Assembly (NCBI GenBank): GCA_003056265.1
Contig: NBVN01000001.1
Span: 150,001-182,000 of the forward strand
Length of the DNA stretch: 32,000 bases
Reading direction: 5' to 3'
DNA from: Zestosphaera tikiterensis
GTDB lineage: Archaea > Thermoproteota > Thermoprotei_A > Sulfolobales > NBVN01
Shown here one piece after another: positions 1 through 32,000 of the stretch (positions within the stretch are counted from its first letter, which is position 1; the number at the start of each line of letters is the position of its first letter). Both the position numbers and the translations under genes were made by a program. Under the pieces are notes generated by a model. It was not told where the DNA came from. It did no database searches and saw only the letters and a program-made list of their open reading frames with translations.

Positions 1-738
1 ACCAGTAACTATAACCACATCATATGAGTTAATAAACTCTCTTATAGCTGATTTAATGACTTCCTTATCGTCGGGTACTTTAACAACACCTTCTAGAACC
101 CCACCGTACTTAACCACTTTATCCTTAACTACGGGGTAAGCCTTATCCTCAACCCTACCTTCAAATATTTCCGTACCTGTAATTACTAAACCTACTCTTA
201 AGTTGTTGAAAGGCTTCACATATACTACCGGAACGGAATTACTTAATAGATCCTTAATGTAGTTTAGATAACTTCTAGGTATGGTTAAAGGTATTAAATC
301 AACAATCCCTACAGTACTTCCTACATCTACTACGTCGTTATTACGTCTCGTAACAACAACGAAAACTCCCGACGTGTTAATAGCTTTAAGAGCTTCTGAA
401 TTGATTTTAACGATGCCCTTAACTTTAGACGTTATTACAGCCTTACCTTCATCGGCTTCATGTACCTCCACATTATCGCCGACTATAAACCTACCTAGTT
501 CATATACGGCCTCAACCTCACCGATCTCATCTCTTAAATTCTTTAACTCCTCGCTCTCCTCCTCTACGTAGACGTAGTAATGACCTGAGTCTTTAAGGAT
601 TTCAACGTCTTCAGCCCTAACGACGTGCCCGCGTTTAAAAACAGCTCCTTTAAAACGCTCGTTTATTTTCGTAACGTCGAAAGCCAATCTCTTACCGACG
701 GCTTCTTCAGCTTTAACCACTTTAAACAACAAATACAC
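1..738 (-). CDS. MoaB/MogA-type molybdopterin-binding domain protein (MoeA-like N-terminal part); C-terminus cut by window edge
   Basis: Not in the ORF track because it runs off the window. My hand translation of the minus strand is open from GTG 738 down to position 1. Alternative starts are TTG 762/732/729 and GTG 720. Sequence: ..VVKAEEAVGKRLAFDVTKINERFKGAVFKRGHVVRAEDVEILKDSGHYYVYV...NNLRVGLVITGTEIFEGRVEDKAYPVVKDKVVKYGG...DVVIVTG. The LVITGTE...VIVTG(G) pattern is the classic MoaB/Mog/CinA molybdopterin-binding fold. An AT-rich TATA-like stretch lies near 762-780. Confidence 0.5.
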   Translation of the reverse strand, partial: MYLLFKVVKAEEAVGKRLAFDVTKINERFKGAVFKRGHVVRAEDVEILKDSGHYYVYVEEESEELKNLRDEIGEVEAVYELGRFIVGDNVEVHEADEGKAVITSKVKGIVKINSEALKAINTSGVFVVVTRRNNDVVDVGSTVGIVDLIPLTIPRSYLNYIKDLLSNSVPVVYVKPFNNLRVGLVITGTEIFEGRVEDKAYPVVKDKVVKYGGVLEGVVKVPDDKEVIKSAIREFINSYDVVIVTG

Positions 739-834
739 CAGTGATTTATTCGGTGAAAACAATAAAAACCTTTATTTACAGATAAGGCGAGCTTAATTGT
801 TAAATTGTAAATAACTCCATTTACATACTTAAAG

Positions 835-3207
835 CTACCTTCTCTTCCTTAATGTATGGAAAGACATAGCTAAAGACGCTGAGGCAATTATGAGAGACGC
901 TAAACTAATGAGTAAAGTATTTACGGACGCGAAGGTCTTCACATTACTCAACTCATCCTCTACTGAAGATACTCTAGAAGATAACGTGGTTATGTTCCCC
1001 CTTAACCACTCATCCACGGCTTTAAGGTGCGTCTCTACATCACCAACATCCTTGCCTAGGCTAGCTAACGTATCATTTAAGCGGTTTAGCTTAGTAATCA
1101 ACTCAGTTAAGGATGAACTTACGTTACTTGTTAAGAGGTTTAAACGTTTACTTAACATGGTTATGCTGTAGTTTAAACCAGCTACTAACGTGCTTATCTG
1201 TTGTTGCTCAACACTTAAGCTGGAGATAGGGTCTTTCTCAACGATTTTAAGTAGTACGTAATTTTCAGAACATATGTTATTTAAGCAGGCTTTAACATCT
1301 AGTAAAGCAACCCCCTCCGAAGGAACCTTACTTACTTTAAAGAATATCCTAGAAACCCCATTGCTTATGGACGTGATGTTTAACACCTGAATGACGGGTT
1401 CGTAAGGATATAACTGACTAGCTCTTAAACTTGCTTGAGCGGGTGTTACGGTAACGTCGAAGAAGCCCACATAACCTAAAACATAGTAGGGCTCTACCCT
1501 AGCAACGACCGTAGGGAGTTCTTCTTTAGCGACTTCAGATATGGTTACGGAGCTCTTTAAAGTGATTACAGGGTTTGTGAGGTCCTTAACCACTACGCTG
1601 TATGTTCCGGGCTTAACGTAGGGTACAGCTAAGCTAACGTTGTAAAACCCTCTTAAATTGCTAGTGTCTAACGTAAGTAAGTTATCGTTAAGGTATACCG
1701 TTATTAAATCACCTATGCCTAAGCCCGTAATCGTAACTGTCATGAAGTCCTTTAAACTCACTTCACGTGATACCTTCAGATCCGGTGCCACATACACAAT
1801 AGTCTCACCGTAGAAGCTTCCGTCACGAGATAACGCTATTACCTCATTGCCTGAGAAGTGTGTTGGAGGGACGTAAAAGCTAATGCCTGACGCTTTATAA
1901 GGACCTGAATATACGCGAGTGCCGGAGAGAAACACAGTTAAATCAGCACCTATCGGTAAGCCATCGACGGTAAGCGTGATTAAGTCCCCATACCTCACTA
2001 TACTTGAGGAAAGCCTTAATTTCAACGAACTTACATTACGTCCTAAAGCTTTAGACACAGCTAAATACGCGTTAAGCCTACCATTACCAACTCCAGACAC
2101 GTCGACGAGCTTCTTAGCAGATGACGTTAAAACTTCGTAAACCTCCTCAACGAGTGCCGAACCTTTTAAACCCTTGCCCTTAAGGATGTCGGCAACGATG
2201 CCGGCTGTAGCCGCTACCAACGGCGTTGCTGCGCTAGTACCGCTGGCGGCAACTATTAAATCGCCTGGGTAAGCTCCAGGCACGTCAACACCTGGAGCAA
2301 CTAAATCTGGTTTAACGTACTTACTTGGGTACACGCCTTTGAAAGGCCAGCTCGCAGGCGGTGAAGGCCATTCAACTTCTTCATAACTGCTGAAGTAAGC
2401 TAGGTCATCGTCTAAGTCAGTAGCGCCAACCCCGACCACACCCCAAATGTTGCCTGGATTTGACGACGTATACGGACCTTCATTACCGATCGCAGCAACT
2501 AAAACAACTCCGGCCTCAATTAACTTCCTCACCGCCGGTAGGAAGATGTTTGAGTAGTTGTTTGGGGCGCCGAAGCTCATTGACACTACGTCCGGAGGCT
2601 CTACGTTTAATGACTTCCCCAGGCAATCGTATGGGTTTAAAACCCATTCAAGACCTGCTAGGACTTGAGCCGCCGTACCGGAACCTCCGGGAAGGACTAA
2701 GCCAACCATGAGCTTCGCTTCCGGAGCTACCCCGAAGAGGTAGTTGCTCGTATCACCACCGACGGCTATACTACTAACCCAAGTGCCGTGCCAGTGGGTG
2801 TCGTGGGGTCTGGAGCAGATGGGCTTTCCAGATCTGCTGAACTCCATCCACCCGCCTGGGTAGTTAGGGTCGCTTGAGTTTAAAGTTCTAAGCTTGCCGA
2901 AGAGTAACGAATGTGTGGGGTCTATGCCTGTATCGAGCACAGCTATAACTACATCACGGCCTTTAAAGCTTAAGTAATCCCACATTAAATCCGCACTAAC
3001 GCGTGATATAGCCCAAGACCAGAACTCCGTACCCACTTCGTAATTACCGCTACTTACTTTTTGTAGGGGACCGTAGATTCTGTAGTTGAGGTTTCCTAAG
3101 CTGACGTTGAAGTTAGGCGTTATTAAAACGCCGGAAGTTCTTAGCGTTTCAGCGTATTTATCTGGACACCAGAGCAGCGCTATCTCAAACAATTTAAAAT
3201 CCCTCAC
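835..3207 (-). CDS. Subtilisin-like serine protease (peptidase S8) with C-terminal coiled-coil stalk and transmembrane anchor; the true N-terminus probably lies upstream near 3387-3394
   Basis: Catalytic triad motifs are VIAVLDTGID (Asp), HWHGTWVSS (His) and ASGTSAATPLVA (Ser). After the catalytic domain come two similar beta-sandwich-like repeats (GDLITLTVDGLPIGADLTVFL / MTVTITGLGIGDLITVYL). These are followed by a heptad-like segment and the TM helix LLISLASLIIASASLAMSF plus a basic tail (TLRKRR). There are many N-x-S/T sequons. The frame stays open 62 codons upstream of 3207 and encodes a signal peptide (see finding). Confidence 0.9.
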   Translation of the reverse strand: MRDFKLFEIALLWCPDKYAETLRTSGVLITPNFNVSLGNLNYRIYGPLQKVSSGNYEVGTEFWSWAISRVSADLMWDYLSFKGRDVVIAVLDTGIDPTHSLLFGKLRTLNSSDPNYPGGWMEFSRSGKPICSRPHDTHWHGTWVSSIAVGGDTSNYLFGVAPEAKLMVGLVLPGGSGTAAQVLAGLEWVLNPYDCLGKSLNVEPPDVVSMSFGAPNNYSNIFLPAVRKLIEAGVVLVAAIGNEGPYTSSNPGNIWGVVGVGATDLDDDLAYFSSYEEVEWPSPPASWPFKGVYPSKYVKPDLVAPGVDVPGAYPGDLIVAASGTSAATPLVAATAGIVADILKGKGLKGSALVEEVYEVLTSSAKKLVDVSGVGNGRLNAYLAVSKALGRNVSSLKLRLSSSIVRYGDLITLTVDGLPIGADLTVFLSGTRVYSGPYKASGISFYVPPTHFSGNEVIALSRDGSFYGETIVYVAPDLKVSREVSLKDFMTVTITGLGIGDLITVYLNDNLLTLDTSNLRGFYNVSLAVPYVKPGTYSVVVKDLTNPVITLKSSVTISEVAKEELPTVVARVEPYYVLGYVGFFDVTVTPAQASLRASQLYPYEPVIQVLNITSISNGVSRIFFKVSKVPSEGVALLDVKACLNNICSENYVLLKIVEKDPISSLSVEQQQISTLVAGLNYSITMLSKRLNLLTSNVSSSLTELITKLNRLNDTLASLGKDVGDVETHLKAVDEWLRGNITTLSSRVSSVEDELSNVKTFASVNTLLISLASLIIASASLAMSFHTLRKRR

Positions 3208-3479
3208 TAAGTAACACCCTAGGGTTAAGGCCTTGTTGAGGGTGTTTCCGCCGTCACCGTAGTATATTAGGTAATATGAAGCGGGTAATGCGTAGGTCGT
3301 AATTGAATATAATGAAGTTAGTAAGTACAGGGTTACGGCTAAAACCGTTAAGGCAACGCCTAAGTTTTTCTTCGTGAATTTAACCGTTACGCATCACCTA
3401 AACACTTAATTCGCTTAGGATTATTATATATGATTCGTTGAAGTAGGGTTTAAATACTTCAATACTTTATATTTAGGAA

Positions 3480-5003
3480 GTGGTGAGGAGAACGAGGCTG
3501 GTCGTGAAGTTTACGCTTACGTTGCTTTTGCTTCTAACTGTCTCAACGGTGTTTGTGTTAAGTGTGAAAATACCTTCAGATAGTAAGGTAGGTTCTGAAC
3601 TTATTAATGGTTGGCTAGAGTTAAGAGGTGAAGTAGCGGATATAAACTCAACTCAAGTTATGATTGAGGAGGTTTTAACCCTTACGTTGTTTTTAGCGGT
3701 TATTGCTTTAACGGTTATAGACATGAAGCTCAGGTATTTCGCATCTTTCTTAGCTGTGGCTACGGTAACGTTCTTAGGTGTTGCCCCGCCGCAGAAGCTT
3801 ATAGCAGGTGTTGATTGGGCTTTAATACTGTTTTTAATTGGTTCTATGACGTTAGTTACAGTGCTTAGACGTTTAGGTGTTTTCACATACTTAGCAGCGG
3901 AGCTTGTAAGGTTGTGTCGGGGTTCCGCAACCCTACTTATAGTTTTTATAGGTATTCTAGCGTGGTTTATGGCCATGGTAGTTGGTGAGGTAACAAGTAT
4001 AGTATATGTTGCGATGTTGATCTTTGAGTTAAGTAGGCTCGTTAAGTTTGATCCTAAAGAACTGCTGATTTTCTCCGTCTTAGCTACTAACACCGGCAGT
4101 GCTGCGTTACCTGTAGGTAACCCAGTCAGTATTTACTTAGCTTTCGCCACCGGTTTATCAGCTAGGGATTTTCTAGTTAATGCCTTCCCGCTATCGTTAA
4201 TCAATTTAATTGCTTTGTTAAGCACCTACCTAGTGCTTAGGAGGGGTTACGTTAAGGACTTACAAACGCATATGATTAAAAACAGGGATGGTGTTGAAGC
4301 ATACGTAACTAGGTACGTAGTCAACCTAACCAGCCAAGAGAGAAAGACGAGGGTAGTGGGTCTTGCTATATTGTCGGTTTTCCTAGCTTTAGTAACGTTA
4401 ACGCATAACATAGCTGAAGCATTGCTTAACATAGCGGGGTTTGAGGTAGATCCTAATGCGTTATTAGCTATAGTTCCGTATATTTGCTTAGTGTTTACAG
4501 CACCATTTTACGACATCTCCGAATATAGTGAGATAATCTCCAGAGGTGTTGAGTGGACGTCTATAACGTTCTTCATGATGTTATTAATGCTTAGTTATTC
4601 GTTAGCGTGGAGTGGTGTTGTTGTAAGGTTAGCTTACTTAATGATGGAGTCGTCCGGCGGCGTAACAACACCTAATACGTTAATACTTAACGCTGTTTTA
4701 GTGTTTTTATCTGCGGCGCTTAGCTCCGTACTTGATAACCTATCTTTAGTAGCGGCTTTAACGCCGGCCGTTAAGTTAATTGCTGCTGTACTAAACAATA
4801 GAGGTGTTTTCTGGGGGCTTTTATTCGGAGCTGTTTTCGGAGGTAACTACACTCCAATAGGTTCAACTGCGAATATAGTTGCTATATCGTTAAGTGAGAA
4901 GAGGAAGTTAAGGATAGGTTGGGGTGAATGGCTTAAGCTAGCTTTAATAACGACTTCAGCTCAGTTGGTAATAGCTTATTTATGGGCTTTCATAACGCGT
5001 TAA
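3480..5003 (+). CDS. ArsB/NhaD (CitMHS-like) superfamily ion/anion permease
   Basis: 507-aa polytopic membrane protein. The C-terminal motif GGNYTPIGSTANIV is typical of ArsB/NhaD-type permeases (GGN.T.IGS.ANLV). GTG start, with a TATA-like GTTTAAATAC about 25-30 nt upstream. Confidence 0.6.
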   Translation: MVRRTRLVVKFTLTLLLLLTVSTVFVLSVKIPSDSKVGSELINGWLELRGEVADINSTQVMIEEVLTLTLFLAVIALTVIDMKLRYFASFLAVATVTFLGVAPPQKLIAGVDWALILFLIGSMTLVTVLRRLGVFTYLAAELVRLCRGSATLLIVFIGILAWFMAMVVGEVTSIVYVAMLIFELSRLVKFDPKELLIFSVLATNTGSAALPVGNPVSIYLAFATGLSARDFLVNAFPLSLINLIALLSTYLVLRRGYVKDLQTHMIKNRDGVEAYVTRYVVNLTSQERKTRVVGLAILSVFLALVTLTHNIAEALLNIAGFEVDPNALLAIVPYICLVFTAPFYDISEYSEIISRGVEWTSITFFMMLLMLSYSLAWSGVVVRLAYLMMESSGGVTTPNTLILNAVLVFLSAALSSVLDNLSLVAALTPAVKLIAAVLNNRGVFWGLLFGAVFGGNYTPIGSTANIVAISLSEKRKLRIGWGEWLKLALITTSAQLVIAYLWAFITR

Positions 5004-5092
5004 CGTAAAATCAGTTACCGCTGGAAGGACGTCAATATCTAAATAAAAATTTATTAAGGAAGGAAATTAAGTATTAGATTTGGGTGTGTATA

Positions 5093-5713
5093 ATGACTCA
5101 AGTAAGTCAGCATGAAAGCCCTGCTAAGGAAGCTTCTAAAGCGATGTTAAAAACTATAGTTGTAGTTGTTCTGTATGTTGCTGTAGCTGCGGTAGTTCAA
5201 TACATATTTACGGGTTTACTACCTACGTTTAAGATCCACGTAGAGGAATACAGCACATACGTTCAAATACTCTTAGCCATAGCTTTCGGTTACTTAATAG
5301 TTAGCGGCATCGCAACGTTCTTCTACTGGACACTACGTAGTAAGTACGAACACGCTACCGCAGCAGCCGTTAGAAACGTAGTTAAAATCATAGGGATAGG
5401 TGCTTTAGTAGCTTCAATAGCTGGCGGTGTAGCCGGAGGGGCGGCAGGCGTCGCCTTAGGAGGTTTCCTAGGGATGGTGGTAGGCTTCGCATCACAGCAA
5501 GTTATAGGGCAAGCACTAGCAGGCCTTTTCCTACTCATAGCACGACCATTCAAAATAGGTGACCCGGTAATCATAGCCGGTGAAGATGGAATCATTGAAG
5601 ACGTAACGACGTTATTCACCATCGTAGTTAAAGCTGACGGGAATAAAGTCTTAATACCGAATAACACAATAATCGGTGGTAAGATATACTTAAAACCTAA
5701 GACTAAGGCTTAA
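5093..5713 (+). CDS. Small-conductance mechanosensitive channel (MscS family), unusually short
   Basis: Three predicted TM helices. The last is Gly/Ala-rich and pore-lining (IAGGVAGGAAGVALGGFLGMVVGFASQQVIGQALAGLFLLIARPFKIGD). It is followed by the MscS beta-domain pattern (IIAGEDGIIEDVTTLFTIVVKADGNKVLIPNNTII). I prefer ATG 5093 over GTG 5084. The TATA-like AAATAAAAATTTATTAAGG lies at 5041-5059. Confidence 0.7.
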   Translation: MTQVSQHESPAKEASKAMLKTIVVVVLYVAVAAVVQYIFTGLLPTFKIHVEEYSTYVQILLAIAFGYLIVSGIATFFYWTLRSKYEHATAAAVRNVVKIIGIGALVASIAGGVAGGAAGVALGGFLGMVVGFASQQVIGQALAGLFLLIARPFKIGDPVIIAGEDGIIEDVTTLFTIVVKADGNKVLIPNNTIIGGKIYLKPKTKA

Positions 5714-5926
5714 AGTCAATTTTCCAAGCTTACTTACCCATACTTTCCTCAGTCTGCGGTATTAGCTTAAATGCCGTAGTTAAGGTTTCACCATATAACT
5801 TAACTCTAAATCTACAGGGAACGTATGGCAAATCTACGTATTTAGTTATGACTGGAGCTAAGAATTTCTTAGTGAGAGGTAATGCACTTTCTGTGAGAAG
5901 CTTTAGAAAGGTGATAATCTACAACG

Positions 5927-6565
5927 TTAAAATGCTTTAAGTACATGTAGTGGAATAATTCTCTTTATTGATTTGAGGTGAGTTACATGGTATGTGGTTC
6001 TTGGCGGAAGAACTATATTTTCGGAAGTGACTTTATATACGTCTTGTTCATGTAGTTTTGGCATTATAATGCAAGTGTTGTATGAGAAGCAAACGTCTTT
6101 ATTCGAAGGAAGTTTGTACAGCATCGATAACGGGTTTTTATTAATAGTAAACTCCTTCATAGTTAAGTAGAAATCTATTTGATCAACACCTACTCTATAT
6201 ATGTCGTCATCAAATTTCACATATACTTCACTAGTACCGTGTTTAACAGAGTGAAGGAGTTCGTTGAAAAATCTCTTAGGATTTTCGCTAGCGTTAACGT
6301 CGTTAGACACATGCATCCAGCTATTAATAAATTTAATATCCTCTCCATAGTCGGCTTCCACTACAGGTACTTGCTTAAATCCAAGCATCTTTAGAGCGTG
6401 AAATCTATGATGACCGTCGATTATTACGTTTTTTACCTTATCGACGATTATCGGTTTAAATATATAACCGACTTTTAGCATAGATACTAAGATATTCTTC
6501 ATTCTATCATATTCGATTTCCTCATGAGGTATTAAATCATTTATTGATTTAAGTACTATCTTCAC
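5927..6565 (-). CDS. ParB/sulfiredoxin-fold domain protein (SerK-like free-amino-acid-kinase candidate), last gene of the cobamide operon
   Basis: The N-terminal pattern LIPHEEIEYDRMKNILVSMLKVGYIFKPIIVDKVKNVIIDGHHRFHALKMLGFKQVPVV is the ParB N-terminal/Srx-like motif (DGHHR). GTG start at 6565 lies 12 nt after the cbiB stop and is preceded by GAGGTAGG (SD-like). Three hand-counted 60-nt lines gave 35%, 35% and 28% GC, which appears lower than the neighbouring genes. Confidence 0.6.
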   Translation of the reverse strand: MKIVLKSINDLIPHEEIEYDRMKNILVSMLKVGYIFKPIIVDKVKNVIIDGHHRFHALKMLGFKQVPVVEADYGEDIKFINSWMHVSNDVNASENPKRFFNELLHSVKHGTSEVYVKFDDDIYRVGVDQIDFYLTMKEFTINKNPLSMLYKLPSNKDVCFSYNTCIIMPKLHEQDVYKVTSENIVLPPRTTYHVTHLKSIKRIIPLHVLKAF

Positions 6566-6577
6566 GGCGTCCTACCT

Positions 6578-7546
6578 CTAGACATAAGTCGATAAGAAAA
6601 CCGTTAAAACCACCGTGATTAAGAGCCATATCAAAGCTACAAACGTGGAAATCTTTAAAGCCTTCATCATTGCGATGTCATCTAATCTCTCTACGAATTC
6701 ACCTATACTGTAACTACCTATCTTTTCCAGCCTCACTTTTAACGCTCCCGCCATGGCGGACATGGGGTTTCCAGCGTTTATGCTTTCTGTAACCCCTCTA
6801 TAAATCCTCCAAATATTTAACGAGTATTTTATGCTGCCTCCTATTACAGGTGAAGATATTATTATTAGTAATGCCGCTACCCTAGCAGGTATAAAATTTA
6901 CTACTGTATCCATTTTTGCTGAAAACCACCCTACGTTTACATACTTTAAATCTTTATATCCGAGAGCGCTGTCCATCGTATTCACAACCCTTTGCAGTAA
7001 CCCTCCTATAGGTCCTAACATAGTGATGTAGAAGAGCGGGGAGACATATCCATCAACTAAGCTTTCGGCTAGGGACTCTATAGCCGCGGAGACTACGTGT
7101 TCATCATCGATTTGATAAACATCTCTGCGAACTATTTGCTGGACCCAATACCTACAACAATTCCAGTCGTTTCTAGATACACAAATAAGAGCTTTCTTCA
7201 CGATGCTTAGTAGAAGCCTTAATGAGAAGGAAGTCTTCATTATATAGCTTGCAATAACTACCCATAAGTACATACTTATATTCCAGGCTATGTATAGGAT
7301 GAGAATGTAGAAAAGTAAATGTGTTGTAACCGTTACTATCCACGCAATAAAACCTCTTACCTTAGAGCTATACGGCTTACCTAACTTACGTGCCATTACA
7401 TACGACGTATGTACGGGATGTATGAATAGCATGAACCCGCTATGGTAAGGGTATAAGTAATCTAATATGTGGGCTAAAAGAATACTTGCGAACATCAGCA
7501 ACGGATTTGAGGGATAGATAAAATCCGGGAGAATCATTGAAGACAC
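6578..7546 (-). CDS. cbiB: Adenosylcobinamide-phosphate synthase CbiB (CobD family membrane protein)
   Basis: Polytopic membrane protein with an N-terminal HPV motif (FIHPVHT) and the conserved NAGNPMSAMAGALKVRLEK block (compare SPNAG.P.AAMAGAL.V.LGG in CbiB). It sits in an operon with cobS, cobD and cobY. Confidence 0.85.
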   Translation of the reverse strand: MSSMILPDFIYPSNPLLMFASILLAHILDYLYPYHSGFMLFIHPVHTSYVMARKLGKPYSSKVRGFIAWIVTVTTHLLFYILILYIAWNISMYLWVVIASYIMKTSFSLRLLLSIVKKALICVSRNDWNCCRYWVQQIVRRDVYQIDDEHVVSAAIESLAESLVDGYVSPLFYITMLGPIGGLLQRVVNTMDSALGYKDLKYVNVGWFSAKMDTVVNFIPARVAALLIIISSPVIGGSIKYSLNIWRIYRGVTESINAGNPMSAMAGALKVRLEKIGSYSIGEFVERLDDIAMMKALKISTFVALIWLLITVVLTVFLSTYV

Positions 7547-7551
7547 CTAAA

Positions 7552-8325
7552 CTATATCGTTACAGAAAGCGTTAGAAGACTCAACGTCCTCAACAATTCG
7601 TATGTAAAGCCCATGACATCCCCCGTTACAAATCCTAATCTATGCTTTGAATCTCTATAAGAGAAAAGACACACAATAATAGTTAAGGTCAGCACTGTTA
7701 AGATTTGAGGAAATATCTTCGCATAAGAAACAGTAAGTAAAAATGCTACTGAGCTATATAGAGTTGCGTTGATCGCAACGTTCTTAAAAGATTTCGCATA
7801 CTTAGAAAACATATGGCCAAGACCCATATATGGCTCCTCCTTACCTATGACCGCAATGATATACATGGATTCAGCAGCAGAGACGTATACGAAAATCAAA
7901 ATTAACGTAAGCTCAGGAACTCCCAAAGCAACTAGCTTATTTAAAGAGATATAGTTTGCCATAAGGGATAACGTAAGTATAACTACGGAGAATGTGCCTC
8001 TCCTAGGATCCTTCATTATCTTTAAGGCTTCTTCACCTCTTTTATGAGATCCTATAACGTCAAGGTAATCACAATATCCATCCATGTGAATCCCTCCAGT
8101 TATAGCTATATGAGTAACTAGGCACAGAATGGCTATCATATCCGTGGGTAGCTCAAAAACGCTTAAGACGTTAAGTACTAGTCCAACAACACCTCCTTCA
8201 AACAACCCGATTAGAGGAACTAAGTAGAAGACCTTAGCACCAGCTTCAATATCCCCTTCGCCAGTGGGTATGGTTGTAAGGAAAGAAAGTAGAGACCTAA
8301 CACCTCTTGCTACTAAGTTATTCAT
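7552..8325 (-). CDS. cobS: Adenosylcobinamide-GDP ribazoletransferase (cobalamin synthase) CobS
   Basis: Membrane protein with the LSFLTTIP (FLTR.P-like) motif and the HMDGYCDYLD (H.DG..D..D) motif typical of CobS/CobV. I prefer ATG 8325 (MNNLVARG..), which forms an 8-nt ATGAATAA overlap with the cobD stop. The longer ORF to 8394 would overlap cobD by 77 nt. Confidence 0.85.
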   Translation of the reverse strand: MNNLVARGVRSLLSFLTTIPTGEGDIEAGAKVFYLVPLIGLFEGGVVGLVLNVLSVFELPTDMIAILCLVTHIAITGGIHMDGYCDYLDVIGSHKRGEEALKIMKDPRRGTFSVVILTLSLMANYISLNKLVALGVPELTLILIFVYVSAAESMYIIAVIGKEEPYMGLGHMFSKYAKSFKNVAINATLYSSVAFLLTVSYAKIFPQILTVLTLTIIVCLFSYRDSKHRLGFVTGDVMGFTYELLRTLSLLTLSVTI

Positions 8326-9409
8326 TGCGATCACCAAAGAGTTTACGCATGACTTCAATGAAGCGGTCGTTGTCGTGTTTACTTCTGATAGCAACCCTAA
8401 AGAAGTATTTTGTTAAAGGAGTGTAAGATGAAGCATCTCTAACGTAAATATTATATTTCATTAACATGTTGTTCATCTCCTCAGCTATAAACTTGTGACT
8501 TCGCACTAAGAGATATGGAGCGTAGGATCTATATACGACGAATCTCATATACTTTAAATGCGACGTAACCCTACTCCTTTCAAGGACTATATACCTCCTG
8601 GAAGTTTCCAGAAACTCCTTCATATCGTCTCTAAACCTACTAAGCAATTCTATAAACACGTGGTTAGCTATCGAGTTCACATTCCATGGTTGCCTATATA
8701 GGTCTAAAATCCTTGAAAGCTTACCACATACATGCATAAAGCCCATTCTAAGACCTGGTACGGAAAAAGACTTCGTTAAGCTCCTCACAACAACTATGTT
8801 ATCGTATTCTTCAACGAGGTGTAAGGCATTTTCTCGGAATTTTTCAGAGAGGTCCATAAAAGCTTCGTCAACAAATATGAGGCTTTCTCTAAATGATTCA
8901 GCTATTTCCCTTACATACTTAACTTCAATAAAACTTCCTGTTGGATTATTCGGATTCGATAGAAGTATTACTGACTTCCTAGCTATGTTGCTCGATATTG
9001 AGAGTAGCGGTTCTAACGGGAATATGAAGGCATCCATATTCTCGATATAATGAATAGAAGTCAACCGCACCCCTAACGCATAAGACGCCTCTCTATAATC
9101 ACCGAATGTAGGCTCAACCACTATGAGGTTTCTTGGTCTATATACGGCTAATACTATGTATAAAGCCTCGGCAGCACCGTTTAATGGAATTACGCACTGC
9201 TCTTTTATGTTGTAGAATTCTGCTAAAGCTTTCTTAAGATCGCTGTATTCATAGTCTGGGTACTTAATGATAGTATCTACGTTATCCTTAATTACCCTCT
9301 TAAGAATGTCAATTAAATGTTTCGGTGGTCCAAGAGGGTTTACAGGAACGGAGAAATCTAAAACGTTTTCAGCTACCCTACCGCCGTGGTATCTATTCAA
9401 AGGCATCAC
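8318..9409 (-). CDS. cobD: L-threonine-O-3-phosphate decarboxylase CobD (PLP-dependent, class I/II aminotransferase fold)
   Basis: YHGGR...LDFSVPVNPLGPP, YPDYEY, LSNPNNPTG, the PLP-lysine block RSLTKSFSVPGLRMGF and the C-terminal FFRVAIRSKHDNDRF all parallel Salmonella CobD (HGGN..LDFSANINPLG, SLTK, YYRVAIRS..N.RL). The operon context fits. Confidence 0.85.
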   Translation of the reverse strand: MMPLNRYHGGRVAENVLDFSVPVNPLGPPKHLIDILKRVIKDNVDTIIKYPDYEYSDLKKALAEFYNIKEQCVIPLNGAAEALYIVLAVYRPRNLIVVEPTFGDYREASYALGVRLTSIHYIENMDAFIFPLEPLLSISSNIARKSVILLSNPNNPTGSFIEVKYVREIAESFRESLIFVDEAFMDLSEKFRENALHLVEEYDNIVVVRSLTKSFSVPGLRMGFMHVCGKLSRILDLYRQPWNVNSIANHVFIELLSRFRDDMKEFLETSRRYIVLERSRVTSHLKYMRFVVYRSYAPYLLVRSHKFIAEEMNNMLMKYNIYVRDASSYTPLTKYFFRVAIRSKHDNDRFIEVMRKLFGDRNE

Positions 9410-9410
9410 C

Positions 9411-9962
9411 TTAGGCGGTTAACATGCCTTGTCTGCATAAACGTTCAACTATCTCCAAGTCACTCGGGGTATCTACATCTATGGCTTTACTGGAATCGTA
9501 AGCAATATTCGACCATGACCCACCACATCCCTTAAATAGCGAGATCCCTATAAGTTCTTCTACACCATTCTTAAGTATCGTCATAGTTACGACGTCGCCG
9601 TCTGTTTTCAAGGCCTTCACCGTAAAATCCTCTATCACAGACGTATACGTGAATACATCTCCAGACACGACAAGAGTTGGTTTTGGTAGCGAATATATTA
9701 AAAGCGATAGATCTTCAACGTAATCCTCACCTAAAGTCTCTACGCATTCAACATACAACCTACTACATAACTTAGTAATTACAGCAAAGCCAGACGTATG
9801 TTTCGATATAGCTATAACAACACATCCACACAAGGGTTTTACGACATCAATGACGTGCTCTATTAACGGCTTTCCACATACGTTAACTACTACCTTACTT
9901 GGAGAACCGTATCTAGAACCCCTACCTCCAGCCATAATAAGACATACTGGTATTTTAAACAT
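9411..9962 (-). CDS. cobY: Adenosylcobinamide-phosphate guanylyltransferase CobY (archaeal NTP-transferase type)
   Basis: N-terminal nucleotidyltransferase loop IMAGGRGSRYG. Size is about 183 aa. Its position between cbiZ and cobD fits. I prefer ATG 9962 (MFKIPV..), which forms an ATGTTTAA overlap with the upstream stop. Confidence 0.7.
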   Translation of the reverse strand: MFKIPVCLIMAGGRGSRYGSPSKVVVNVCGKPLIEHVIDVVKPLCGCVVIAISKHTSGFAVITKLCSRLYVECVETLGEDYVEDLSLLIYSLPKPTLVVSGDVFTYTSVIEDFTVKALKTDGDVVTMTILKNGVEELIGISLFKGCGGSWSNIAYDSSKAIDVDTPSDLEIVERLCRQGMLTA

Positions 9963-11046
9963 CTTCAGAACTACCTCGGACGTAGTCATATAATAGAGTA
10001 TATAAAGATCCTAGGAGAGCTGATATGATATCATCTTCAAAAGTGCCGAAGATTCCATGCTTAAGAATCTTACTTTCTTTTAATCGCTCCACCCAGTACA
10101 TAGAGAATAAACCCTTTAGTCCGGCTACATATGTGGCGAGAGCCATGCCAATGATTTCATCAGCCACTACCTTAGGTGAGTCCCTGGCGAATTCCTCCTC
10201 ACTAACGTTTGGTATTGTCCCCACAATTCCGTGGAGTTCGAGCTCTCTCGCTGCTATGATGAAGCTCCATGTGTTTGGATCGCCTAGAATCTTACGTAAT
10301 ATAATCCTCGCAATCTCTACAGCTTTTTCCTCAGACACATTAGGTATAGGCATATACCTGTAAAGATCTCTAAACATATTTAAAAACTCGTCCTTGCCTA
10401 GCCCGGTTAAGTAGTTAAACATCTTGTCTTCGTCACGTAGTGCTTTAGATACGATCATCTTATGAACAGTTTTAGCTATAGCGTTCCCAATAGTTGTCGC
10501 CATACCAGCGAACAAAATCTCTTCATTCATGTTCAACGGCTTTAAAACAGCTATGGCATCGGTGACGGTTCCTGAGGATCTAGTTCTACATCTAAGCATG
10601 ATATCATTGGAAGCTAAGCATTTAGCTTCGGCAACGGTTCTCAATAGATCTACCATAGCATTATTCGTTAACGGTTGCCGCACCGCCACAGCAATGTTTA
10701 TTGTTGATATTGTCATAGGTGTAAACACGTTTGTTTCTAAGCATACAGGCGGTTCTAAACCTACGGATATAAACACATCAGCACTTAAGTCATCTATCCT
10801 AATATGGTTGAAGTTATCTATTGACGTAGCCGTTATAAACACTACGGCGTTTTCAACACCTACTTCTTTAACTACGGATCTGTAATAATCAGCTAAGTTC
10901 TTAACATTGAAGTCCTTAGGGATAAATTTAAAAATTATATTCTCTACATAACCGTTATTAGACACTACAGGCACCGTCGACACGACCTTCATAGGGTTCG
11001 AAAACTCTACTATGACAGTATCATTATCAATCTTACTTACTCTCAT
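9955..11046 (-). CDS. cbiZ: Fusion protein: adenosylcobinamide amidohydrolase CbiZ (N-terminal) plus PgpA-like alpha-ribazole-5'-phosphate phosphatase CobZ (C-terminal)
   Basis: The N-terminal ~200 aa (..TINIAVAVRQPLTNNAMVDLLRTVAEAKCLA...SSGTVTDAIAV) matches the CbiZ pattern. The C-terminal ~150 aa carries DEIIGMALATYVAG and GIFGTFEDDIISALLGSLYTLL. These resemble the PgpA blocks DEFIGMWITL and GGMGIMIDDIVAGVISAGILY. I prefer ATG 11046 (MRVSKID) because it leaves 71 bp for the divergent promoters. The ORF-track start is 11088. Confidence 0.7.
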   Translation of the reverse strand: MRVSKIDNDTVIVEFSNPMKVVSTVPVVSNNGYVENIIFKFIPKDFNVKNLADYYRSVVKEVGVENAVVFITATSIDNFNHIRIDDLSADVFISVGLEPPVCLETNVFTPMTISTINIAVAVRQPLTNNAMVDLLRTVAEAKCLASNDIMLRCRTRSSGTVTDAIAVLKPLNMNEEILFAGMATTIGNAIAKTVHKMIVSKALRDEDKMFNYLTGLGKDEFLNMFRDLYRYMPIPNVSEEKAVEIARIILRKILGDPNTWSFIIAARELELHGIVGTIPNVSEEEFARDSPKVVADEIIGMALATYVAGLKGLFSMYWVERLKESKILKHGIFGTFEDDIISALLGSLYTLLYDYVRGSSEDV

Positions 11047-11117
11047 GCTAATCTGCCAAGATATTAGTAAACACAGACTTTTAACCATATGCTTAACTAG
11101 ATAGGCTGGGGGTCCTC

Positions 11118-12218
11118 ATGCGTGACATAGGGGTTGTAGATCTGTATGGATGCGCTGATAACCTTATCAATGAAATCCCGAATAGATTTCCGCAAGCTAT
11201 ATATTTCATAGCAAATACTAAAGTATCTACGATATCGGGAATAAGCATAGCTGGTGAAAACCCCGAGGCAACACTCTATACCCCAGCACTAGATGTTGAA
11301 TACTTAGTCTATGGAGAACCTAGAAGCGGCCCGTTACCCGTTACTCCAGAAGGCATTCCAACACCGGCTATAATCACTAGAGTGGCGTTAAACCTTCTTG
11401 CCATACCATTCATAATCGTTGATGTCGGTAGTTATATAGATCCAAGAATTCCACATATAGACATACCTGGAAAGATCATCGGCGGGAGAATAGATGTTGA
11501 AGATGCCCTACCAATAGAAAACGCTCGCTTACTGTTCAATTATTCAAAAACGTTGGGGATGATGTTAGGATCTAGCAAAACCACTATAGTCGTTGGTGAA
11601 TCAATGCCCGGCGGAACCACAACTGCTATGGCTATAATGGAATCACTAGGTTATAAAGCTATCGGGAAGGTCAGTAGTGCGTCTCCATCAAACCCACACG
11701 AGATTAAAAAGAAGGTATTCGCGGATGCTGTTAAAAGATCTGCTGTTGATATACCCATAGATGATGTTTATAAAGCTGTAGCGTTGTTCGGTGATCCTCT
11801 ACACATATCTATAGCAGGTTTCGTTAGTGGAGCTATTGAGAAGGGCTCTGTGGTTTTATTAGCTGGAGGTACACAGATGTGTTCAGTTGCAGCTATCCTT
11901 AAAAGACTTGGATTAACCGCAAGAGGTAAGATCGCTATAGCCACAACTAAGTGGATTGTTGAGGATTTCTCATCCGATATAAGAGGGCTTGTGAAAGATA
12001 TAGCGCCGGAAATACCCATAATATATACAAAACTAAGCTTCTCTAATTCTCGCTTCAATGGCCTTAAAGCATACGAAAACGGATACGTAAAAGAAGGCGT
12101 AGGTGCTGGAGGTACCGCAGTGCTATCCCATCTATATGGGCATGTCAATATAGACGTTCTATCATCTGAAGTTGAGAAGGAGTATAGTAGGATTGTGGAC
12201 GTAGCTAAAGGTAGGTGA
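11118..12218 (+). CDS. cobT: Archaeal-type nicotinate-nucleotide--dimethylbenzimidazole phosphoribosyltransferase CobT (UPF0284 family)
   Basis: SGISIAGENPEATLYTPALDVEYL, PEGIPTPAIITR, GESMPGGTTTAMA, LAGGTQM and VKEGVGAGG match the conserved blocks of MJ1598-type archaeal CobT. It is divergent from the cbiZ operon. Confidence 0.85.
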   Translation: MRDIGVVDLYGCADNLINEIPNRFPQAIYFIANTKVSTISGISIAGENPEATLYTPALDVEYLVYGEPRSGPLPVTPEGIPTPAIITRVALNLLAIPFIIVDVGSYIDPRIPHIDIPGKIIGGRIDVEDALPIENARLLFNYSKTLGMMLGSSKTTIVVGESMPGGTTTAMAIMESLGYKAIGKVSSASPSNPHEIKKKVFADAVKRSAVDIPIDDVYKAVALFGDPLHISIAGFVSGAIEKGSVVLLAGGTQMCSVAAILKRLGLTARGKIAIATTKWIVEDFSSDIRGLVKDIAPEIPIIYTKLSFSNSRFNGLKAYENGYVKEGVGAGGTAVLSHLYGHVNIDVLSSEVEKEYSRIVDVAKGR

Positions 12219-12221
12219 CGT

Positions 12222-12842
12222 ATGAAGGTAGCTATGGTGTCAGGCGGGAAGGACTCCATATATGCGCTTCTGCTTTATGGTGCTGTAGATTTAGGCGTTA
12301 TGCTCGTATACGAATTCCCTAGGCCGAGTCCACACCTCTTGAATATTGGTAAGAGTGTTGAGACGTTCTTATTGATGAACATACCGCTCATCGTCGTTAA
12401 GCTTAATAAAGGGAGGGAGAAGGTTGAAACAATAGAGGCTCTGAGGAAGTTAGGAGTTGATGTTATAGTAGCTGGGGATGTTTACATAAGCGATCACCTA
12501 ACGTATATGCAGTCCATCGCAGATGAAGTAGGTGCGAAGCTTGTAGAGCCTTTATGGAGTTTGGATCCCATCGAAATACTTTATAAGGAGATGGAGTACG
12601 GTATTAACGCATTATTCATAGGTGGTGTGAGCACGTTATTTAACTGGATTGGGAAGGAACTCAACGCTGGTAATGTAGGCGAGTTTATAGAGTACGCTAA
12701 GAAGATCGGTATAGACCCTCTAGGTGAAAAAGGTGAGTATCATACACTCGTTACATATACGCCGAGACATAAGCAAAGGGTTCAATATGAGATTGTGAGG
12801 ATTGATGAGTTTAACGGTTACTTCATTGCTAGGGTGATATGA
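12222..12842 (+). CDS. DUF71/COG2102 PP-loop ATP pyrophosphatase (MJ0570/Dph6-like; possibly the B12-salvage-associated subfamily)
   Basis: N-terminal PP-loop VSGGKDS and C-terminal GEKGEYHTLV (GE.GE.HT). ATG lies 3 nt after the cobT stop, with AGGTGA as SD overlapping that stop. Confidence 0.75.
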   Translation: MKVAMVSGGKDSIYALLLYGAVDLGVMLVYEFPRPSPHLLNIGKSVETFLLMNIPLIVVKLNKGREKVETIEALRKLGVDVIVAGDVYISDHLTYMQSIADEVGAKLVEPLWSLDPIEILYKEMEYGINALFIGGVSTLFNWIGKELNAGNVGEFIEYAKKIGIDPLGEKGEYHTLVTYTPRHKQRVQYEIVRIDEFNGYFIARVI

Positions 12843-13648
12843 TGGAAGTAGCGAACATGCCATGCCATATCTACGAGAAGCTTCTTATAGATAGAATAGC
12901 TGACGTTATAAGAAACACTGAGTGCGATTGCATAGCTTTAAGCGGGGGTATAGACACCTCACTTATAGCTGCTATATCTGTTAAAGTAGTTAATCATATA
13001 CCTAAAGCCTTAGTCGCATACTATAAGAACGGCATTCCAAGAGACCTTACGTACGCTTTACACGTAGCTAAAGTACTCAGTCTTGACATAGATTTTATAG
13101 AAATAGACGATAAGTACATCACTGAAATACTACCTGTAATATCGGAGATTGCTAAAAAAGGAGGGCATGAAGACTATATAGAGATTAGAAACGACATCGT
13201 ATTCTATGCAATCCTAGAGAAGGCTAGAAATAACTGTAAATGTATATACACAGGCTCTGGAGGTGATGAAGTGTTTTCAGGCTATTCATTTATGCACGCA
13301 CAATTGCTAGAAAACGAGATTGACGAGAAAAGGAGGGCATGGGCCTACGGCAGATATCCTGAAAAGGAGATATCAAAGTTAATAAACGTTAATATAGTAA
13401 CGCCGTATTTAGATCGAAAGGTATTAGAATTAGCGTTATCTATACCCGTAAGATGTCTACGAACAACTGTTCTCAGAGGAAAGGAAATCTTAAGAAACGC
13501 GTTAGAGGACATGAATTTAAGCGTGATAGCCGATAGAGCTAAAACACCAGCAGAAGCTGGAGCGGGAACAGATATCATAGACAACAATTACCTCATTAGG
13601 ATTAACTCGCAAATCACTCACTCGGGGGTTGTGGATGGATGTTATTAA
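12839..13648 (+). CDS. Asparagine-synthetase-like PP-loop amidoligase, synthetase domain only (no Ntn glutaminase domain)
   Basis: ALSGGIDTSLIA (SGG.D.S PP-loop), YTGSGGDEVFSGY (compare AsnB GEGADELFGGY), PYLDRKVLELALSIP and GKEILRNAL. At 269 aa it lacks the N-terminal glutamine amidotransferase domain. ATGA start/stop overlap with the DUF71 gene. Confidence 0.7.
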   Translation: MMEVANMPCHIYEKLLIDRIADVIRNTECDCIALSGGIDTSLIAAISVKVVNHIPKALVAYYKNGIPRDLTYALHVAKVLSLDIDFIEIDDKYITEILPVISEIAKKGGHEDYIEIRNDIVFYAILEKARNNCKCIYTGSGGDEVFSGYSFMHAQLLENEIDEKRRAWAYGRYPEKEISKLINVNIVTPYLDRKVLELALSIPVRCLRTTVLRGKEILRNALEDMNLSVIADRAKTPAEAGAGTDIIDNNYLIRINSQITHSGVVDGCY

Positions 13649-13708
13649 TAAAGTTGAACGTTTAAAACGAGTTTTAAACCCTCGCGTTTTCGAAGCCTTA
13701 AAAATGTT

Positions 13709-13725
13709 CTCGTTTTCGAGTTTTT
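13709..13725. terminator. Mini-hairpin CTCG-TTTT-CGAG followed by a T5 run, in the convergent gap between the AsnB-like gene and pyrE
   Basis: Seen directly: CTCGTTTTCGAG (13709-13720) then TTTTT. Related copies are AAAACGAG at 13664-13671 and CTCGCGTTTTCGAAG at 13681-13695. Oligo-T tracts are the usual archaeal termination signal. Confidence 0.3.
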
Positions 13726-14317
13726 AAACTTGCTGGTATTTTCTAATGTATTGTGTTAATTCTCTATACGTTGTTGCATCTATATATCCTTCGTTAACTA
13801 ATGTTTCGAATATTTCCTCAGCTGTTGTGAGGTAATGGTATTTAAGTCCTAAACCATCCACTCTTTTCTGAGCTCCTTGACATCGATCAACCACTACTAA
13901 AACCCCCTTAGGTCTAGCGCCAACCTCAACTAAAGCTTTGAAAGCTCTTTCTAAAGATTCACCCGTCGTTGCTACGTCATCAACTATTAACGCTTTACGT
14001 CCGGTTACATCGCCTTCAACGAAGCTTCGAGTTCCGTGGTCTTTCCTCTCCACTCGTACGTAAGCCATGGGCTTGCTCATATGTGAAGCTATATAAGCAG
14101 CTAGAGCTATACCGGAGGTTGCGACGCCAACTAAGGTCTCATAGTCTTCAGACTTTACTTTGTCGACGGCTTCCTTAACGATTAACTTCATTAGGTCTGG
14201 ATGGCTGTACATAACCCTTAAGTCTATGTAGAACGGGCTTTCAATACCTGAACTAAGTATGAACCTACCCAACTTCACTATGCCTCTCTTGTAGAACTCA
14301 ATCGCTAACTCACGCAT
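13724..14317 (-). CDS. pyrE: Orotate phosphoribosyltransferase
   Basis: PRPP-binding motif ALIVDDVATTGESL, FILSSGIESPFYIDLR at the N-terminus, and a typical size of 197 aa. It overlaps the pyrF 3' end by 13 nt. Confidence 0.9.
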   Translation of the reverse strand: MRELAIEFYKRGIVKLGRFILSSGIESPFYIDLRVMYSHPDLMKLIVKEAVDKVKSEDYETLVGVATSGIALAAYIASHMSKPMAYVRVERKDHGTRSFVEGDVTGRKALIVDDVATTGESLERAFKALVEVGARPKGVLVVVDRCQGAQKRVDGLGLKYHYLTTAEEIFETLVNEGYIDATTYRELTQYIRKYQQV

Positions 14318-14985
14318 TCCTTAATCGCCTCCTCCTGCTTAAGGACTATGTCATGGAAGGCTTTAATCGGGTCTGCTGCAGAGGTAATCGCCCTACCGAC
14401 TATCTCGTAGTCCGCTCCAGCACATATGCCTACTCCAGGCGGAGCTCCTTGAAAACCTACCCCAGGCGTTAAAATCTTAAGCTTATCGCCTGCTAAAGCC
14501 CTCACACGCTTAACGACGTCAGGTCTTGTAGCTGGAGCTACAACACCCCACACACCAGCTTTAATAGAGAGCTCAACCAACTCGTTTAAGTGCTTATCCA
14601 TAAACTCTAGAGAGCCTTTATGACTCATTGAAACCACGGTAATCAACTTTATGCCTAACTCCTTAGACTTAAGCGCTAATTTACCTACGCCGTCTTCATA
14701 ACCTACGAAAGCGTGGGCTATTACCCCATTGACTTTAGTTTTACTTAAACCTTCAAGAACGTTAACCATGATATCCCCTATGTCGGCAAGCTTTAAATCG
14801 GCTATAAGTAAGCCGTCGTAATCTCTAAACACTTCGTTTAACTTCCCTAAACCAACACGTAAGGTTAGAGGAAGCCCGACTTTAAAACCTTCCGCTAAGT
14901 CTTTTAAAGACGTATATCTCTGTTTCACCCAATCTAACGGGTTCACACCTTCAGGTGGGTCTAAAGCTACGATTACTTTACCCAA
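14305..14985 (-). CDS. pyrF: Orotidine-5'-phosphate decarboxylase
   Basis: KVIVALD, the catalytic ADLKLADIG block and GADYEIVGRAI. I prefer TTG 14985 (M-GKVIVALD, 226 aa), which has a TATA-like AAATTTTATAAG at 15013-15024. The ORF-track start ATG 15045 adds an odd W-rich 20-aa extension but cannot be excluded. Confidence 0.85.
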   Translation of the reverse strand: MGKVIVALDPPEGVNPLDWVKQRYTSLKDLAEGFKVGLPLTLRVGLGKLNEVFRDYDGLLIADLKLADIGDIMVNVLEGLSKTKVNGVIAHAFVGYEDGVGKLALKSKELGIKLITVVSMSHKGSLEFMDKHLNELVELSIKAGVWGVVAPATRPDVVKRVRALAGDKLKILTPGVGFQGAPPGVGICAGADYEIVGRAITSAADPIKAFHDIVLKQEEAIKECVS

Positions 14986-15051
14986 ATGCCCACTAAATAA
15001 ATGTAAGATAAGCTTATAAAATTTACTCCGTAACCACCACAGCATCTGGTT

Positions 15052-15831
15052 TTAATATATAACCTCAATAGGTAACACGACTTTCCTATTATTCACGTCA
15101 ACTATCCTTACCTTAACTTTATACACAGACTCTATTAAGTCCTCTCTGAAGACATCCTCGGGTTTTCCAGCCGCGATTATTTCGCCATTCGACATAAGTA
15201 TTGCTTTATCGGCGTATGTTGACGCTAGGTATAGATCGTGGATAGCTATTAATGAAGCTAAACCGCGGGTCTTAACCACTTTGTTGACGTAGGAGAGTAC
15301 TTCAAGCCTGTACCTTATGTCTAGGAAGGCGGACGGCTCGTCAAGCAGTAGAACCTTCGGTTGCTGTATTAAAGCTCTAGCTATGATTACCCTCTGCAAC
15401 TCACCACTACTTAACTGACTTAACTTCTTACTCATTAAATGCTCTATATTTAACTCCTTAACCACGCCCTCAATGAACTTCAGGTCTTCATAACTTTCGA
15501 ATATCTGAAGAGGTTTTTGATGAGGGTATCTCCCAGTAGCTAAGAACTCAGCCACGGTAGTTGGTAGGGTGTCGTTAACTCGAGCGTTAGCGTATGCGAA
15601 AACCTTAGCTAACTCCCTAGCGTCGTAATTTCTAGAGTCCCTACCATCTATGTAAACCGCCCCACTCTTAGGTTTAAGCATGGAAGCCACAACCTTAAGT
15701 AATGTTGTCTTACCGGCGCCGTTAGGCCCTACTACGTAAACAACCTCACCCTCGCTTACTTCAAAACTAACGTTCTTAAGAGTGGGGATTGAGTTGTAAG
15801 CGAAGGAAACATTCAAAACCTTAATCTTCAC
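15052..15831 (-). CDS. ABC transporter ATP-binding protein, FepC/BtuD (iron-siderophore/cobalamin) type
   Basis: Walker A GPNGAGKTT, signature LSSGELQR, Walker B LLLDEPSAFLD and H-loop AIHDL. 4-nt overlap with the upstream permease gene. Confidence 0.9.
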   Translation of the reverse strand: MKIKVLNVSFAYNSIPTLKNVSFEVSEGEVVYVVGPNGAGKTTLLKVVASMLKPKSGAVYIDGRDSRNYDARELAKVFAYANARVNDTLPTTVAEFLATGRYPHQKPLQIFESYEDLKFIEGVVKELNIEHLMSKKLSQLSSGELQRVIIARALIQQPKVLLLDEPSAFLDIRYRLEVLSYVNKVVKTRGLASLIAIHDLYLASTYADKAILMSNGEIIAAGKPEDVFREDLIESVYKVKVRIVDVNNRKVVLPIEVIY

Positions 15832-16868
15832 CTACTACCACCTCTTAAAATTAGGTAGGCTAGGAAAGGCGCCCCCATAACGCTCGTAACTATACCTACA
15901 GGCAACTCACTCAACCCTAGAGGCGTTAACGAAATAAGCCTAACGCATACGTCAGCTAAAGTCAGTAGCAAACCCCCAACCACAAAAGCTGTAGGTACTA
16001 CATACCTATGGTCCGAACCGACTAAGGCTCTAGTTATGTGTGGTACGGCGAGGCCTAGGAAGCCTATAATGCCTAAGACCGCGACCACAGACGCCGTTAG
16101 TAAGCTGGATATAAACGCGGAAAGTGTGGAGACGTACTTCGGGTTGAAGCCTAACTGCTTAGCGTGTTCGTCGCCGTAAATGTACGCGTTAAGCATTTTA
16201 GGAAGGCCTAAAAACAACACAGCAGCTGTAGCCAACACCGTCGGTATTGCTATGTAGTTTATTTCCTCAAGCAGCACATACGACGTCGAACCCATGAGTA
16301 GGAAGACGTAGGGCGTGCGTAAAACACCCTGCACTAAGTAAAGAAGTATATGTGAAATACCTGAGAAAAACGACGTTACAGCTATACCAGCTAAGATTAG
16401 TGAATGGCTTGAATTACCGGCAAGCCTGCTAAGCGTTAAGGTTAGGAAATACCCGATTAAAGCGCCTGCGAAAGCTATTAATATCATAACCCCTCTGTAA
16501 ACAACTAACGAGGAACTAACGAGGAACGTAAGTGCTACGGCGGTTAAAGCTGTTGACGATAGACCTAATATGTAAGGTTCAGCTAGAGGATTTCTAGTTA
16601 TTGCCTGCGTTAAAACACCCGCAACACCTAACGCTGAACCACCGAAAAATGAAGCTAGGGTTCTAGCCACCCTTATCTTAGCTATTGATAAAGTGCCTTC
16701 ATCACATCCTCTTAAGAAGCTTAAAACGCAGGGAAGAACATCCCATGAAAACGTTTTAGAAGTGCCTAACGAGAGGGAGGTAGATAGGGTTAAGATAGCT
16801 AGTATAGATAGTGTTAAAACAGCGGTTAAAAAACGCTTAACTGATTTTCTATAGATCTCCAAACTCAT
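15828..16868 (-). CDS. FecCD/BtuC-family ABC transporter permease
   Basis: 346-aa polytopic protein with FecCD-type blocks (NPLAEPYILGLSS, GIIGFLGLAVPHITRALVGSDHR, PVGIVTSVMGAPFLAYLI). Confidence 0.9.
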   Translation of the reverse strand: MSLEIYRKSVKRFLTAVLTLSILAILTLSTSLSLGTSKTFSWDVLPCVLSFLRGCDEGTLSIAKIRVARTLASFFGGSALGVAGVLTQAITRNPLAEPYILGLSSTALTAVALTFLVSSSLVVYRGVMILIAFAGALIGYFLTLTLSRLAGNSSHSLILAGIAVTSFFSGISHILLYLVQGVLRTPYVFLLMGSTSYVLLEEINYIAIPTVLATAAVLFLGLPKMLNAYIYGDEHAKQLGFNPKYVSTLSAFISSLLTASVVAVLGIIGFLGLAVPHITRALVGSDHRYVVPTAFVVGGLLLTLADVCVRLISLTPLGLSELPVGIVTSVMGAPFLAYLILRGGSR

Positions 16869-18022
16869 TAGCTAGGTACCTCTCCCTCAAGTACTGAGAT
16901 ACTGGAGACGGGGGTTGTCTCGAATTGAGTTATGTTGATTACGTCACTTCTTTGAATGAATCCAAAGATTTCCGGATGTATTAACTTAGCCAGTATTTCA
17001 AGAGCTACGTTAACTCTAGGTCCAGGCCTGCTGAGCACGTCATCGGCTTCACCCGTTAATAGATATATCCTCCCGTTCTTGAAGGCTTTAGTACCTTTTA
17101 TAGGTGATCCAGCTATCTCCTCATACACGGCTTTAGGATCTAACCCCGTAGCCGTTATTACAATGATGTCCGGATCCTGCGTTACTATATATTCATAGCT
17201 TAGTTGAGGCCACCCAACGTATTGCTCAGCCACGTTAACCCCGCCGGCTGTCTTTATAACCCACCCTATGAATGTGTTGCCCCCTGAGCTGAATATACCC
17301 CAAGACGGCGGGCCTACTAGGTGCAGGACTTTAGGTTTGGAAGCATTTACTTCATTAAGTTTTTGAGTTATCGAGTTCAGCGTGTTTTGAACTTCAGCGA
17401 TTAACTTACTCGACCTATCCAGTACGTCGAAAACCACAGCTATTAACTGAATGTCGCTGAATATATCGTTAACGTCTTGAGCGGATGTGGATTTAACGTA
17501 TATGACGGTTATACCTAACTCGCTTAACTTATCCTTAAGTCTAATATGTGGTGGCGTGCCTGACGAAGCTATTACTAAATCCGGCTTTAAAGACGCTATT
17601 TTTTCTATGTCCGGATTCCAAAAACCGCCTACGGTCTTCACCTTACCTTCGTTAATCAACTCAACGACTTTCGGGGGATAGTTGCTGAAGTCATCAACGC
17701 CAACGACCCTATCGTCAAGCCCTAAAGCAAATAGTATTTCAGTTATGCTTGGAGCTAAGGATACAACCCTTTCAGGAGGTCTGTTAATTGTTATAGACCT
17801 ACCTAAAGAATCAACTACGGTAAGGGGGTATTTCCCAACCACTGTGGATGTAGCTGTGGTTACCTCACGTGAAGTAACTACGGTTGTGACGTATTTAGTG
17901 GTTGTAATGAGTGTGGTTGCTGGGTTGATTAAGTTAATTCCGTAGCCTATAGCTACACCTACTAAAAGAACCGCAACAACCAAAAATTTCGTGTTGGGTT
18001 TCACTTTGGACACCCTATCCAA
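16868..18022 (-). CDS. Substrate-binding protein, Peripla_BP_2 (BtuF/FepB-like), membrane-anchored with a Thr/Val-rich linker
   Basis: N-terminal TM anchor (FLVVAVLLVGVAIGYGI), T/V-rich linker (TTLITTTKYVTTVVTSREVTTATSTVV), then PERVVSLAPSITEILFALGLDDRVVGV, typical of BtuF-like binders. TTG start 18022 (GTG 18013 and 18004 are alternatives). Confidence 0.85.
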   Translation of the reverse strand: MDRVSKVKPNTKFLVVAVLLVGVAIGYGINLINPATTLITTTKYVTTVVTSREVTTATSTVVGKYPLTVVDSLGRSITINRPPERVVSLAPSITEILFALGLDDRVVGVDDFSNYPPKVVELINEGKVKTVGGFWNPDIEKIASLKPDLVIASSGTPPHIRLKDKLSELGITVIYVKSTSAQDVNDIFSDIQLIAVVFDVLDRSSKLIAEVQNTLNSITQKLNEVNASKPKVLHLVGPPSWGIFSSGGNTFIGWVIKTAGGVNVAEQYVGWPQLSYEYIVTQDPDIIVITATGLDPKAVYEEIAGSPIKGTKAFKNGRIYLLTGEADDVLSRPGPRVNVALEILAKLIHPEIFGFIQRSDVINITQFETTPVSSISVLEGEVPS

Positions 18023-18134
18023 TACGCGTAAGAGTTAATAAGCTTTACGTAGCATAAAGCGTTAAAAACTTACATGAAACGTTAGTAAGGCATGTCTTTA
18101 ATAGAGGTCTACAGAATTAATGTGGTTAAACCAA

Positions 18135-19115
18135 CTATTGAATAACGCATTTACGTTCTATCGTATCACGTAAAATCGAAGCAGCTTCTTCGGGCGTGTC
18201 ATCATATGTGAAGTTTCCAGCACCGCTTTCCACGCCTGCCGCATATTTTAACCTACCGCTGGTTCTATACATACCGTAAATCTCTATATGTAGGTGGTAG
18301 TAGCTGTAATGTCCCCGCATAGGTGCTTGATGTAGGACCATCGTGTACGGCATGGGGTTTTCAAAGATGTTTTTAACCCCACACAACACTTTCTTTAAGA
18401 CGTATGCTAAGTCTTCAGCCATAACTTCATTTACTTGGTTTAAAGTATTGATGTGTTTTAACGGGTATATATGAACTTCGAAAGGCCAGTGAGCGTAGTA
18501 AGGTATGAACGCAATCCAATGGCTGCTTTTTAAGATAATCCTTTCCTTATCGCTTACCTCGGCGTCTATTAAATCACAGAATAAACACCTCCCATATCTT
18601 TTGAAGTGATTTAAAGCGTTTGTAAGTTCCCTCCTTACTTTAGTAGGTATGAATGGAAGCACGTATATCTGGGAGTGCGGGTGTGTGAGTGAAACGCCGA
18701 CTTCCTTCCCTTTATTTCGGAAGTAGAGGAAGTAAACAGATCTCTTATCGCTTAACTCCTCAATATATTTATCTATAACGTATGTGATAACCTTACGTAT
18801 TTCTTCAACAGTTAAATCGCTGAGATCATCTAAATCGTGTTTCGGCGTCTCAACAACTATGTAGTTCTTACCGTATGAGGGGGCGTTCTTAAAGAATTTA
18901 TGGGGTCTTAACTTAGGGGGTTCCTCACTTAATATAGGGTATTTATTATTTAATATCAGTACGTCCCACCCGTGACCCGTCTCTGGAGTGCCGGGGCAGA
19001 AGGGGCAGAAACCTTCAGGGTGCCAAGGCCTTAACTCACGAACGTTAGAAACCATAACCCATTCCCCCAGTACAGGATCCCAACGTAGTTCCTGAACTAT
19101 ACGGTCGCTACTCAC
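18135..19115 (-). CDS. galT: Galactose-1-phosphate uridylyltransferase (HIT superfamily GalT)
   Basis: Zn-site CPFCPG and active-site HPHSQIY (H-x-H-x-Q). GTG start is preceded by GGTGA, which overlaps the galK stop. Confidence 0.85.
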   Translation of the reverse strand: MSSDRIVQELRWDPVLGEWVMVSNVRELRPWHPEGFCPFCPGTPETGHGWDVLILNNKYPILSEEPPKLRPHKFFKNAPSYGKNYIVVETPKHDLDDLSDLTVEEIRKVITYVIDKYIEELSDKRSVYFLYFRNKGKEVGVSLTHPHSQIYVLPFIPTKVRRELTNALNHFKRYGRCLFCDLIDAEVSDKERIILKSSHWIAFIPYYAHWPFEVHIYPLKHINTLNQVNEVMAEDLAYVLKKVLCGVKNIFENPMPYTMVLHQAPMRGHYSYYHLHIEIYGMYRTSGRLKYAAGVESGAGNFTYDDTPEEAASILRDTIERKCVIQ

Positions 19116-19121
19116 GTATAA

Positions 19122-20369
19122 TCACCACCGCATCACCTGCAGGCCTGAATCAACTGAGGTGATCCAGCCTCTAGACGCGCAACAACTTAAAACTTTATTT
19201 AACGCGTTAACAGCTACGTCTTTAGAGTTTGTTAAAGCTATTACTGAACCTCCTAACCCGGCACCGGAGAGCTTAGCTCCATAAACCCCACTTTCAAGTA
19301 AGGTATTAACGATCTTATCTATTTGAGGTAAGCTAACGTCATATAACTCACTAAGCAACCTATGTTGATATGTCATGACGGCACCTATGAGCCTTAAGCT
19401 AACGTCGTTACGTTCTAGCATGTCAATCACTTCGGAAGGTTTAAGCCTTAAGACCTTTGAAACTTCACTTACATCAACTTCCAAACCTTTAAGGATCTTA
19501 AGCGCTAGTAATGTGGATCTATGCATTCTTAACGTAAAGACTATCCTCTTAGACGCTATGTAATCTACTTTAGTGAGGTAAGGCATTAACTCCTCCTCAG
19601 ACAACTCGTCCCAGCGAGGCTCCCAATACTTTAAACCTAATTTACTCTTAAGCGATTCAGGTAGGTTTAACTTCAGAAGCTCTTCCAACCCTCTATTCAA
19701 TTCTAGCTGTCTCTTAGGGTGTATATCCGCCGTGGAATGTTTTATGCCGGAATCAACAACTATGAAAACACCCTTACTGAAGTTCAGCCTCTCAACGTCG
19801 TACGGAGGTTTAGTATTTATTGAGAGTATGCCTCCGTAAGCTGATGCGTATTGATCCAACCTACCGCAAGGTATGTTCATAATCTTGTTTTCAGCTTCGA
19901 AAGCTATTTCAGCCACTTCCTTAACGTTAAGACCTAAGCTAAGTAGCTCGTTTAAAGCGCCTACAACACCAACCTCTAAAGCAGCACTGCTTCCTAAGCC
20001 AGCGGCTATAGGGACGTCGCTATCTATGTAGATTTCGCAAGGCTTAATGAGGCATCCCCGCCTCATTAAAGCAAGGATTGAAGCCCTAACGTAATCCCCA
20101 AACCATCCACTCCCAACTAACTTAAGGTTCCTTAAGTCAAAACTGTCTGAAAGCCTCAGCGAGTTCGTATAAACCTTAAACCTACCGTCATGGCTATCCC
20201 CTACAGCAACGAAGGTGCGTAAGTTAATAGCTACCGAAACGACGGGTAAGCCCTTATAGTCTTGATGTGTGTTGAGGAAGTCTAACCTGCCTGGAGCAGA
20301 AGCTATTAAACATGGCTCTTTATTAAAAACTTCTTTAAACCCAGAGGCTAAGGAATTAACGTCAACCAC
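19122..20369 (-). CDS. galK: Galactokinase (GHMP kinase)
   Basis: Galactokinase signature APGRLDFLNTHQDYKG (GR.N.IGEH.DY-like), GHMP motif PIAAGLGSSAALEV and the C-terminal GAKLSGAGLGGSVIAL. GTG start with a TATA-like AAACTATAGTTA about 20 nt upstream. Confidence 0.85.
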   Translation of the reverse strand: MVDVNSLASGFKEVFNKEPCLIASAPGRLDFLNTHQDYKGLPVVSVAINLRTFVAVGDSHDGRFKVYTNSLRLSDSFDLRNLKLVGSGWFGDYVRASILALMRRGCLIKPCEIYIDSDVPIAAGLGSSAALEVGVVGALNELLSLGLNVKEVAEIAFEAENKIMNIPCGRLDQYASAYGGILSINTKPPYDVERLNFSKGVFIVVDSGIKHSTADIHPKRQLELNRGLEELLKLNLPESLKSKLGLKYWEPRWDELSEEELMPYLTKVDYIASKRIVFTLRMHRSTLLALKILKGLEVDVSEVSKVLRLKPSEVIDMLERNDVSLRLIGAVMTYQHRLLSELYDVSLPQIDKIVNTLLESGVYGAKLSGAGLGGSVIALTNSKDVAVNALNKVLSCCASRGWITSVDSGLQVMRW

Positions 20370-20460
20370 TTCAAAGCCCTAACTATAGTTTCATGAAGTT
20401 AGTTATAACGACTATTATAGCAACCCTCAAAACCCAACAGCTTAAATGAGCGGGAATTAA

Positions 20461-20754
20461 CTACGTACTTTTAATGAGTTTCGCTATCCGCACTACTAAA
20501 TCGTCTAGAAACCTCACAAACTCGCTTTCATCATACATAACTAAGTGTTTATTCTTATCTATTAACTCCTTAACCTCAATCAACTCTTTAACGGCCTTAC
20601 CCTCCCTAGACATGATATCTATTAATTTGGAAGCGGCGTCAATCAACCTCAGAGGGCCGTATAGATGCGGTTCGTCAACACATCCTCTAGCGCTAACAAT
20701 TAAAAACGTTAGTAACTTAAAGTGCTCATCCTTCATAAGGTCTTCCATACTCAT
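20461..20754 (-). CDS. Small conserved hypothetical protein (97 aa)
   Basis: Soluble helical-looking ORF (..LTFLIVSARGCVDEPHLYGPLRLIDAASKLIDIM..). It overlaps the 3' end of the nitroreductase gene, consistent with translational coupling. An antisense ORF of equal length (20474..20758) is compositionally poorer (S/L/I-rich). I recognise no family with confidence. Confidence 0.45.
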   Translation of the reverse strand: MSMEDLMKDEHFKLLTFLIVSARGCVDEPHLYGPLRLIDAASKLIDIMSREGKAVKELIEVKELIDKNKHLVMYDESEFVRFLDDLVVRIAKLIKST

Positions 20755-21262
20755 TTAAATGCACCACCTCCTTAAGAGGTCTTCTTTTAGGTGGGTCGGG
20801 CCACTTACTTGGGTAGCCTAAACTTATTATTAGAACAGGCTCGACATGCTCAGGGATTTTCAGGAGTTCCTTAACTGCTAACTTATTAAAGGAAGCTATA
20901 GGGCATGAACCCACGCCTAAGGAATACGCTTCCAACATAATGTTTTGAGCTGCCATACTGGCGTCCATTAAAGCTATTAAACGTCCTTGACTTCCCCCTC
21001 TTTCATATTTAGCTCTATTAACGCATATTACAATCAAAGCCTTAGGGTTACCGAATAAACCAGGAGATACAAGCTTAACCTTCTCTATCATTTTAACGTC
21101 GTCAACCACGATAAACTCCCAAGGCTGTATGTTACTCCCACTAGGCGCCCAAACCCCAGCTTCAACGATCTTGGTTAGATGTTCGCGAGGTATTTCCTTA
21201 TCTATGAATTCACGTATGGATCTCCTACCCTTAATTACGTGAAGAATGTCTTCAAATCCCAT
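20726..21262 (-). CDS. Nitroreductase-family FMN oxidoreductase
   Basis: KGRRSIREF and APSGSNIQPWEFIVV are canonical nitroreductase N-terminal motifs. ATG 21262 is preceded by AGAGG; the ORF-track TTG start is 21268. Confidence 0.8.
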   Translation of the reverse strand: MGFEDILHVIKGRRSIREFIDKEIPREHLTKIVEAGVWAPSGSNIQPWEFIVVDDVKMIEKVKLVSPGLFGNPKALIVICVNRAKYERGGSQGRLIALMDASMAAQNIMLEAYSLGVGSCPIASFNKLAVKELLKIPEHVEPVLIISLGYPSKWPDPPKRRPLKEVVHLNEYGRPYEG

Positions 21263-21281
21263 TATCAACGCCTCTAAAACG

Positions 21282-21959
21282 TCAAGAGAGTAACTCGCTT
21301 AAAACCCTAGCTATGATGGACCTAGTATTTAATACCATACTGTTAGGTCCTAAACCTTCCTTAAGCGCCTCCTTCTGCTTTAAAGTATAGCCTATACAGT
21401 CCATAACGACGAATTTAACGCCTTTGCTAGATAGCTCTCTCCCCACTTTAACGAAGTCTTCAAGACTTGACCTATATGGCGAGATAGCCCTAACCTCAAC
21501 CTCCGGATGTATTTTCAACCACCTCTTCCTCATATACGGGATCTGCTCCTCCCCCGGTATTAAAACACCTAAAACACCCTTAACGTGAAGTGTAGACACC
21601 ACACCCTTAAGTAACTTATCCGGGTAAATCACAGGCACTTCAACGTCATACTCGGGGAACTCACCAGAGCATATTATAACTATGAGATCCACACCCTCCT
21701 TAACGAGTTCATCCAACTTAACCTTAACAAGCTTCACGACTTTGTTTTTTGATATTTTTACTTCTTTTCCGTTTTTTAGCTTTGTTATGTATGTTGTTTC
21801 GTTTTTTCTTGGTTTTAGTTTTTTATTTATTTCTTCTTCTGTGTAGTTGTCTAAAGCTCCTTTCTCTATAATTTCAATATCTTTAGGTAGTAAATGTTTA
21901 ATATCGTTAAAAACATCAACCCTAGGAGACTGACCAATAGTAACAAAACCAACCCTCAA
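21282..21959 (-). CDS. AroM-family protein
   Basis: N-terminal VGFVTIGQSPRVD, VVMDCIGYTLKQKEALKEGLG and the C-terminal NTRSIIARVLSELLS parallel E. coli AroM ([42 protein letters not shown]). Confidence 0.7.
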   Translation of the reverse strand: MRVGFVTIGQSPRVDVFNDIKHLLPKDIEIIEKGALDNYTEEEINKKLKPRKNETTYITKLKNGKEVKISKNKVVKLVKVKLDELVKEGVDLIVIICSGEFPEYDVEVPVIYPDKLLKGVVSTLHVKGVLGVLIPGEEQIPYMRKRWLKIHPEVEVRAISPYRSSLEDFVKVGRELSSKGVKFVVMDCIGYTLKQKEALKEGLGPNSMVLNTRSIIARVLSELLS

Positions 21960-22065
21960 AACTTACTGCCTCCATAATTTAACCGTTAACGAGCATTTAA
22001 AGCTGTATGTATTCTGACAGGTTCTGTATTTAAGTGGCGCAGTAGATTAATAAAAGGTGTTTAAA

Positions 22066-22752
22066 ATGAAGGAATATTTTAAAGTAGGTGTTATTAGAGT
22101 GATATTCATTGAAGATTATGAGAAGTTGAGCCTTCACGGGAGAATTATAGAGAGGGCCTTTCCTCAGGTAAAAACCGTTAACAAATGCATAAAGGATCAA
22201 CCACAAGGTATATATGATGAAGTAACGGAGAAGGAGGCTATCCCTAAGATCTTAAGCTTGGCTGAGGAGATGGTTAAAGTAGATGAGGTAGACGGTATTT
22301 TAATAAGTTGCGCTGGAGATCCTGGATTGGAGGAAGTAAGGAGGAGGGTTAACGTTCCTGTTGTGGGGGCTGGTTCGGCTACAGCCTCAATAGCTTTAAC
22401 GATTAGTGATAGGGTTGGTGTTTTAGGCATAACTGACAAAGCGCCTAAGCCATACTTAAGGATTTTAGGCTCGCATATGGTTGGGTATGCTAGACCGTAC
22501 GGCGTTAAAACAACTTTGGATATAAGTAAGGATTTAAACGCTGTGATCTCTGCTGCTGAATATCTGAAGAATTTAGGTGCTGGGGTAATAGCTTTAGCCT
22601 GTACGGGATACTCAACTTTAGGGTTGGCACCAGTGATTCAAGAACGGGTGGGGATACCTGTAGTTGACCCGTTATTAGCGTCGGCTAGCGTTATGTATTT
22701 CGAACTTATTAGAACGCACACGTTTAAGGATATATTGGGTGGGTCTTTATGA
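22066..22752 (+). CDS. Asp/Glu/hydantoin racemase family protein
   Basis: Two catalytic-cysteine blocks are present: ILISCAGDPGLEEVRR and VIALACTGYSTLG (compare hydantoin racemase CFGDPGL / LGCAGM). I prefer ATG 22066; the ORF-track GTG start is 22057. Confidence 0.75.
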   Translation: MKEYFKVGVIRVIFIEDYEKLSLHGRIIERAFPQVKTVNKCIKDQPQGIYDEVTEKEAIPKILSLAEEMVKVDEVDGILISCAGDPGLEEVRRRVNVPVVGAGSATASIALTISDRVGVLGITDKAPKPYLRILGSHMVGYARPYGVKTTLDISKDLNAVISAAEYLKNLGAGVIALACTGYSTLGLAPVIQERVGIPVVDPLLASASVMYFELIRTHTFKDILGGSL

Positions 22753-23852
22753 TACGTTTCAAAGAGAAGGAGGAAGTCCTTCCGTTAATTTACGGAAGTG
22801 CTTTCTACGGCGGTGGTGGAGGAGGTGCGATAAGCGACGGCATCGAGATAGTTGATATGGCGTTAAAGTTTAAGGGGGAGTTTACAGTCTTAGAGCCTAA
22901 CGAAGTAGATGATGAGTCTATAGTCGTGACTGTTTCAGCTGTGGGTGCTCCAGCAGCTAAGGAAAAATATTTAAAGCCCTCTCAAGTAGTTAGGGCTGTT
23001 GAGCTCCTCCTCGAGGCCGGGATTGAGGTGGAGGGTTTAATACCTCCGGAAGTGGGTGCTTTAAACTCCGTGTTTAGTTGGGTGGCGTCGTCTGTGTTGG
23101 ATATTCCAGTTGTGGATATGCCATGTGATGGTAGGGCGCACCCCACAGGAGTTATGGGTTCTATGGGCTTACATAGGAATCCATCGTATATGTCTATCCA
23201 GGCAGTTGCTGGAGGCAATCCAGCGAAGAACAAATACGTTGAAGCCTTAATCACATCCTCGCTTGAGATATCGAGCAGGTTAGTAAGGAGAATTTCCGAA
23301 GAGGCTGGTGGGTTGGTAGCCGTAGCTAGAAACCCGATAACGGCGGGTTTCGTGAAGAGCCATGGAGCTCCAAACGCTTTAAAGAAAGCTATCGAGGTCG
23401 GGGAAGTCATCGTTAAGTACTTCAGGGAAAACCCTGTTGAAGCAGGGTATAAAGCTATTGAGAAAGCTGAAGGGGAAGTCGTAGGGAGGTGCTTACTTAA
23501 GAACGTAGCCTTAGAGACTAGAGGAGGTTTTGACTTAGGGAAGGCTGAACTCACCTGCGACAGTAGCGAAACCCTAATAACGTTCTTCAACGAATATATG
23601 ACGTTAGACATTCAGAACAACAGAGTAGCTACGTTTCCCGACTTAATCGTTACTACAGACCTTAATACAGGCATACCAATAACTTCAGCGGACCTTCCCC
23701 ACTATATAGGTAGGGAGGTTCTCCTCGGTTACGTAGATAGAAGAAAGATAATCTTAGGCGACGGGCTTAAATACGAAGAAGTATATAGGGATTTAGAGAA
23801 GAACTTAAACATACGAATAGTTGACTACATTAGGGATATACTGCAAGGCTAA
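22749..23852 (+). CDS. DUF917-family protein (family later linked to thiohydantoin desulfurase-type chemistry)
   Basis: N-terminal glycine-rich GSAFYGGGGGGAISDG and a size of 367 aa are typical of DUF917. ATGA overlap with the racemase gene. Confidence 0.65.
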   Translation: MIRFKEKEEVLPLIYGSAFYGGGGGGAISDGIEIVDMALKFKGEFTVLEPNEVDDESIVVTVSAVGAPAAKEKYLKPSQVVRAVELLLEAGIEVEGLIPPEVGALNSVFSWVASSVLDIPVVDMPCDGRAHPTGVMGSMGLHRNPSYMSIQAVAGGNPAKNKYVEALITSSLEISSRLVRRISEEAGGLVAVARNPITAGFVKSHGAPNALKKAIEVGEVIVKYFRENPVEAGYKAIEKAEGEVVGRCLLKNVALETRGGFDLGKAELTCDSSETLITFFNEYMTLDIQNNRVATFPDLIVTTDLNTGIPITSADLPHYIGREVLLGYVDRRKIILGDGLKYEEVYRDLEKNLNIRIVDYIRDILQG

Positions 23853-23924
23853 GGCCATGCTTCACTTAAGTGTTCTAAAGGATAACTTGCATTCTTTATT
23901 AACCGTTAAAACGTTTGCTTAACG

Positions 23925-24884
23925 GTGGTCAAAACGTCTGCTTTAAAACATGTTCTTGAAATCGTAGACTTACTTGATGATCCTAACGTAAGCGGCGGTA
24001 AAGTTATGGAGTTCTTCAGAGGTAAAGGATTGCTTGATTTCATGAGTATGAACGTTGAAGTAGTTAAAGGCGGTAAAGGTTCGACAGACTTCATAACTAT
24101 AAAAATCCCTGGTAAGGAAGGTAAGACGGTCGGTGGTTCAGCCCCTACTTTAGGGGTTGTGGGTAGGCTTGGCGGTGTTGGCGCTAGACCCGGTTTTATA
24201 GGGTTGGTTTCGGATGCTGATGGAGCTATAGTAGCTTTAGCTACTGCCTATAAATTAAGTGAGATGAAGAGGAGGGGTGATGCCCTACCCGGGGATGTGA
24301 TAATAACTACCCACGTATGTCCAAACGCACCTACAAGACCGCATAAGCCAGCACCTATGATGGACAGTCCTGTCGATATATTAACCCTACTTAAGAAGGA
24401 AGCACATCCGGAGATGGACGCTATCTTATCCGTAGACGCTACTAAAGCTAATTGGGTAATTAAGCATACAGGGATAGCTATAACCCCAACAATTAAGGAG
24501 GGCTGGATTTTAAAAGTAAGTCAAGACTTGATAGACATACTCGTTAGAGTTACTGGTGAGCCACCCGCTATAGTACCTATAACTATGCAGGACATCCTAC
24601 CATATACGACGCCGGTATACCACATCAACAGCATAGTACAGCCGTGGATCTACACCACAGCGCCCGTAGTTGGTGTAGCTATAACTACCAGGATGGTTGT
24701 CCCAGGATCTGCTACAGGACCTACGAATATCTGGGCTTTAGAGCAAGCCACGAGATTTGTGACTGAAGTGGCTAAGGACTACACGTTAGGTAGGGCTAAA
24801 TTCTATGATGAGGAAGAATGGAGGAAGATACTGGAACTTCACGGTGAAGTAAAGAACATAATGAGGAAGGGGGTTCCAGAGTAA
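23925..24884 (+). CDS. DUF1177-family protein
   Basis: About 319 aa, soluble. The family call rests on my recollection of DUF1177 (about 300-aa archaeal/bacterial proteins) and its neighbourhood with AroM/OPT genes. GTG start. A T-run (GCTTTTT) follows the stop. Confidence 0.5.
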   Translation: MVKTSALKHVLEIVDLLDDPNVSGGKVMEFFRGKGLLDFMSMNVEVVKGGKGSTDFITIKIPGKEGKTVGGSAPTLGVVGRLGGVGARPGFIGLVSDADGAIVALATAYKLSEMKRRGDALPGDVIITTHVCPNAPTRPHKPAPMMDSPVDILTLLKKEAHPEMDAILSVDATKANWVIKHTGIAITPTIKEGWILKVSQDLIDILVRVTGEPPAIVPITMQDILPYTTPVYHINSIVQPWIYTTAPVVGVAITTRMVVPGSATGPTNIWALEQATRFVTEVAKDYTLGRAKFYDEEEWRKILELHGEVKNIMRKGVPE

Positions 24885-24952
24885 GCTTTTTAATCTTCTA
24901 TAATTAAAGAATAGGATAACTTTATTTATTAAGAGAAAGGCCTTTTCCGGTT

Positions 24953-26581
24953 TTAAATATGTAGGAAAGCCCTTAACGTGTAGATAACGAAGGACACTAT
25001 AGCGGAACCACCTACAGCGCCTGCCCCGCCAACATAGAATATATCTTTTAACCTCTCCGGACCGTAGACCTTCAGTAATACAAGCCTAGCTATAACGGTA
25101 ACTATGACAGCTATACCTGCTGCTGGGTTTAATATCATTAAACCAGTAGCTAAAAGGATTCCTATCTGCCTTTCAGGACCTCCAACAATCTGCAGTATGA
25201 AGCCTACGGGCGCCCACGTAAGTAACCACCTAGCTAACTCAGGGTCGGCGGCTGCTTTAGCTGTAGCGGCTAAAGTTTTGGATGCTGGTGGGAAAAGCTT
25301 TAAAACGTCAAAATACGCTGTGTAGAATATTAAAACCATCGTAACGGATATCGCGAAAGCTAGTATTTTAGCCCAGAATTGCCACCACCTACCGACCTTC
25401 TCGAACTCCGGGTCTCTACCCTCACCCCTTAATATCCACCCGGTCTTTAAATCGTAGCTGAGGTCAGCCATTCCAGGACCTGTAGCTGCTACGTAAGCAA
25501 CGCCTACCCCGTGAGCGATGGGTGGGAACCCAAGCAATAAACCTATAGCTAGTGAAGCAAGTGCTGTAGCGAAAGCGGGGAACCAACCGGCGTACATGCC
25601 GGAGAGACCACATATTAAAGTTGTGAACCACGCCCAGAAACCGTAGTAGAGAGCCCACGCGAAGATCTGCACTGTGTTCATACCTGAATAACTTCCAACA
25701 AAGTATGCTAGTGGAAACGCGCCTAAAGTCCAGAGCACGTAAGTTATTAGCAACCTTCTTACAGCCGTATCAGCACTAATTAAAGTAGGTGGTATGGTAA
25801 CGTTTGGGGACTGTGATGCGGGGGTAGCCGATTTCCTTCTAACCTTCACCCACAGCATTAAGAACTGTATAAGTGCGGCTACTCCAGCACCGACCATTAT
25901 GCCTTGAGGAGCGTATAGTTTGTAAAAGTCTATACCTAAATATGTCGGGCCGTAAGCCCTGAGGAGAAGACCTATACCGAAAGCTGTTATAGCGAAAATC
26001 TGCGTTATTAAAGTAATACCGACTACATCCCCAGGATAGCCTAGGTACGTAAGGGTACCGCCGAATATCATACCGTAAAGCAGTAAAAGAGCTCTCTTAC
26101 CTTTACCTATGGCTGCTTTAATAGCTTCAGCTGTTGAGACACCTATAGGCCACGGATTTCTAGCCGGATAGAAAGGTGAGTCGAAAATGCTGTAGGCTAG
26201 TATTAAATCTATTAGCCCGGCGTAAACTACACCTATTAAAACCGGTATAAGGAAATCCACTGTAGTACCTCCGAGGAGGTATGGAATAGCTATAGTTAAT
26301 AGAAGCACGTTACCTGCTTGGAAAGTAGCTCCTGAAATTACCGTCTGCATTAAGTTAACTGAGTGTACGTTTCTAAAGGCCTTAGCGAAAGGTAGGTAGG
26401 ATACTGCTATAGCTATTAAAGCACCGATTATGGAAGTATTGGGGTTAACACCCACACGAACGATAAGTTCAAGCCCAATAATAGCTCCGAAAACACCTAA
26501 AAGAAGCCCTAAAACCAGTATTGGCGGTGAGTAAACTTTAGGATGCGCTTCCTTAGAGGTGGAGGTGCTCACTATATACAC
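24953..26581 (-). CDS. OPT-family oligopeptide/metal-chelate transporter
   Basis: 542-aa protein with roughly 14-16 TM helices and the OPT-typical DLSYDLKTGWILRG block (QDLKTG..LG). GTG start with a TATA-like CTTATATACTTATATTAAGC immediately upstream. Confidence 0.8.
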   Translation of the reverse strand: MYIVSTSTSKEAHPKVYSPPILVLGLLLGVFGAIIGLELIVRVGVNPNTSIIGALIAIAVSYLPFAKAFRNVHSVNLMQTVISGATFQAGNVLLLTIAIPYLLGGTTVDFLIPVLIGVVYAGLIDLILAYSIFDSPFYPARNPWPIGVSTAEAIKAAIGKGKRALLLLYGMIFGGTLTYLGYPGDVVGITLITQIFAITAFGIGLLLRAYGPTYLGIDFYKLYAPQGIMVGAGVAALIQFLMLWVKVRRKSATPASQSPNVTIPPTLISADTAVRRLLITYVLWTLGAFPLAYFVGSYSGMNTVQIFAWALYYGFWAWFTTLICGLSGMYAGWFPAFATALASLAIGLLLGFPPIAHGVGVAYVAATGPGMADLSYDLKTGWILRGEGRDPEFEKVGRWWQFWAKILAFAISVTMVLIFYTAYFDVLKLFPPASKTLAATAKAAADPELARWLLTWAPVGFILQIVGGPERQIGILLATGLMILNPAAGIAVIVTVIARLVLLKVYGPERLKDIFYVGGAGAVGGSAIVSFVIYTLRAFLHI

Positions 26582-26626
26582 CTCATTATTAAACGCTTAA
26601 TATAAGTATATAAGCATATATGTTTT

Positions 26627-26648
26627 AAGGATTTTATTAAAAATCCTT
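26627..26648. promoter_or_regulatory. Perfect 9-bp inverted repeat AAGGATTTT-ATTA-AAAATCCTT in the OPT/M20 divergent intergenic region (candidate operator)
   Basis: Read directly from the sequence. It lies 46-67 nt upstream of the OPT start codon, distal to the TATA-like element. Confidence 0.3.
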
Positions 26649-26999
26649 TGAAGCATTCGTAAATGGTTGACGATATAATATTCTAGTTTACATATGTAAT
26701 AGTTAACGACGTTATTAATACTATTTAAACAGATTTTGAGTTGTTAATAAAGTTTACGTTTCCGCAACAACTCCTCTCTATGTCCCTTTTTAAACGTCGT
26801 CGGTTTGCTGCATTATTTTAAACATATCCCTAACGCGTTACGAAGGATCTGGCTTTCCTTAACGTTTTTCTATATATATGAAGTGTTACACACTACATAA
26901 TTTAAAGCCAGACTGTTTTACATACTTAGTCTTTAGAAGAGGAGGTTTTCACTCATAAACTATGTCGTTAATATTTTACTCTCTTCCCCTATAGTAGTA

Positions 27000-28343
27000 T
27001 TGGTGAATGCCTTGGTTGGAGCTTTCAGAAATGAGGTTCTGGAGTTGCTTAAGCAGCTTGTGTCTTACCCTACGGTGAATGACCCTTCTAAAAATTTAAA
27101 ACCTTCTAAAGATATAGTTGAGTTTATGGTTGATTGGTTTAAGGGGTATGGAATTGACGTTAACGTTCTTGAGTCTAACGGTTACTACAGTGTTTATGGC
27201 TTGTTGGGTAGTAAGCCTTGCGTGATGCTTTTAGCTCATTTCGACGTAGTTCCTGTGGCGTTAGAGAGATGGCACTACGACCCCTTTAACTTAACGGTAG
27301 TTGACGATAAAGCTTATGGTAGGGGTGCGTTAGACGATAAATCTAACGTAGCAGCTATCATGATAGCTGTTCGTGAGTTAAGTAAGGAGAGTTTAGACTG
27401 CGGTGTTGCCTTCGCGTTTACAGGTGATGAAGAGATAGGCGGCGCTAACGGAGCGGGGGTGATGGCGAAGAAGCTTGAGTCTGAAGGGCTCATACCTAAA
27501 TACTTAATAAACGGTGATGGAATGGGTATGAACGTCATAGTGAGGAGGAGGAAGGCGTTTAACGTCACTATATCTGTACCTGCCTTAAAATCTAGGGTTA
27601 GGGGCTTCGTTAAAAAAGTGAAGTTCACCGCCTACTACCCAACATCGCAACACGCACATGCCGCATACTTCATACCCGGCGTTGATTCCCACCCCTTACT
27701 AACGGCTTCAGTGTTTGTTAGGGAGGGCTCGCACTACGTTAGGCAGGTTAGGGGTACGTTCTTAAAATCTAACGTAATCCCCTCTGAGGTGGAGCTTGAG
27801 TACGTCACTCCAGACCCTCAAGGTGAGGATGTGGAGGTGGATTTAAACCTTACAGAACTTCTTAAATCCTTAATGAGTGTTTCCAGAACTCCCCTTGCCG
27901 TAAGGGGTTACAGCGACTTTGGAGTTACCGCAACACCCAACATGTACTCGTTAAGCGGTAATAATCATGTGGTAACCTTCGACGTTAGGGCTATGGCTTA
28001 TGTTGAAGACGTCGAGAAAGCTTTCAATGATGTGGTGATGAATACGTTACGTAACGCTGAAGTTAAGGTAAGAAGCGATCCAGGCGGATATATGAACACA
28101 CCACTCACATCTAAGTTAGTCACTACGTTCTTAGATGTCTTGAGAGAGGCTGGGTTTGATGGAAGGGTTGGTGAAGGTGCTGGAGCTAGCGACTCAAGGT
28201 ACTTCACCCTCTTAGGAGTTGAGTCCATTGACTTCGGTCCCAGAGGGGGAGGTATGCACGGCGATGACGAATTCGTCGATATCCCCAGCTTAACCGTCTT
28301 GCCGGAGTTGTACGTTAAAGCGGTTAAGAAGTTAGTTAAGTAA
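27000..28343 (+). CDS. M20-family metallohydrolase (ArgE/DapE/CPG2-like)
   Basis: LLAHFDVVP, YGRGALDDK and FTGDEEIGG metal-ligand blocks, plus a C-terminal GGGMHGDDEF. TTG/GTG start at 27000/27003 with a TATA-like GTTAATATTTTA about 25 nt upstream. Confidence 0.85.
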   Translation: MVNALVGAFRNEVLELLKQLVSYPTVNDPSKNLKPSKDIVEFMVDWFKGYGIDVNVLESNGYYSVYGLLGSKPCVMLLAHFDVVPVALERWHYDPFNLTVVDDKAYGRGALDDKSNVAAIMIAVRELSKESLDCGVAFAFTGDEEIGGANGAGVMAKKLESEGLIPKYLINGDGMGMNVIVRRRKAFNVTISVPALKSRVRGFVKKVKFTAYYPTSQHAHAAYFIPGVDSHPLLTASVFVREGSHYVRQVRGTFLKSNVIPSEVELEYVTPDPQGEDVEVDLNLTELLKSLMSVSRTPLAVRGYSDFGVTATPNMYSLSGNNHVVTFDVRAMAYVEDVEKAFNDVVMNTLRNAEVKVRSDPGGYMNTPLTSKLVTTFLDVLREAGFDGRVGEGAGASDSRYFTLLGVESIDFGPRGGGMHGDDEFVDIPSLTVLPELYVKAVKKLVK

Positions 28344-28394
28344 GTATGTTTAAGTAGTTTTCTTTTCAGCTTTTAAACACTCCATCACACATAT

Positions 28395-29201
28395 TTAAAA
28401 AGCAGCTACGCTCTTAACCCCTTCCTTAAGCATTTTCCTCAGCTGATACTTCATGAAAGCCGTTGAGAACGCTAGAAACGCCGTCGAGTAGAGAATGCCT
28501 ATCAAAGCGGTTAAGTTAGGGTCGAGTATAGGGTTTGAAACCCCTAAGGAATATCTAATCAACTCTGCTGGGTAACTGAAGGGAGTCGCTAAAGCTATGT
28601 TTTGAACTACCGTAGGCAAGGATTTCAGCGGTGTTAACCCGCCAGTCGCTACCGGTAAGATCCAGCTAATAAACTCAACCACGGGCCCAGCGCTACCAGC
28701 ACCTATTATCGTCCCACCCAATAACATCGCATAAGCTAGAAGCACGAAAAGCAGTGAAGCAACACCGGCTAAAAACAGTAATGGGTTAACTAAGGCTATC
28801 GTTGGGGGTGCTACGAACGTCGACACTACGCCGTAAGCTATTAAAAGAGCTACTGAATACCAAGCTATAGACACTGGAACCATGCCTAAGTAATGCGTGA
28901 ATATCGAACTACCTGACGCTATCACATACTCCAGAACACCTAGTTGCAGTAACCACCTAAGCAACCACGCCCAATCCCAAGTTGCTGTTGAGTAAGCTAG
29001 AAACACTGAAATACCTATTAACACTCCAGCAGATAACGTACCTGCTTGAGCCTGCGATTCGGCGAAGAACGTAACCGGCGTTATGAACATGGAGAGCCAT
29101 ATAGCTAAAGACATCAAACCGAAGGCCAACCCCTTACTCCTAATGAGCTCGGCGGTTAGATATGCCTTAAGAACGGCTTTAGAAGCTCTTAAAAACTTCA
29201 A
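28395..29201 (-). CDS. ABC-2 type transporter permease (second subunit)
   Basis: 268-aa protein with 6 TM helices. TTG start in a TTGA overlap with the upstream permease stop, with AAGGAGGGTG upstream. Confidence 0.65.
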   Translation of the reverse strand: MKFLRASKAVLKAYLTAELIRSKGLAFGLMSLAIWLSMFITPVTFFAESQAQAGTLSAGVLIGISVFLAYSTATWDWAWLLRWLLQLGVLEYVIASGSSIFTHYLGMVPVSIAWYSVALLIAYGVVSTFVAPPTIALVNPLLFLAGVASLLFVLLAYAMLLGGTIIGAGSAGPVVEFISWILPVATGGLTPLKSLPTVVQNIALATPFSYPAELIRYSLGVSNPILDPNLTALIGILYSTAFLAFSTAFMKYQLRKMLKEGVKSVAAF

Positions 29202-30013
29202 ACCTTAACACCCTCCTTAAGTTTGCTCCTCTCCCAACGCAAGACACTAAGCTTAGTTAGCGGTAAGTAAGCTACGGCTAAGGCCGTAGCAACGCCTAAA
29301 AGCATTAAGGACCTCTCGACCGTAGCTATACCGGCTAACAACCTTTGAATTAACTCAACGCTGTTTGACGGAGGTATAAGCGCCGTAACTACATACATAG
29401 CTATCGGCATAACCCACCTAGGGTAGTAAACACCTACTAAAACCATGAGTAAGGGACGTAACACGTTCATAAGTCTCCACGACTCCCCACTATATGTGTA
29501 TGTAGCCATAGCTACTGAAGTCGCTAACGGCGAGAAAGTTAAGGCGCTGAAGATACCTAATAAAAGAACTAAAGCGCTAGTTATGAAGCCTTCAAATCCC
29601 CAGTAGAGAGTTAATACAGGAACCACGCTGGTCAACCCTATAACTACCGAAAGGGTTAGACGAGGTAGGGGTATAGCTATGTAGTACATAAGCCTGTTTA
29701 CAGGGCTGGACACTATATACGGCATCGTCCCAACCTCCTCGTCGAATATGGGCTTCCACATAATGTCATCTAAAACTACGAAAGTAGACATAAGTATGAA
29801 GCTACTCACTATGAAGAACGGTGCTGGATCTACACCCACTCGTGAAGCGAAGGCTTGGGGGTTCCCCACAGCGCTACCTACGATTAATACGAAGCCCGTT
29901 ATCATGTAAGGCCATAAAACAAGCATTAAGAGTAAGCTCTTCCTCCTAAACACGTCAGCATAGACGAAACGCATTTCAACGCTGACGAGTTGTTTAAAGT
30001 CCGTCTTACCCAC
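29198..30013 (-). CDS. ABC-2 type transporter permease (first subunit)
   Basis: Polytopic membrane protein downstream of a DrrA-like ATPase. I prefer GTG 30013, which has a perfect AGGTGA 5 nt upstream (30019-30024) and forms a GTGGGTAA overlap with the ATPase stop. ATG 29974 and ORF-track 30064 are alternatives. Confidence 0.65.
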   Translation of the reverse strand: MGKTDFKQLVSVEMRFVYADVFRRKSLLLMLVLWPYMITGFVLIVGSAVGNPQAFASRVGVDPAPFFIVSSFILMSTFVVLDDIMWKPIFDEEVGTMPYIVSSPVNRLMYYIAIPLPRLTLSVVIGLTSVVPVLTLYWGFEGFITSALVLLLGIFSALTFSPLATSVAMATYTYSGESWRLMNVLRPLLMVLVGVYYPRWVMPIAMYVVTALIPPSNSVELIQRLLAGIATVERSLMLLGVATALAVAYLPLTKLSVLRWERSKLKEGVKV

Positions 30014-31001
30014 TTGAATCACCTGCGAAGTATATGAAGACGTCTTCCAGCGTTGGTTCCTCAAGCTTGAACTTCACTATGTCTAAACCTGCTGAAGTTA
30101 TCACTTTAACTACGTCGTCAACTACCTCTTCAGGGTTTTTCGTCAATATCTTAAGCACGTAAGTCTCTTCGGAGCTTTGACTATATTGAGAAACCTCTAG
30201 TCCCATCTCCTTAAACGTGTTGATTATGTGGTTAGGTGCTTCACGAAGATGCACTTCTAAAGCTCTAACTTTAGGTATCCTACTCTTAAGCTCTTCAGGA
30301 CTTCCTTCAGCAACAATCCTGCCTTTATTAATCATAACTATCCTATCGCATACTATCTCAACCTCAAACATGTTATGCGACGTATATAGAACTGCCTTCC
30401 CCTCTCTAGCTAATTCCTTAACTAAAAGCCTTATCTTCCTAGCTGAAGGTGGGTCAAGCCCTAAAGTTGGTTCGTCAAGAAACACTACAGGAGGGTCTTT
30501 AAGAAGCGCTCTAGCTAAAGATAACCTAGCCTTCATACCTAAGCTAAACTCTTCGAAAAGCCTGTCGCTACCGCCTAGCTTATCCAACTCAAGAAGGTTT
30601 AAGAGCTTATCAATCCTATCCTTAAGGATTTTAGGCGGTATGCCGTATAGAGCACCGAAATATTCGAGGTTCTCCCTACCAGTAAGTCTGTTGTAGAATC
30701 CCTTCTCAACAGTTAACATTATTCCTATCCTCTCACGAACTTTATCCGCCTCACGAACTACGTCGAAACCTTCAACGTAGGCTTCACCGCTGTCCGGTAG
30801 CAGTAAAGTCGACAATATCTTAATGGTTGTTGTTTTACCGGCGCCGTTAGGTCCTAATAAACCAACTACCTCACCATGCCTAACGTTAAGTGAGACACCT
30901 CTTAAAGCTTCGACATATTCAGTAACGCTACGTATTAAACCAAGCCTCTTCTTAGTCACGTATTTCTTAAATAAATTCCTAGCTTCAACAGCTATACTCA
31001 C
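30006..31001 (-). CDS. ABC transporter ATP-binding protein, ABC-2/DrrA-like exporter type
   Basis: Walker A GPNGAGKTT, Q-loop, signature FSLGMKARLSLARAL, Walker B VVFLDEPTLGLD and H-loop TSHNM, plus a C-terminal regulatory-type extension. GTG start with a TATA-like AACTATATAATTC upstream. Confidence 0.9.
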   Translation of the reverse strand: MSIAVEARNLFKKYVTKKRLGLIRSVTEYVEALRGVSLNVRHGEVVGLLGPNGAGKTTTIKILSTLLLPDSGEAYVEGFDVVREADKVRERIGIMLTVEKGFYNRLTGRENLEYFGALYGIPPKILKDRIDKLLNLLELDKLGGSDRLFEEFSLGMKARLSLARALLKDPPVVFLDEPTLGLDPPSARKIRLLVKELAREGKAVLYTSHNMFEVEIVCDRIVMINKGRIVAEGSPEELKSRIPKVRALEVHLREAPNHIINTFKEMGLEVSQYSQSSEETYVLKILTKNPEEVVDDVVKVITSAGLDIVKFKLEEPTLEDVFIYFAGDSSG

Positions 31002-31192
31002 ACATCAACACCTATTTGAGAATTATATAGTTACGTAAATATAACTTTCAACGCTTAGGTGATCAATTAAGGAACAATACTAACAACTTCTTAAATCGCT
31101 AAGTTCTTACGTTAGTTACGCTTATTCCTACGTTGTTCAGCGATCGGAAGATTTATAAGCTTTCCCTTATTTAGAGTGTTGGGTTTTCAGTT

Positions 31193-31765
31193 ATGATGCA
31201 TAAATTGAGTAGATGTAACGTTTGGTTAATGCTGTCTTTAGCGGCTATCGCCATACCTCTGCTTTTCATAGCTTTAGCTGCACTCCTCTCAGGGTGGTTT
31301 AACATATATAACAACGCTTTAAGCGACTTAGGCCATGCTGTAAGAAGTAACGTAGCTTTAATATTTAACCTTGGGTTAAGTCTCGGGGGTTTACTGCTAG
31401 TAATAACATCTATTGGATGTATCTTTAGAAGGTATAGAGTTCTCTCATACGTGGGTGTTTTAGTAGGTTATAGCCTAACCTTAGTCGCCGTTTTCGACGA
31501 GGTTTATGGACGGCTACATTTCATTGTTTCAGTAGCTTTCTTCCTATCCTTAGCTATTATGTTAATTACGTATATGGCGGTCTTTAAGAAAGTAACTCCT
31601 ATACCGTCGTTGGTGGTGAGTGTTCTAGCTTGGTATGCGCATTTAACGTACAGAATCCCTAGAGGTGCTGCGATACCTGAACTTATCTCTATATTCGCTA
31701 CAATGCCTTTCTATATTGACGTAGTTCTAAGGAGTTTAAAACCATGTGATGAACAACAGGGTTAG
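31193..31765 (+). CDS. Integral membrane protein, DUF998-like
   Basis: Six predicted TM helices and an ALSDLGH motif after TM1, reminiscent of DUF998. The TATA-like AGATTTATAAGC lies about 30-40 nt upstream. Confidence 0.4.
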   Translation: MMHKLSRCNVWLMLSLAAIAIPLLFIALAALLSGWFNIYNNALSDLGHAVRSNVALIFNLGLSLGGLLLVITSIGCIFRRYRVLSYVGVLVGYSLTLVAVFDEVYGRLHFIVSVAFFLSLAIMLITYMAVFKKVTPIPSLVVSVLAWYAHLTYRIPRGAAIPELISIFATMPFYIDVVLRSLKPCDEQQG

Positions 31766-31796
31766 AAGACCATTTAACTCAAGTTAAACGATCTAC

Positions 31797-31821
31797 TTGA
31801 AAAATCCCTTCAATTTTTCAA
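31797..31821. terminator. Symmetric hairpin TTGAAAAAT-CCCTTCA-ATTTTTCAA between convergent genes (bidirectional terminator candidate)
   Basis: Perfect 9-bp inverted repeat read directly. It yields a T5 run on either strand. It lies between the stop of the DUF998-like gene (31765) and the rubrerythrin stop (31823). Confidence 0.4.
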
Positions 31822-31822
31822 C

Positions 31823-32000
31823 TTAAAAACCTACGTACTTATTCTTAGGTGCTCCACAAACAGGGCATTTATCGGGTGCTTCCTTACCTACATGTGTATG
31901 CCCGCATATCGGACATATCCATACATTACCTTCTAACGGCATATCCTGACCTTTATCCACGTACTCCTTAGCTTTCTTATAGAGTTCGGCATGTATCTTC
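31823..32000 (-). CDS. Rubrerythrin (C-terminal part; N-terminus beyond the window)
   Basis: Hand translation of the minus strand gives ..KIHAELYKKAKEYVDKGQDMPLEGNVWICPICGHTHVGKEAPDKCPVCGAPKNKYVGF*. This is the end of the ferritin-like domain plus the C-x-x-C...C-x-x-C rubredoxin-like domain of rubrerythrin. Confidence 0.8.
   Translation of the reverse strand, partial: KIHAELYKKAKEYVDKGQDMPLEGNVWICPICGHTHVGKEAPDKCPVCGAPKNKYVGF

What the first reader, a model, noticed from the sequence alone, without database searches (positions are those of the whole stretch)
5927..6565. ParB/Srx-fold protein as terminal gene of the cobamide loop-assembly operon: candidate for the missing archaeal L-threonine (or L-serine) kinase
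**Operon:** the minus-strand operon cbiZ-cobZ / cobY / cobD / cobS / cbiB has overlaps or gaps of 12 nt or less. Its last gene is a 212-aa protein with a ParB N-terminal/sulfiredoxin-type motif (..PIIVDKVKNVIIDGHHRFHALKMLGFKQVPVV..). It starts 12 nt after the cbiB stop, behind a GAGGTAGG SD-like sequence.

**Missing step:** with CobT encoded divergently, every step from cobinamide to cobalamin is present except one. That step is the kinase making L-threonine-O-3-phosphate, the substrate of CobD. Known kinases for it are PduX (GHMP, Salmonella), BluE (Rhodobacterales) and a kinase domain fused to CobD in Methanosarcina. I see none here; this CobD is only 363 aa with no extra domain.

**Precedent:** the archaeal free serine kinase SerK (Thermococcus kodakarensis, Staphylothermus marinus) is a ParB-like protein that phosphorylates a free hydroxy-amino acid. 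One unassigned operon gene plus one unassigned reaction makes this a strong guilt-by-association candidate.

**Variant:** if it phosphorylates L-serine, CobD could produce ethanolamine phosphate. That would give a nor-cobamide linker, as described for Sulfurospirillum.

**Caveat:** the gene looks more AT-rich than its neighbours in my hand counts (28-38% GC in four 60-nt lines; the two cbiB lines counted gave 52% and 32%). It may be a later addition to the operon.
Basis: inference. Interest (0 to 1): 0.75.

Follow-up and report, generated by a model that had tools for sequence, protein, structure and literature searches.

The report
Candidate threonine kinase for archaeal B12
The last gene of this archaeal vitamin-B12 assembly operon encodes a small enzyme built like the known free-serine kinases SerK and SbnI, and it is the best candidate yet for the unidentified kinase that makes the phospho-threonine needed for the B12 linker in these archaea.

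Summary
A 212-aa ORF (5927-6565, minus strand) starts 12 nt after cbiB, at the end of a cbiS(cbiZ-cobZ)-cobY-cobD-cobS-cbiB operon.

**What it is.** It is a complete two-domain homologue of the free-serine kinases SerK and SbnI, not a partition ParB.
- The AlphaFold model (pLDDT 91.5) matches only SerK/SbnI structures over its full length (TM 0.65-0.76).
- The catalytic Glu, the DGHHR motif and the C-terminal P-[KR]-T-T-x-H motif are all kept.
- It scores far below the SerK and SbnI equivalog cut-offs, so it is a separate subfamily.

**Linkage.** Of 13 non-redundant lineages, 10 have cbiB in the same locus, 8 of them directly upstream on the same strand. Two more lie beside corrinoid-dependent methyltransferase genes.

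**Relatives.** The nearest other relatives sit immediately downstream of a PALP-family PLP-enzyme gene; the three neighbours typed are TrpB2. One homologue is fused to a PALP-family PLP enzyme. The family therefore appears to feed phospho-amino acids to neighbouring PLP enzymes, which here would be CobD.

**Verdict.** Most likely an L-threonine kinase (confidence about 0.5); L-serine is the main rival. Nothing has been shown biochemically. I found no earlier report of this link.

The parts
5927..6565 (-). SerK/SbnI-like two-domain kinase gene (212 aa), the candidate L-Thr (or L-Ser) kinase
   Evidence: ORF. NCBIfam best hit SerK at 1.5e-13. Full-length profile match to SbnI. AF2 pLDDT 91.5. 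Foldseek top 9 are SerK/SbnI, TM 0.65-0.76. Invariant H14 E15 D50 G51 H52 H53 R54 P188 R189 T190 T191 H193 T195 K198.
6571..6578 (-). SD-like GAGGTAGG in the 12-nt cbiB/kinase spacer, overlapping the last base of the cbiB stop
   Evidence: Read directly from the sequence. Its function as a ribosome-binding site is inferred.
6578..7546 (-). cbiB (adenosylcobinamide-phosphate synthase), which uses the aminopropanol phosphate made by CobD
   Evidence: PF03186 at 242 bits; NF002281 at 316 bits.
7552..8394 (-). cobS (cobamide 5'-phosphate synthase)
   Evidence: PF02654 at 136 bits; TIGR00317.
8318..9409 (-). cobD (PLP-dependent L-threonine-O-3-phosphate decarboxylase, short form, no fused kinase), the proposed consumer of the kinase product
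   Evidence: TIGR01140 at 248 bits, below its 290.55-bit cut-off, covering residues 11-354 of 363. Best PDB hit is Salmonella CobD 1lc5, E 3.9e-35.
9411..9989 (-). cobY (adenosylcobinamide-phosphate guanylyltransferase)
   Evidence: NF045495 and PF12804, both weak. The assignment rests on these hits plus the gene's position.
9955..11088 (-). cbiS (fusion of CbiZ amidohydrolase and CobZ alpha-ribazole phosphatase)
   Evidence: NF038002 at 269.5 bits, above its 250-bit cut-off.
11118..12218 (+). cobT (archaeal type), divergent from the operon
   Evidence: TIGR00303 at 298 bits; NF003372 at 397 bits.
12222..12842 (+). DUF71-B12 PP-loop ATP pyrophosphatase (TTX_0299 family, EKGEYH motif). In most relatives it is the gene immediately after the kinase.
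   Evidence: NF052347 at 281 bits. Synteny. A B12-salvage role was predicted in PMC3541065.
12839..13648 (+). Asn-synthetase-like PP-loop protein without a glutaminase domain; travels with the DUF71-B12 gene
   Evidence: PF00733 at 82 bits. Synteny.
15052..18022 (-). BtuFCD-like ABC importer (ATPase, FecCD permease, binding protein), consistent with corrinoid salvage
   Evidence: PF00005, PF01032, PF01497. Corrinoid as the substrate is inferred from context.

Best explanation
The gene encodes a soluble two-domain kinase of the SerK/SbnI type that acts on a free hydroxy-amino acid. The N-terminal ParB/Srx-fold domain binds the nucleotide phosphate donor through the DGHHR motif. Glu15, the counterpart of Tk-SerK Glu30, acts as the catalytic base on the substrate hydroxyl. 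The C-terminal domain, with its PPRTTYH motif, closes the cleft.

Its product is the phospho-amino acid that the PLP enzyme CobD, encoded three genes upstream, decarboxylates to the linker phosphate that CbiB attaches to cobyric acid. The substrate is most likely L-threonine. That would give L-Thr-O-3-phosphate, then (R)-1-aminopropan-2-ol phosphate, and would complete the CbiZ-dependent cobinamide salvage route encoded by the operon.

Shown: fold, conserved catalytic residues, and conserved gene linkage. Inferred: kinase activity, phosphate donor, substrate identity, and coupling to CobD.
For: **Family membership.**
- The best NCBIfam hits are SerK (1.5e-13) and SbnI (1.9e-8).
- phmmer against the PDB gives Tk-SerK 5x0b at 1.9e-8. 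Query E15 aligns with the residue mutated in the E30Q and E30A structures.
- The 8-sequence profile matches SbnI over both domains (profile 8-212 against chain 15-223, E 1.4e-14).
- The AF2 model has pLDDT 91.5 and pTM 0.85.
- The top 9 Foldseek hits are all SerK or SbnI (E 1e-11 to 1e-13, TMq 0.65-0.76). The next hits cover only the ParB N-domain (TMq about 0.3).
- H14, E15, D50, G51, H52, H53, R54 and the C-terminal PPRTTxH.T.LK are invariant across about 40% sequence divergence.

**Linkage.**
- 13 lineages at 80% identity or more; 10 have cbiB in the locus.
- In 8 the gene is immediately downstream of cbiB on the same strand.
- In I. aggregans it is 2.9 kb away. In L014/L040 it is adjacent on the other strand.
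- CobD is present wherever the contig reaches far enough.
- Two further lineages (L017/L044 and L038) sit beside MtaA/MtaB/MtaC or MtmB together with RACo, which are corrinoid-dependent systems.

**Family paradigm.**
- The closest non-cob relatives lie directly downstream of a PALP-family PLP-enzyme gene in 6 of 6 loci examined; the three neighbours scanned against NCBIfam are TrpB2-type (TIGR01415, about 700 bits).
- P0099 is a natural fusion of a SerK-like domain with a PALP enzyme.
- SerK feeds CysK, a PLP enzyme (PMC5120207). SbnI makes the O-phospho-L-serine used for staphyloferrin B (title of ref. 52 in PMC12704722); that SbnA is the PLP enzyme consuming it is own knowledge.

**Missing step.**
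- CobD is the short form.
- No PduX-type kinase is in the window; BluE could not be screened for.
- The window's CobD is closer to the Salmonella L-Thr-P decarboxylase 1lc5 (3.9e-35) than to 6oux (2.2e-23).
Against: - There is no biochemical or genetic evidence.
- Tk-SerK itself does not accept L-Thr or L-homoserine (PMC5120207), so Thr use would require a changed pocket.
- The cob clade appears to derive from lineages that are probably serine-specific. Bootstrap support for the clade boundary is weak (18-36%).
- The clade-specific residues (M84, K151, P153, C159, C165, Y177, R189) have not been mapped to the substrate site.
- All cob-operon-linked members come from one archaeal group (Ignisphaera and Desulfurococcaceae-like), so part of the synteny could be inherited.
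- Whole genomes could not be screened for PduX, BluE or other kinases.
- The gene also travels tightly with a DUF71-B12 PP-loop gene of unknown function, so it might serve that enzyme and not CobD.
Confidence: 0.52

Rival explanations
1. The protein is an L-serine kinase, keeping the ancestral specificity of the family. CobD would then decarboxylate L-Ser-O-phosphate to ethanolamine phosphate, giving a norcobamide-type linker. Alternatively, the enzyme accepts both Ser and Thr.
For: - All characterised members (SerK, SbnI) are serine kinases, and SerK rejects Thr (PMC5120207).
- The cob clade is nested among PALP/TrpB2-linked lineages. TrpB2 enzymes are reported to use O-phosphoserine; this is my own knowledge (Busch et al. 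2014) and was not retrievable here.
- The catalytic and motif residues are the same as in those relatives.
Against: - The window's CobD resembles the Salmonella L-Thr-P decarboxylase more than 6oux.
- The window's CobD has no extra N-terminal region relative to Salmonella CobD. By recollection only, the Sulfurospirillum L-Ser-P decarboxylase depends on such a region.
- The cob clade has its own fixed residues next to conserved active-site motifs: M84 after the universal W83, R189 in the P-[KR]-TT motif, and Y177, C159 and C165. This is what a change of substrate would be expected to produce.
- Norcobamides are known only from Sulfurospirillum (own knowledge).
Confidence: 0.22
2. The protein is a kinase for another cobamide-related hydroxyl: free (R)-1-aminopropan-2-ol released by CbiZ, adenosylcobinamide itself (a CobU-like kinase step that archaeal CobY lacks), alpha-ribazole, or a substrate handed to the adjacent DUF71-B12 PP-loop enzyme.
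For: - The gene is always found with cobamide genes, including loci with corrinoid methyltransferases but without cobD in view.
- In most lineages it is the immediate upstream neighbour of the DUF71-B12 gene, with gaps from -4 to 17 nt.
- Aminopropanol and the aminopropanol arm of cobinamide carry the same hydroxyl as threonine.
Against: - CbiZ and CobD in the same operon already provide the route that makes these activities unnecessary.
- The SerK/SbnI cleft binds a small amino acid, and every contextual precedent in the family is a phospho-amino acid passed to a PLP enzyme.
- In the window and in I. aggregans the kinase stays near cbiB while the DUF71-B12 gene has moved next to cobT.
Confidence: 0.12
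3. The protein is a ParB-like DNA-binding or nucleotide-switch regulator of the operon (SbnI is also a transcriptional regulator), or a ParB-type nuclease as NCBI names the I. aggregans orthologue, with no role as a metabolic kinase.
For: - NCBI names are 'ParB domain protein nuclease' and 'ParB N-terminal domain-containing protein'.
- NCBIfam describes SbnI as a bifunctional regulator and O-phosphoserine synthase.
- A SerK-like archaeal protein was reported to bind CTP (PMC12704722).
Against: - There is no HTH or dimerisation domain.
- TIGR00180 scores 20 bits against a 58-bit cut-off.
- Foldseek matches to ParB, Noc and KorB cover only about 80 residues of the N-domain.
- The catalytic Glu of the kinases is invariant.
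- No ParA partner was found next to the gene: none of the annotated window genes, nor any called gene in the ~20 kb around I. aggregans L001, is ParA-like.
Confidence: 0.07

Closest known systems
SerK, the archaeal ADP- or ATP-dependent free L-serine kinase (Thermococcus kodakarensis TK0378, PDB 5x0b; P. furiosus 1vk1)
   Same: - Two-domain architecture of about 210-240 aa.
- ParB/Srx-fold N-domain with DGHHR.
- Catalytic Glu in a PHE motif.
- C-terminal P-K/R-T-T-x-H motif.
- Foldseek TM 0.65-0.73 over the full length.
- The product is expected to feed a PLP enzyme.
   Different: - Only about 19-20% identity.
- 50 bits against the 380-bit equivalog cut-off.
- About 30 residues shorter.
- Operon context is cobamide loop assembly, not cysteine or serine metabolism.
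- SerK rejects L-Thr (PMC5120207), whereas L-Thr is the substrate predicted here.
SbnI (Staphylococcus; free serine kinase for staphyloferrin B, also a regulator; PDB 5ujd, 6nr6)
   Same: - The family profile aligns over both domains (E 1.4e-14).
- Foldseek TM 0.72-0.76.
- It is encoded in the biosynthetic operon whose PLP enzyme (SbnA) uses its product.
   Different: - Bacterial; 19-22% identity.
- SbnI has DGVHR and lacks the K/R-TT-x-H residues (VPAGVTRF).
- It has an additional C-terminal region and a DNA- and heme-responsive regulatory role.
Known L-threonine kinases of cobamide synthesis: PduX (GHMP), BluE (Rhodobacterales), and the N-terminal domain of Methanosarcina mazei CobD (MM2060)
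   Same: The proposed reaction and pathway position are the same: supply of L-Thr-O-3-P to CobD.
   Different: - Unrelated fold: ParB/Srx plus the SerK C-domain, against GHMP for PduX. Statements about BluE and MM2060 rest on my own knowledge.
- No PduX-like protein is in the window.
- This CobD lacks the extra domain.
TrpB2-linked SerK-like proteins of other Thermoproteota (uncharacterised; P0051, P0062, P0066, P0068, P0216)
   Same: - Closest sequence relatives outside the cobamide clade (27-38% identity).
- Same length and motifs.
- Also placed right next to a PLP enzyme.
   Different: - The neighbour is a PALP-family PLP-enzyme gene (TrpB2-type, TIGR01415, in the three typed) and not cbiB/cobD.
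- They differ from the cob clade at M84, K151, P153, C159, C165, Y177 and, in most members, R189 (K in 64%).

Membership tests
SerK/SbnI free hydroxy-amino-acid kinase superfamily | Two-domain fold: ParB/Srx-like N-domain plus a SerK-type C-domain forming a cleft | tested here: met
   AF2 pLDDT 91.5. Foldseek top 9 are SerK/SbnI over the full length, TMq 0.65-0.76, E 1e-11 to 1e-13. Profile aligns to SbnI residues 15-223.
SerK/SbnI free hydroxy-amino-acid kinase superfamily | Catalytic base Glu (Tk-SerK E30) in the N-terminal PHE motif | tested here: met
   Query E15 aligns with the residue that differs between 5x0b (wild type) and 5x0j (E30Q). It is invariant in A1 and A2 and present in 97-100% of each group.
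SerK/SbnI free hydroxy-amino-acid kinase superfamily | DGxHR nucleotide/phosphate-binding motif of the ParB/Srx fold | tested here: met
   D50-G51-H52-H53-R54 is invariant.
SerK/SbnI free hydroxy-amino-acid kinase superfamily | Phosphorylation of a free hydroxy-amino acid | not testable with these tools
   Needs an enzyme assay.
SerK proper (NF053625 equivalog) / SbnI proper (NF033589 equivalog) | Whole-protein score above the curated equivalog cut-off (380 and 350 bits) | tested here: not met
   50.4 and 34 bits, with matches limited to the N-terminal ~85 residues. It is therefore a distinct subfamily and not an orthologue of either.
SerK proper | Genomic association with cysteine or serine metabolism (CysK, SerA, aminotransferase) | tested here: not met
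   The neighbours are cobamide loop-assembly genes in 10 of 13 lineages.
Canonical ParB/Spo0J/Noc partition proteins | HTH DNA-binding domain, C-terminal dimerisation domain, ParA partner; TIGR00180 at 58.45 bits or more | tested here: not met
   TIGR00180 at 20.3 bits and Pfam ParB_N at 24.1 bits, below the 26.3-bit gathering score. Foldseek matches to ParB and Noc cover only about 80 residues. No ParA-like gene in the window.
Sulfiredoxin (Srx) | Single domain of about 90-130 aa with the catalytic Cys in an FGGCHR-type motif | tested here: not met
   The motif is DGHHR with no Cys, and the protein has a second domain. Srx matches have TMq 0.24-0.31. The Srx motif itself is from my own knowledge.
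PduX-type L-threonine kinase (GHMP) | GHMP kinase fold (PF00288/PF08544) | tested here: not met
   No GHMP hit for this protein. The only GHMP protein in the window is GalK.
L-threonine kinase by function (EC 2.7.1.177), any fold | Makes L-Thr-O-3-P used by CobD; complements a pduX mutant | not testable with these tools
   Only contextual evidence is available: same operon as short-form CobD, conserved across lineages.

The most novel reading that the evidence does not exclude
The cobamide-linked clade is a true L-threonine kinase. That would make it a fourth, evolutionarily independent solution (after PduX, BluE and the MM2060 CobD domain) to the L-Thr-O-3-phosphate step of B12 synthesis, and the first member of the ParB/Srx-fold SerK family with a substrate other than serine.

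More broadly, SerK-like proteins would form a modular family of kinases that activate a hydroxy-amino acid for the PLP enzyme encoded next door: CysK, SbnA, TrpB2, CobD.
Probability: 0.5. Interest if true: 0.8.

Novelty: new variant of a known kind. Interest (0 to 1): 0.7.

Why it matters
- **An open gap in B12 synthesis.** The L-threonine kinase step is one of the last steps of cobamide biosynthesis without a known gene in most archaea and many bacteria. Only three unrelated enzymes with narrow distribution are known. A fourth type would explain how Ignisphaera-like archaea complete cobinamide salvage, and it would improve pathway prediction in metagenomes, where these genes are currently called 'ParB domain nuclease'.
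- **A wider role for the ParB/Srx fold.** It would extend the chemistry of the ParB/Srx fold beyond serine. Together with the PALP/TrpB2-linked relatives, it points to a general rule that can be used for annotation: a SerK-like kinase next to a PLP enzyme makes that enzyme's phospho-amino-acid substrate.
- **Easy to test.** The protein is small, soluble and thermostable, and there is a cultured orthologue (Ignisphaera aggregans DSM 17230), so the hypothesis can be tested directly.

Tried and rejected
Rejected. The low GC is mainly at codon position 2, GC3 matches cobT, and the gene's position is conserved in 8 lineages.
- **GHMP kinases as hidden PduX.** The window's GHMP kinase has the galactokinase signature and sits beside GalT. 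The one in L004 is pantoate-kinase-like.
- **Metagenome scan with the broad 29-sequence alignment.** It failed because no stretch was conserved enough. I repeated it with the 8-sequence alignment.
- **Papers not held.** The SbnI structure paper (PMC5912478) and the BluE paper (PMC6195846) are not in the library. The substrate-contacting residues of SerK and SbnI could therefore not be taken from the literature.
- **Robust phylogeny.** NJ bootstrap support for the cobamide clade is only 18-36%, so I rely on context labels and profile scores and not on the tree.
- **Pyrrolysine in L038.** I first read the split MtmB gene in L038 as a pyrrolysine UAG. Checking the frames showed a frameshift.
- **Literature searches.** Searches for any earlier link between SerK-like or ParB-like proteins and threonine kinase or cobamide found nothing. 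One of them was swamped by plant SERK papers.
- **Promoter and terminator scan.** Counts were at or below shuffle expectation, and the bacterial consensus does not apply to archaea.
Full report
**1. The observation**

The ORF at 5927-6565 (minus strand) is real. It has a GTG start, encodes 212 aa, and contains the quoted DGHHR motif at residues 38-69. It begins 12 nt after the cbiB stop codon. The SD-like GAGGTAGG lies at 6571-6578.

Homologues begin at the same residue, which supports the start codon.

The upstream genes on the same strand are as follows:
- cbiS (CbiZ-CobZ fusion, NF038002, 269 bits)
- cobY
- cobD (TIGR01140 covering residues 11-354 of 363, so no extra domain)
- cobS
- cbiB

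cobT is divergent.

Two junctions overlap by more than 12 nt if the longest ORFs are used (35 and 77 nt). No corrinoid adenosyltransferase is in the window.

The window also carries a BtuFCD-like importer at 15052-18022, which fits a corrinoid-salvaging organism. Protein identities of 58-79% to Ignisphaera aggregans DSM 17230 across the cluster place the window in an uncultured relative of that archaeon.

**2. What the protein is**

Pfam sees only a sub-threshold ParB_N match (24 bits). NCBIfam ranks SerK first (1.5e-13) and SbnI second.

phmmer against the PDB finds Tk-SerK (5x0b, 1.9e-8). It aligns the query's E15 with the residue that is changed in the E30Q and E30A SerK crystal forms.

A profile of eight full-length homologues aligns with SbnI over both domains (E 1.4e-14). 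It also picks up the SerK C-terminal SPKTTRHV segment opposite the family's invariant LPPRTTxH.

The AlphaFold model built on that alignment is confident (pLDDT 91.5, pTM 0.85). Foldseek against the PDB gives a clean answer:
- The nine best hits are all SerK or SbnI structures aligned over the whole chain (TMq 0.65-0.76).
- After them there is a sharp drop to matches covering only the ~80-residue ParB/Srx N-domain (TMq about 0.3).

The protein is therefore a complete SerK/SbnI-type two-domain enzyme. It is not a partition ParB: there is no HTH and TIGR00180 scores 20 bits against a 58-bit cut-off. It is not a sulfiredoxin either. It scores far below the SerK and SbnI equivalog cut-offs (50 against 380 bits, 34 against 350), so it is a separate subfamily.

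**3. Conserved linkage**

I gathered context in three ways:
- exact-protein look-ups
- a scan of GTDB species genomes
- a scan of JGI metagenomes

I then mapped the window's nine cobamide proteins onto every locus with tblastn. The homologues fall into 13 lineages at 80% identity or more, with a median pairwise identity of 41%.

| Lineages | Context |
|---|---|
| 8 | Gene immediately downstream of cbiB, same strand |
| 1 (I. aggregans) | 2.9 kb downstream of cbiB; two opposite-strand genes inserted between |
| 1 (L014/L040) | Moved as a unit with two PP-loop genes to the other side of the operon, opposite strand |
| 1 (L017/L044/L045, Ca. Methanodesulfokora, Korarchaeota) | Beside MtaA, RACo/RamA, MtaB and MtaC |
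| 1 (L038) | Beside an MtmB-family gene and RACo |
| 1 (L047) | Belongs to the TrpB2-linked group |

CobD is present wherever the contig reaches far enough.

All members of the clade whose context could be examined therefore sit next to genes for making or using cobamides. The position next to cbiB has survived several rearrangements. The two corrinoid-methyltransferase contexts are weaker evidence, because those genes are neighbours and not operon partners.

**4. The wider family**

An exhaustive profile search of 1.84 billion representatives finds 2142 relatives at E below 1e-3, and 22 at E below 1e-30.

The members just outside the cobamide clade (P0051, P0062, P0066, P0068, P0216, and L047) are in every case the gene immediately downstream of a PALP-family PLP enzyme gene. 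The three neighbours scanned against NCBIfam (L032-L034) are TrpB2-type 'TrpB-like PLP enzymes' (TIGR01415/NF009057, about 700 bits). From my own knowledge (Busch et al. 2014, not retrievable here), TrpB2 enzymes use O-phospho-L-serine.

One homologue, P0099, is a natural fusion of a SerK-like domain with a PALP-family PLP enzyme.

SerK is reported to feed CysK (PMC5120207). SbnI makes the O-phospho-L-serine used for staphyloferrin B (title of ref. 52 in PMC12704722); that SbnA is the PLP enzyme consuming it is own knowledge. Taken together, the pattern is consistent: a SerK-like kinase makes the phospho-amino acid used by the PLP enzyme encoded beside it. In the cobamide operons that PLP enzyme is CobD.

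In an NJ tree, all cobamide-context members group together and are nested among the PALP/TrpB2-linked lineages. Bootstrap support for the boundary is weak (18-36%). I therefore give more weight to two other observations: the context labels segregate cleanly, and they agree with the profile scores (186 bits or more against 155 or less).

**5. Mechanism and substrate**

These positions are conserved in all groups, so the catalytic apparatus is intact:
- H14 and E15
- D50, G51, H52, H53 and R54
- Y73
- T190 and T191
- H193, T195 and K198

W83 is invariant in the eight-sequence family alignment and aligns with Trp in SerK and SbnI.

The cobamide clade has a small set of its own fixed residues:
- M84, next to the conserved W83
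- K151 and P153
- C159 and C165
- Y177
- R189, in place of the usual Lys of the P-K-T-T motif

This is the pattern a shift in specificity would produce. I could not map these residues onto the substrate pocket, because model coordinates and the SerK structure paper were not available.

The operon lacks exactly one reaction for the CbiZ salvage route, the supply of L-Thr-O-3-phosphate to CobD. Several points bear on this:
- The window's CobD is the short form.
- It is closer to the Salmonella L-Thr-P decarboxylase (1lc5, 3.9e-35) than to 6oux (2.2e-23), which I believe from memory to be the Sulfurospirillum L-Ser-P enzyme.
- No PduX-type kinase is present in the window; BluE could not be screened for. 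Its only GHMP kinase is GalK.
- The GHMP kinase near L004 is pantoate-kinase-like.

I therefore favour an L-threonine kinase (about 0.5). The rivals are L-serine kinase (about 0.2), another cobamide-related hydroxyl substrate (about 0.1), and a purely regulatory role (under 0.1). The phosphate donor (ATP, ADP or CTP) cannot be predicted.

**6. The AT-richness caveat**

The gene has the lowest GC in the window (33.3%). The deficit is at codon position 2 (0.231), which reflects a Lys/Ile/Asn/Tyr-rich protein. GC3 (0.325) is like that of cobT (0.331). Given the conserved position in divergent relatives, there is no case for a late insertion.

**7. Novelty**

Public names for these proteins are 'ParB domain protein nuclease' and 'ParB N-terminal domain-containing protein'.

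None of the following mentions a cobamide-linked SerK-like protein or a ParB-fold threonine kinase:
- the 2025 survey of the ParB-CTPase fold (PMC12704722)
- the SerK paper (PMC5120207)
- the tetrapyrrole review (PMC7242693)
- the GapMind 2026 preprint
- the DUF71-B12 paper (PMC3541065)

Keyword searches found nothing either. The library is incomplete, so this is absence of evidence only.

I class the finding as a new variant of a known kind: the SerK/SbnI family with a new predicted substrate and pathway. If confirmed, it would be a fourth independent type of L-Thr kinase for B12 synthesis. Its distribution is narrow, so it answers the question for this lineage and not for archaea as a whole.

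Noticed in passing
L032 1914-2501; L033 10001-10612; L034 10001-10609; L035 10001-10648; L036 10001-10639; L047 597-1280: A sister group of SerK-like proteins in other Thermoproteota is always the gene immediately downstream of a PALP-family PLP-enzyme gene; the three neighbours scanned against NCBIfam are TrpB2-type (TIGR01415, about 700 bits). TrpB2 is reported to use O-phosphoserine (own knowledge), so these are probably serine kinases dedicated to TrpB2. I found no description of this pairing.
   Followed up: partly
protein P0099 (582 aa): A natural fusion of an N-terminal SerK-like domain (ParB_N at residues 5-78, PPKTTCH motif) with a C-terminal PALP-family PLP enzyme (residues 282-552). 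This is Rosetta-stone support for kinase-to-PLP-enzyme coupling in the family.
   Followed up: partly
window 12222-12842 and 12839-13648 (+): A DUF71-B12 PP-loop ATP pyrophosphatase (TTX_0299 family, EKGEYH motif) and an Asn-synthetase-like PP-loop protein without a glutaminase domain travel with the cluster in the lineages whose contig extends past the kinase gene. They usually lie directly after the kinase gene; here and in I. aggregans they lie next to cobT. A B12-salvage role for DUF71-B12 was predicted in 2012 (PMC3541065) but the reaction is still unknown. The constant AsnS-like partner was not discussed in the passages I read.
   Followed up: partly
L017 3683-10621; L044 2527-8621; L038 91-5086: Korarchaeal-type (Ca. 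Methanodesulfokora) and related homologues of the kinase lie beside corrinoid-dependent methyltransferase genes (MtaA, MtaB, MtaC, or an MtmB-family gene) and a RACo/RamA activase, instead of a cob operon.
   Followed up: partly
L038 1143-2515 (-): The MtmB-family gene is split into two ORFs by a frameshift (frame 2 to frame 1). It is not split by an in-frame pyrrolysine UAG, and there is no stop at the usual Pyl position. It may be a non-Pyl MtmB homologue with an assembly error, or a pseudogene.
   Followed up: yes
window 15052-18022 (-), 13724-15045 (-): A BtuFCD-like ABC importer (binding protein, FecCD permease, ATPase) lies about 1.4 kb from the cobamide cluster. It is separated from it by pyrE-like and pyrF-like genes.
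   Followed up: no
window 18135-20369 (-): A galT-galK pair (the galactokinase signature is present). GalK is the only GHMP kinase in the window and is not a PduX candidate.
   Followed up: yes
window 21282-24884: A cluster of AroM, an Asp/Glu racemase-like protein, an S-Me-THD-like (DUF917-type) protein and DUF1177, followed by an OPT transporter and an M20 peptidase. This may be a peptide or hydantoin-type utilisation module.
   Followed up: no
L037 10001-10591 (Sulfuracidifex metallicus) and P0226/P0230/P0257 (Sulfolobales): More distant SerK-like proteins occur in Sulfolobales. The one locus examined (L037) has neither cob nor TrpB2 neighbours; glycosyltransferase genes follow it. Its function is open.
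   Followed up: no
L001 7183-9817 (I. aggregans): Relative to the window, two opposite-strand genes (a 432-aa protein with no family hit and a Na+/H+ exchanger) are inserted between cbiB and the kinase gene. The kinase therefore presumably has its own promoter in that species.
   Followed up: no

What the first reader, a model, noticed from the sequence alone, without database searches (positions are those of the whole stretch)
12222..13648. Translationally coupled pair of stand-alone PP-loop adenylating enzymes (DUF71 + glutaminase-less AsnB-like) directly downstream of cobT
The DUF71/COG2102 gene (SGGKDS ... GEKGEYHT) starts 3 nt after the cobT stop, using an AGGTGA that overlaps that stop. 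The next gene overlaps it by ATGA. That gene is an asparagine-synthetase synthetase domain (SGGIDTS; GSGGDEVFSGY) without the N-terminal glutamine amidotransferase domain.

Both families activate carboxylates by adenylation and then transfer ammonia or an amine. A published comparative-genomics analysis of DUF71 proposed that one subfamily is diphthine-ammonia ligase (Dph6) and that a second, archaeal subfamily is linked to B12 salvage. As far as I know the reaction was never established.

Finding it here with a second amidoligase suggests a two-enzyme step acting on corrinoid carboxylates. One possibility is re-amidation of side chains deamidated by heat or acid. Another is processing of salvaged cobyrinic or cobyric-acid-type intermediates, in place of CbiA/CbiP, which are absent from the window.
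Basis: inference. Interest (0 to 1): 0.6.

Follow-up and report, generated by a model that had tools for sequence, protein, structure and literature searches.

The report
B12-salvage pair of PP-loop amidoligases
Two tightly coupled ATP-using "carboxylate-to-amide" enzymes sit in the vitamin-B12 scavenging operon of a heat-loving archaeon that cannot make B12 itself. Across related archaea they occur only where the normal B12-amidating enzyme CobQ is missing or truncated, so they most likely put amide groups onto scavenged B12 precursors, which nobody has tested.

Summary
The cobT stop is at 12216-12218. The DUF71 gene (12222-12842) starts 3 nt later, behind AGGTGA. The glutaminase-less AsnB-like gene (12839-13648) overlaps it by ATGA.

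The genome holds a separate true Dph6, so this DUF71 copy is free for another role. It belongs to NCBIfam TTX_0299 and carries the His signature (EKGEYH) published for the B12-linked DUF71 subgroup.

The genome (93% complete) shows no CobQ, CbiA, CbiC or CbiD, so it looks salvage-only.

- **Conservation:** in 201 genomes of the class, the AsnB-like gene lies beside a second DUF71 copy in at least 31. Most of these sit inside cobT-cbiS-cobY-cobD-cobS-cbiB operons.
- **Distribution:** the AsnB-like gene is present in 62 of 69 CbiB+ CobQ- genomes and in 0 of 46 CobQ+ genomes, although most CobQ+ genomes also have CbiZ.
- **Parallel case:** a bacterial contig has a glutaminase-less CobQ half in the same slot, between cbiB and a DUF71.

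Best reading (about 50%): ammonia-dependent amidation of corrinoid carboxylates. This is inference; no reaction has been shown.

The DUF71-B12 link was published in 2012. I found no paper on the AsnB-like partner. This scan has already noted the same pair on other DNA (bacteria, methanogens).

The parts
11118..12218 (+). cobT, archaeal NaMN-dependent phosphoribosyltransferase; first gene of the + strand unit
   Evidence: TIGR00303 298 bits (cut-off 240) and NF003372 397 bits
12213..12218 (+). Shine-Dalgarno-like AGGTGA overlapping the cobT stop codon
   Evidence: Read directly from the sequence
12222..12842 (+). Second DUF71/COG2102 paralogue. A PP-loop ATP pyrophosphatase of the TTX_0299 family with the His-type motif EKGEYH
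   Evidence: Invariant in 61 orthologues: SGGK, the P.P.PH..N block, GD, E.P.W and GE.GEYH
12839..12842 (+). ATGA start/stop overlap between DUF71 and the AsnB-like gene
   Evidence: Overlaps or gaps of 4 nt or less in 17 of 22 related pairs
12839..13648 (+). Stand-alone AsnB-type synthetase domain, 269 aa, 'short form'. It has no glutaminase domain and no C-terminal zinc ribbon
   Evidence: PF00733 82 bits. AF2 model pLDDT 92.6. Best folds are beta-lactam synthetase, AsnB, carbapenam synthetase and human ASNS, TM 0.69-0.75. Conserved residues
9955..11088 (-). cbiS (CbiZ amidohydrolase fused to CobZ phosphatase), divergent from cobT
   Evidence: NF038002 269.5 bits (cut-off 250); PF01955 144.5 bits
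9411..9989 (-). cobY-like nucleotidyltransferase
   Evidence: PF12804 42.5 bits; NF045495 57 bits, below its cut-off. Its position in the operon is conserved
8318..9409 (-). cobD-type class I/II aminotransferase-fold decarboxylase
   Evidence: PF00155 134.9 bits. Operon position conserved
7552..8394 (-). cobS, cobalamin-5'-phosphate synthase
   Evidence: PF02654 136 bits
6578..7546 (-). cbiB, adenosylcobinamide-phosphate synthase
   Evidence: PF03186 242 bits at G000:C8:156686-157480
5927..6565 (-). SerK/SbnI-like ParB-fold protein. In relatives it lies between cbiB and DUF71
   Evidence: NF053625 50 bits over its N-terminal 85 residues. Operon position
15052..18022 (-). btuD, btuC and btuF-like ABC importer genes
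   Evidence: ORFs. Homologues flank the salvage operon in relatives

Best explanation
The two genes encode a pair of glutaminase-less PP-loop enzymes that work in cobamide salvage.

Proposed mechanism (inferred):
- Each enzyme adenylates a side-chain carboxylate of an imported, incompletely amidated or deamidated corrinoid.
- Free ammonia then displaces AMP to give the amide.
- This supplies the amidation that CobQ/CbiP, and perhaps CbiA, provide in B12 producers. The repaired corrinoid can then enter the CbiZ-CbiB-CobY-CobS route.

Shown here: gene structure, family membership, fold, conservation of the pair, its place in salvage operons, and its phyletic pattern against CobQ.

Inferred: the corrinoid substrate, ammonia as the nucleophile, and which side chains each enzyme serves.
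For: 1. **This DUF71 copy is not the housekeeping Dph6.**
- The genome's other copy passes the Dph6 model at 221 bits, while this one scores 86.7 against a cut-off of 197.
- It carries His in place of the Dph6 catalytic-site Glu (EKGEYH against EGGE.E).
- It lies in a His-only clade of the family tree.

2. **The pair is conserved.**
- The AsnB-like gene lies within 1 kb of a second DUF71 copy in at least 31 genomes of the class sample, in both gene orders.
- It does so in 11 more genomes from four further families of the phylum.
- Junctions are mostly overlapping.

3. **The pair sits in salvage operons.**
- The usual arrangement is cobT-cbiS-cobY-cobD-cobS-cbiB-(SerK-like)-DUF71-AsnB-like, often with btuFCD, in families f1, f2, f4, f10 and f11.
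- In family f8 the long AsnB-like form directly follows cbiB.

4. **Phyletic pattern in 201 genomes of the class.**
- The AsnB-like gene occurs in 62 of 69 CbiB+ CobQ- genomes, 0 of 46 CobQ+ genomes and 5 of 87 CbiB- genomes.
- The TTX-type DUF71 occurs in 53 of 69 CbiB+ CobQ- genomes and 0 of 46 CobQ+ genomes.
- At least 31 of the 46 CobQ+ genomes also have CbiZ. The pair therefore tracks lack of CobQ, not salvage as such.
- Within family f4, the one CobQ+ genome (G172) lacks the pair, while 12 of 13 genomes of the neighbouring genus have it.

5. **Phylum sample.** A strong AsnB-like match occurs in 0 of 8 genomes with a full-length CobQ. It occurs in 16 of 16 genomes whose CobQ match covers only the synthetase half.

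6. **Bacterial parallel.** One bacterial contig reads cobT-cobA-cobU-cobS-cobC-cbiB-[293-aa N-terminal half of CobQ, 318 bits, no glutaminase]-DUF71(His). An undoubted corrinoid amidase domain occupies the AsnB-like slot there.

7. **Own genome.** No CobQ, CbiA, CbiC or CbiD was found.

8. **Catalytic core of the AsnB-like protein.** It keeps the PP-loop, the GGDE block and the Lys of GK..LR that align with catalytic-core residues of AsnB, and it has the AsnB/beta-lactam-synthetase fold.
Against: - No biochemical or genetic test exists; all evidence is comparative.
- The CobQ+ genomes fall into about five lineages, so the exclusivity rests on few independent contrasts. I tallied the counts by hand from tool tables.
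- Seven of 69 salvage-type genomes lack the AsnB-like gene, so it is not essential for salvage.
- In bacteria the His-type DUF71 often sits beside BtuB/BtuF with no AsnB-like or CobQ-like neighbour.
- In family f8 the DUF71 lies elsewhere, next to a GNAT gene.
- The lineage with a half-CobQ has the AsnB-like gene but no second DUF71. A Nitrosocaldus homologue has no visible B12 context.
- It is not obvious why an organism that imports cobinamide or complete cobamides would need amidation.
- The family's conserved cysteines (C9, C29, C31, C133, C135, C206) and the zinc ribbon of long forms are unexplained. They could point to different chemistry.
Confidence: 0.5

Rival explanations
1. The pair acts on corrinoids in salvage but does something other than ammonia-dependent amidation. 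Options include ligating another amine, forming or opening a lactam, or taking part in cobamide remodelling. The last is the 2012 proposal that DUF71-B12 replaces bacterial CbiZ in handling pseudo-B12.
For: - The operon and importer context is equally compatible.
- The 2012 paper reported that DUF71-B12 and CbiZ are anticorrelated in bacteria.
- The His-for-Glu change suggests altered chemistry.
- The closest folds of the AsnB-like protein include lactam-forming enzymes, beta-lactam synthetase and carbapenam synthetase.
Against: - In the class sample, salvage-type genomes carrying the pair generally also have CbiZ, so the pair does not replace it here.
- A PP-loop ATPase acting as an amidohydrolase would be unprecedented; a reviewer of the 2012 paper raised this.
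- A generic remodelling step would not explain why CobQ+ genomes that also have CbiZ never carry the pair.
- It would not explain a CobQ synthetase half taking the AsnB-like slot.
Confidence: 0.3
2. The substrate is not the corrin ring. It could be a small carboxylate linked to nucleotide-loop assembly, such as nicotinate or NaMN from the CobT reaction or a lower-ligand precursor. It could also be a protein of the corrinoid uptake or handling system, by analogy with Dph6 acting on EF-2.
For: - In this window the pair is co-transcribed with cobT, not with cbiB.
- The AsnB-like protein gives weak NAD-synthase matches (22 bits).
- Dph6, the family founder, modifies a protein.
Against: - In most relatives the pair follows cbiB or the SerK-like gene, not cobT.
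- CobQ+ producers also need CobT and lower ligands yet lack the pair.
- The CobQ-half parallel points to the corrin side chains.
Confidence: 0.12
3. These are ordinary housekeeping genes, a redundant diphthine-ammonia ligase and an ammonia-dependent asparagine synthetase, that lie next to cobT by chance.
For: Public annotations call relatives 'diphthine-ammonia ligase' and 'asparagine synthase'.
Against: - The window DUF71 fails the Dph6 model and motif, and a true Dph6 exists elsewhere in the genome.
- The AsnB-like protein scores 68 bits against a cut-off of 267 for asparagine synthase, and only the Arg of AsnB's TTIR motif is kept, and only in short forms.
- Linkage to B12 genes recurs across many families.
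Confidence: 0.03

Closest known systems
DUF71-B12 subgroup of DUF71/COG2102 (de Crecy-Lagard et al. 2012, Biol Direct 7:32, PMC3541065; e.g. Pyrococcus furiosus PF0295)
   Same: - It is the second, non-Dph6 copy in the genome.
- It has His in place of the Dph6 Glu in the E.GE[FY]H motif.
- It clusters with cbiB and btu genes.
- The paper's Table S1 already lists two DUF71 copies for Ignisphaera aggregans and Pyrolobus fumarii, which are close relatives of this locus.
   Different: - The window protein belongs to the NCBIfam TTX_0299 family, a sister group to the PAB0415-like proteins in my tree.
- The motif reads EKGEYH, not ENGE[FY]H.
- The paper proposed a CbiZ-like role, whereas here CbiZ is present as well.
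- The paper's main text does not mention a stand-alone AsnB-like partner.
Dph6, diphthine-ammonia ligase (TIGR03679; structures 2D13 and 3RJZ)
   Same: Same fold family, same PP-loop SGGKDS and the same likely chemistry: carboxylate adenylation followed by attack of ammonia. About 30-35% alignable.
   Different: It fails the Dph6 model (86.7 bits against 197.3). The motif Glu is replaced by His. The genome has a separate true Dph6. The context is B12 salvage, not translation.
Asparagine synthetase B and its relatives beta-lactam synthetase and carbapenam synthetase (PF00733; 1CT9, 1MBZ, 1Q19)
   Same: Same synthetase-domain fold (TM 0.69-0.75). It shares the PP-loop, the GGDE block and the Lys of GK..LR.
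   Different: - It has no N-terminal glutaminase domain and only 269 aa.
- The position of AsnB Glu348 is Ser here; it is Asp or Glu in other family members.
- Six near-invariant cysteines are absent from AsnB.
- Long forms end in a CPxCG...CxFCG zinc ribbon.
CobQ/CbiP cobyric acid synthase and CbiA a,c-diamide synthase
   Same: This is a proposed functional analogy only: ATP-dependent amidation of corrin carboxylates. The AsnB-like gene sits beside cbiB, as cobQ does in the CobQ+ family f13. It was never found with a full-length CobQ. A glutaminase-less CobQ half occupies its slot in one bacterial operon.
   Different: There is no sequence or fold relationship. CobQ and CbiA are DTBS/MinD-type ATPases that act through acyl-phosphates and have their own glutaminase domains. 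The pair here is PP-loop (acyl-adenylate) and has no glutaminase.
NH3-dependent NAD synthetase NadE and NMN synthetase
   Same: Stand-alone PP-loop enzymes that amidate a cofactor carboxylate with free ammonia. They give weak sequence and fold matches.
   Different: The similarity is much lower than to AsnB, and the scores are below the curated cut-offs of the NadE models.

Membership tests
DUF71/COG2102 (PF01902) | Pfam model over the gathering score, and a PP-loop SGGKDS at the N-terminus | tested here: met
   94.5 bits against 23.2. SGGK is invariant in 61 orthologues
Dph6, diphthine-ammonia ligase (TIGR03679) | Score at or above the curated equivalog cut-off of 197.3 bits | tested here: not met
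   86.7 bits. The genome's other copy on contig C14 scores 221.4
Dph6, diphthine-ammonia ligase (TIGR03679) | EGG[ED]xE motif with the conserved Glu188 (PF0828 numbering) | tested here: not met
   The window has GEKGEYHT. The paralogue has GEGGEFET
DUF71-B12 subgroup (2012 paper) | ENGE[FY]H motif with His replacing Glu188 | tested here: met
   EKGEYH. The position of Asn varies (K, R, N, H, Q) among orthologues, while GE.GEYH is invariant
DUF71-B12 subgroup (2012 paper) | Physical clustering with B12 transport or salvage genes | tested here: met
DUF71-B12 subgroup (2012 paper) | Falls in the paper's phylogenetic cluster 2, away from Dph6 | tested here: inconclusive
   One branch (support 96) separates all 38 Glu-type rows from all 94 His-type rows, and the window lies among the His-type rows. 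No named cluster-2 protein such as PF0295 could be placed in the tree. It is a FastTree tree, not a full ML tree
NCBIfam NF052347, TTX_0299 putative ATP pyrophosphatase | Score at or above the cut-off of 250 bits | tested here: met
   281.5 bits over the whole model
Asn_synthase domain (PF00733) | Pfam model over the gathering score, PP-loop SGGxD[ST]S, and the AsnB C-terminal-domain fold | tested here: met
   82.3 bits against 21. Foldseek probability 1.00 to 1MBZ, 1CT9 and 1Q19
Asparagine synthase, glutamine-hydrolysing (TIGR01536 / AsnB) | [quoted passage not shown] | tested here: not met
   The protein is 269 aa and its match starts at AsnB residue 231. No GATase family was hit
Asparagine synthase, glutamine-hydrolysing (TIGR01536 / AsnB) | Score at or above the curated cut-off of 267.1 bits | tested here: not met
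   67.9 bits
CobQ/CbiP cobyric acid synthase (TIGR00313) | Homology to the CobQ ATPase and glutaminase domains | tested here: not met
   CobQ and CbiA models did not appear among the listed Pfam and NCBIfam hits for either protein. The relation proposed here is functional only
Corrinoid side-chain amidating enzyme (functional class) | ATP-dependent amide formation on a corrinoid carboxylate | not testable with these tools
   This needs enzyme assays. Only context and phyletic evidence is available

The most novel reading that the evidence does not exclude
The AsnB-like protein and the His-type DUF71 form a previously unrecognised, glutaminase-independent system for amidating corrin side chains. 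It would stand in for CobQ, and possibly CbiA, wherever a full-length CobQ is missing. That would let salvage-only archaea and bacteria use deamidated or incompletely amidated corrinoids. It would add two new enzyme activities to B12 metabolism and settle the function of DUF71-B12, open since 2012.
Probability: 0.4. Interest if true: 0.75.

Novelty: new variant of a known kind. Interest (0 to 1): 0.55.

Why it matters
Most microbes that need B12 scavenge it, and which corrinoid forms they can use shapes microbial communities.

The DUF71-B12 family has been an untested prediction since 2012. This locus and its relatives add three things:
- a conserved AsnB-like partner;
- a sharp negative association with full-length CobQ;
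- a case where a glutaminase-less CobQ half takes the partner's place.

Together these turn a vague 'role in B12 salvage' into a specific, cheap-to-test hypothesis: NH3- and ATP-dependent amidation of corrinoid carboxylic acids. If it holds, genome-based predictions of who can use which corrinoids would need revising.

Tried and rejected
- **Complex prediction.** Complex prediction on DUF71 plus the AsnB-like protein, with alignments A2 and A3, returned no verdict (score 0.22, mark 0.32). I do not use it either way.
- **Full ML tree.** treekit did not finish in two 300-s runs. I used FastTree instead, so supports are SH-like only.
- **The search for related loci on genome contigs.** Only 9 of 80 loci were true relatives.
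- **Naming representatives.** The listing of cluster members gave almost no organism names. PAB0415 is not in the 2012 supplement. I therefore could not show by name that the PAB0415-like clade equals the paper's PF0295 group.
- **RNA elements.** Rfam found no riboswitch or other RNA in the window.
- **Literature.** Searches found no paper on an AsnB-like enzyme in cobamide salvage.
- **Rejected: housekeeping Dph6 or AsnB.** Both fail the curated models.
- **Rejected: replacement of CbiZ.** CbiZ is present alongside the pair.
- **Rejected: activator of the f-carboxylate for CbiB.** CobQ+ genomes run CbiB without the pair.
- **Rejected: corrinoid adenosyltransferase.** PP-loop chemistry cleaves ATP to AMP and PPi, which does not fit.
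Full report
**1. Observation**

- cobT (11118-12218) ends with TGA at 12216-12218, inside an AGGTGA at 12213-12218.
- A 206-aa ORF starts at 12222 with the PP-loop SGGKDS and ends with the motif GEKGEYHT.
- Its TGA overlaps the ATG of a 269-aa ORF (12839-13648) as ATGA.
- The first ORF matches PF01902 (94.5 bits). The second matches PF00733 (82.3 bits) and has no glutamine-amidotransferase match.

The coupling is conserved. Of 22 adjacent pairs in relatives, 12 overlap by 4 or 1 nt and 17 lie within 4 nt, in both gene orders.

**2. Identity of the DUF71 gene**

- NCBIfam places the DUF71 gene in the 'TTX_0299 family putative ATP pyrophosphatase' (281.5 bits, cut-off 250).
- It fails the Dph6 equivalog (86.7 bits against 197.3).
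- The genome has two PF01902 genes. The other, on contig C14, passes the Dph6 model at 221 bits.
- The 2012 comparative paper (PMC3541065) defines Dph6 by EGG[ED]xE and the B12-linked subgroup by ENGE[FY]H. The window has EKGEYH and the paralogue has EGGEFE.
- I built a FastTree tree of 132 rows: representatives from a search of 1.84 billion proteins plus sequences from relatives' loci.
  - One branch (support 96) separates all 38 Glu-type rows from all 94 His-type rows.
  - The window lies in an 18-row clade (support 98) inside a 55-row His-type clade (support 95).
  - That clade also holds PAB0415-like proteins.
- The paper's Table S1 already lists two DUF71 copies for Ignisphaera aggregans and Pyrolobus fumarii.
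- Public names attached to close homologues point to the same organisms.

The DUF71 half of the finding is therefore a member of a family whose B12 link is published but untested.

**3. Identity of the AsnB-like gene**

- The AF2 model is confident (pLDDT 92.6).
- Its best structural matches are the synthetase domains of beta-lactam synthetase, E. coli AsnB, carbapenam synthetase and human ASNS (TM 0.69-0.75).
- Invariant across the family: the PP-loop SGG.D, D69, E115, G.GGDE..GY, GK..LR and R.K.P..G.G. These include the residues that align with the AMP/PPi site and the catalytic Lys of AsnB.
- The position of AsnB Glu348 is Ser in the window. It is Asp or Glu in many relatives.
- Six cysteines absent from AsnB are nearly invariant: C9, C29, C31, C133, C135 and C206.
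- There are two forms.
  - A short form of about 255-300 aa, as here.
  - A long form of 305-380 aa that ends in a CPxCG...CxFCG zinc ribbon.
- Public annotations are generic ('asparagine synthase-related').

**4. Genomic context**

The window holds a complete cobinamide salvage and nucleotide-loop set.
- Minus strand: cbiB, cobS, cobD, cobY and cbiS (CbiZ fused to CobZ).
- Plus strand: cobT, DUF71 and the AsnB-like gene.
- A btuFCD-like importer lies 1.4 kb further on.

The genome is 93% complete. It gave no match to CobQ, CbiA, CbiC or CbiD, so it looks salvage-only.

**5. Conservation in relatives**

- The usual arrangement is cobT-cbiS-cobY-cobD-cobS-cbiB-(SerK-like)-DUF71-AsnB-like, often next to btuFCD. 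It occurs in genomes of families f1, f2, f4, f10 and f11.
  - There the TTX-type DUF71 sits elsewhere, next to a GNAT gene.
  - Some f8 genomes have a divergent His-type DUF71 right after the AsnB-like gene (L050, L051).
- In the phylum sample, 11 more genomes from four further families have the two genes adjacent.
- Named MAG contigs show the same association: Thermoprotei, Thermoproteota, Pyrodictiaceae and Nitrososphaerales contigs carry the pair, and a Hecatellales contig has the AsnB-like gene beside btuF.

**6. Phyletic pattern**

I tallied these counts by hand, which all used the same 201 genomes of the class.

| Genome group | AsnB-like present | TTX-type DUF71 present |
|---|---|---|
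| CbiB+ CobQ- (69) | 62 | 53 |
| CobQ+ (46) | 0 | 0 |
| CbiB- (87) | 5 | 6 |

- Overall, 114 genomes have CbiB and 46 have CobQ.
- At least 31 of the 46 CobQ+ genomes also have CbiZ. The pair therefore tracks lack of CobQ, not salvage capacity.
- Within family f4, the single CobQ+ genome lacks the pair, while 12 of 13 genomes of the other genus carry it.
- In the CobQ+ family f13, cobQ lies about 0.8 kb from cbiB. That is the neighbourhood where f8 genomes place the AsnB-like gene.

In a 121-genome phylum sample, strong AsnB-like matches behave as follows.
- They occur in 0 of 8 genomes with a full-length CobQ.
- They occur in 16 of 16 genomes of one family (f19) whose CobQ match covers only the N-terminal synthetase half (ORFs of 281-324 aa).
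- The f19 genomes have no second DUF71.

The CobQ+ groups amount to about five lineages, so these numbers overstate the independent evidence.

**7. A parallel outside the phylum**

- One bacterial contig reads cobT-cobA-cobU-cobS-cobC-cbiB-[293-aa protein]-DUF71(His).
  - The 293-aa protein matches only positions 2-240 of the 480-position cobyric acid synthase model, at 318 bits.
  - A glutaminase-less corrinoid amidase domain thus occupies the slot that the AsnB-like gene holds here.
- A second contig shows a DUF71 followed by a CbiA-domain fragment.
- Other bacterial His-type DUF71 genes sit beside BtuB/BtuF with neither partner, as the 2012 paper reported.

**8. Interpretation**

The family chemistry is carboxylate adenylation followed by attack of an amine; this is established for Dph6, AsnB and NadE. 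Four further points point the same way: neither protein has a glutaminase domain, the pair sits in salvage operons, it is exclusive of full-length CobQ, and a CobQ half can take the AsnB-like slot.

Together these make ammonia-dependent amidation of corrinoid carboxylates the best-supported reading, at about 0.5.

It remains inference. Open points are:
- why salvagers need amidation;
- which side chains each enzyme serves;
- what the conserved cysteines and the zinc ribbon do;
- why DUF71 and the AsnB-like gene are uncoupled in some lineages.

Thermal deamidation cannot be the general reason, because homologues occur in organisms that are not hyperthermophiles.

**9. Novelty and prior notes**

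- The DUF71-B12 link was published in 2012.
- I found no paper on the AsnB-like partner.
- This scan's earlier notes describe the same two families together in B12 operons of a Dehalococcoidia bacterium, a methanogen and others. One note says the AsnB-like gene takes CobQ's slot. Another says DUF71 itself does not stand in for CobQ.
- My CobQ tallies were made before I read those notes. The slot comparison and the zinc ribbon I checked myself.
- The finding is not new to the scan. It adds a crenarchaeal short form, a quantified exclusivity with full-length CobQ, and the half-CobQ parallel.

Noticed in passing
window 5927-6565 (-): A 212-aa ParB-fold protein lies just downstream of cbiB. Its N-terminus matches the free L-serine kinase SerK (50 bits) and SbnI. 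In relatives it sits between cbiB and DUF71 inside the salvage operon. It is a candidate for the missing archaeal L-threonine (or L-serine) kinase that feeds CobD. The scan already holds this as e1-3150076.
   Followed up: partly
L020 (G027:C1:282000-301000) against the window: G027 is a complete genome of 1,875,953 bp assigned to another family (f4, the Ignisphaera group by public names). It shares 78-80% protein identity over cobT, DUF71 and the AsnB-like gene. Genomes of the window's own family f1 share only 42-56%. This means either transfer of the operon or a quirk of classification.
   Followed up: no
L035:9809-10366 and L036:8306-8875: In family f8 (Caldisphaera group) the TTX-type DUF71 is not in the B12 operon. 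It lies next to a conserved GNAT acetyltransferase gene.
   Followed up: partly
window 12839-13648; alignments A1 and A3: The AsnB-like family has six near-invariant cysteines: C9, C29 and C31 just before the PP-loop strand, C133 and C135 just before the GGDE strand, and C206. Long forms add a C-terminal CPxCG...CxFCG zinc ribbon. The cysteines sit at the N-terminal ends of the two strands, which suggests a metal site or disulfides away from the ATP site.
   Followed up: partly
family f19 genomes, e.g. G215:C1:1369131-1369838 and G307:C6:128869-129678; also L140:6118-6999: All 16 sampled genomes of one family have a CobQ match limited to the N-terminal synthetase half, with no glutaminase half in the same ORF. 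A bacterial salvage operon has the same truncated form. Whether the glutaminase is encoded elsewhere or the enzyme uses free ammonia was not resolved.
   Followed up: partly
L025 and L026 (G034:C1:24500-43500 and 8000-27000): One genome carries two copies of the DUF71/AsnB-like pair about 16 kb apart. One copy follows a full salvage operon. Its DUF71 homology region includes a stop codon (1 stop in L026:9591-10121), so it may be decaying or shorter than its orthologues.
   Followed up: no
L148:4517-8770 and L067:1702-5852: In two Thermoproteota MAG contigs the DUF71/AsnB-like pair is flanked, inside a btu-cbiZ-cobS operon, by three extra genes of unknown role in B12 salvage. These are an ECF-type substrate component, a PfkB-family kinase and a 'Metalloenzyme' superfamily protein.
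   Followed up: no
L142:180-3959: In a contig whose DUF71 clusters with a Bathyarchaeota-annotated protein, the AsnB-like/DUF71 pair follows two MetE-like (Meth_synt_2) genes instead of salvage genes.
   Followed up: no
window 13724-15045 (-): pyrE-like and pyrF genes are wedged between the AsnB-like gene and the btuFCD-like importer. They run head to tail with btuD.
   Followed up: no

Follow-up and report, generated by a model that had tools for sequence, protein, structure and literature searches.

The genes described here belong to a recurrent module of archaea and bacteria, made up of a DUF1177 protein, an AroM-family protein, a DUF917 protein and a PH1054-type racemase, together with an importer and a peptidase that both vary. 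A putative two-subunit cyclodipeptide oxidase (CDOAB) accompanies it as an accessory in a minority of the loci. We tentatively propose that the module may serve to salvage small cyclic amides derived from peptides, of which cyclic dipeptides (2,5-diketopiperazines) are the likeliest. The window, i.e., the whole 32,000-nucleotide stretch of Zestosphaera tikiterensis DNA that was analysed, contained all eight genes listed by the earlier note; their coordinates and strands were confirmed, and Pfam supported each family.

20461..20754, minus strand: predicted CDOB, the AlbB-like small subunit of a cyclodipeptide oxidase, 97 aa (Pfam PF19585/DUF6092)
20726..21268, minus strand: predicted CDOA, the AlbA-like nitroreductase-fold FMN subunit, 180 aa (PF00881, E 9e-34)
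21282..21959, minus strand: AroM-family protein, racemase-like, 225 aa (PF07302, E 4.4e-66)
21960..22056, no strand: AroM/racemase divergent intergenic region, 97 bp, with AT-rich TATA-like boxes
22057..22752, plus strand: PH1054-type two-cysteine racemase of the Asp/Glu/hydantoin racemase superfamily, 231 aa (PF01177, E 1.5e-21)
22749..23852, plus strand: DUF917 / S-Me-THD-like protein, 367 aa (PF06032 and PF20906)
23925..24884, plus strand: DUF1177 protein, 319 aa (PF06675, E 2.9e-124)
24953..26581, minus strand: OPT-family transporter, 542 aa (PF03169, E 4.5e-14)
27000..28343, plus strand: M20 peptidase (PRK08554 type), 447 aa, of doubtful membership (Peptidase_M20 PF01546, E 4e-29)

The layout was confirmed as two divergent units, with the OPT gene convergent with DUF1177 and the M20 gene divergent from OPT. 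The motifs quoted in the earlier note (ISCAGDPGL and ALACTGYS, the two catalytic-cysteine motifs of the racemase, as well as GGGGGG, HFDVVP, GRGALDDK and GDEEIGG) were all found in the translations. The ATGA junction it had described is real: the start of DUF917 (currently named S-Me-THD_N/C in Pfam) lies on the racemase stop at 22749–22752. In the other unit, AroM was located 13 nt upstream of CDOA, the stop of which falls inside the start of CDOB with an overlap of 29 nt. Comparison of the AroM/racemase and OPT/M20 intergenic sequences revealed no convincing common operator, the TATA-like words CATAATTTAA and ATTTAAAGC being all that is common to the two.

The conservation of the neighbourhood was followed from two independent anchors, DUF1177 in the genomes of 80 species and CDOB in 24 metagenome loci. 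The 80 DUF1177 loci, all from different species, covered Thermoproteota, Thermococcus, Bacillota, Chloroflexota and Enterobacterales. AroM lay no more than 6 kb from DUF1177 in 40 of the 80 loci, DUF917 in 30, the racemase in 28 and OPT in 18. The 80 loci also included 12 with an NCS1 permease, 32 with a peptidase of the M29, S51 or M20 type and five with CDOAB. By our estimate, a single-copy gene would fall by chance within a given 12-kb segment of a 2–5 Mb genome in less than 1% of cases. Of the 41 DUF1177 loci flanked in full, 19 yielded no partner with the queries from the window. Starting from CDOB, the arrangement DUF1177-racemase-DUF917-AroM-M29-CDOA-CDOB was observed in 9 of the 24 loci. 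The families recurred together in both domains, and these counts bear out the earlier view of a widely conserved module of uncharacterised proteins. The bacterial co-occurrence of AroM, DUF1177 and OPT, to which the earlier note had pointed, was seen in Erwinia, Enterobacter, Serratia, Bacillus, Paenibacillus and Tissierella.

Two positions of the module were variable. OPT orthologues (680–840 bits) adjoined DUF1177 in loci from Sulfolobales and Ignisphaera, and more distant OPT genes did so in Thermococcus, Enterobacterales and Bacillota; elsewhere the importer was OPT, an NCS1 permease or a Dpp-type ABC transporter. The slot after AroM was occupied by non-orthologous peptidases, M29-like in archaea and Bacillota, S51 in Enterobacterales and M20 in the locus L008. 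Among 147 other ORFs of the neighbourhoods, the commonest Pfam assignments were Peptidase_S51, SBP_bac_5 with oligo_HPY, and NCS1 permeases. In the window itself the genes form two divergent units and an M29-like gene is absent, whereas its relatives are collinear.

The nitroreductase-family protein, correctly placed by the earlier note (PF00881), and the 97-aa ORF, which it had treated as anonymous, are predicted to form a two-subunit cyclodipeptide oxidase resembling AlbAB, a pairing that it had missed. This identification derives from the family match, the closest structures, the conserved residues and the gene overlap. CDOB matched PF19585 (CDOB/AlbB; DUF6092) with an E-value of 1.1e-28, the family by which CDOB is defined in PMC11055893, and its closest PDB match was AlbB (8uc3_D, E 4.5e-7). 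The top PDB matches of CDOA were AlbA (8uc3_A, 1.4e-27) and the CDO A subunit 9exv_A. As in AlbAB and NdasCDO (PDB 8UC3, 9EXV), the A subunit has a nitroreductase fold, the B subunit measures about 100 aa, and the genes of the two overlap. The catalytic tyrosine is kept (CDOB Y32 aligned with AlbB Y37), as are E28, P29, R36 and M73 (conserved AlbB E33, P34, R41 and M78), the catalytic serine (CDOA S45, AlbA S54), the FMN-phosphate-binding arginines (CDOA R15, R19 and R162; AlbA R24, R28 and R175) and the si-face Cys-Pro motif (C122-P123; AlbA C135-P136). In contrast with AlbAB, the covalent FMN site, AlbA C115, is replaced by Asp102, the E2 cap loop is shorter and the pocket residue A58 is a proline. 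AlbAB and NdasCDO belong to biosynthetic CDPS pathways, whereas no CDPS lies near the present locus. Its context would be catabolic, given the importer and given that no CDPS, NRPS or other scaffold-forming enzyme was found in the 32-kb window. The known substrates of CDOs are 2,5-diketopiperazines only, not hydantoins, and the presence of a CDO suggests that the cluster probably degrades cyclic dipeptides or similar peptide-derived rings.

Clusters of this kind have been known since 2024, although they are uncharacterised. Andreas and Giessen (Nat Commun 2024, PMC11055893) reported non-CDPS CDO clusters, in Thermoproteota among other phyla, in which CDOA/CDOB are accompanied by PF01177 racemases, DUF917 (PF06032), AroM (PF07302), OPT and peptidases; this enrichment agrees with a catabolic reading, and their dataset contains close relatives of the present CDOB from Ignisphaera MAGs. 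Their survey was anchored on CDOB, whereas in the present scans DUF1177 and AroM were the most widespread core and the CDO was accessory. DUF1177 (PF06675), which is not mentioned in their text or in the accessible supplements, is an addition to the described families.

DUF1177 is better conserved than any other member of the module, sequences from different archaeal phyla sharing about 70% identity; identity to bacterial homologues is 52–55%. Its AF2 model (pTM 0.81, pLDDT 69) points to the alpha/beta fold of co-catalytic metallo-aminopeptidases, with Foldseek matches to M17 leucyl aminopeptidase, M28 SGAP/AAP and the catalytic domain of DapE (probability 1.0, E 7e-9 to 6e-7, TM-score 0.45–0.59), although pLDDT fell below 50 precisely in the most conserved loops. 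Sequence similarity to these enzymes was not detectable: phmmer gave no match in the PDB, and hhalign against an M20 profile gave no signal. The metal ligands could not be mapped. The invariant motifs of DUF1177, which include SDADG, HxCP and DATKAN, are its own. Structural modelling, suggested in the earlier note for DUF1177 and the 97-aa ORF, therefore yielded a predicted aminopeptidase fold for the former; the latter was assigned to CDOB by Pfam and PDB matches.

DUF917 shares PF06032 and PF20906 with the thiohydantoin and S-methyl-thiohydantoin desulfurases (NF058529, NF058532), and matched the NCBIfam thiohydantoin desulfurase model over its full length with 242 bits, well under the equivalog cut-off of 440. 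The DUF1177-linked DUF917 proteins scored 240–313 bits, and every DUF917 tested from related loci scored 68–313 bits, also below this cut-off. The desulfuration step put forward earlier is accordingly not indicated, and other ergothioneine-catabolism genes were not seen in the window. The only Foldseek match of the AF2 model (pLDDT 92) was 2O3I, of the same family, and nothing significant appeared beyond it. DUF917 had been taken as hydantoinase-like in PMC11055893; its predicted fold is distinct and unrelated to the solved hydantoinases appearing in the Foldseek list, and we rejected this assignment on the basis of the model. Its invariant residues include G22–G26 (GGGGGG loop), R129-A130-H131-P132 (GRAHP), R194-N195-P196, N281-E282 and F296–L299 (FPDL).

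The racemase was closest to PDB 2EQ5, the P. horikoshii 'hypothetical hydantoin racemase' (E 6.5e-68), and more distantly matched the allantoin racemase 5lfd (E 3e-7). Cysteines C84 (SCA.DP) and C182 (CTG.ST) were kept across 31 homologues. AroM also possesses two cysteines, C97 (C.G.FP) and C188 (DC.GY), kept in at least 90% of 46 homologues, among which the motifs TIGQSPR.D and SPY were kept as well.

The M20 gene probably encodes a housekeeping peptidase and lies here by chance. It scored 557 bits on the equivalog NF006326 (PRK08554 'peptidase'; cut-off 354), and Pfam found no M20_dimer (dimerisation domain) match, in agreement with the caveat of the earlier note on its branch. Membership of the module is not supported, as orthologues with 49–71% identity lie in unrelated neighbourhoods in four other genomes. 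The gene stood beside the module only in L001, a near-identical contig, and in the truncated L008. Of the 80 DUF1177 loci, L008 alone had an orthologous M20 no more than 6 kb from the anchor, and the 41 loci flanked in full had none. Its assignment as the final step of the pathway is not supported.

A cyclic-amide or peptide-derived substrate, the theme already proposed, appears the most reasonable. In the diketopiperazine salvage that we tentatively favour, OPT would import the cyclic compound, and the two racemase-fold enzymes would invert acidic C-alpha centres to give the isomer accepted by the hydrolases. The ring would be opened to a linear dipeptide by DUF917, or by DUF1177 in genomes without DUF917, and the dipeptide would be cleaved to amino acids by DUF1177 and the lineage-specific dipeptidase. 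CDOAB may dehydrogenate the C-alpha to C-beta bond of some diketopiperazines, which once hydrolysed would give a 2-oxo acid and ammonia. Enzymes hydrolysing diketopiperazines were unidentified in 2013 (PMC3852281), and our literature search found none named. Several observations weigh against this model. CDOAB was present in only 5 of the 80 DUF1177 loci, so that the core substrate need not be a CDO substrate. Characterised CDOs require O2 (PMC11760959) and close relatives of the locus come from anaerobic lineages (Ignisphaera, Thermococcus), which implies that the electron acceptor may differ from that of AlbAB and NdasCDO. The sequence kinship of DUF917 with thiohydantoin desulfurases and of the racemase with hydantoin/allantoin racemases, and the NCS1 permeases, all suggest five-membered ureide rings instead of diketopiperazines. 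The 19 loci in which DUF1177 stood without a partner, and the low confidence of the DUF1177 model in its conserved loops, also count against it.

It is also conceivable, if rather unlikely, that unusual linear di- or oligopeptides (D-residue-containing, isoaspartyl or heat-damaged) are salvaged with no ring chemistry, OPT importing them, DUF1177 and M29/S51/M20 hydrolysing them, and AroM and the racemase turning D-amino acids of the Asp/Glu type to L. The predicted aminopeptidase fold of DUF1177, the recurrent OPT and Dpp-type peptide transporters and the recurrent dipeptidase slot, PepE-like S51 included, would fit this scheme. PepE-like S51 enzymes are Asp-X specific in characterised members. 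Both racemase-fold proteins fall in the Asp/Glu racemase superfamily, and many loci are from thermophiles, where peptide racemisation would be fast. Such a pathway, however, leaves unexplained DUF917, the known relatives of which act on cyclic thioureides, as well as CDOAB and the NCS1 permeases, carriers of compact heterocycles; moreover, the racemase is far from characterised Asp/Glu racemases, with 31.5 bits on the glutamate racemase model (cut-off 146.65).

The non-canonical hydantoin utilisation of the earlier note appears unlikely. In that scheme, a 5-substituted hydantoin or related ureide would be imported and racemised by a HyuE-like enzyme, the ring opened or modified by DUF917, DUF1177 or AroM, and the product finished by M20 as a carbamoylase. 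Classical hyu operons consist of an NCS1 permease, the HyuE racemase, a hydantoinase and an N-carbamoyl-amino-acid amidohydrolase. The present locus shares with them the logic of importer, racemase and hydrolases and a two-cysteine racemase of the same superfamily, the closest relatives of which carry hydantoin and allantoin racemase names; the only named relatives of DUF917 are thiohydantoin desulfurases, and NCS1, the hydantoin/allantoin permease family, replaces OPT in the 12 loci counted above. The transporter here is nevertheless OPT, DUF1177, AroM, DUF917 and CDOAB are extra components, and both hydrolases are missing: the Pfam scan of the window found neither a dihydropyrimidinase-type nor a HyuA/B-type hydantoinase, as had been noted, and no carbamoylase-type M20 bearing the dimerisation domain, the M20 present being non-syntenic. 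The fold of DUF917, the diketopiperazine substrates of known CDOs and the abundance of dipeptidases and peptide transporters in the neighbourhoods also argue against it.

A biosynthetic cluster, for a natural product such as a dehydrogenated cyclic dipeptide or a modified peptide, is very improbable. CDOAB is homologous to the tailoring enzyme of albonoursin biosynthesis, and Andreas and Giessen raise 'novel peptide-based secondary metabolites' as a possibility (PMC11055893), but the window lacks a scaffold-forming enzyme, the cluster contains several peptidases as well as importers, CDOA lacks the covalent-FMN cysteine that CDPS-linked CDOs typically have, and in most genomes the core occurs without a CDO. 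Chance adjacency or a strain-specific rearrangement of functionally unlinked genes, to which the atypical order of the window and the non-conserved M20 adjacency could be ascribed, is scarcely credible for the core genes, contradicted as it is by the synteny counts, by the overlapping pairs racemase/DUF917 and CDOA/CDOB, and by the association of the same families, in several gene orders, in many phyla of both domains; for the M20 gene, this reading is retained.

The ORF map of the 17–32 kb part of the window agreed with the gene map of the earlier note in coordinates, strands and the division into two divergent units:

20461–20754, minus strand: 97-aa ORF, predicted CDOB (PF19585)
20726–21268, minus strand: 180-aa nitroreductase-family protein, predicted CDOA, overlapping the 97-aa ORF by 29 nt
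21282–21959, minus strand: AroM protein, 225 aa (Pfam)
22057–22752, plus strand: racemase, 231 aa (Pfam), separated from AroM by a 97-bp gap
22749–23852, plus strand: DUF917 protein, 367 aa, its start overlapping the racemase stop (ATGA)
23925–24884, plus strand: DUF1177 protein, 319 aa (Pfam)
24953–26581, minus strand: OPT transporter, convergent with DUF1177
27000–28343, plus strand: M20 hydrolase, divergent from OPT across a 418-bp gap

The family assignments made in that first reading were all upheld by Pfam and NCBIfam, and the motifs it cited were all found in the translations. The nitroreductase and the 97-aa ORF, whose joint identity it had missed, are predicted to be the CDOA and CDOB subunits of an AlbAB-like cyclodipeptide oxidase (CDO). 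The 97-aa ORF matched PF19585 (DUF6092) with an E-value of 1.1e-28 and a score of 99.8 bits (cut-off 28.7). This family defines CDOB, the CDO small subunit, whose partner CDOA has the nitroreductase fold (Andreas & Giessen, Nat Commun 2024, PMC11055893). When all PDB sequences were searched, the best match of the ORF was AlbB (8uc3_D, 4.5e-7), and those of the nitroreductase were AlbA (8uc3_A, 1.4e-27) and the A subunit of the Nocardiopsis CDO (9exv_A). Ungapped stretches of the HMMER alignments showed that the catalytic residues were kept (AlbB Y37 as Y32 in CDOB, AlbA S54 as S45 in CDOA), as were the FMN-phosphate arginines (AlbA R24, R28 and R175 as R15, R19 and R162 in CDOA); the roles of the AlbA and AlbB residues, including Y37 of AlbB as the catalytic base, are taken from PMC11055893. 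The AlbA pair C135–P136 corresponded to C122–P123 in CDOA. The cysteine that carries the covalent 8-alpha-S-cysteinyl FMN in AlbA, C115, was replaced by Asp102, an aspartate kept in 20 close relatives. Most CDOAs without a cyclodipeptide synthase (CDPS) lack this cysteine, which is limited to CDPS-linked CDOs (PMC11055893) and is thus not a defining mark of the wider CDO family. Its replacement in the window CDOA is typical of CDOs without a CDPS link. No CDPS or NRPS gene was present near the pair among the Pfam matches of the window ORFs scanned, unlike in CDPS-dependent diketopiperazine biosynthetic clusters, where CDPS or NRPS genes lie beside the CDO. Enzymes of the CDO class carry out the alpha,beta-dehydrogenation of 2,5-diketopiperazines and assemble into filaments.

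Non-CDPS CDO clusters with PF01177, PF06032, PF07302, OPT and peptidases, including some from Thermoproteota, were published in 2024 (PMC11055893), so the window locus belongs to a known cluster type. DUF1177 is not mentioned in the text of that paper or in its accessible supplements. Literature searches covering DUF1177/PF06675, AroM proteins, thiohydantoin desulfurase, diketopiperazine hydrolase and ergothioneine catabolism yielded no functional information other than this paper.

The neighborhood was then defined from two anchors. The DUF1177-anchored scan used one genome per GTDB species and gave at least 573 relatives, of which the best 80 loci were kept; the counts are loci with a given family within 6 kb of DUF1177. 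DUF1177 identity was about 70% across archaeal phyla and 52–55% to Streptomyces, Bacillus and Enterobacterales. Within this best 80, AroM was found in 40 loci, DUF917 in 30 and a PH1054-type racemase in 28, while 47 loci held at least one racemase-fold gene. The importers were OPT (18/80) or NCS1 permeases (12/80). M29-like, S51 and M20-like peptidases were present in 19, 11 and 11 of the 80 loci, respectively, with at least one of the three in 32. CDOA with CDOB was seen in five of the 80. Among 147 neighbor ORFs without another assignment, the leading Pfam families were Peptidase_S51, ABC_tran, SBP_bac_5 with oligo_HPY, and NCS1 permeases. The CDOB-anchored metagenome scan, built on a five-sequence alignment that reached close CDOB relatives only, yielded 24 loci. 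The full DUF1177–racemase–DUF917–AroM–M29–CDOAB set was present in nine of them, divergent DUF917 and racemase paralogues in two, and other neighbors of CDOAB, such as an FrhB-like protein, in about ten. The counts from both scans define a core of DUF1177, AroM, DUF917 and racemase, to which an importer and a dipeptidase are added, with CDOAB as an accessory. The recurrence of these core families near DUF1177 across archaea and bacteria bears out the suspicion of the earlier note that the module is widespread.

The order of the genes varied between lineages, which favors a functional link over inherited order. Sulfolobales and Ignisphaera showed OPT diverging from DUF1177–racemase–DUF917–AroM–M29–CDOA–CDOB, and Thermococcus and Tissierella racemase–DUF917–DUF1177–AroM–M29 with OPT before or after. 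The order in Enterobacterales was OPT–DUF1177–AroM–S51, with the racemase coming next in Erwinia and Serratia. Streptomyces loci contained NCS1, S51, DUF1177 and M20 and no racemase-fold gene. The window version is rearranged into two divergent units and has no M29-like gene. Which families fill the peptidase and transporter slots depends on the lineage, an observation new from this analysis. The S51 (PepE-like) dipeptidase located after DUF1177–AroM in Erwinia, Enterobacter and Serratia (loci L046:11591–12328, L049:11619–12320 and L070:11619–12320) takes the place of the M29-like peptidase of archaea and Bacillota, an apparent case of non-orthologous displacement within a single slot. In two Anaerolineae/Anaerolineales MAGs (Chloroflexota; L053:11151–12632 and L061:1900–3438), a stop-free ORF of about 500 aa just downstream of DUF1177–AroM combined a complete IclR-type regulator (HTH_IclR and IclR_C) with the PF01177 racemase domain of the module; it may be a regulator–racemase fusion or two in-frame genes. 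The Thermococcus-like metagenome contig L086 carried the full module with CDOAB and, past ORFs sized like an ABC transporter, a second, divergent racemase–DUF917–racemase set (17261–19748). This double set suggests paralogous modules for related substrates.

The M20 hydrolase had been proposed as the final step of a hydantoin-like pathway, and this is not borne out by its neighborhood. The protein passed NF006326 (PRK08554 "peptidase") with 557 bits for a cut-off of 354, and the dimerization domain PF07687 gave no match in it. Orthologues in a metagenome contig (71% identity), a Sulfolobales MAG (58%), a Desulfurococcaceae genome (53%) and T. kodakarensis (49%) all sat among unrelated genes. 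This M20 lay beside the module only in the near-identical contig L001 and in the truncated locus L008, where an M20 fragment immediately follows AroM. In view of the four unrelated orthologue neighborhoods, M20 was rejected as a module member, an exclusion that is new from the present analysis. It is treated as a neighbor and would at most fill the variable peptidase slot in particular lineages. The hydantoin scheme as a whole was likewise unsupported, whereas the broader theme of cyclic-amide utilization proposed with it remained plausible. Classical hydantoin utilization relies on a ring-opening hydantoinase, either dihydropyrimidinase-type or ATP-dependent HyuA/HyuB; as the first reading had stated, the window contains neither, and no Amidohydro or Hydantoinase_A/B Pfam domain was matched on any window ORF scanned. 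The AmaB/HyuC-type M20 carbamoylase of those systems has a dimerization domain and differs from the window M20. The hydantoin racemase of those systems has two catalytic cysteines; both cysteines are present in the window racemase, which belongs to the same superfamily.

The racemase was a close homologue (6.5e-68) of the uncharacterized P. horikoshii protein PH1054 (2EQ5). Both cysteines were conserved, and this closest structure is itself only a "hypothetical" hydantoin racemase. The AroM sequence had no match in the PDB. At least 90% of 46 AroM homologues retained C97 and C188, whose positions parallel those of C84 and C182 in the racemase; the racemase weakly cross-matched the AroM Pfam model. 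These features fit AroM as a predicted two-thiol racemase or epimerase with one cysteine per pseudo-symmetric half.

The AF2 model of DUF917 was of high confidence (pLDDT 92), and its sole significant Foldseek match was 2O3I, an uncharacterized member of the same family; no hydantoinase matched significantly. The assignment of DUF917 as a hydantoinase by fold was rejected on this basis; that the modeled fold does not appear hydantoinase-like is a new observation. On the NCBIfam thiohydantoin desulfurase model NF058529, the protein scored 242 bits, module homologues 299–313 bits and divergent paralogues, some beside CDOAB, 68–96 bits. All were below the equivalog cut-off of 440, which places DUF917 in a sister clade of the thiohydantoin desulfurases and not as an equivalog.

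DUF1177 had no sequence match in the PDB. The AF2 model (pTM 0.81, mean pLDDT 69) and Foldseek search that the earlier note had suggested pointed to an aminopeptidase fold. The model matched M17 leucyl aminopeptidases, M28 aminopeptidases, the DapE catalytic domain and glutaminyl cyclase (probability 1.0, E about 1e-8, TMq about 0.5), and would share the alpha/beta catalytic-domain fold of the co-catalytic metallopeptidases (M17/M20/M28). The most conserved core component of the module is therefore now associated with a predicted aminopeptidase fold, a result new from this analysis. D97, D99, H130, D171, E192, D223, H233, E273 and H306 were invariant; alignment with the M20 profile by hhalign gave no signal (probability 0.4%) and no metal-ligand mapping. 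The segments with pLDDT below 50 (residues 84–96, 137–147, 174–183, 218–237 and 256–267) corresponded to the most invariant motifs, GGxGARP, PxPMM, KAN and PITxQD...YH. They may be active-site loops ordered only with metal, substrate or oligomerization, and the low values may also be due to the shallow alignment of 19 sequences.

From the identities, conservation and synteny of the module, we infer its substrate and mechanism. The module would take up and degrade a small peptide-derived cyclic amide with racemizable alpha-carbons. Diketopiperazines appear to be the best-fitting class, since no other CDO substrates are known (PMC11055893) and diketopiperazines are compact enough for NCS1-type permeases and peptide-like enough for OPT/Dpp. 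Their two stereocenters could account for two racemase-fold enzymes, and opening of the ring to a dipeptide would account for the interchangeable dipeptidase. Ring opening would be performed by DUF917, the obvious candidate, or by DUF1177, which is left as the candidate in the Enterobacterales loci, as these lack DUF917. The counter-evidence points to five-membered ureides as the substrate: DUF917 is akin to thiohydantoin desulfurases, the racemase to hydantoin and allantoin racemases, and NCS1 permeases occur in related loci. It is also possible that the module handles D- or iso-dipeptides with no ring chemistry at all.

The diketopiperazine proposal can be extended to a four-part reading, which we consider rather doubtful taken as a whole. 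DUF917 and/or DUF1177 would be the long-sought diketopiperazine hydrolase (cyclic dipeptidase); DUF1177–AroM–DUF917–racemase would form a universal cyclic-dipeptide catabolic pathway common to archaea and bacteria; both racemase-fold enzymes would be diketopiperazine epimerases, a reaction class new to the superfamily; and hyperthermophiles would recover racemized cyclic dipeptides, arising spontaneously from peptides at high temperature, with a CDO using a non-oxygen electron acceptor. Characterized CDOs need O2 (PMC11760959), yet relatives occur in anaerobes, where the electron acceptor may differ. Several metagenome contigs from hot springs carried a solitary CDOA/CDOB pair directly downstream of a gene encoding about 470 aa. 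In the contig scanned for domains (L089:7660–9075) this gene had FrhB/FdhB (F420-hydrogenase beta-like), 4Fe-4S and TrmB-like domains, and the arrangement was similar in L091 and L092 as judged by ORF size and position. The FrhB/FdhB-like protein of L089 is a candidate electron-transfer partner of the CDO in anaerobes.

Cyclic dipeptides abound as microbial signals, as constituents of food and as products of the thermal breakdown of peptides. The literature accessible to search assigned no gene or gene family to diketopiperazine ring opening, and the module makes this question directly testable. The locus and its relatives provide a compact candidate set, DUF917, DUF1177, AroM and the PH1054-type racemase, present in experimentally tractable organisms, among them Serratia, Erwinia, Paenibacillus, Bacillus and Thermococcus. 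Once assigned, the activities would annotate four widespread function-unknown families, including the E. coli orphan aroM, and explain the 88% of CDO clusters without a cyclodipeptide synthase. Thermostable ring-opening and epimerizing enzymes would also serve the synthesis of chiral dipeptides and amino acids.

Elsewhere in the window, Pfam identified genes for cobalamin salvage and pyrimidine synthesis, galK/galT, transporters and an S8 protease. Scanning of the window with Rfam and for tRNAs gave no matches. The galK-like (GHMP kinase, galactokinase signature) and galT-like genes (18135–20369, minus strand) start 91 nt downstream of CDOB. They were rejected as members of the unit and are probably unrelated, as this adjacency was absent from every related locus. 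The region 6578–18022 contained cobalamin salvage and remodeling genes (CobD/CbiB, CobS, a class I/II aminotransferase, a MobA-like nucleotidyltransferase and a CbiZ–PgpA-like fusion), separated by pyrE/pyrF-like and a few other genes from a BtuFCD-like ABC importer (Peripla_BP_2, FecCD, ABC_tran). A 366-aa ORF at 11118–12218 had no Pfam match. The ABC exporter-like unit at 28395–31001 consisted of an ATPase (30006–31001, PF00005) and two polytopic membrane proteins without Pfam match (28395–29201 and 29198–30064).

The words common to the AroM/racemase and OPT/M20 intergenic regions were AT-rich and TATA-like only, and thus gave no evidence for co-regulation. A sigma-70 and terminator scan, which is not applicable to archaea, gave fewer matches than in shuffled sequence. 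A near-perfect palindrome, AAGGATTTTATTAAAAATCCTT, with 9-nt arms and a 4-nt spacer, was located at 26627–26648 in the OPT/M20 intergenic region, which is unusually long at 418 bp, about 46 nt upstream of where OPT starts. It had no counterpart in the AroM/racemase intergenic region and could be a regulator binding site.
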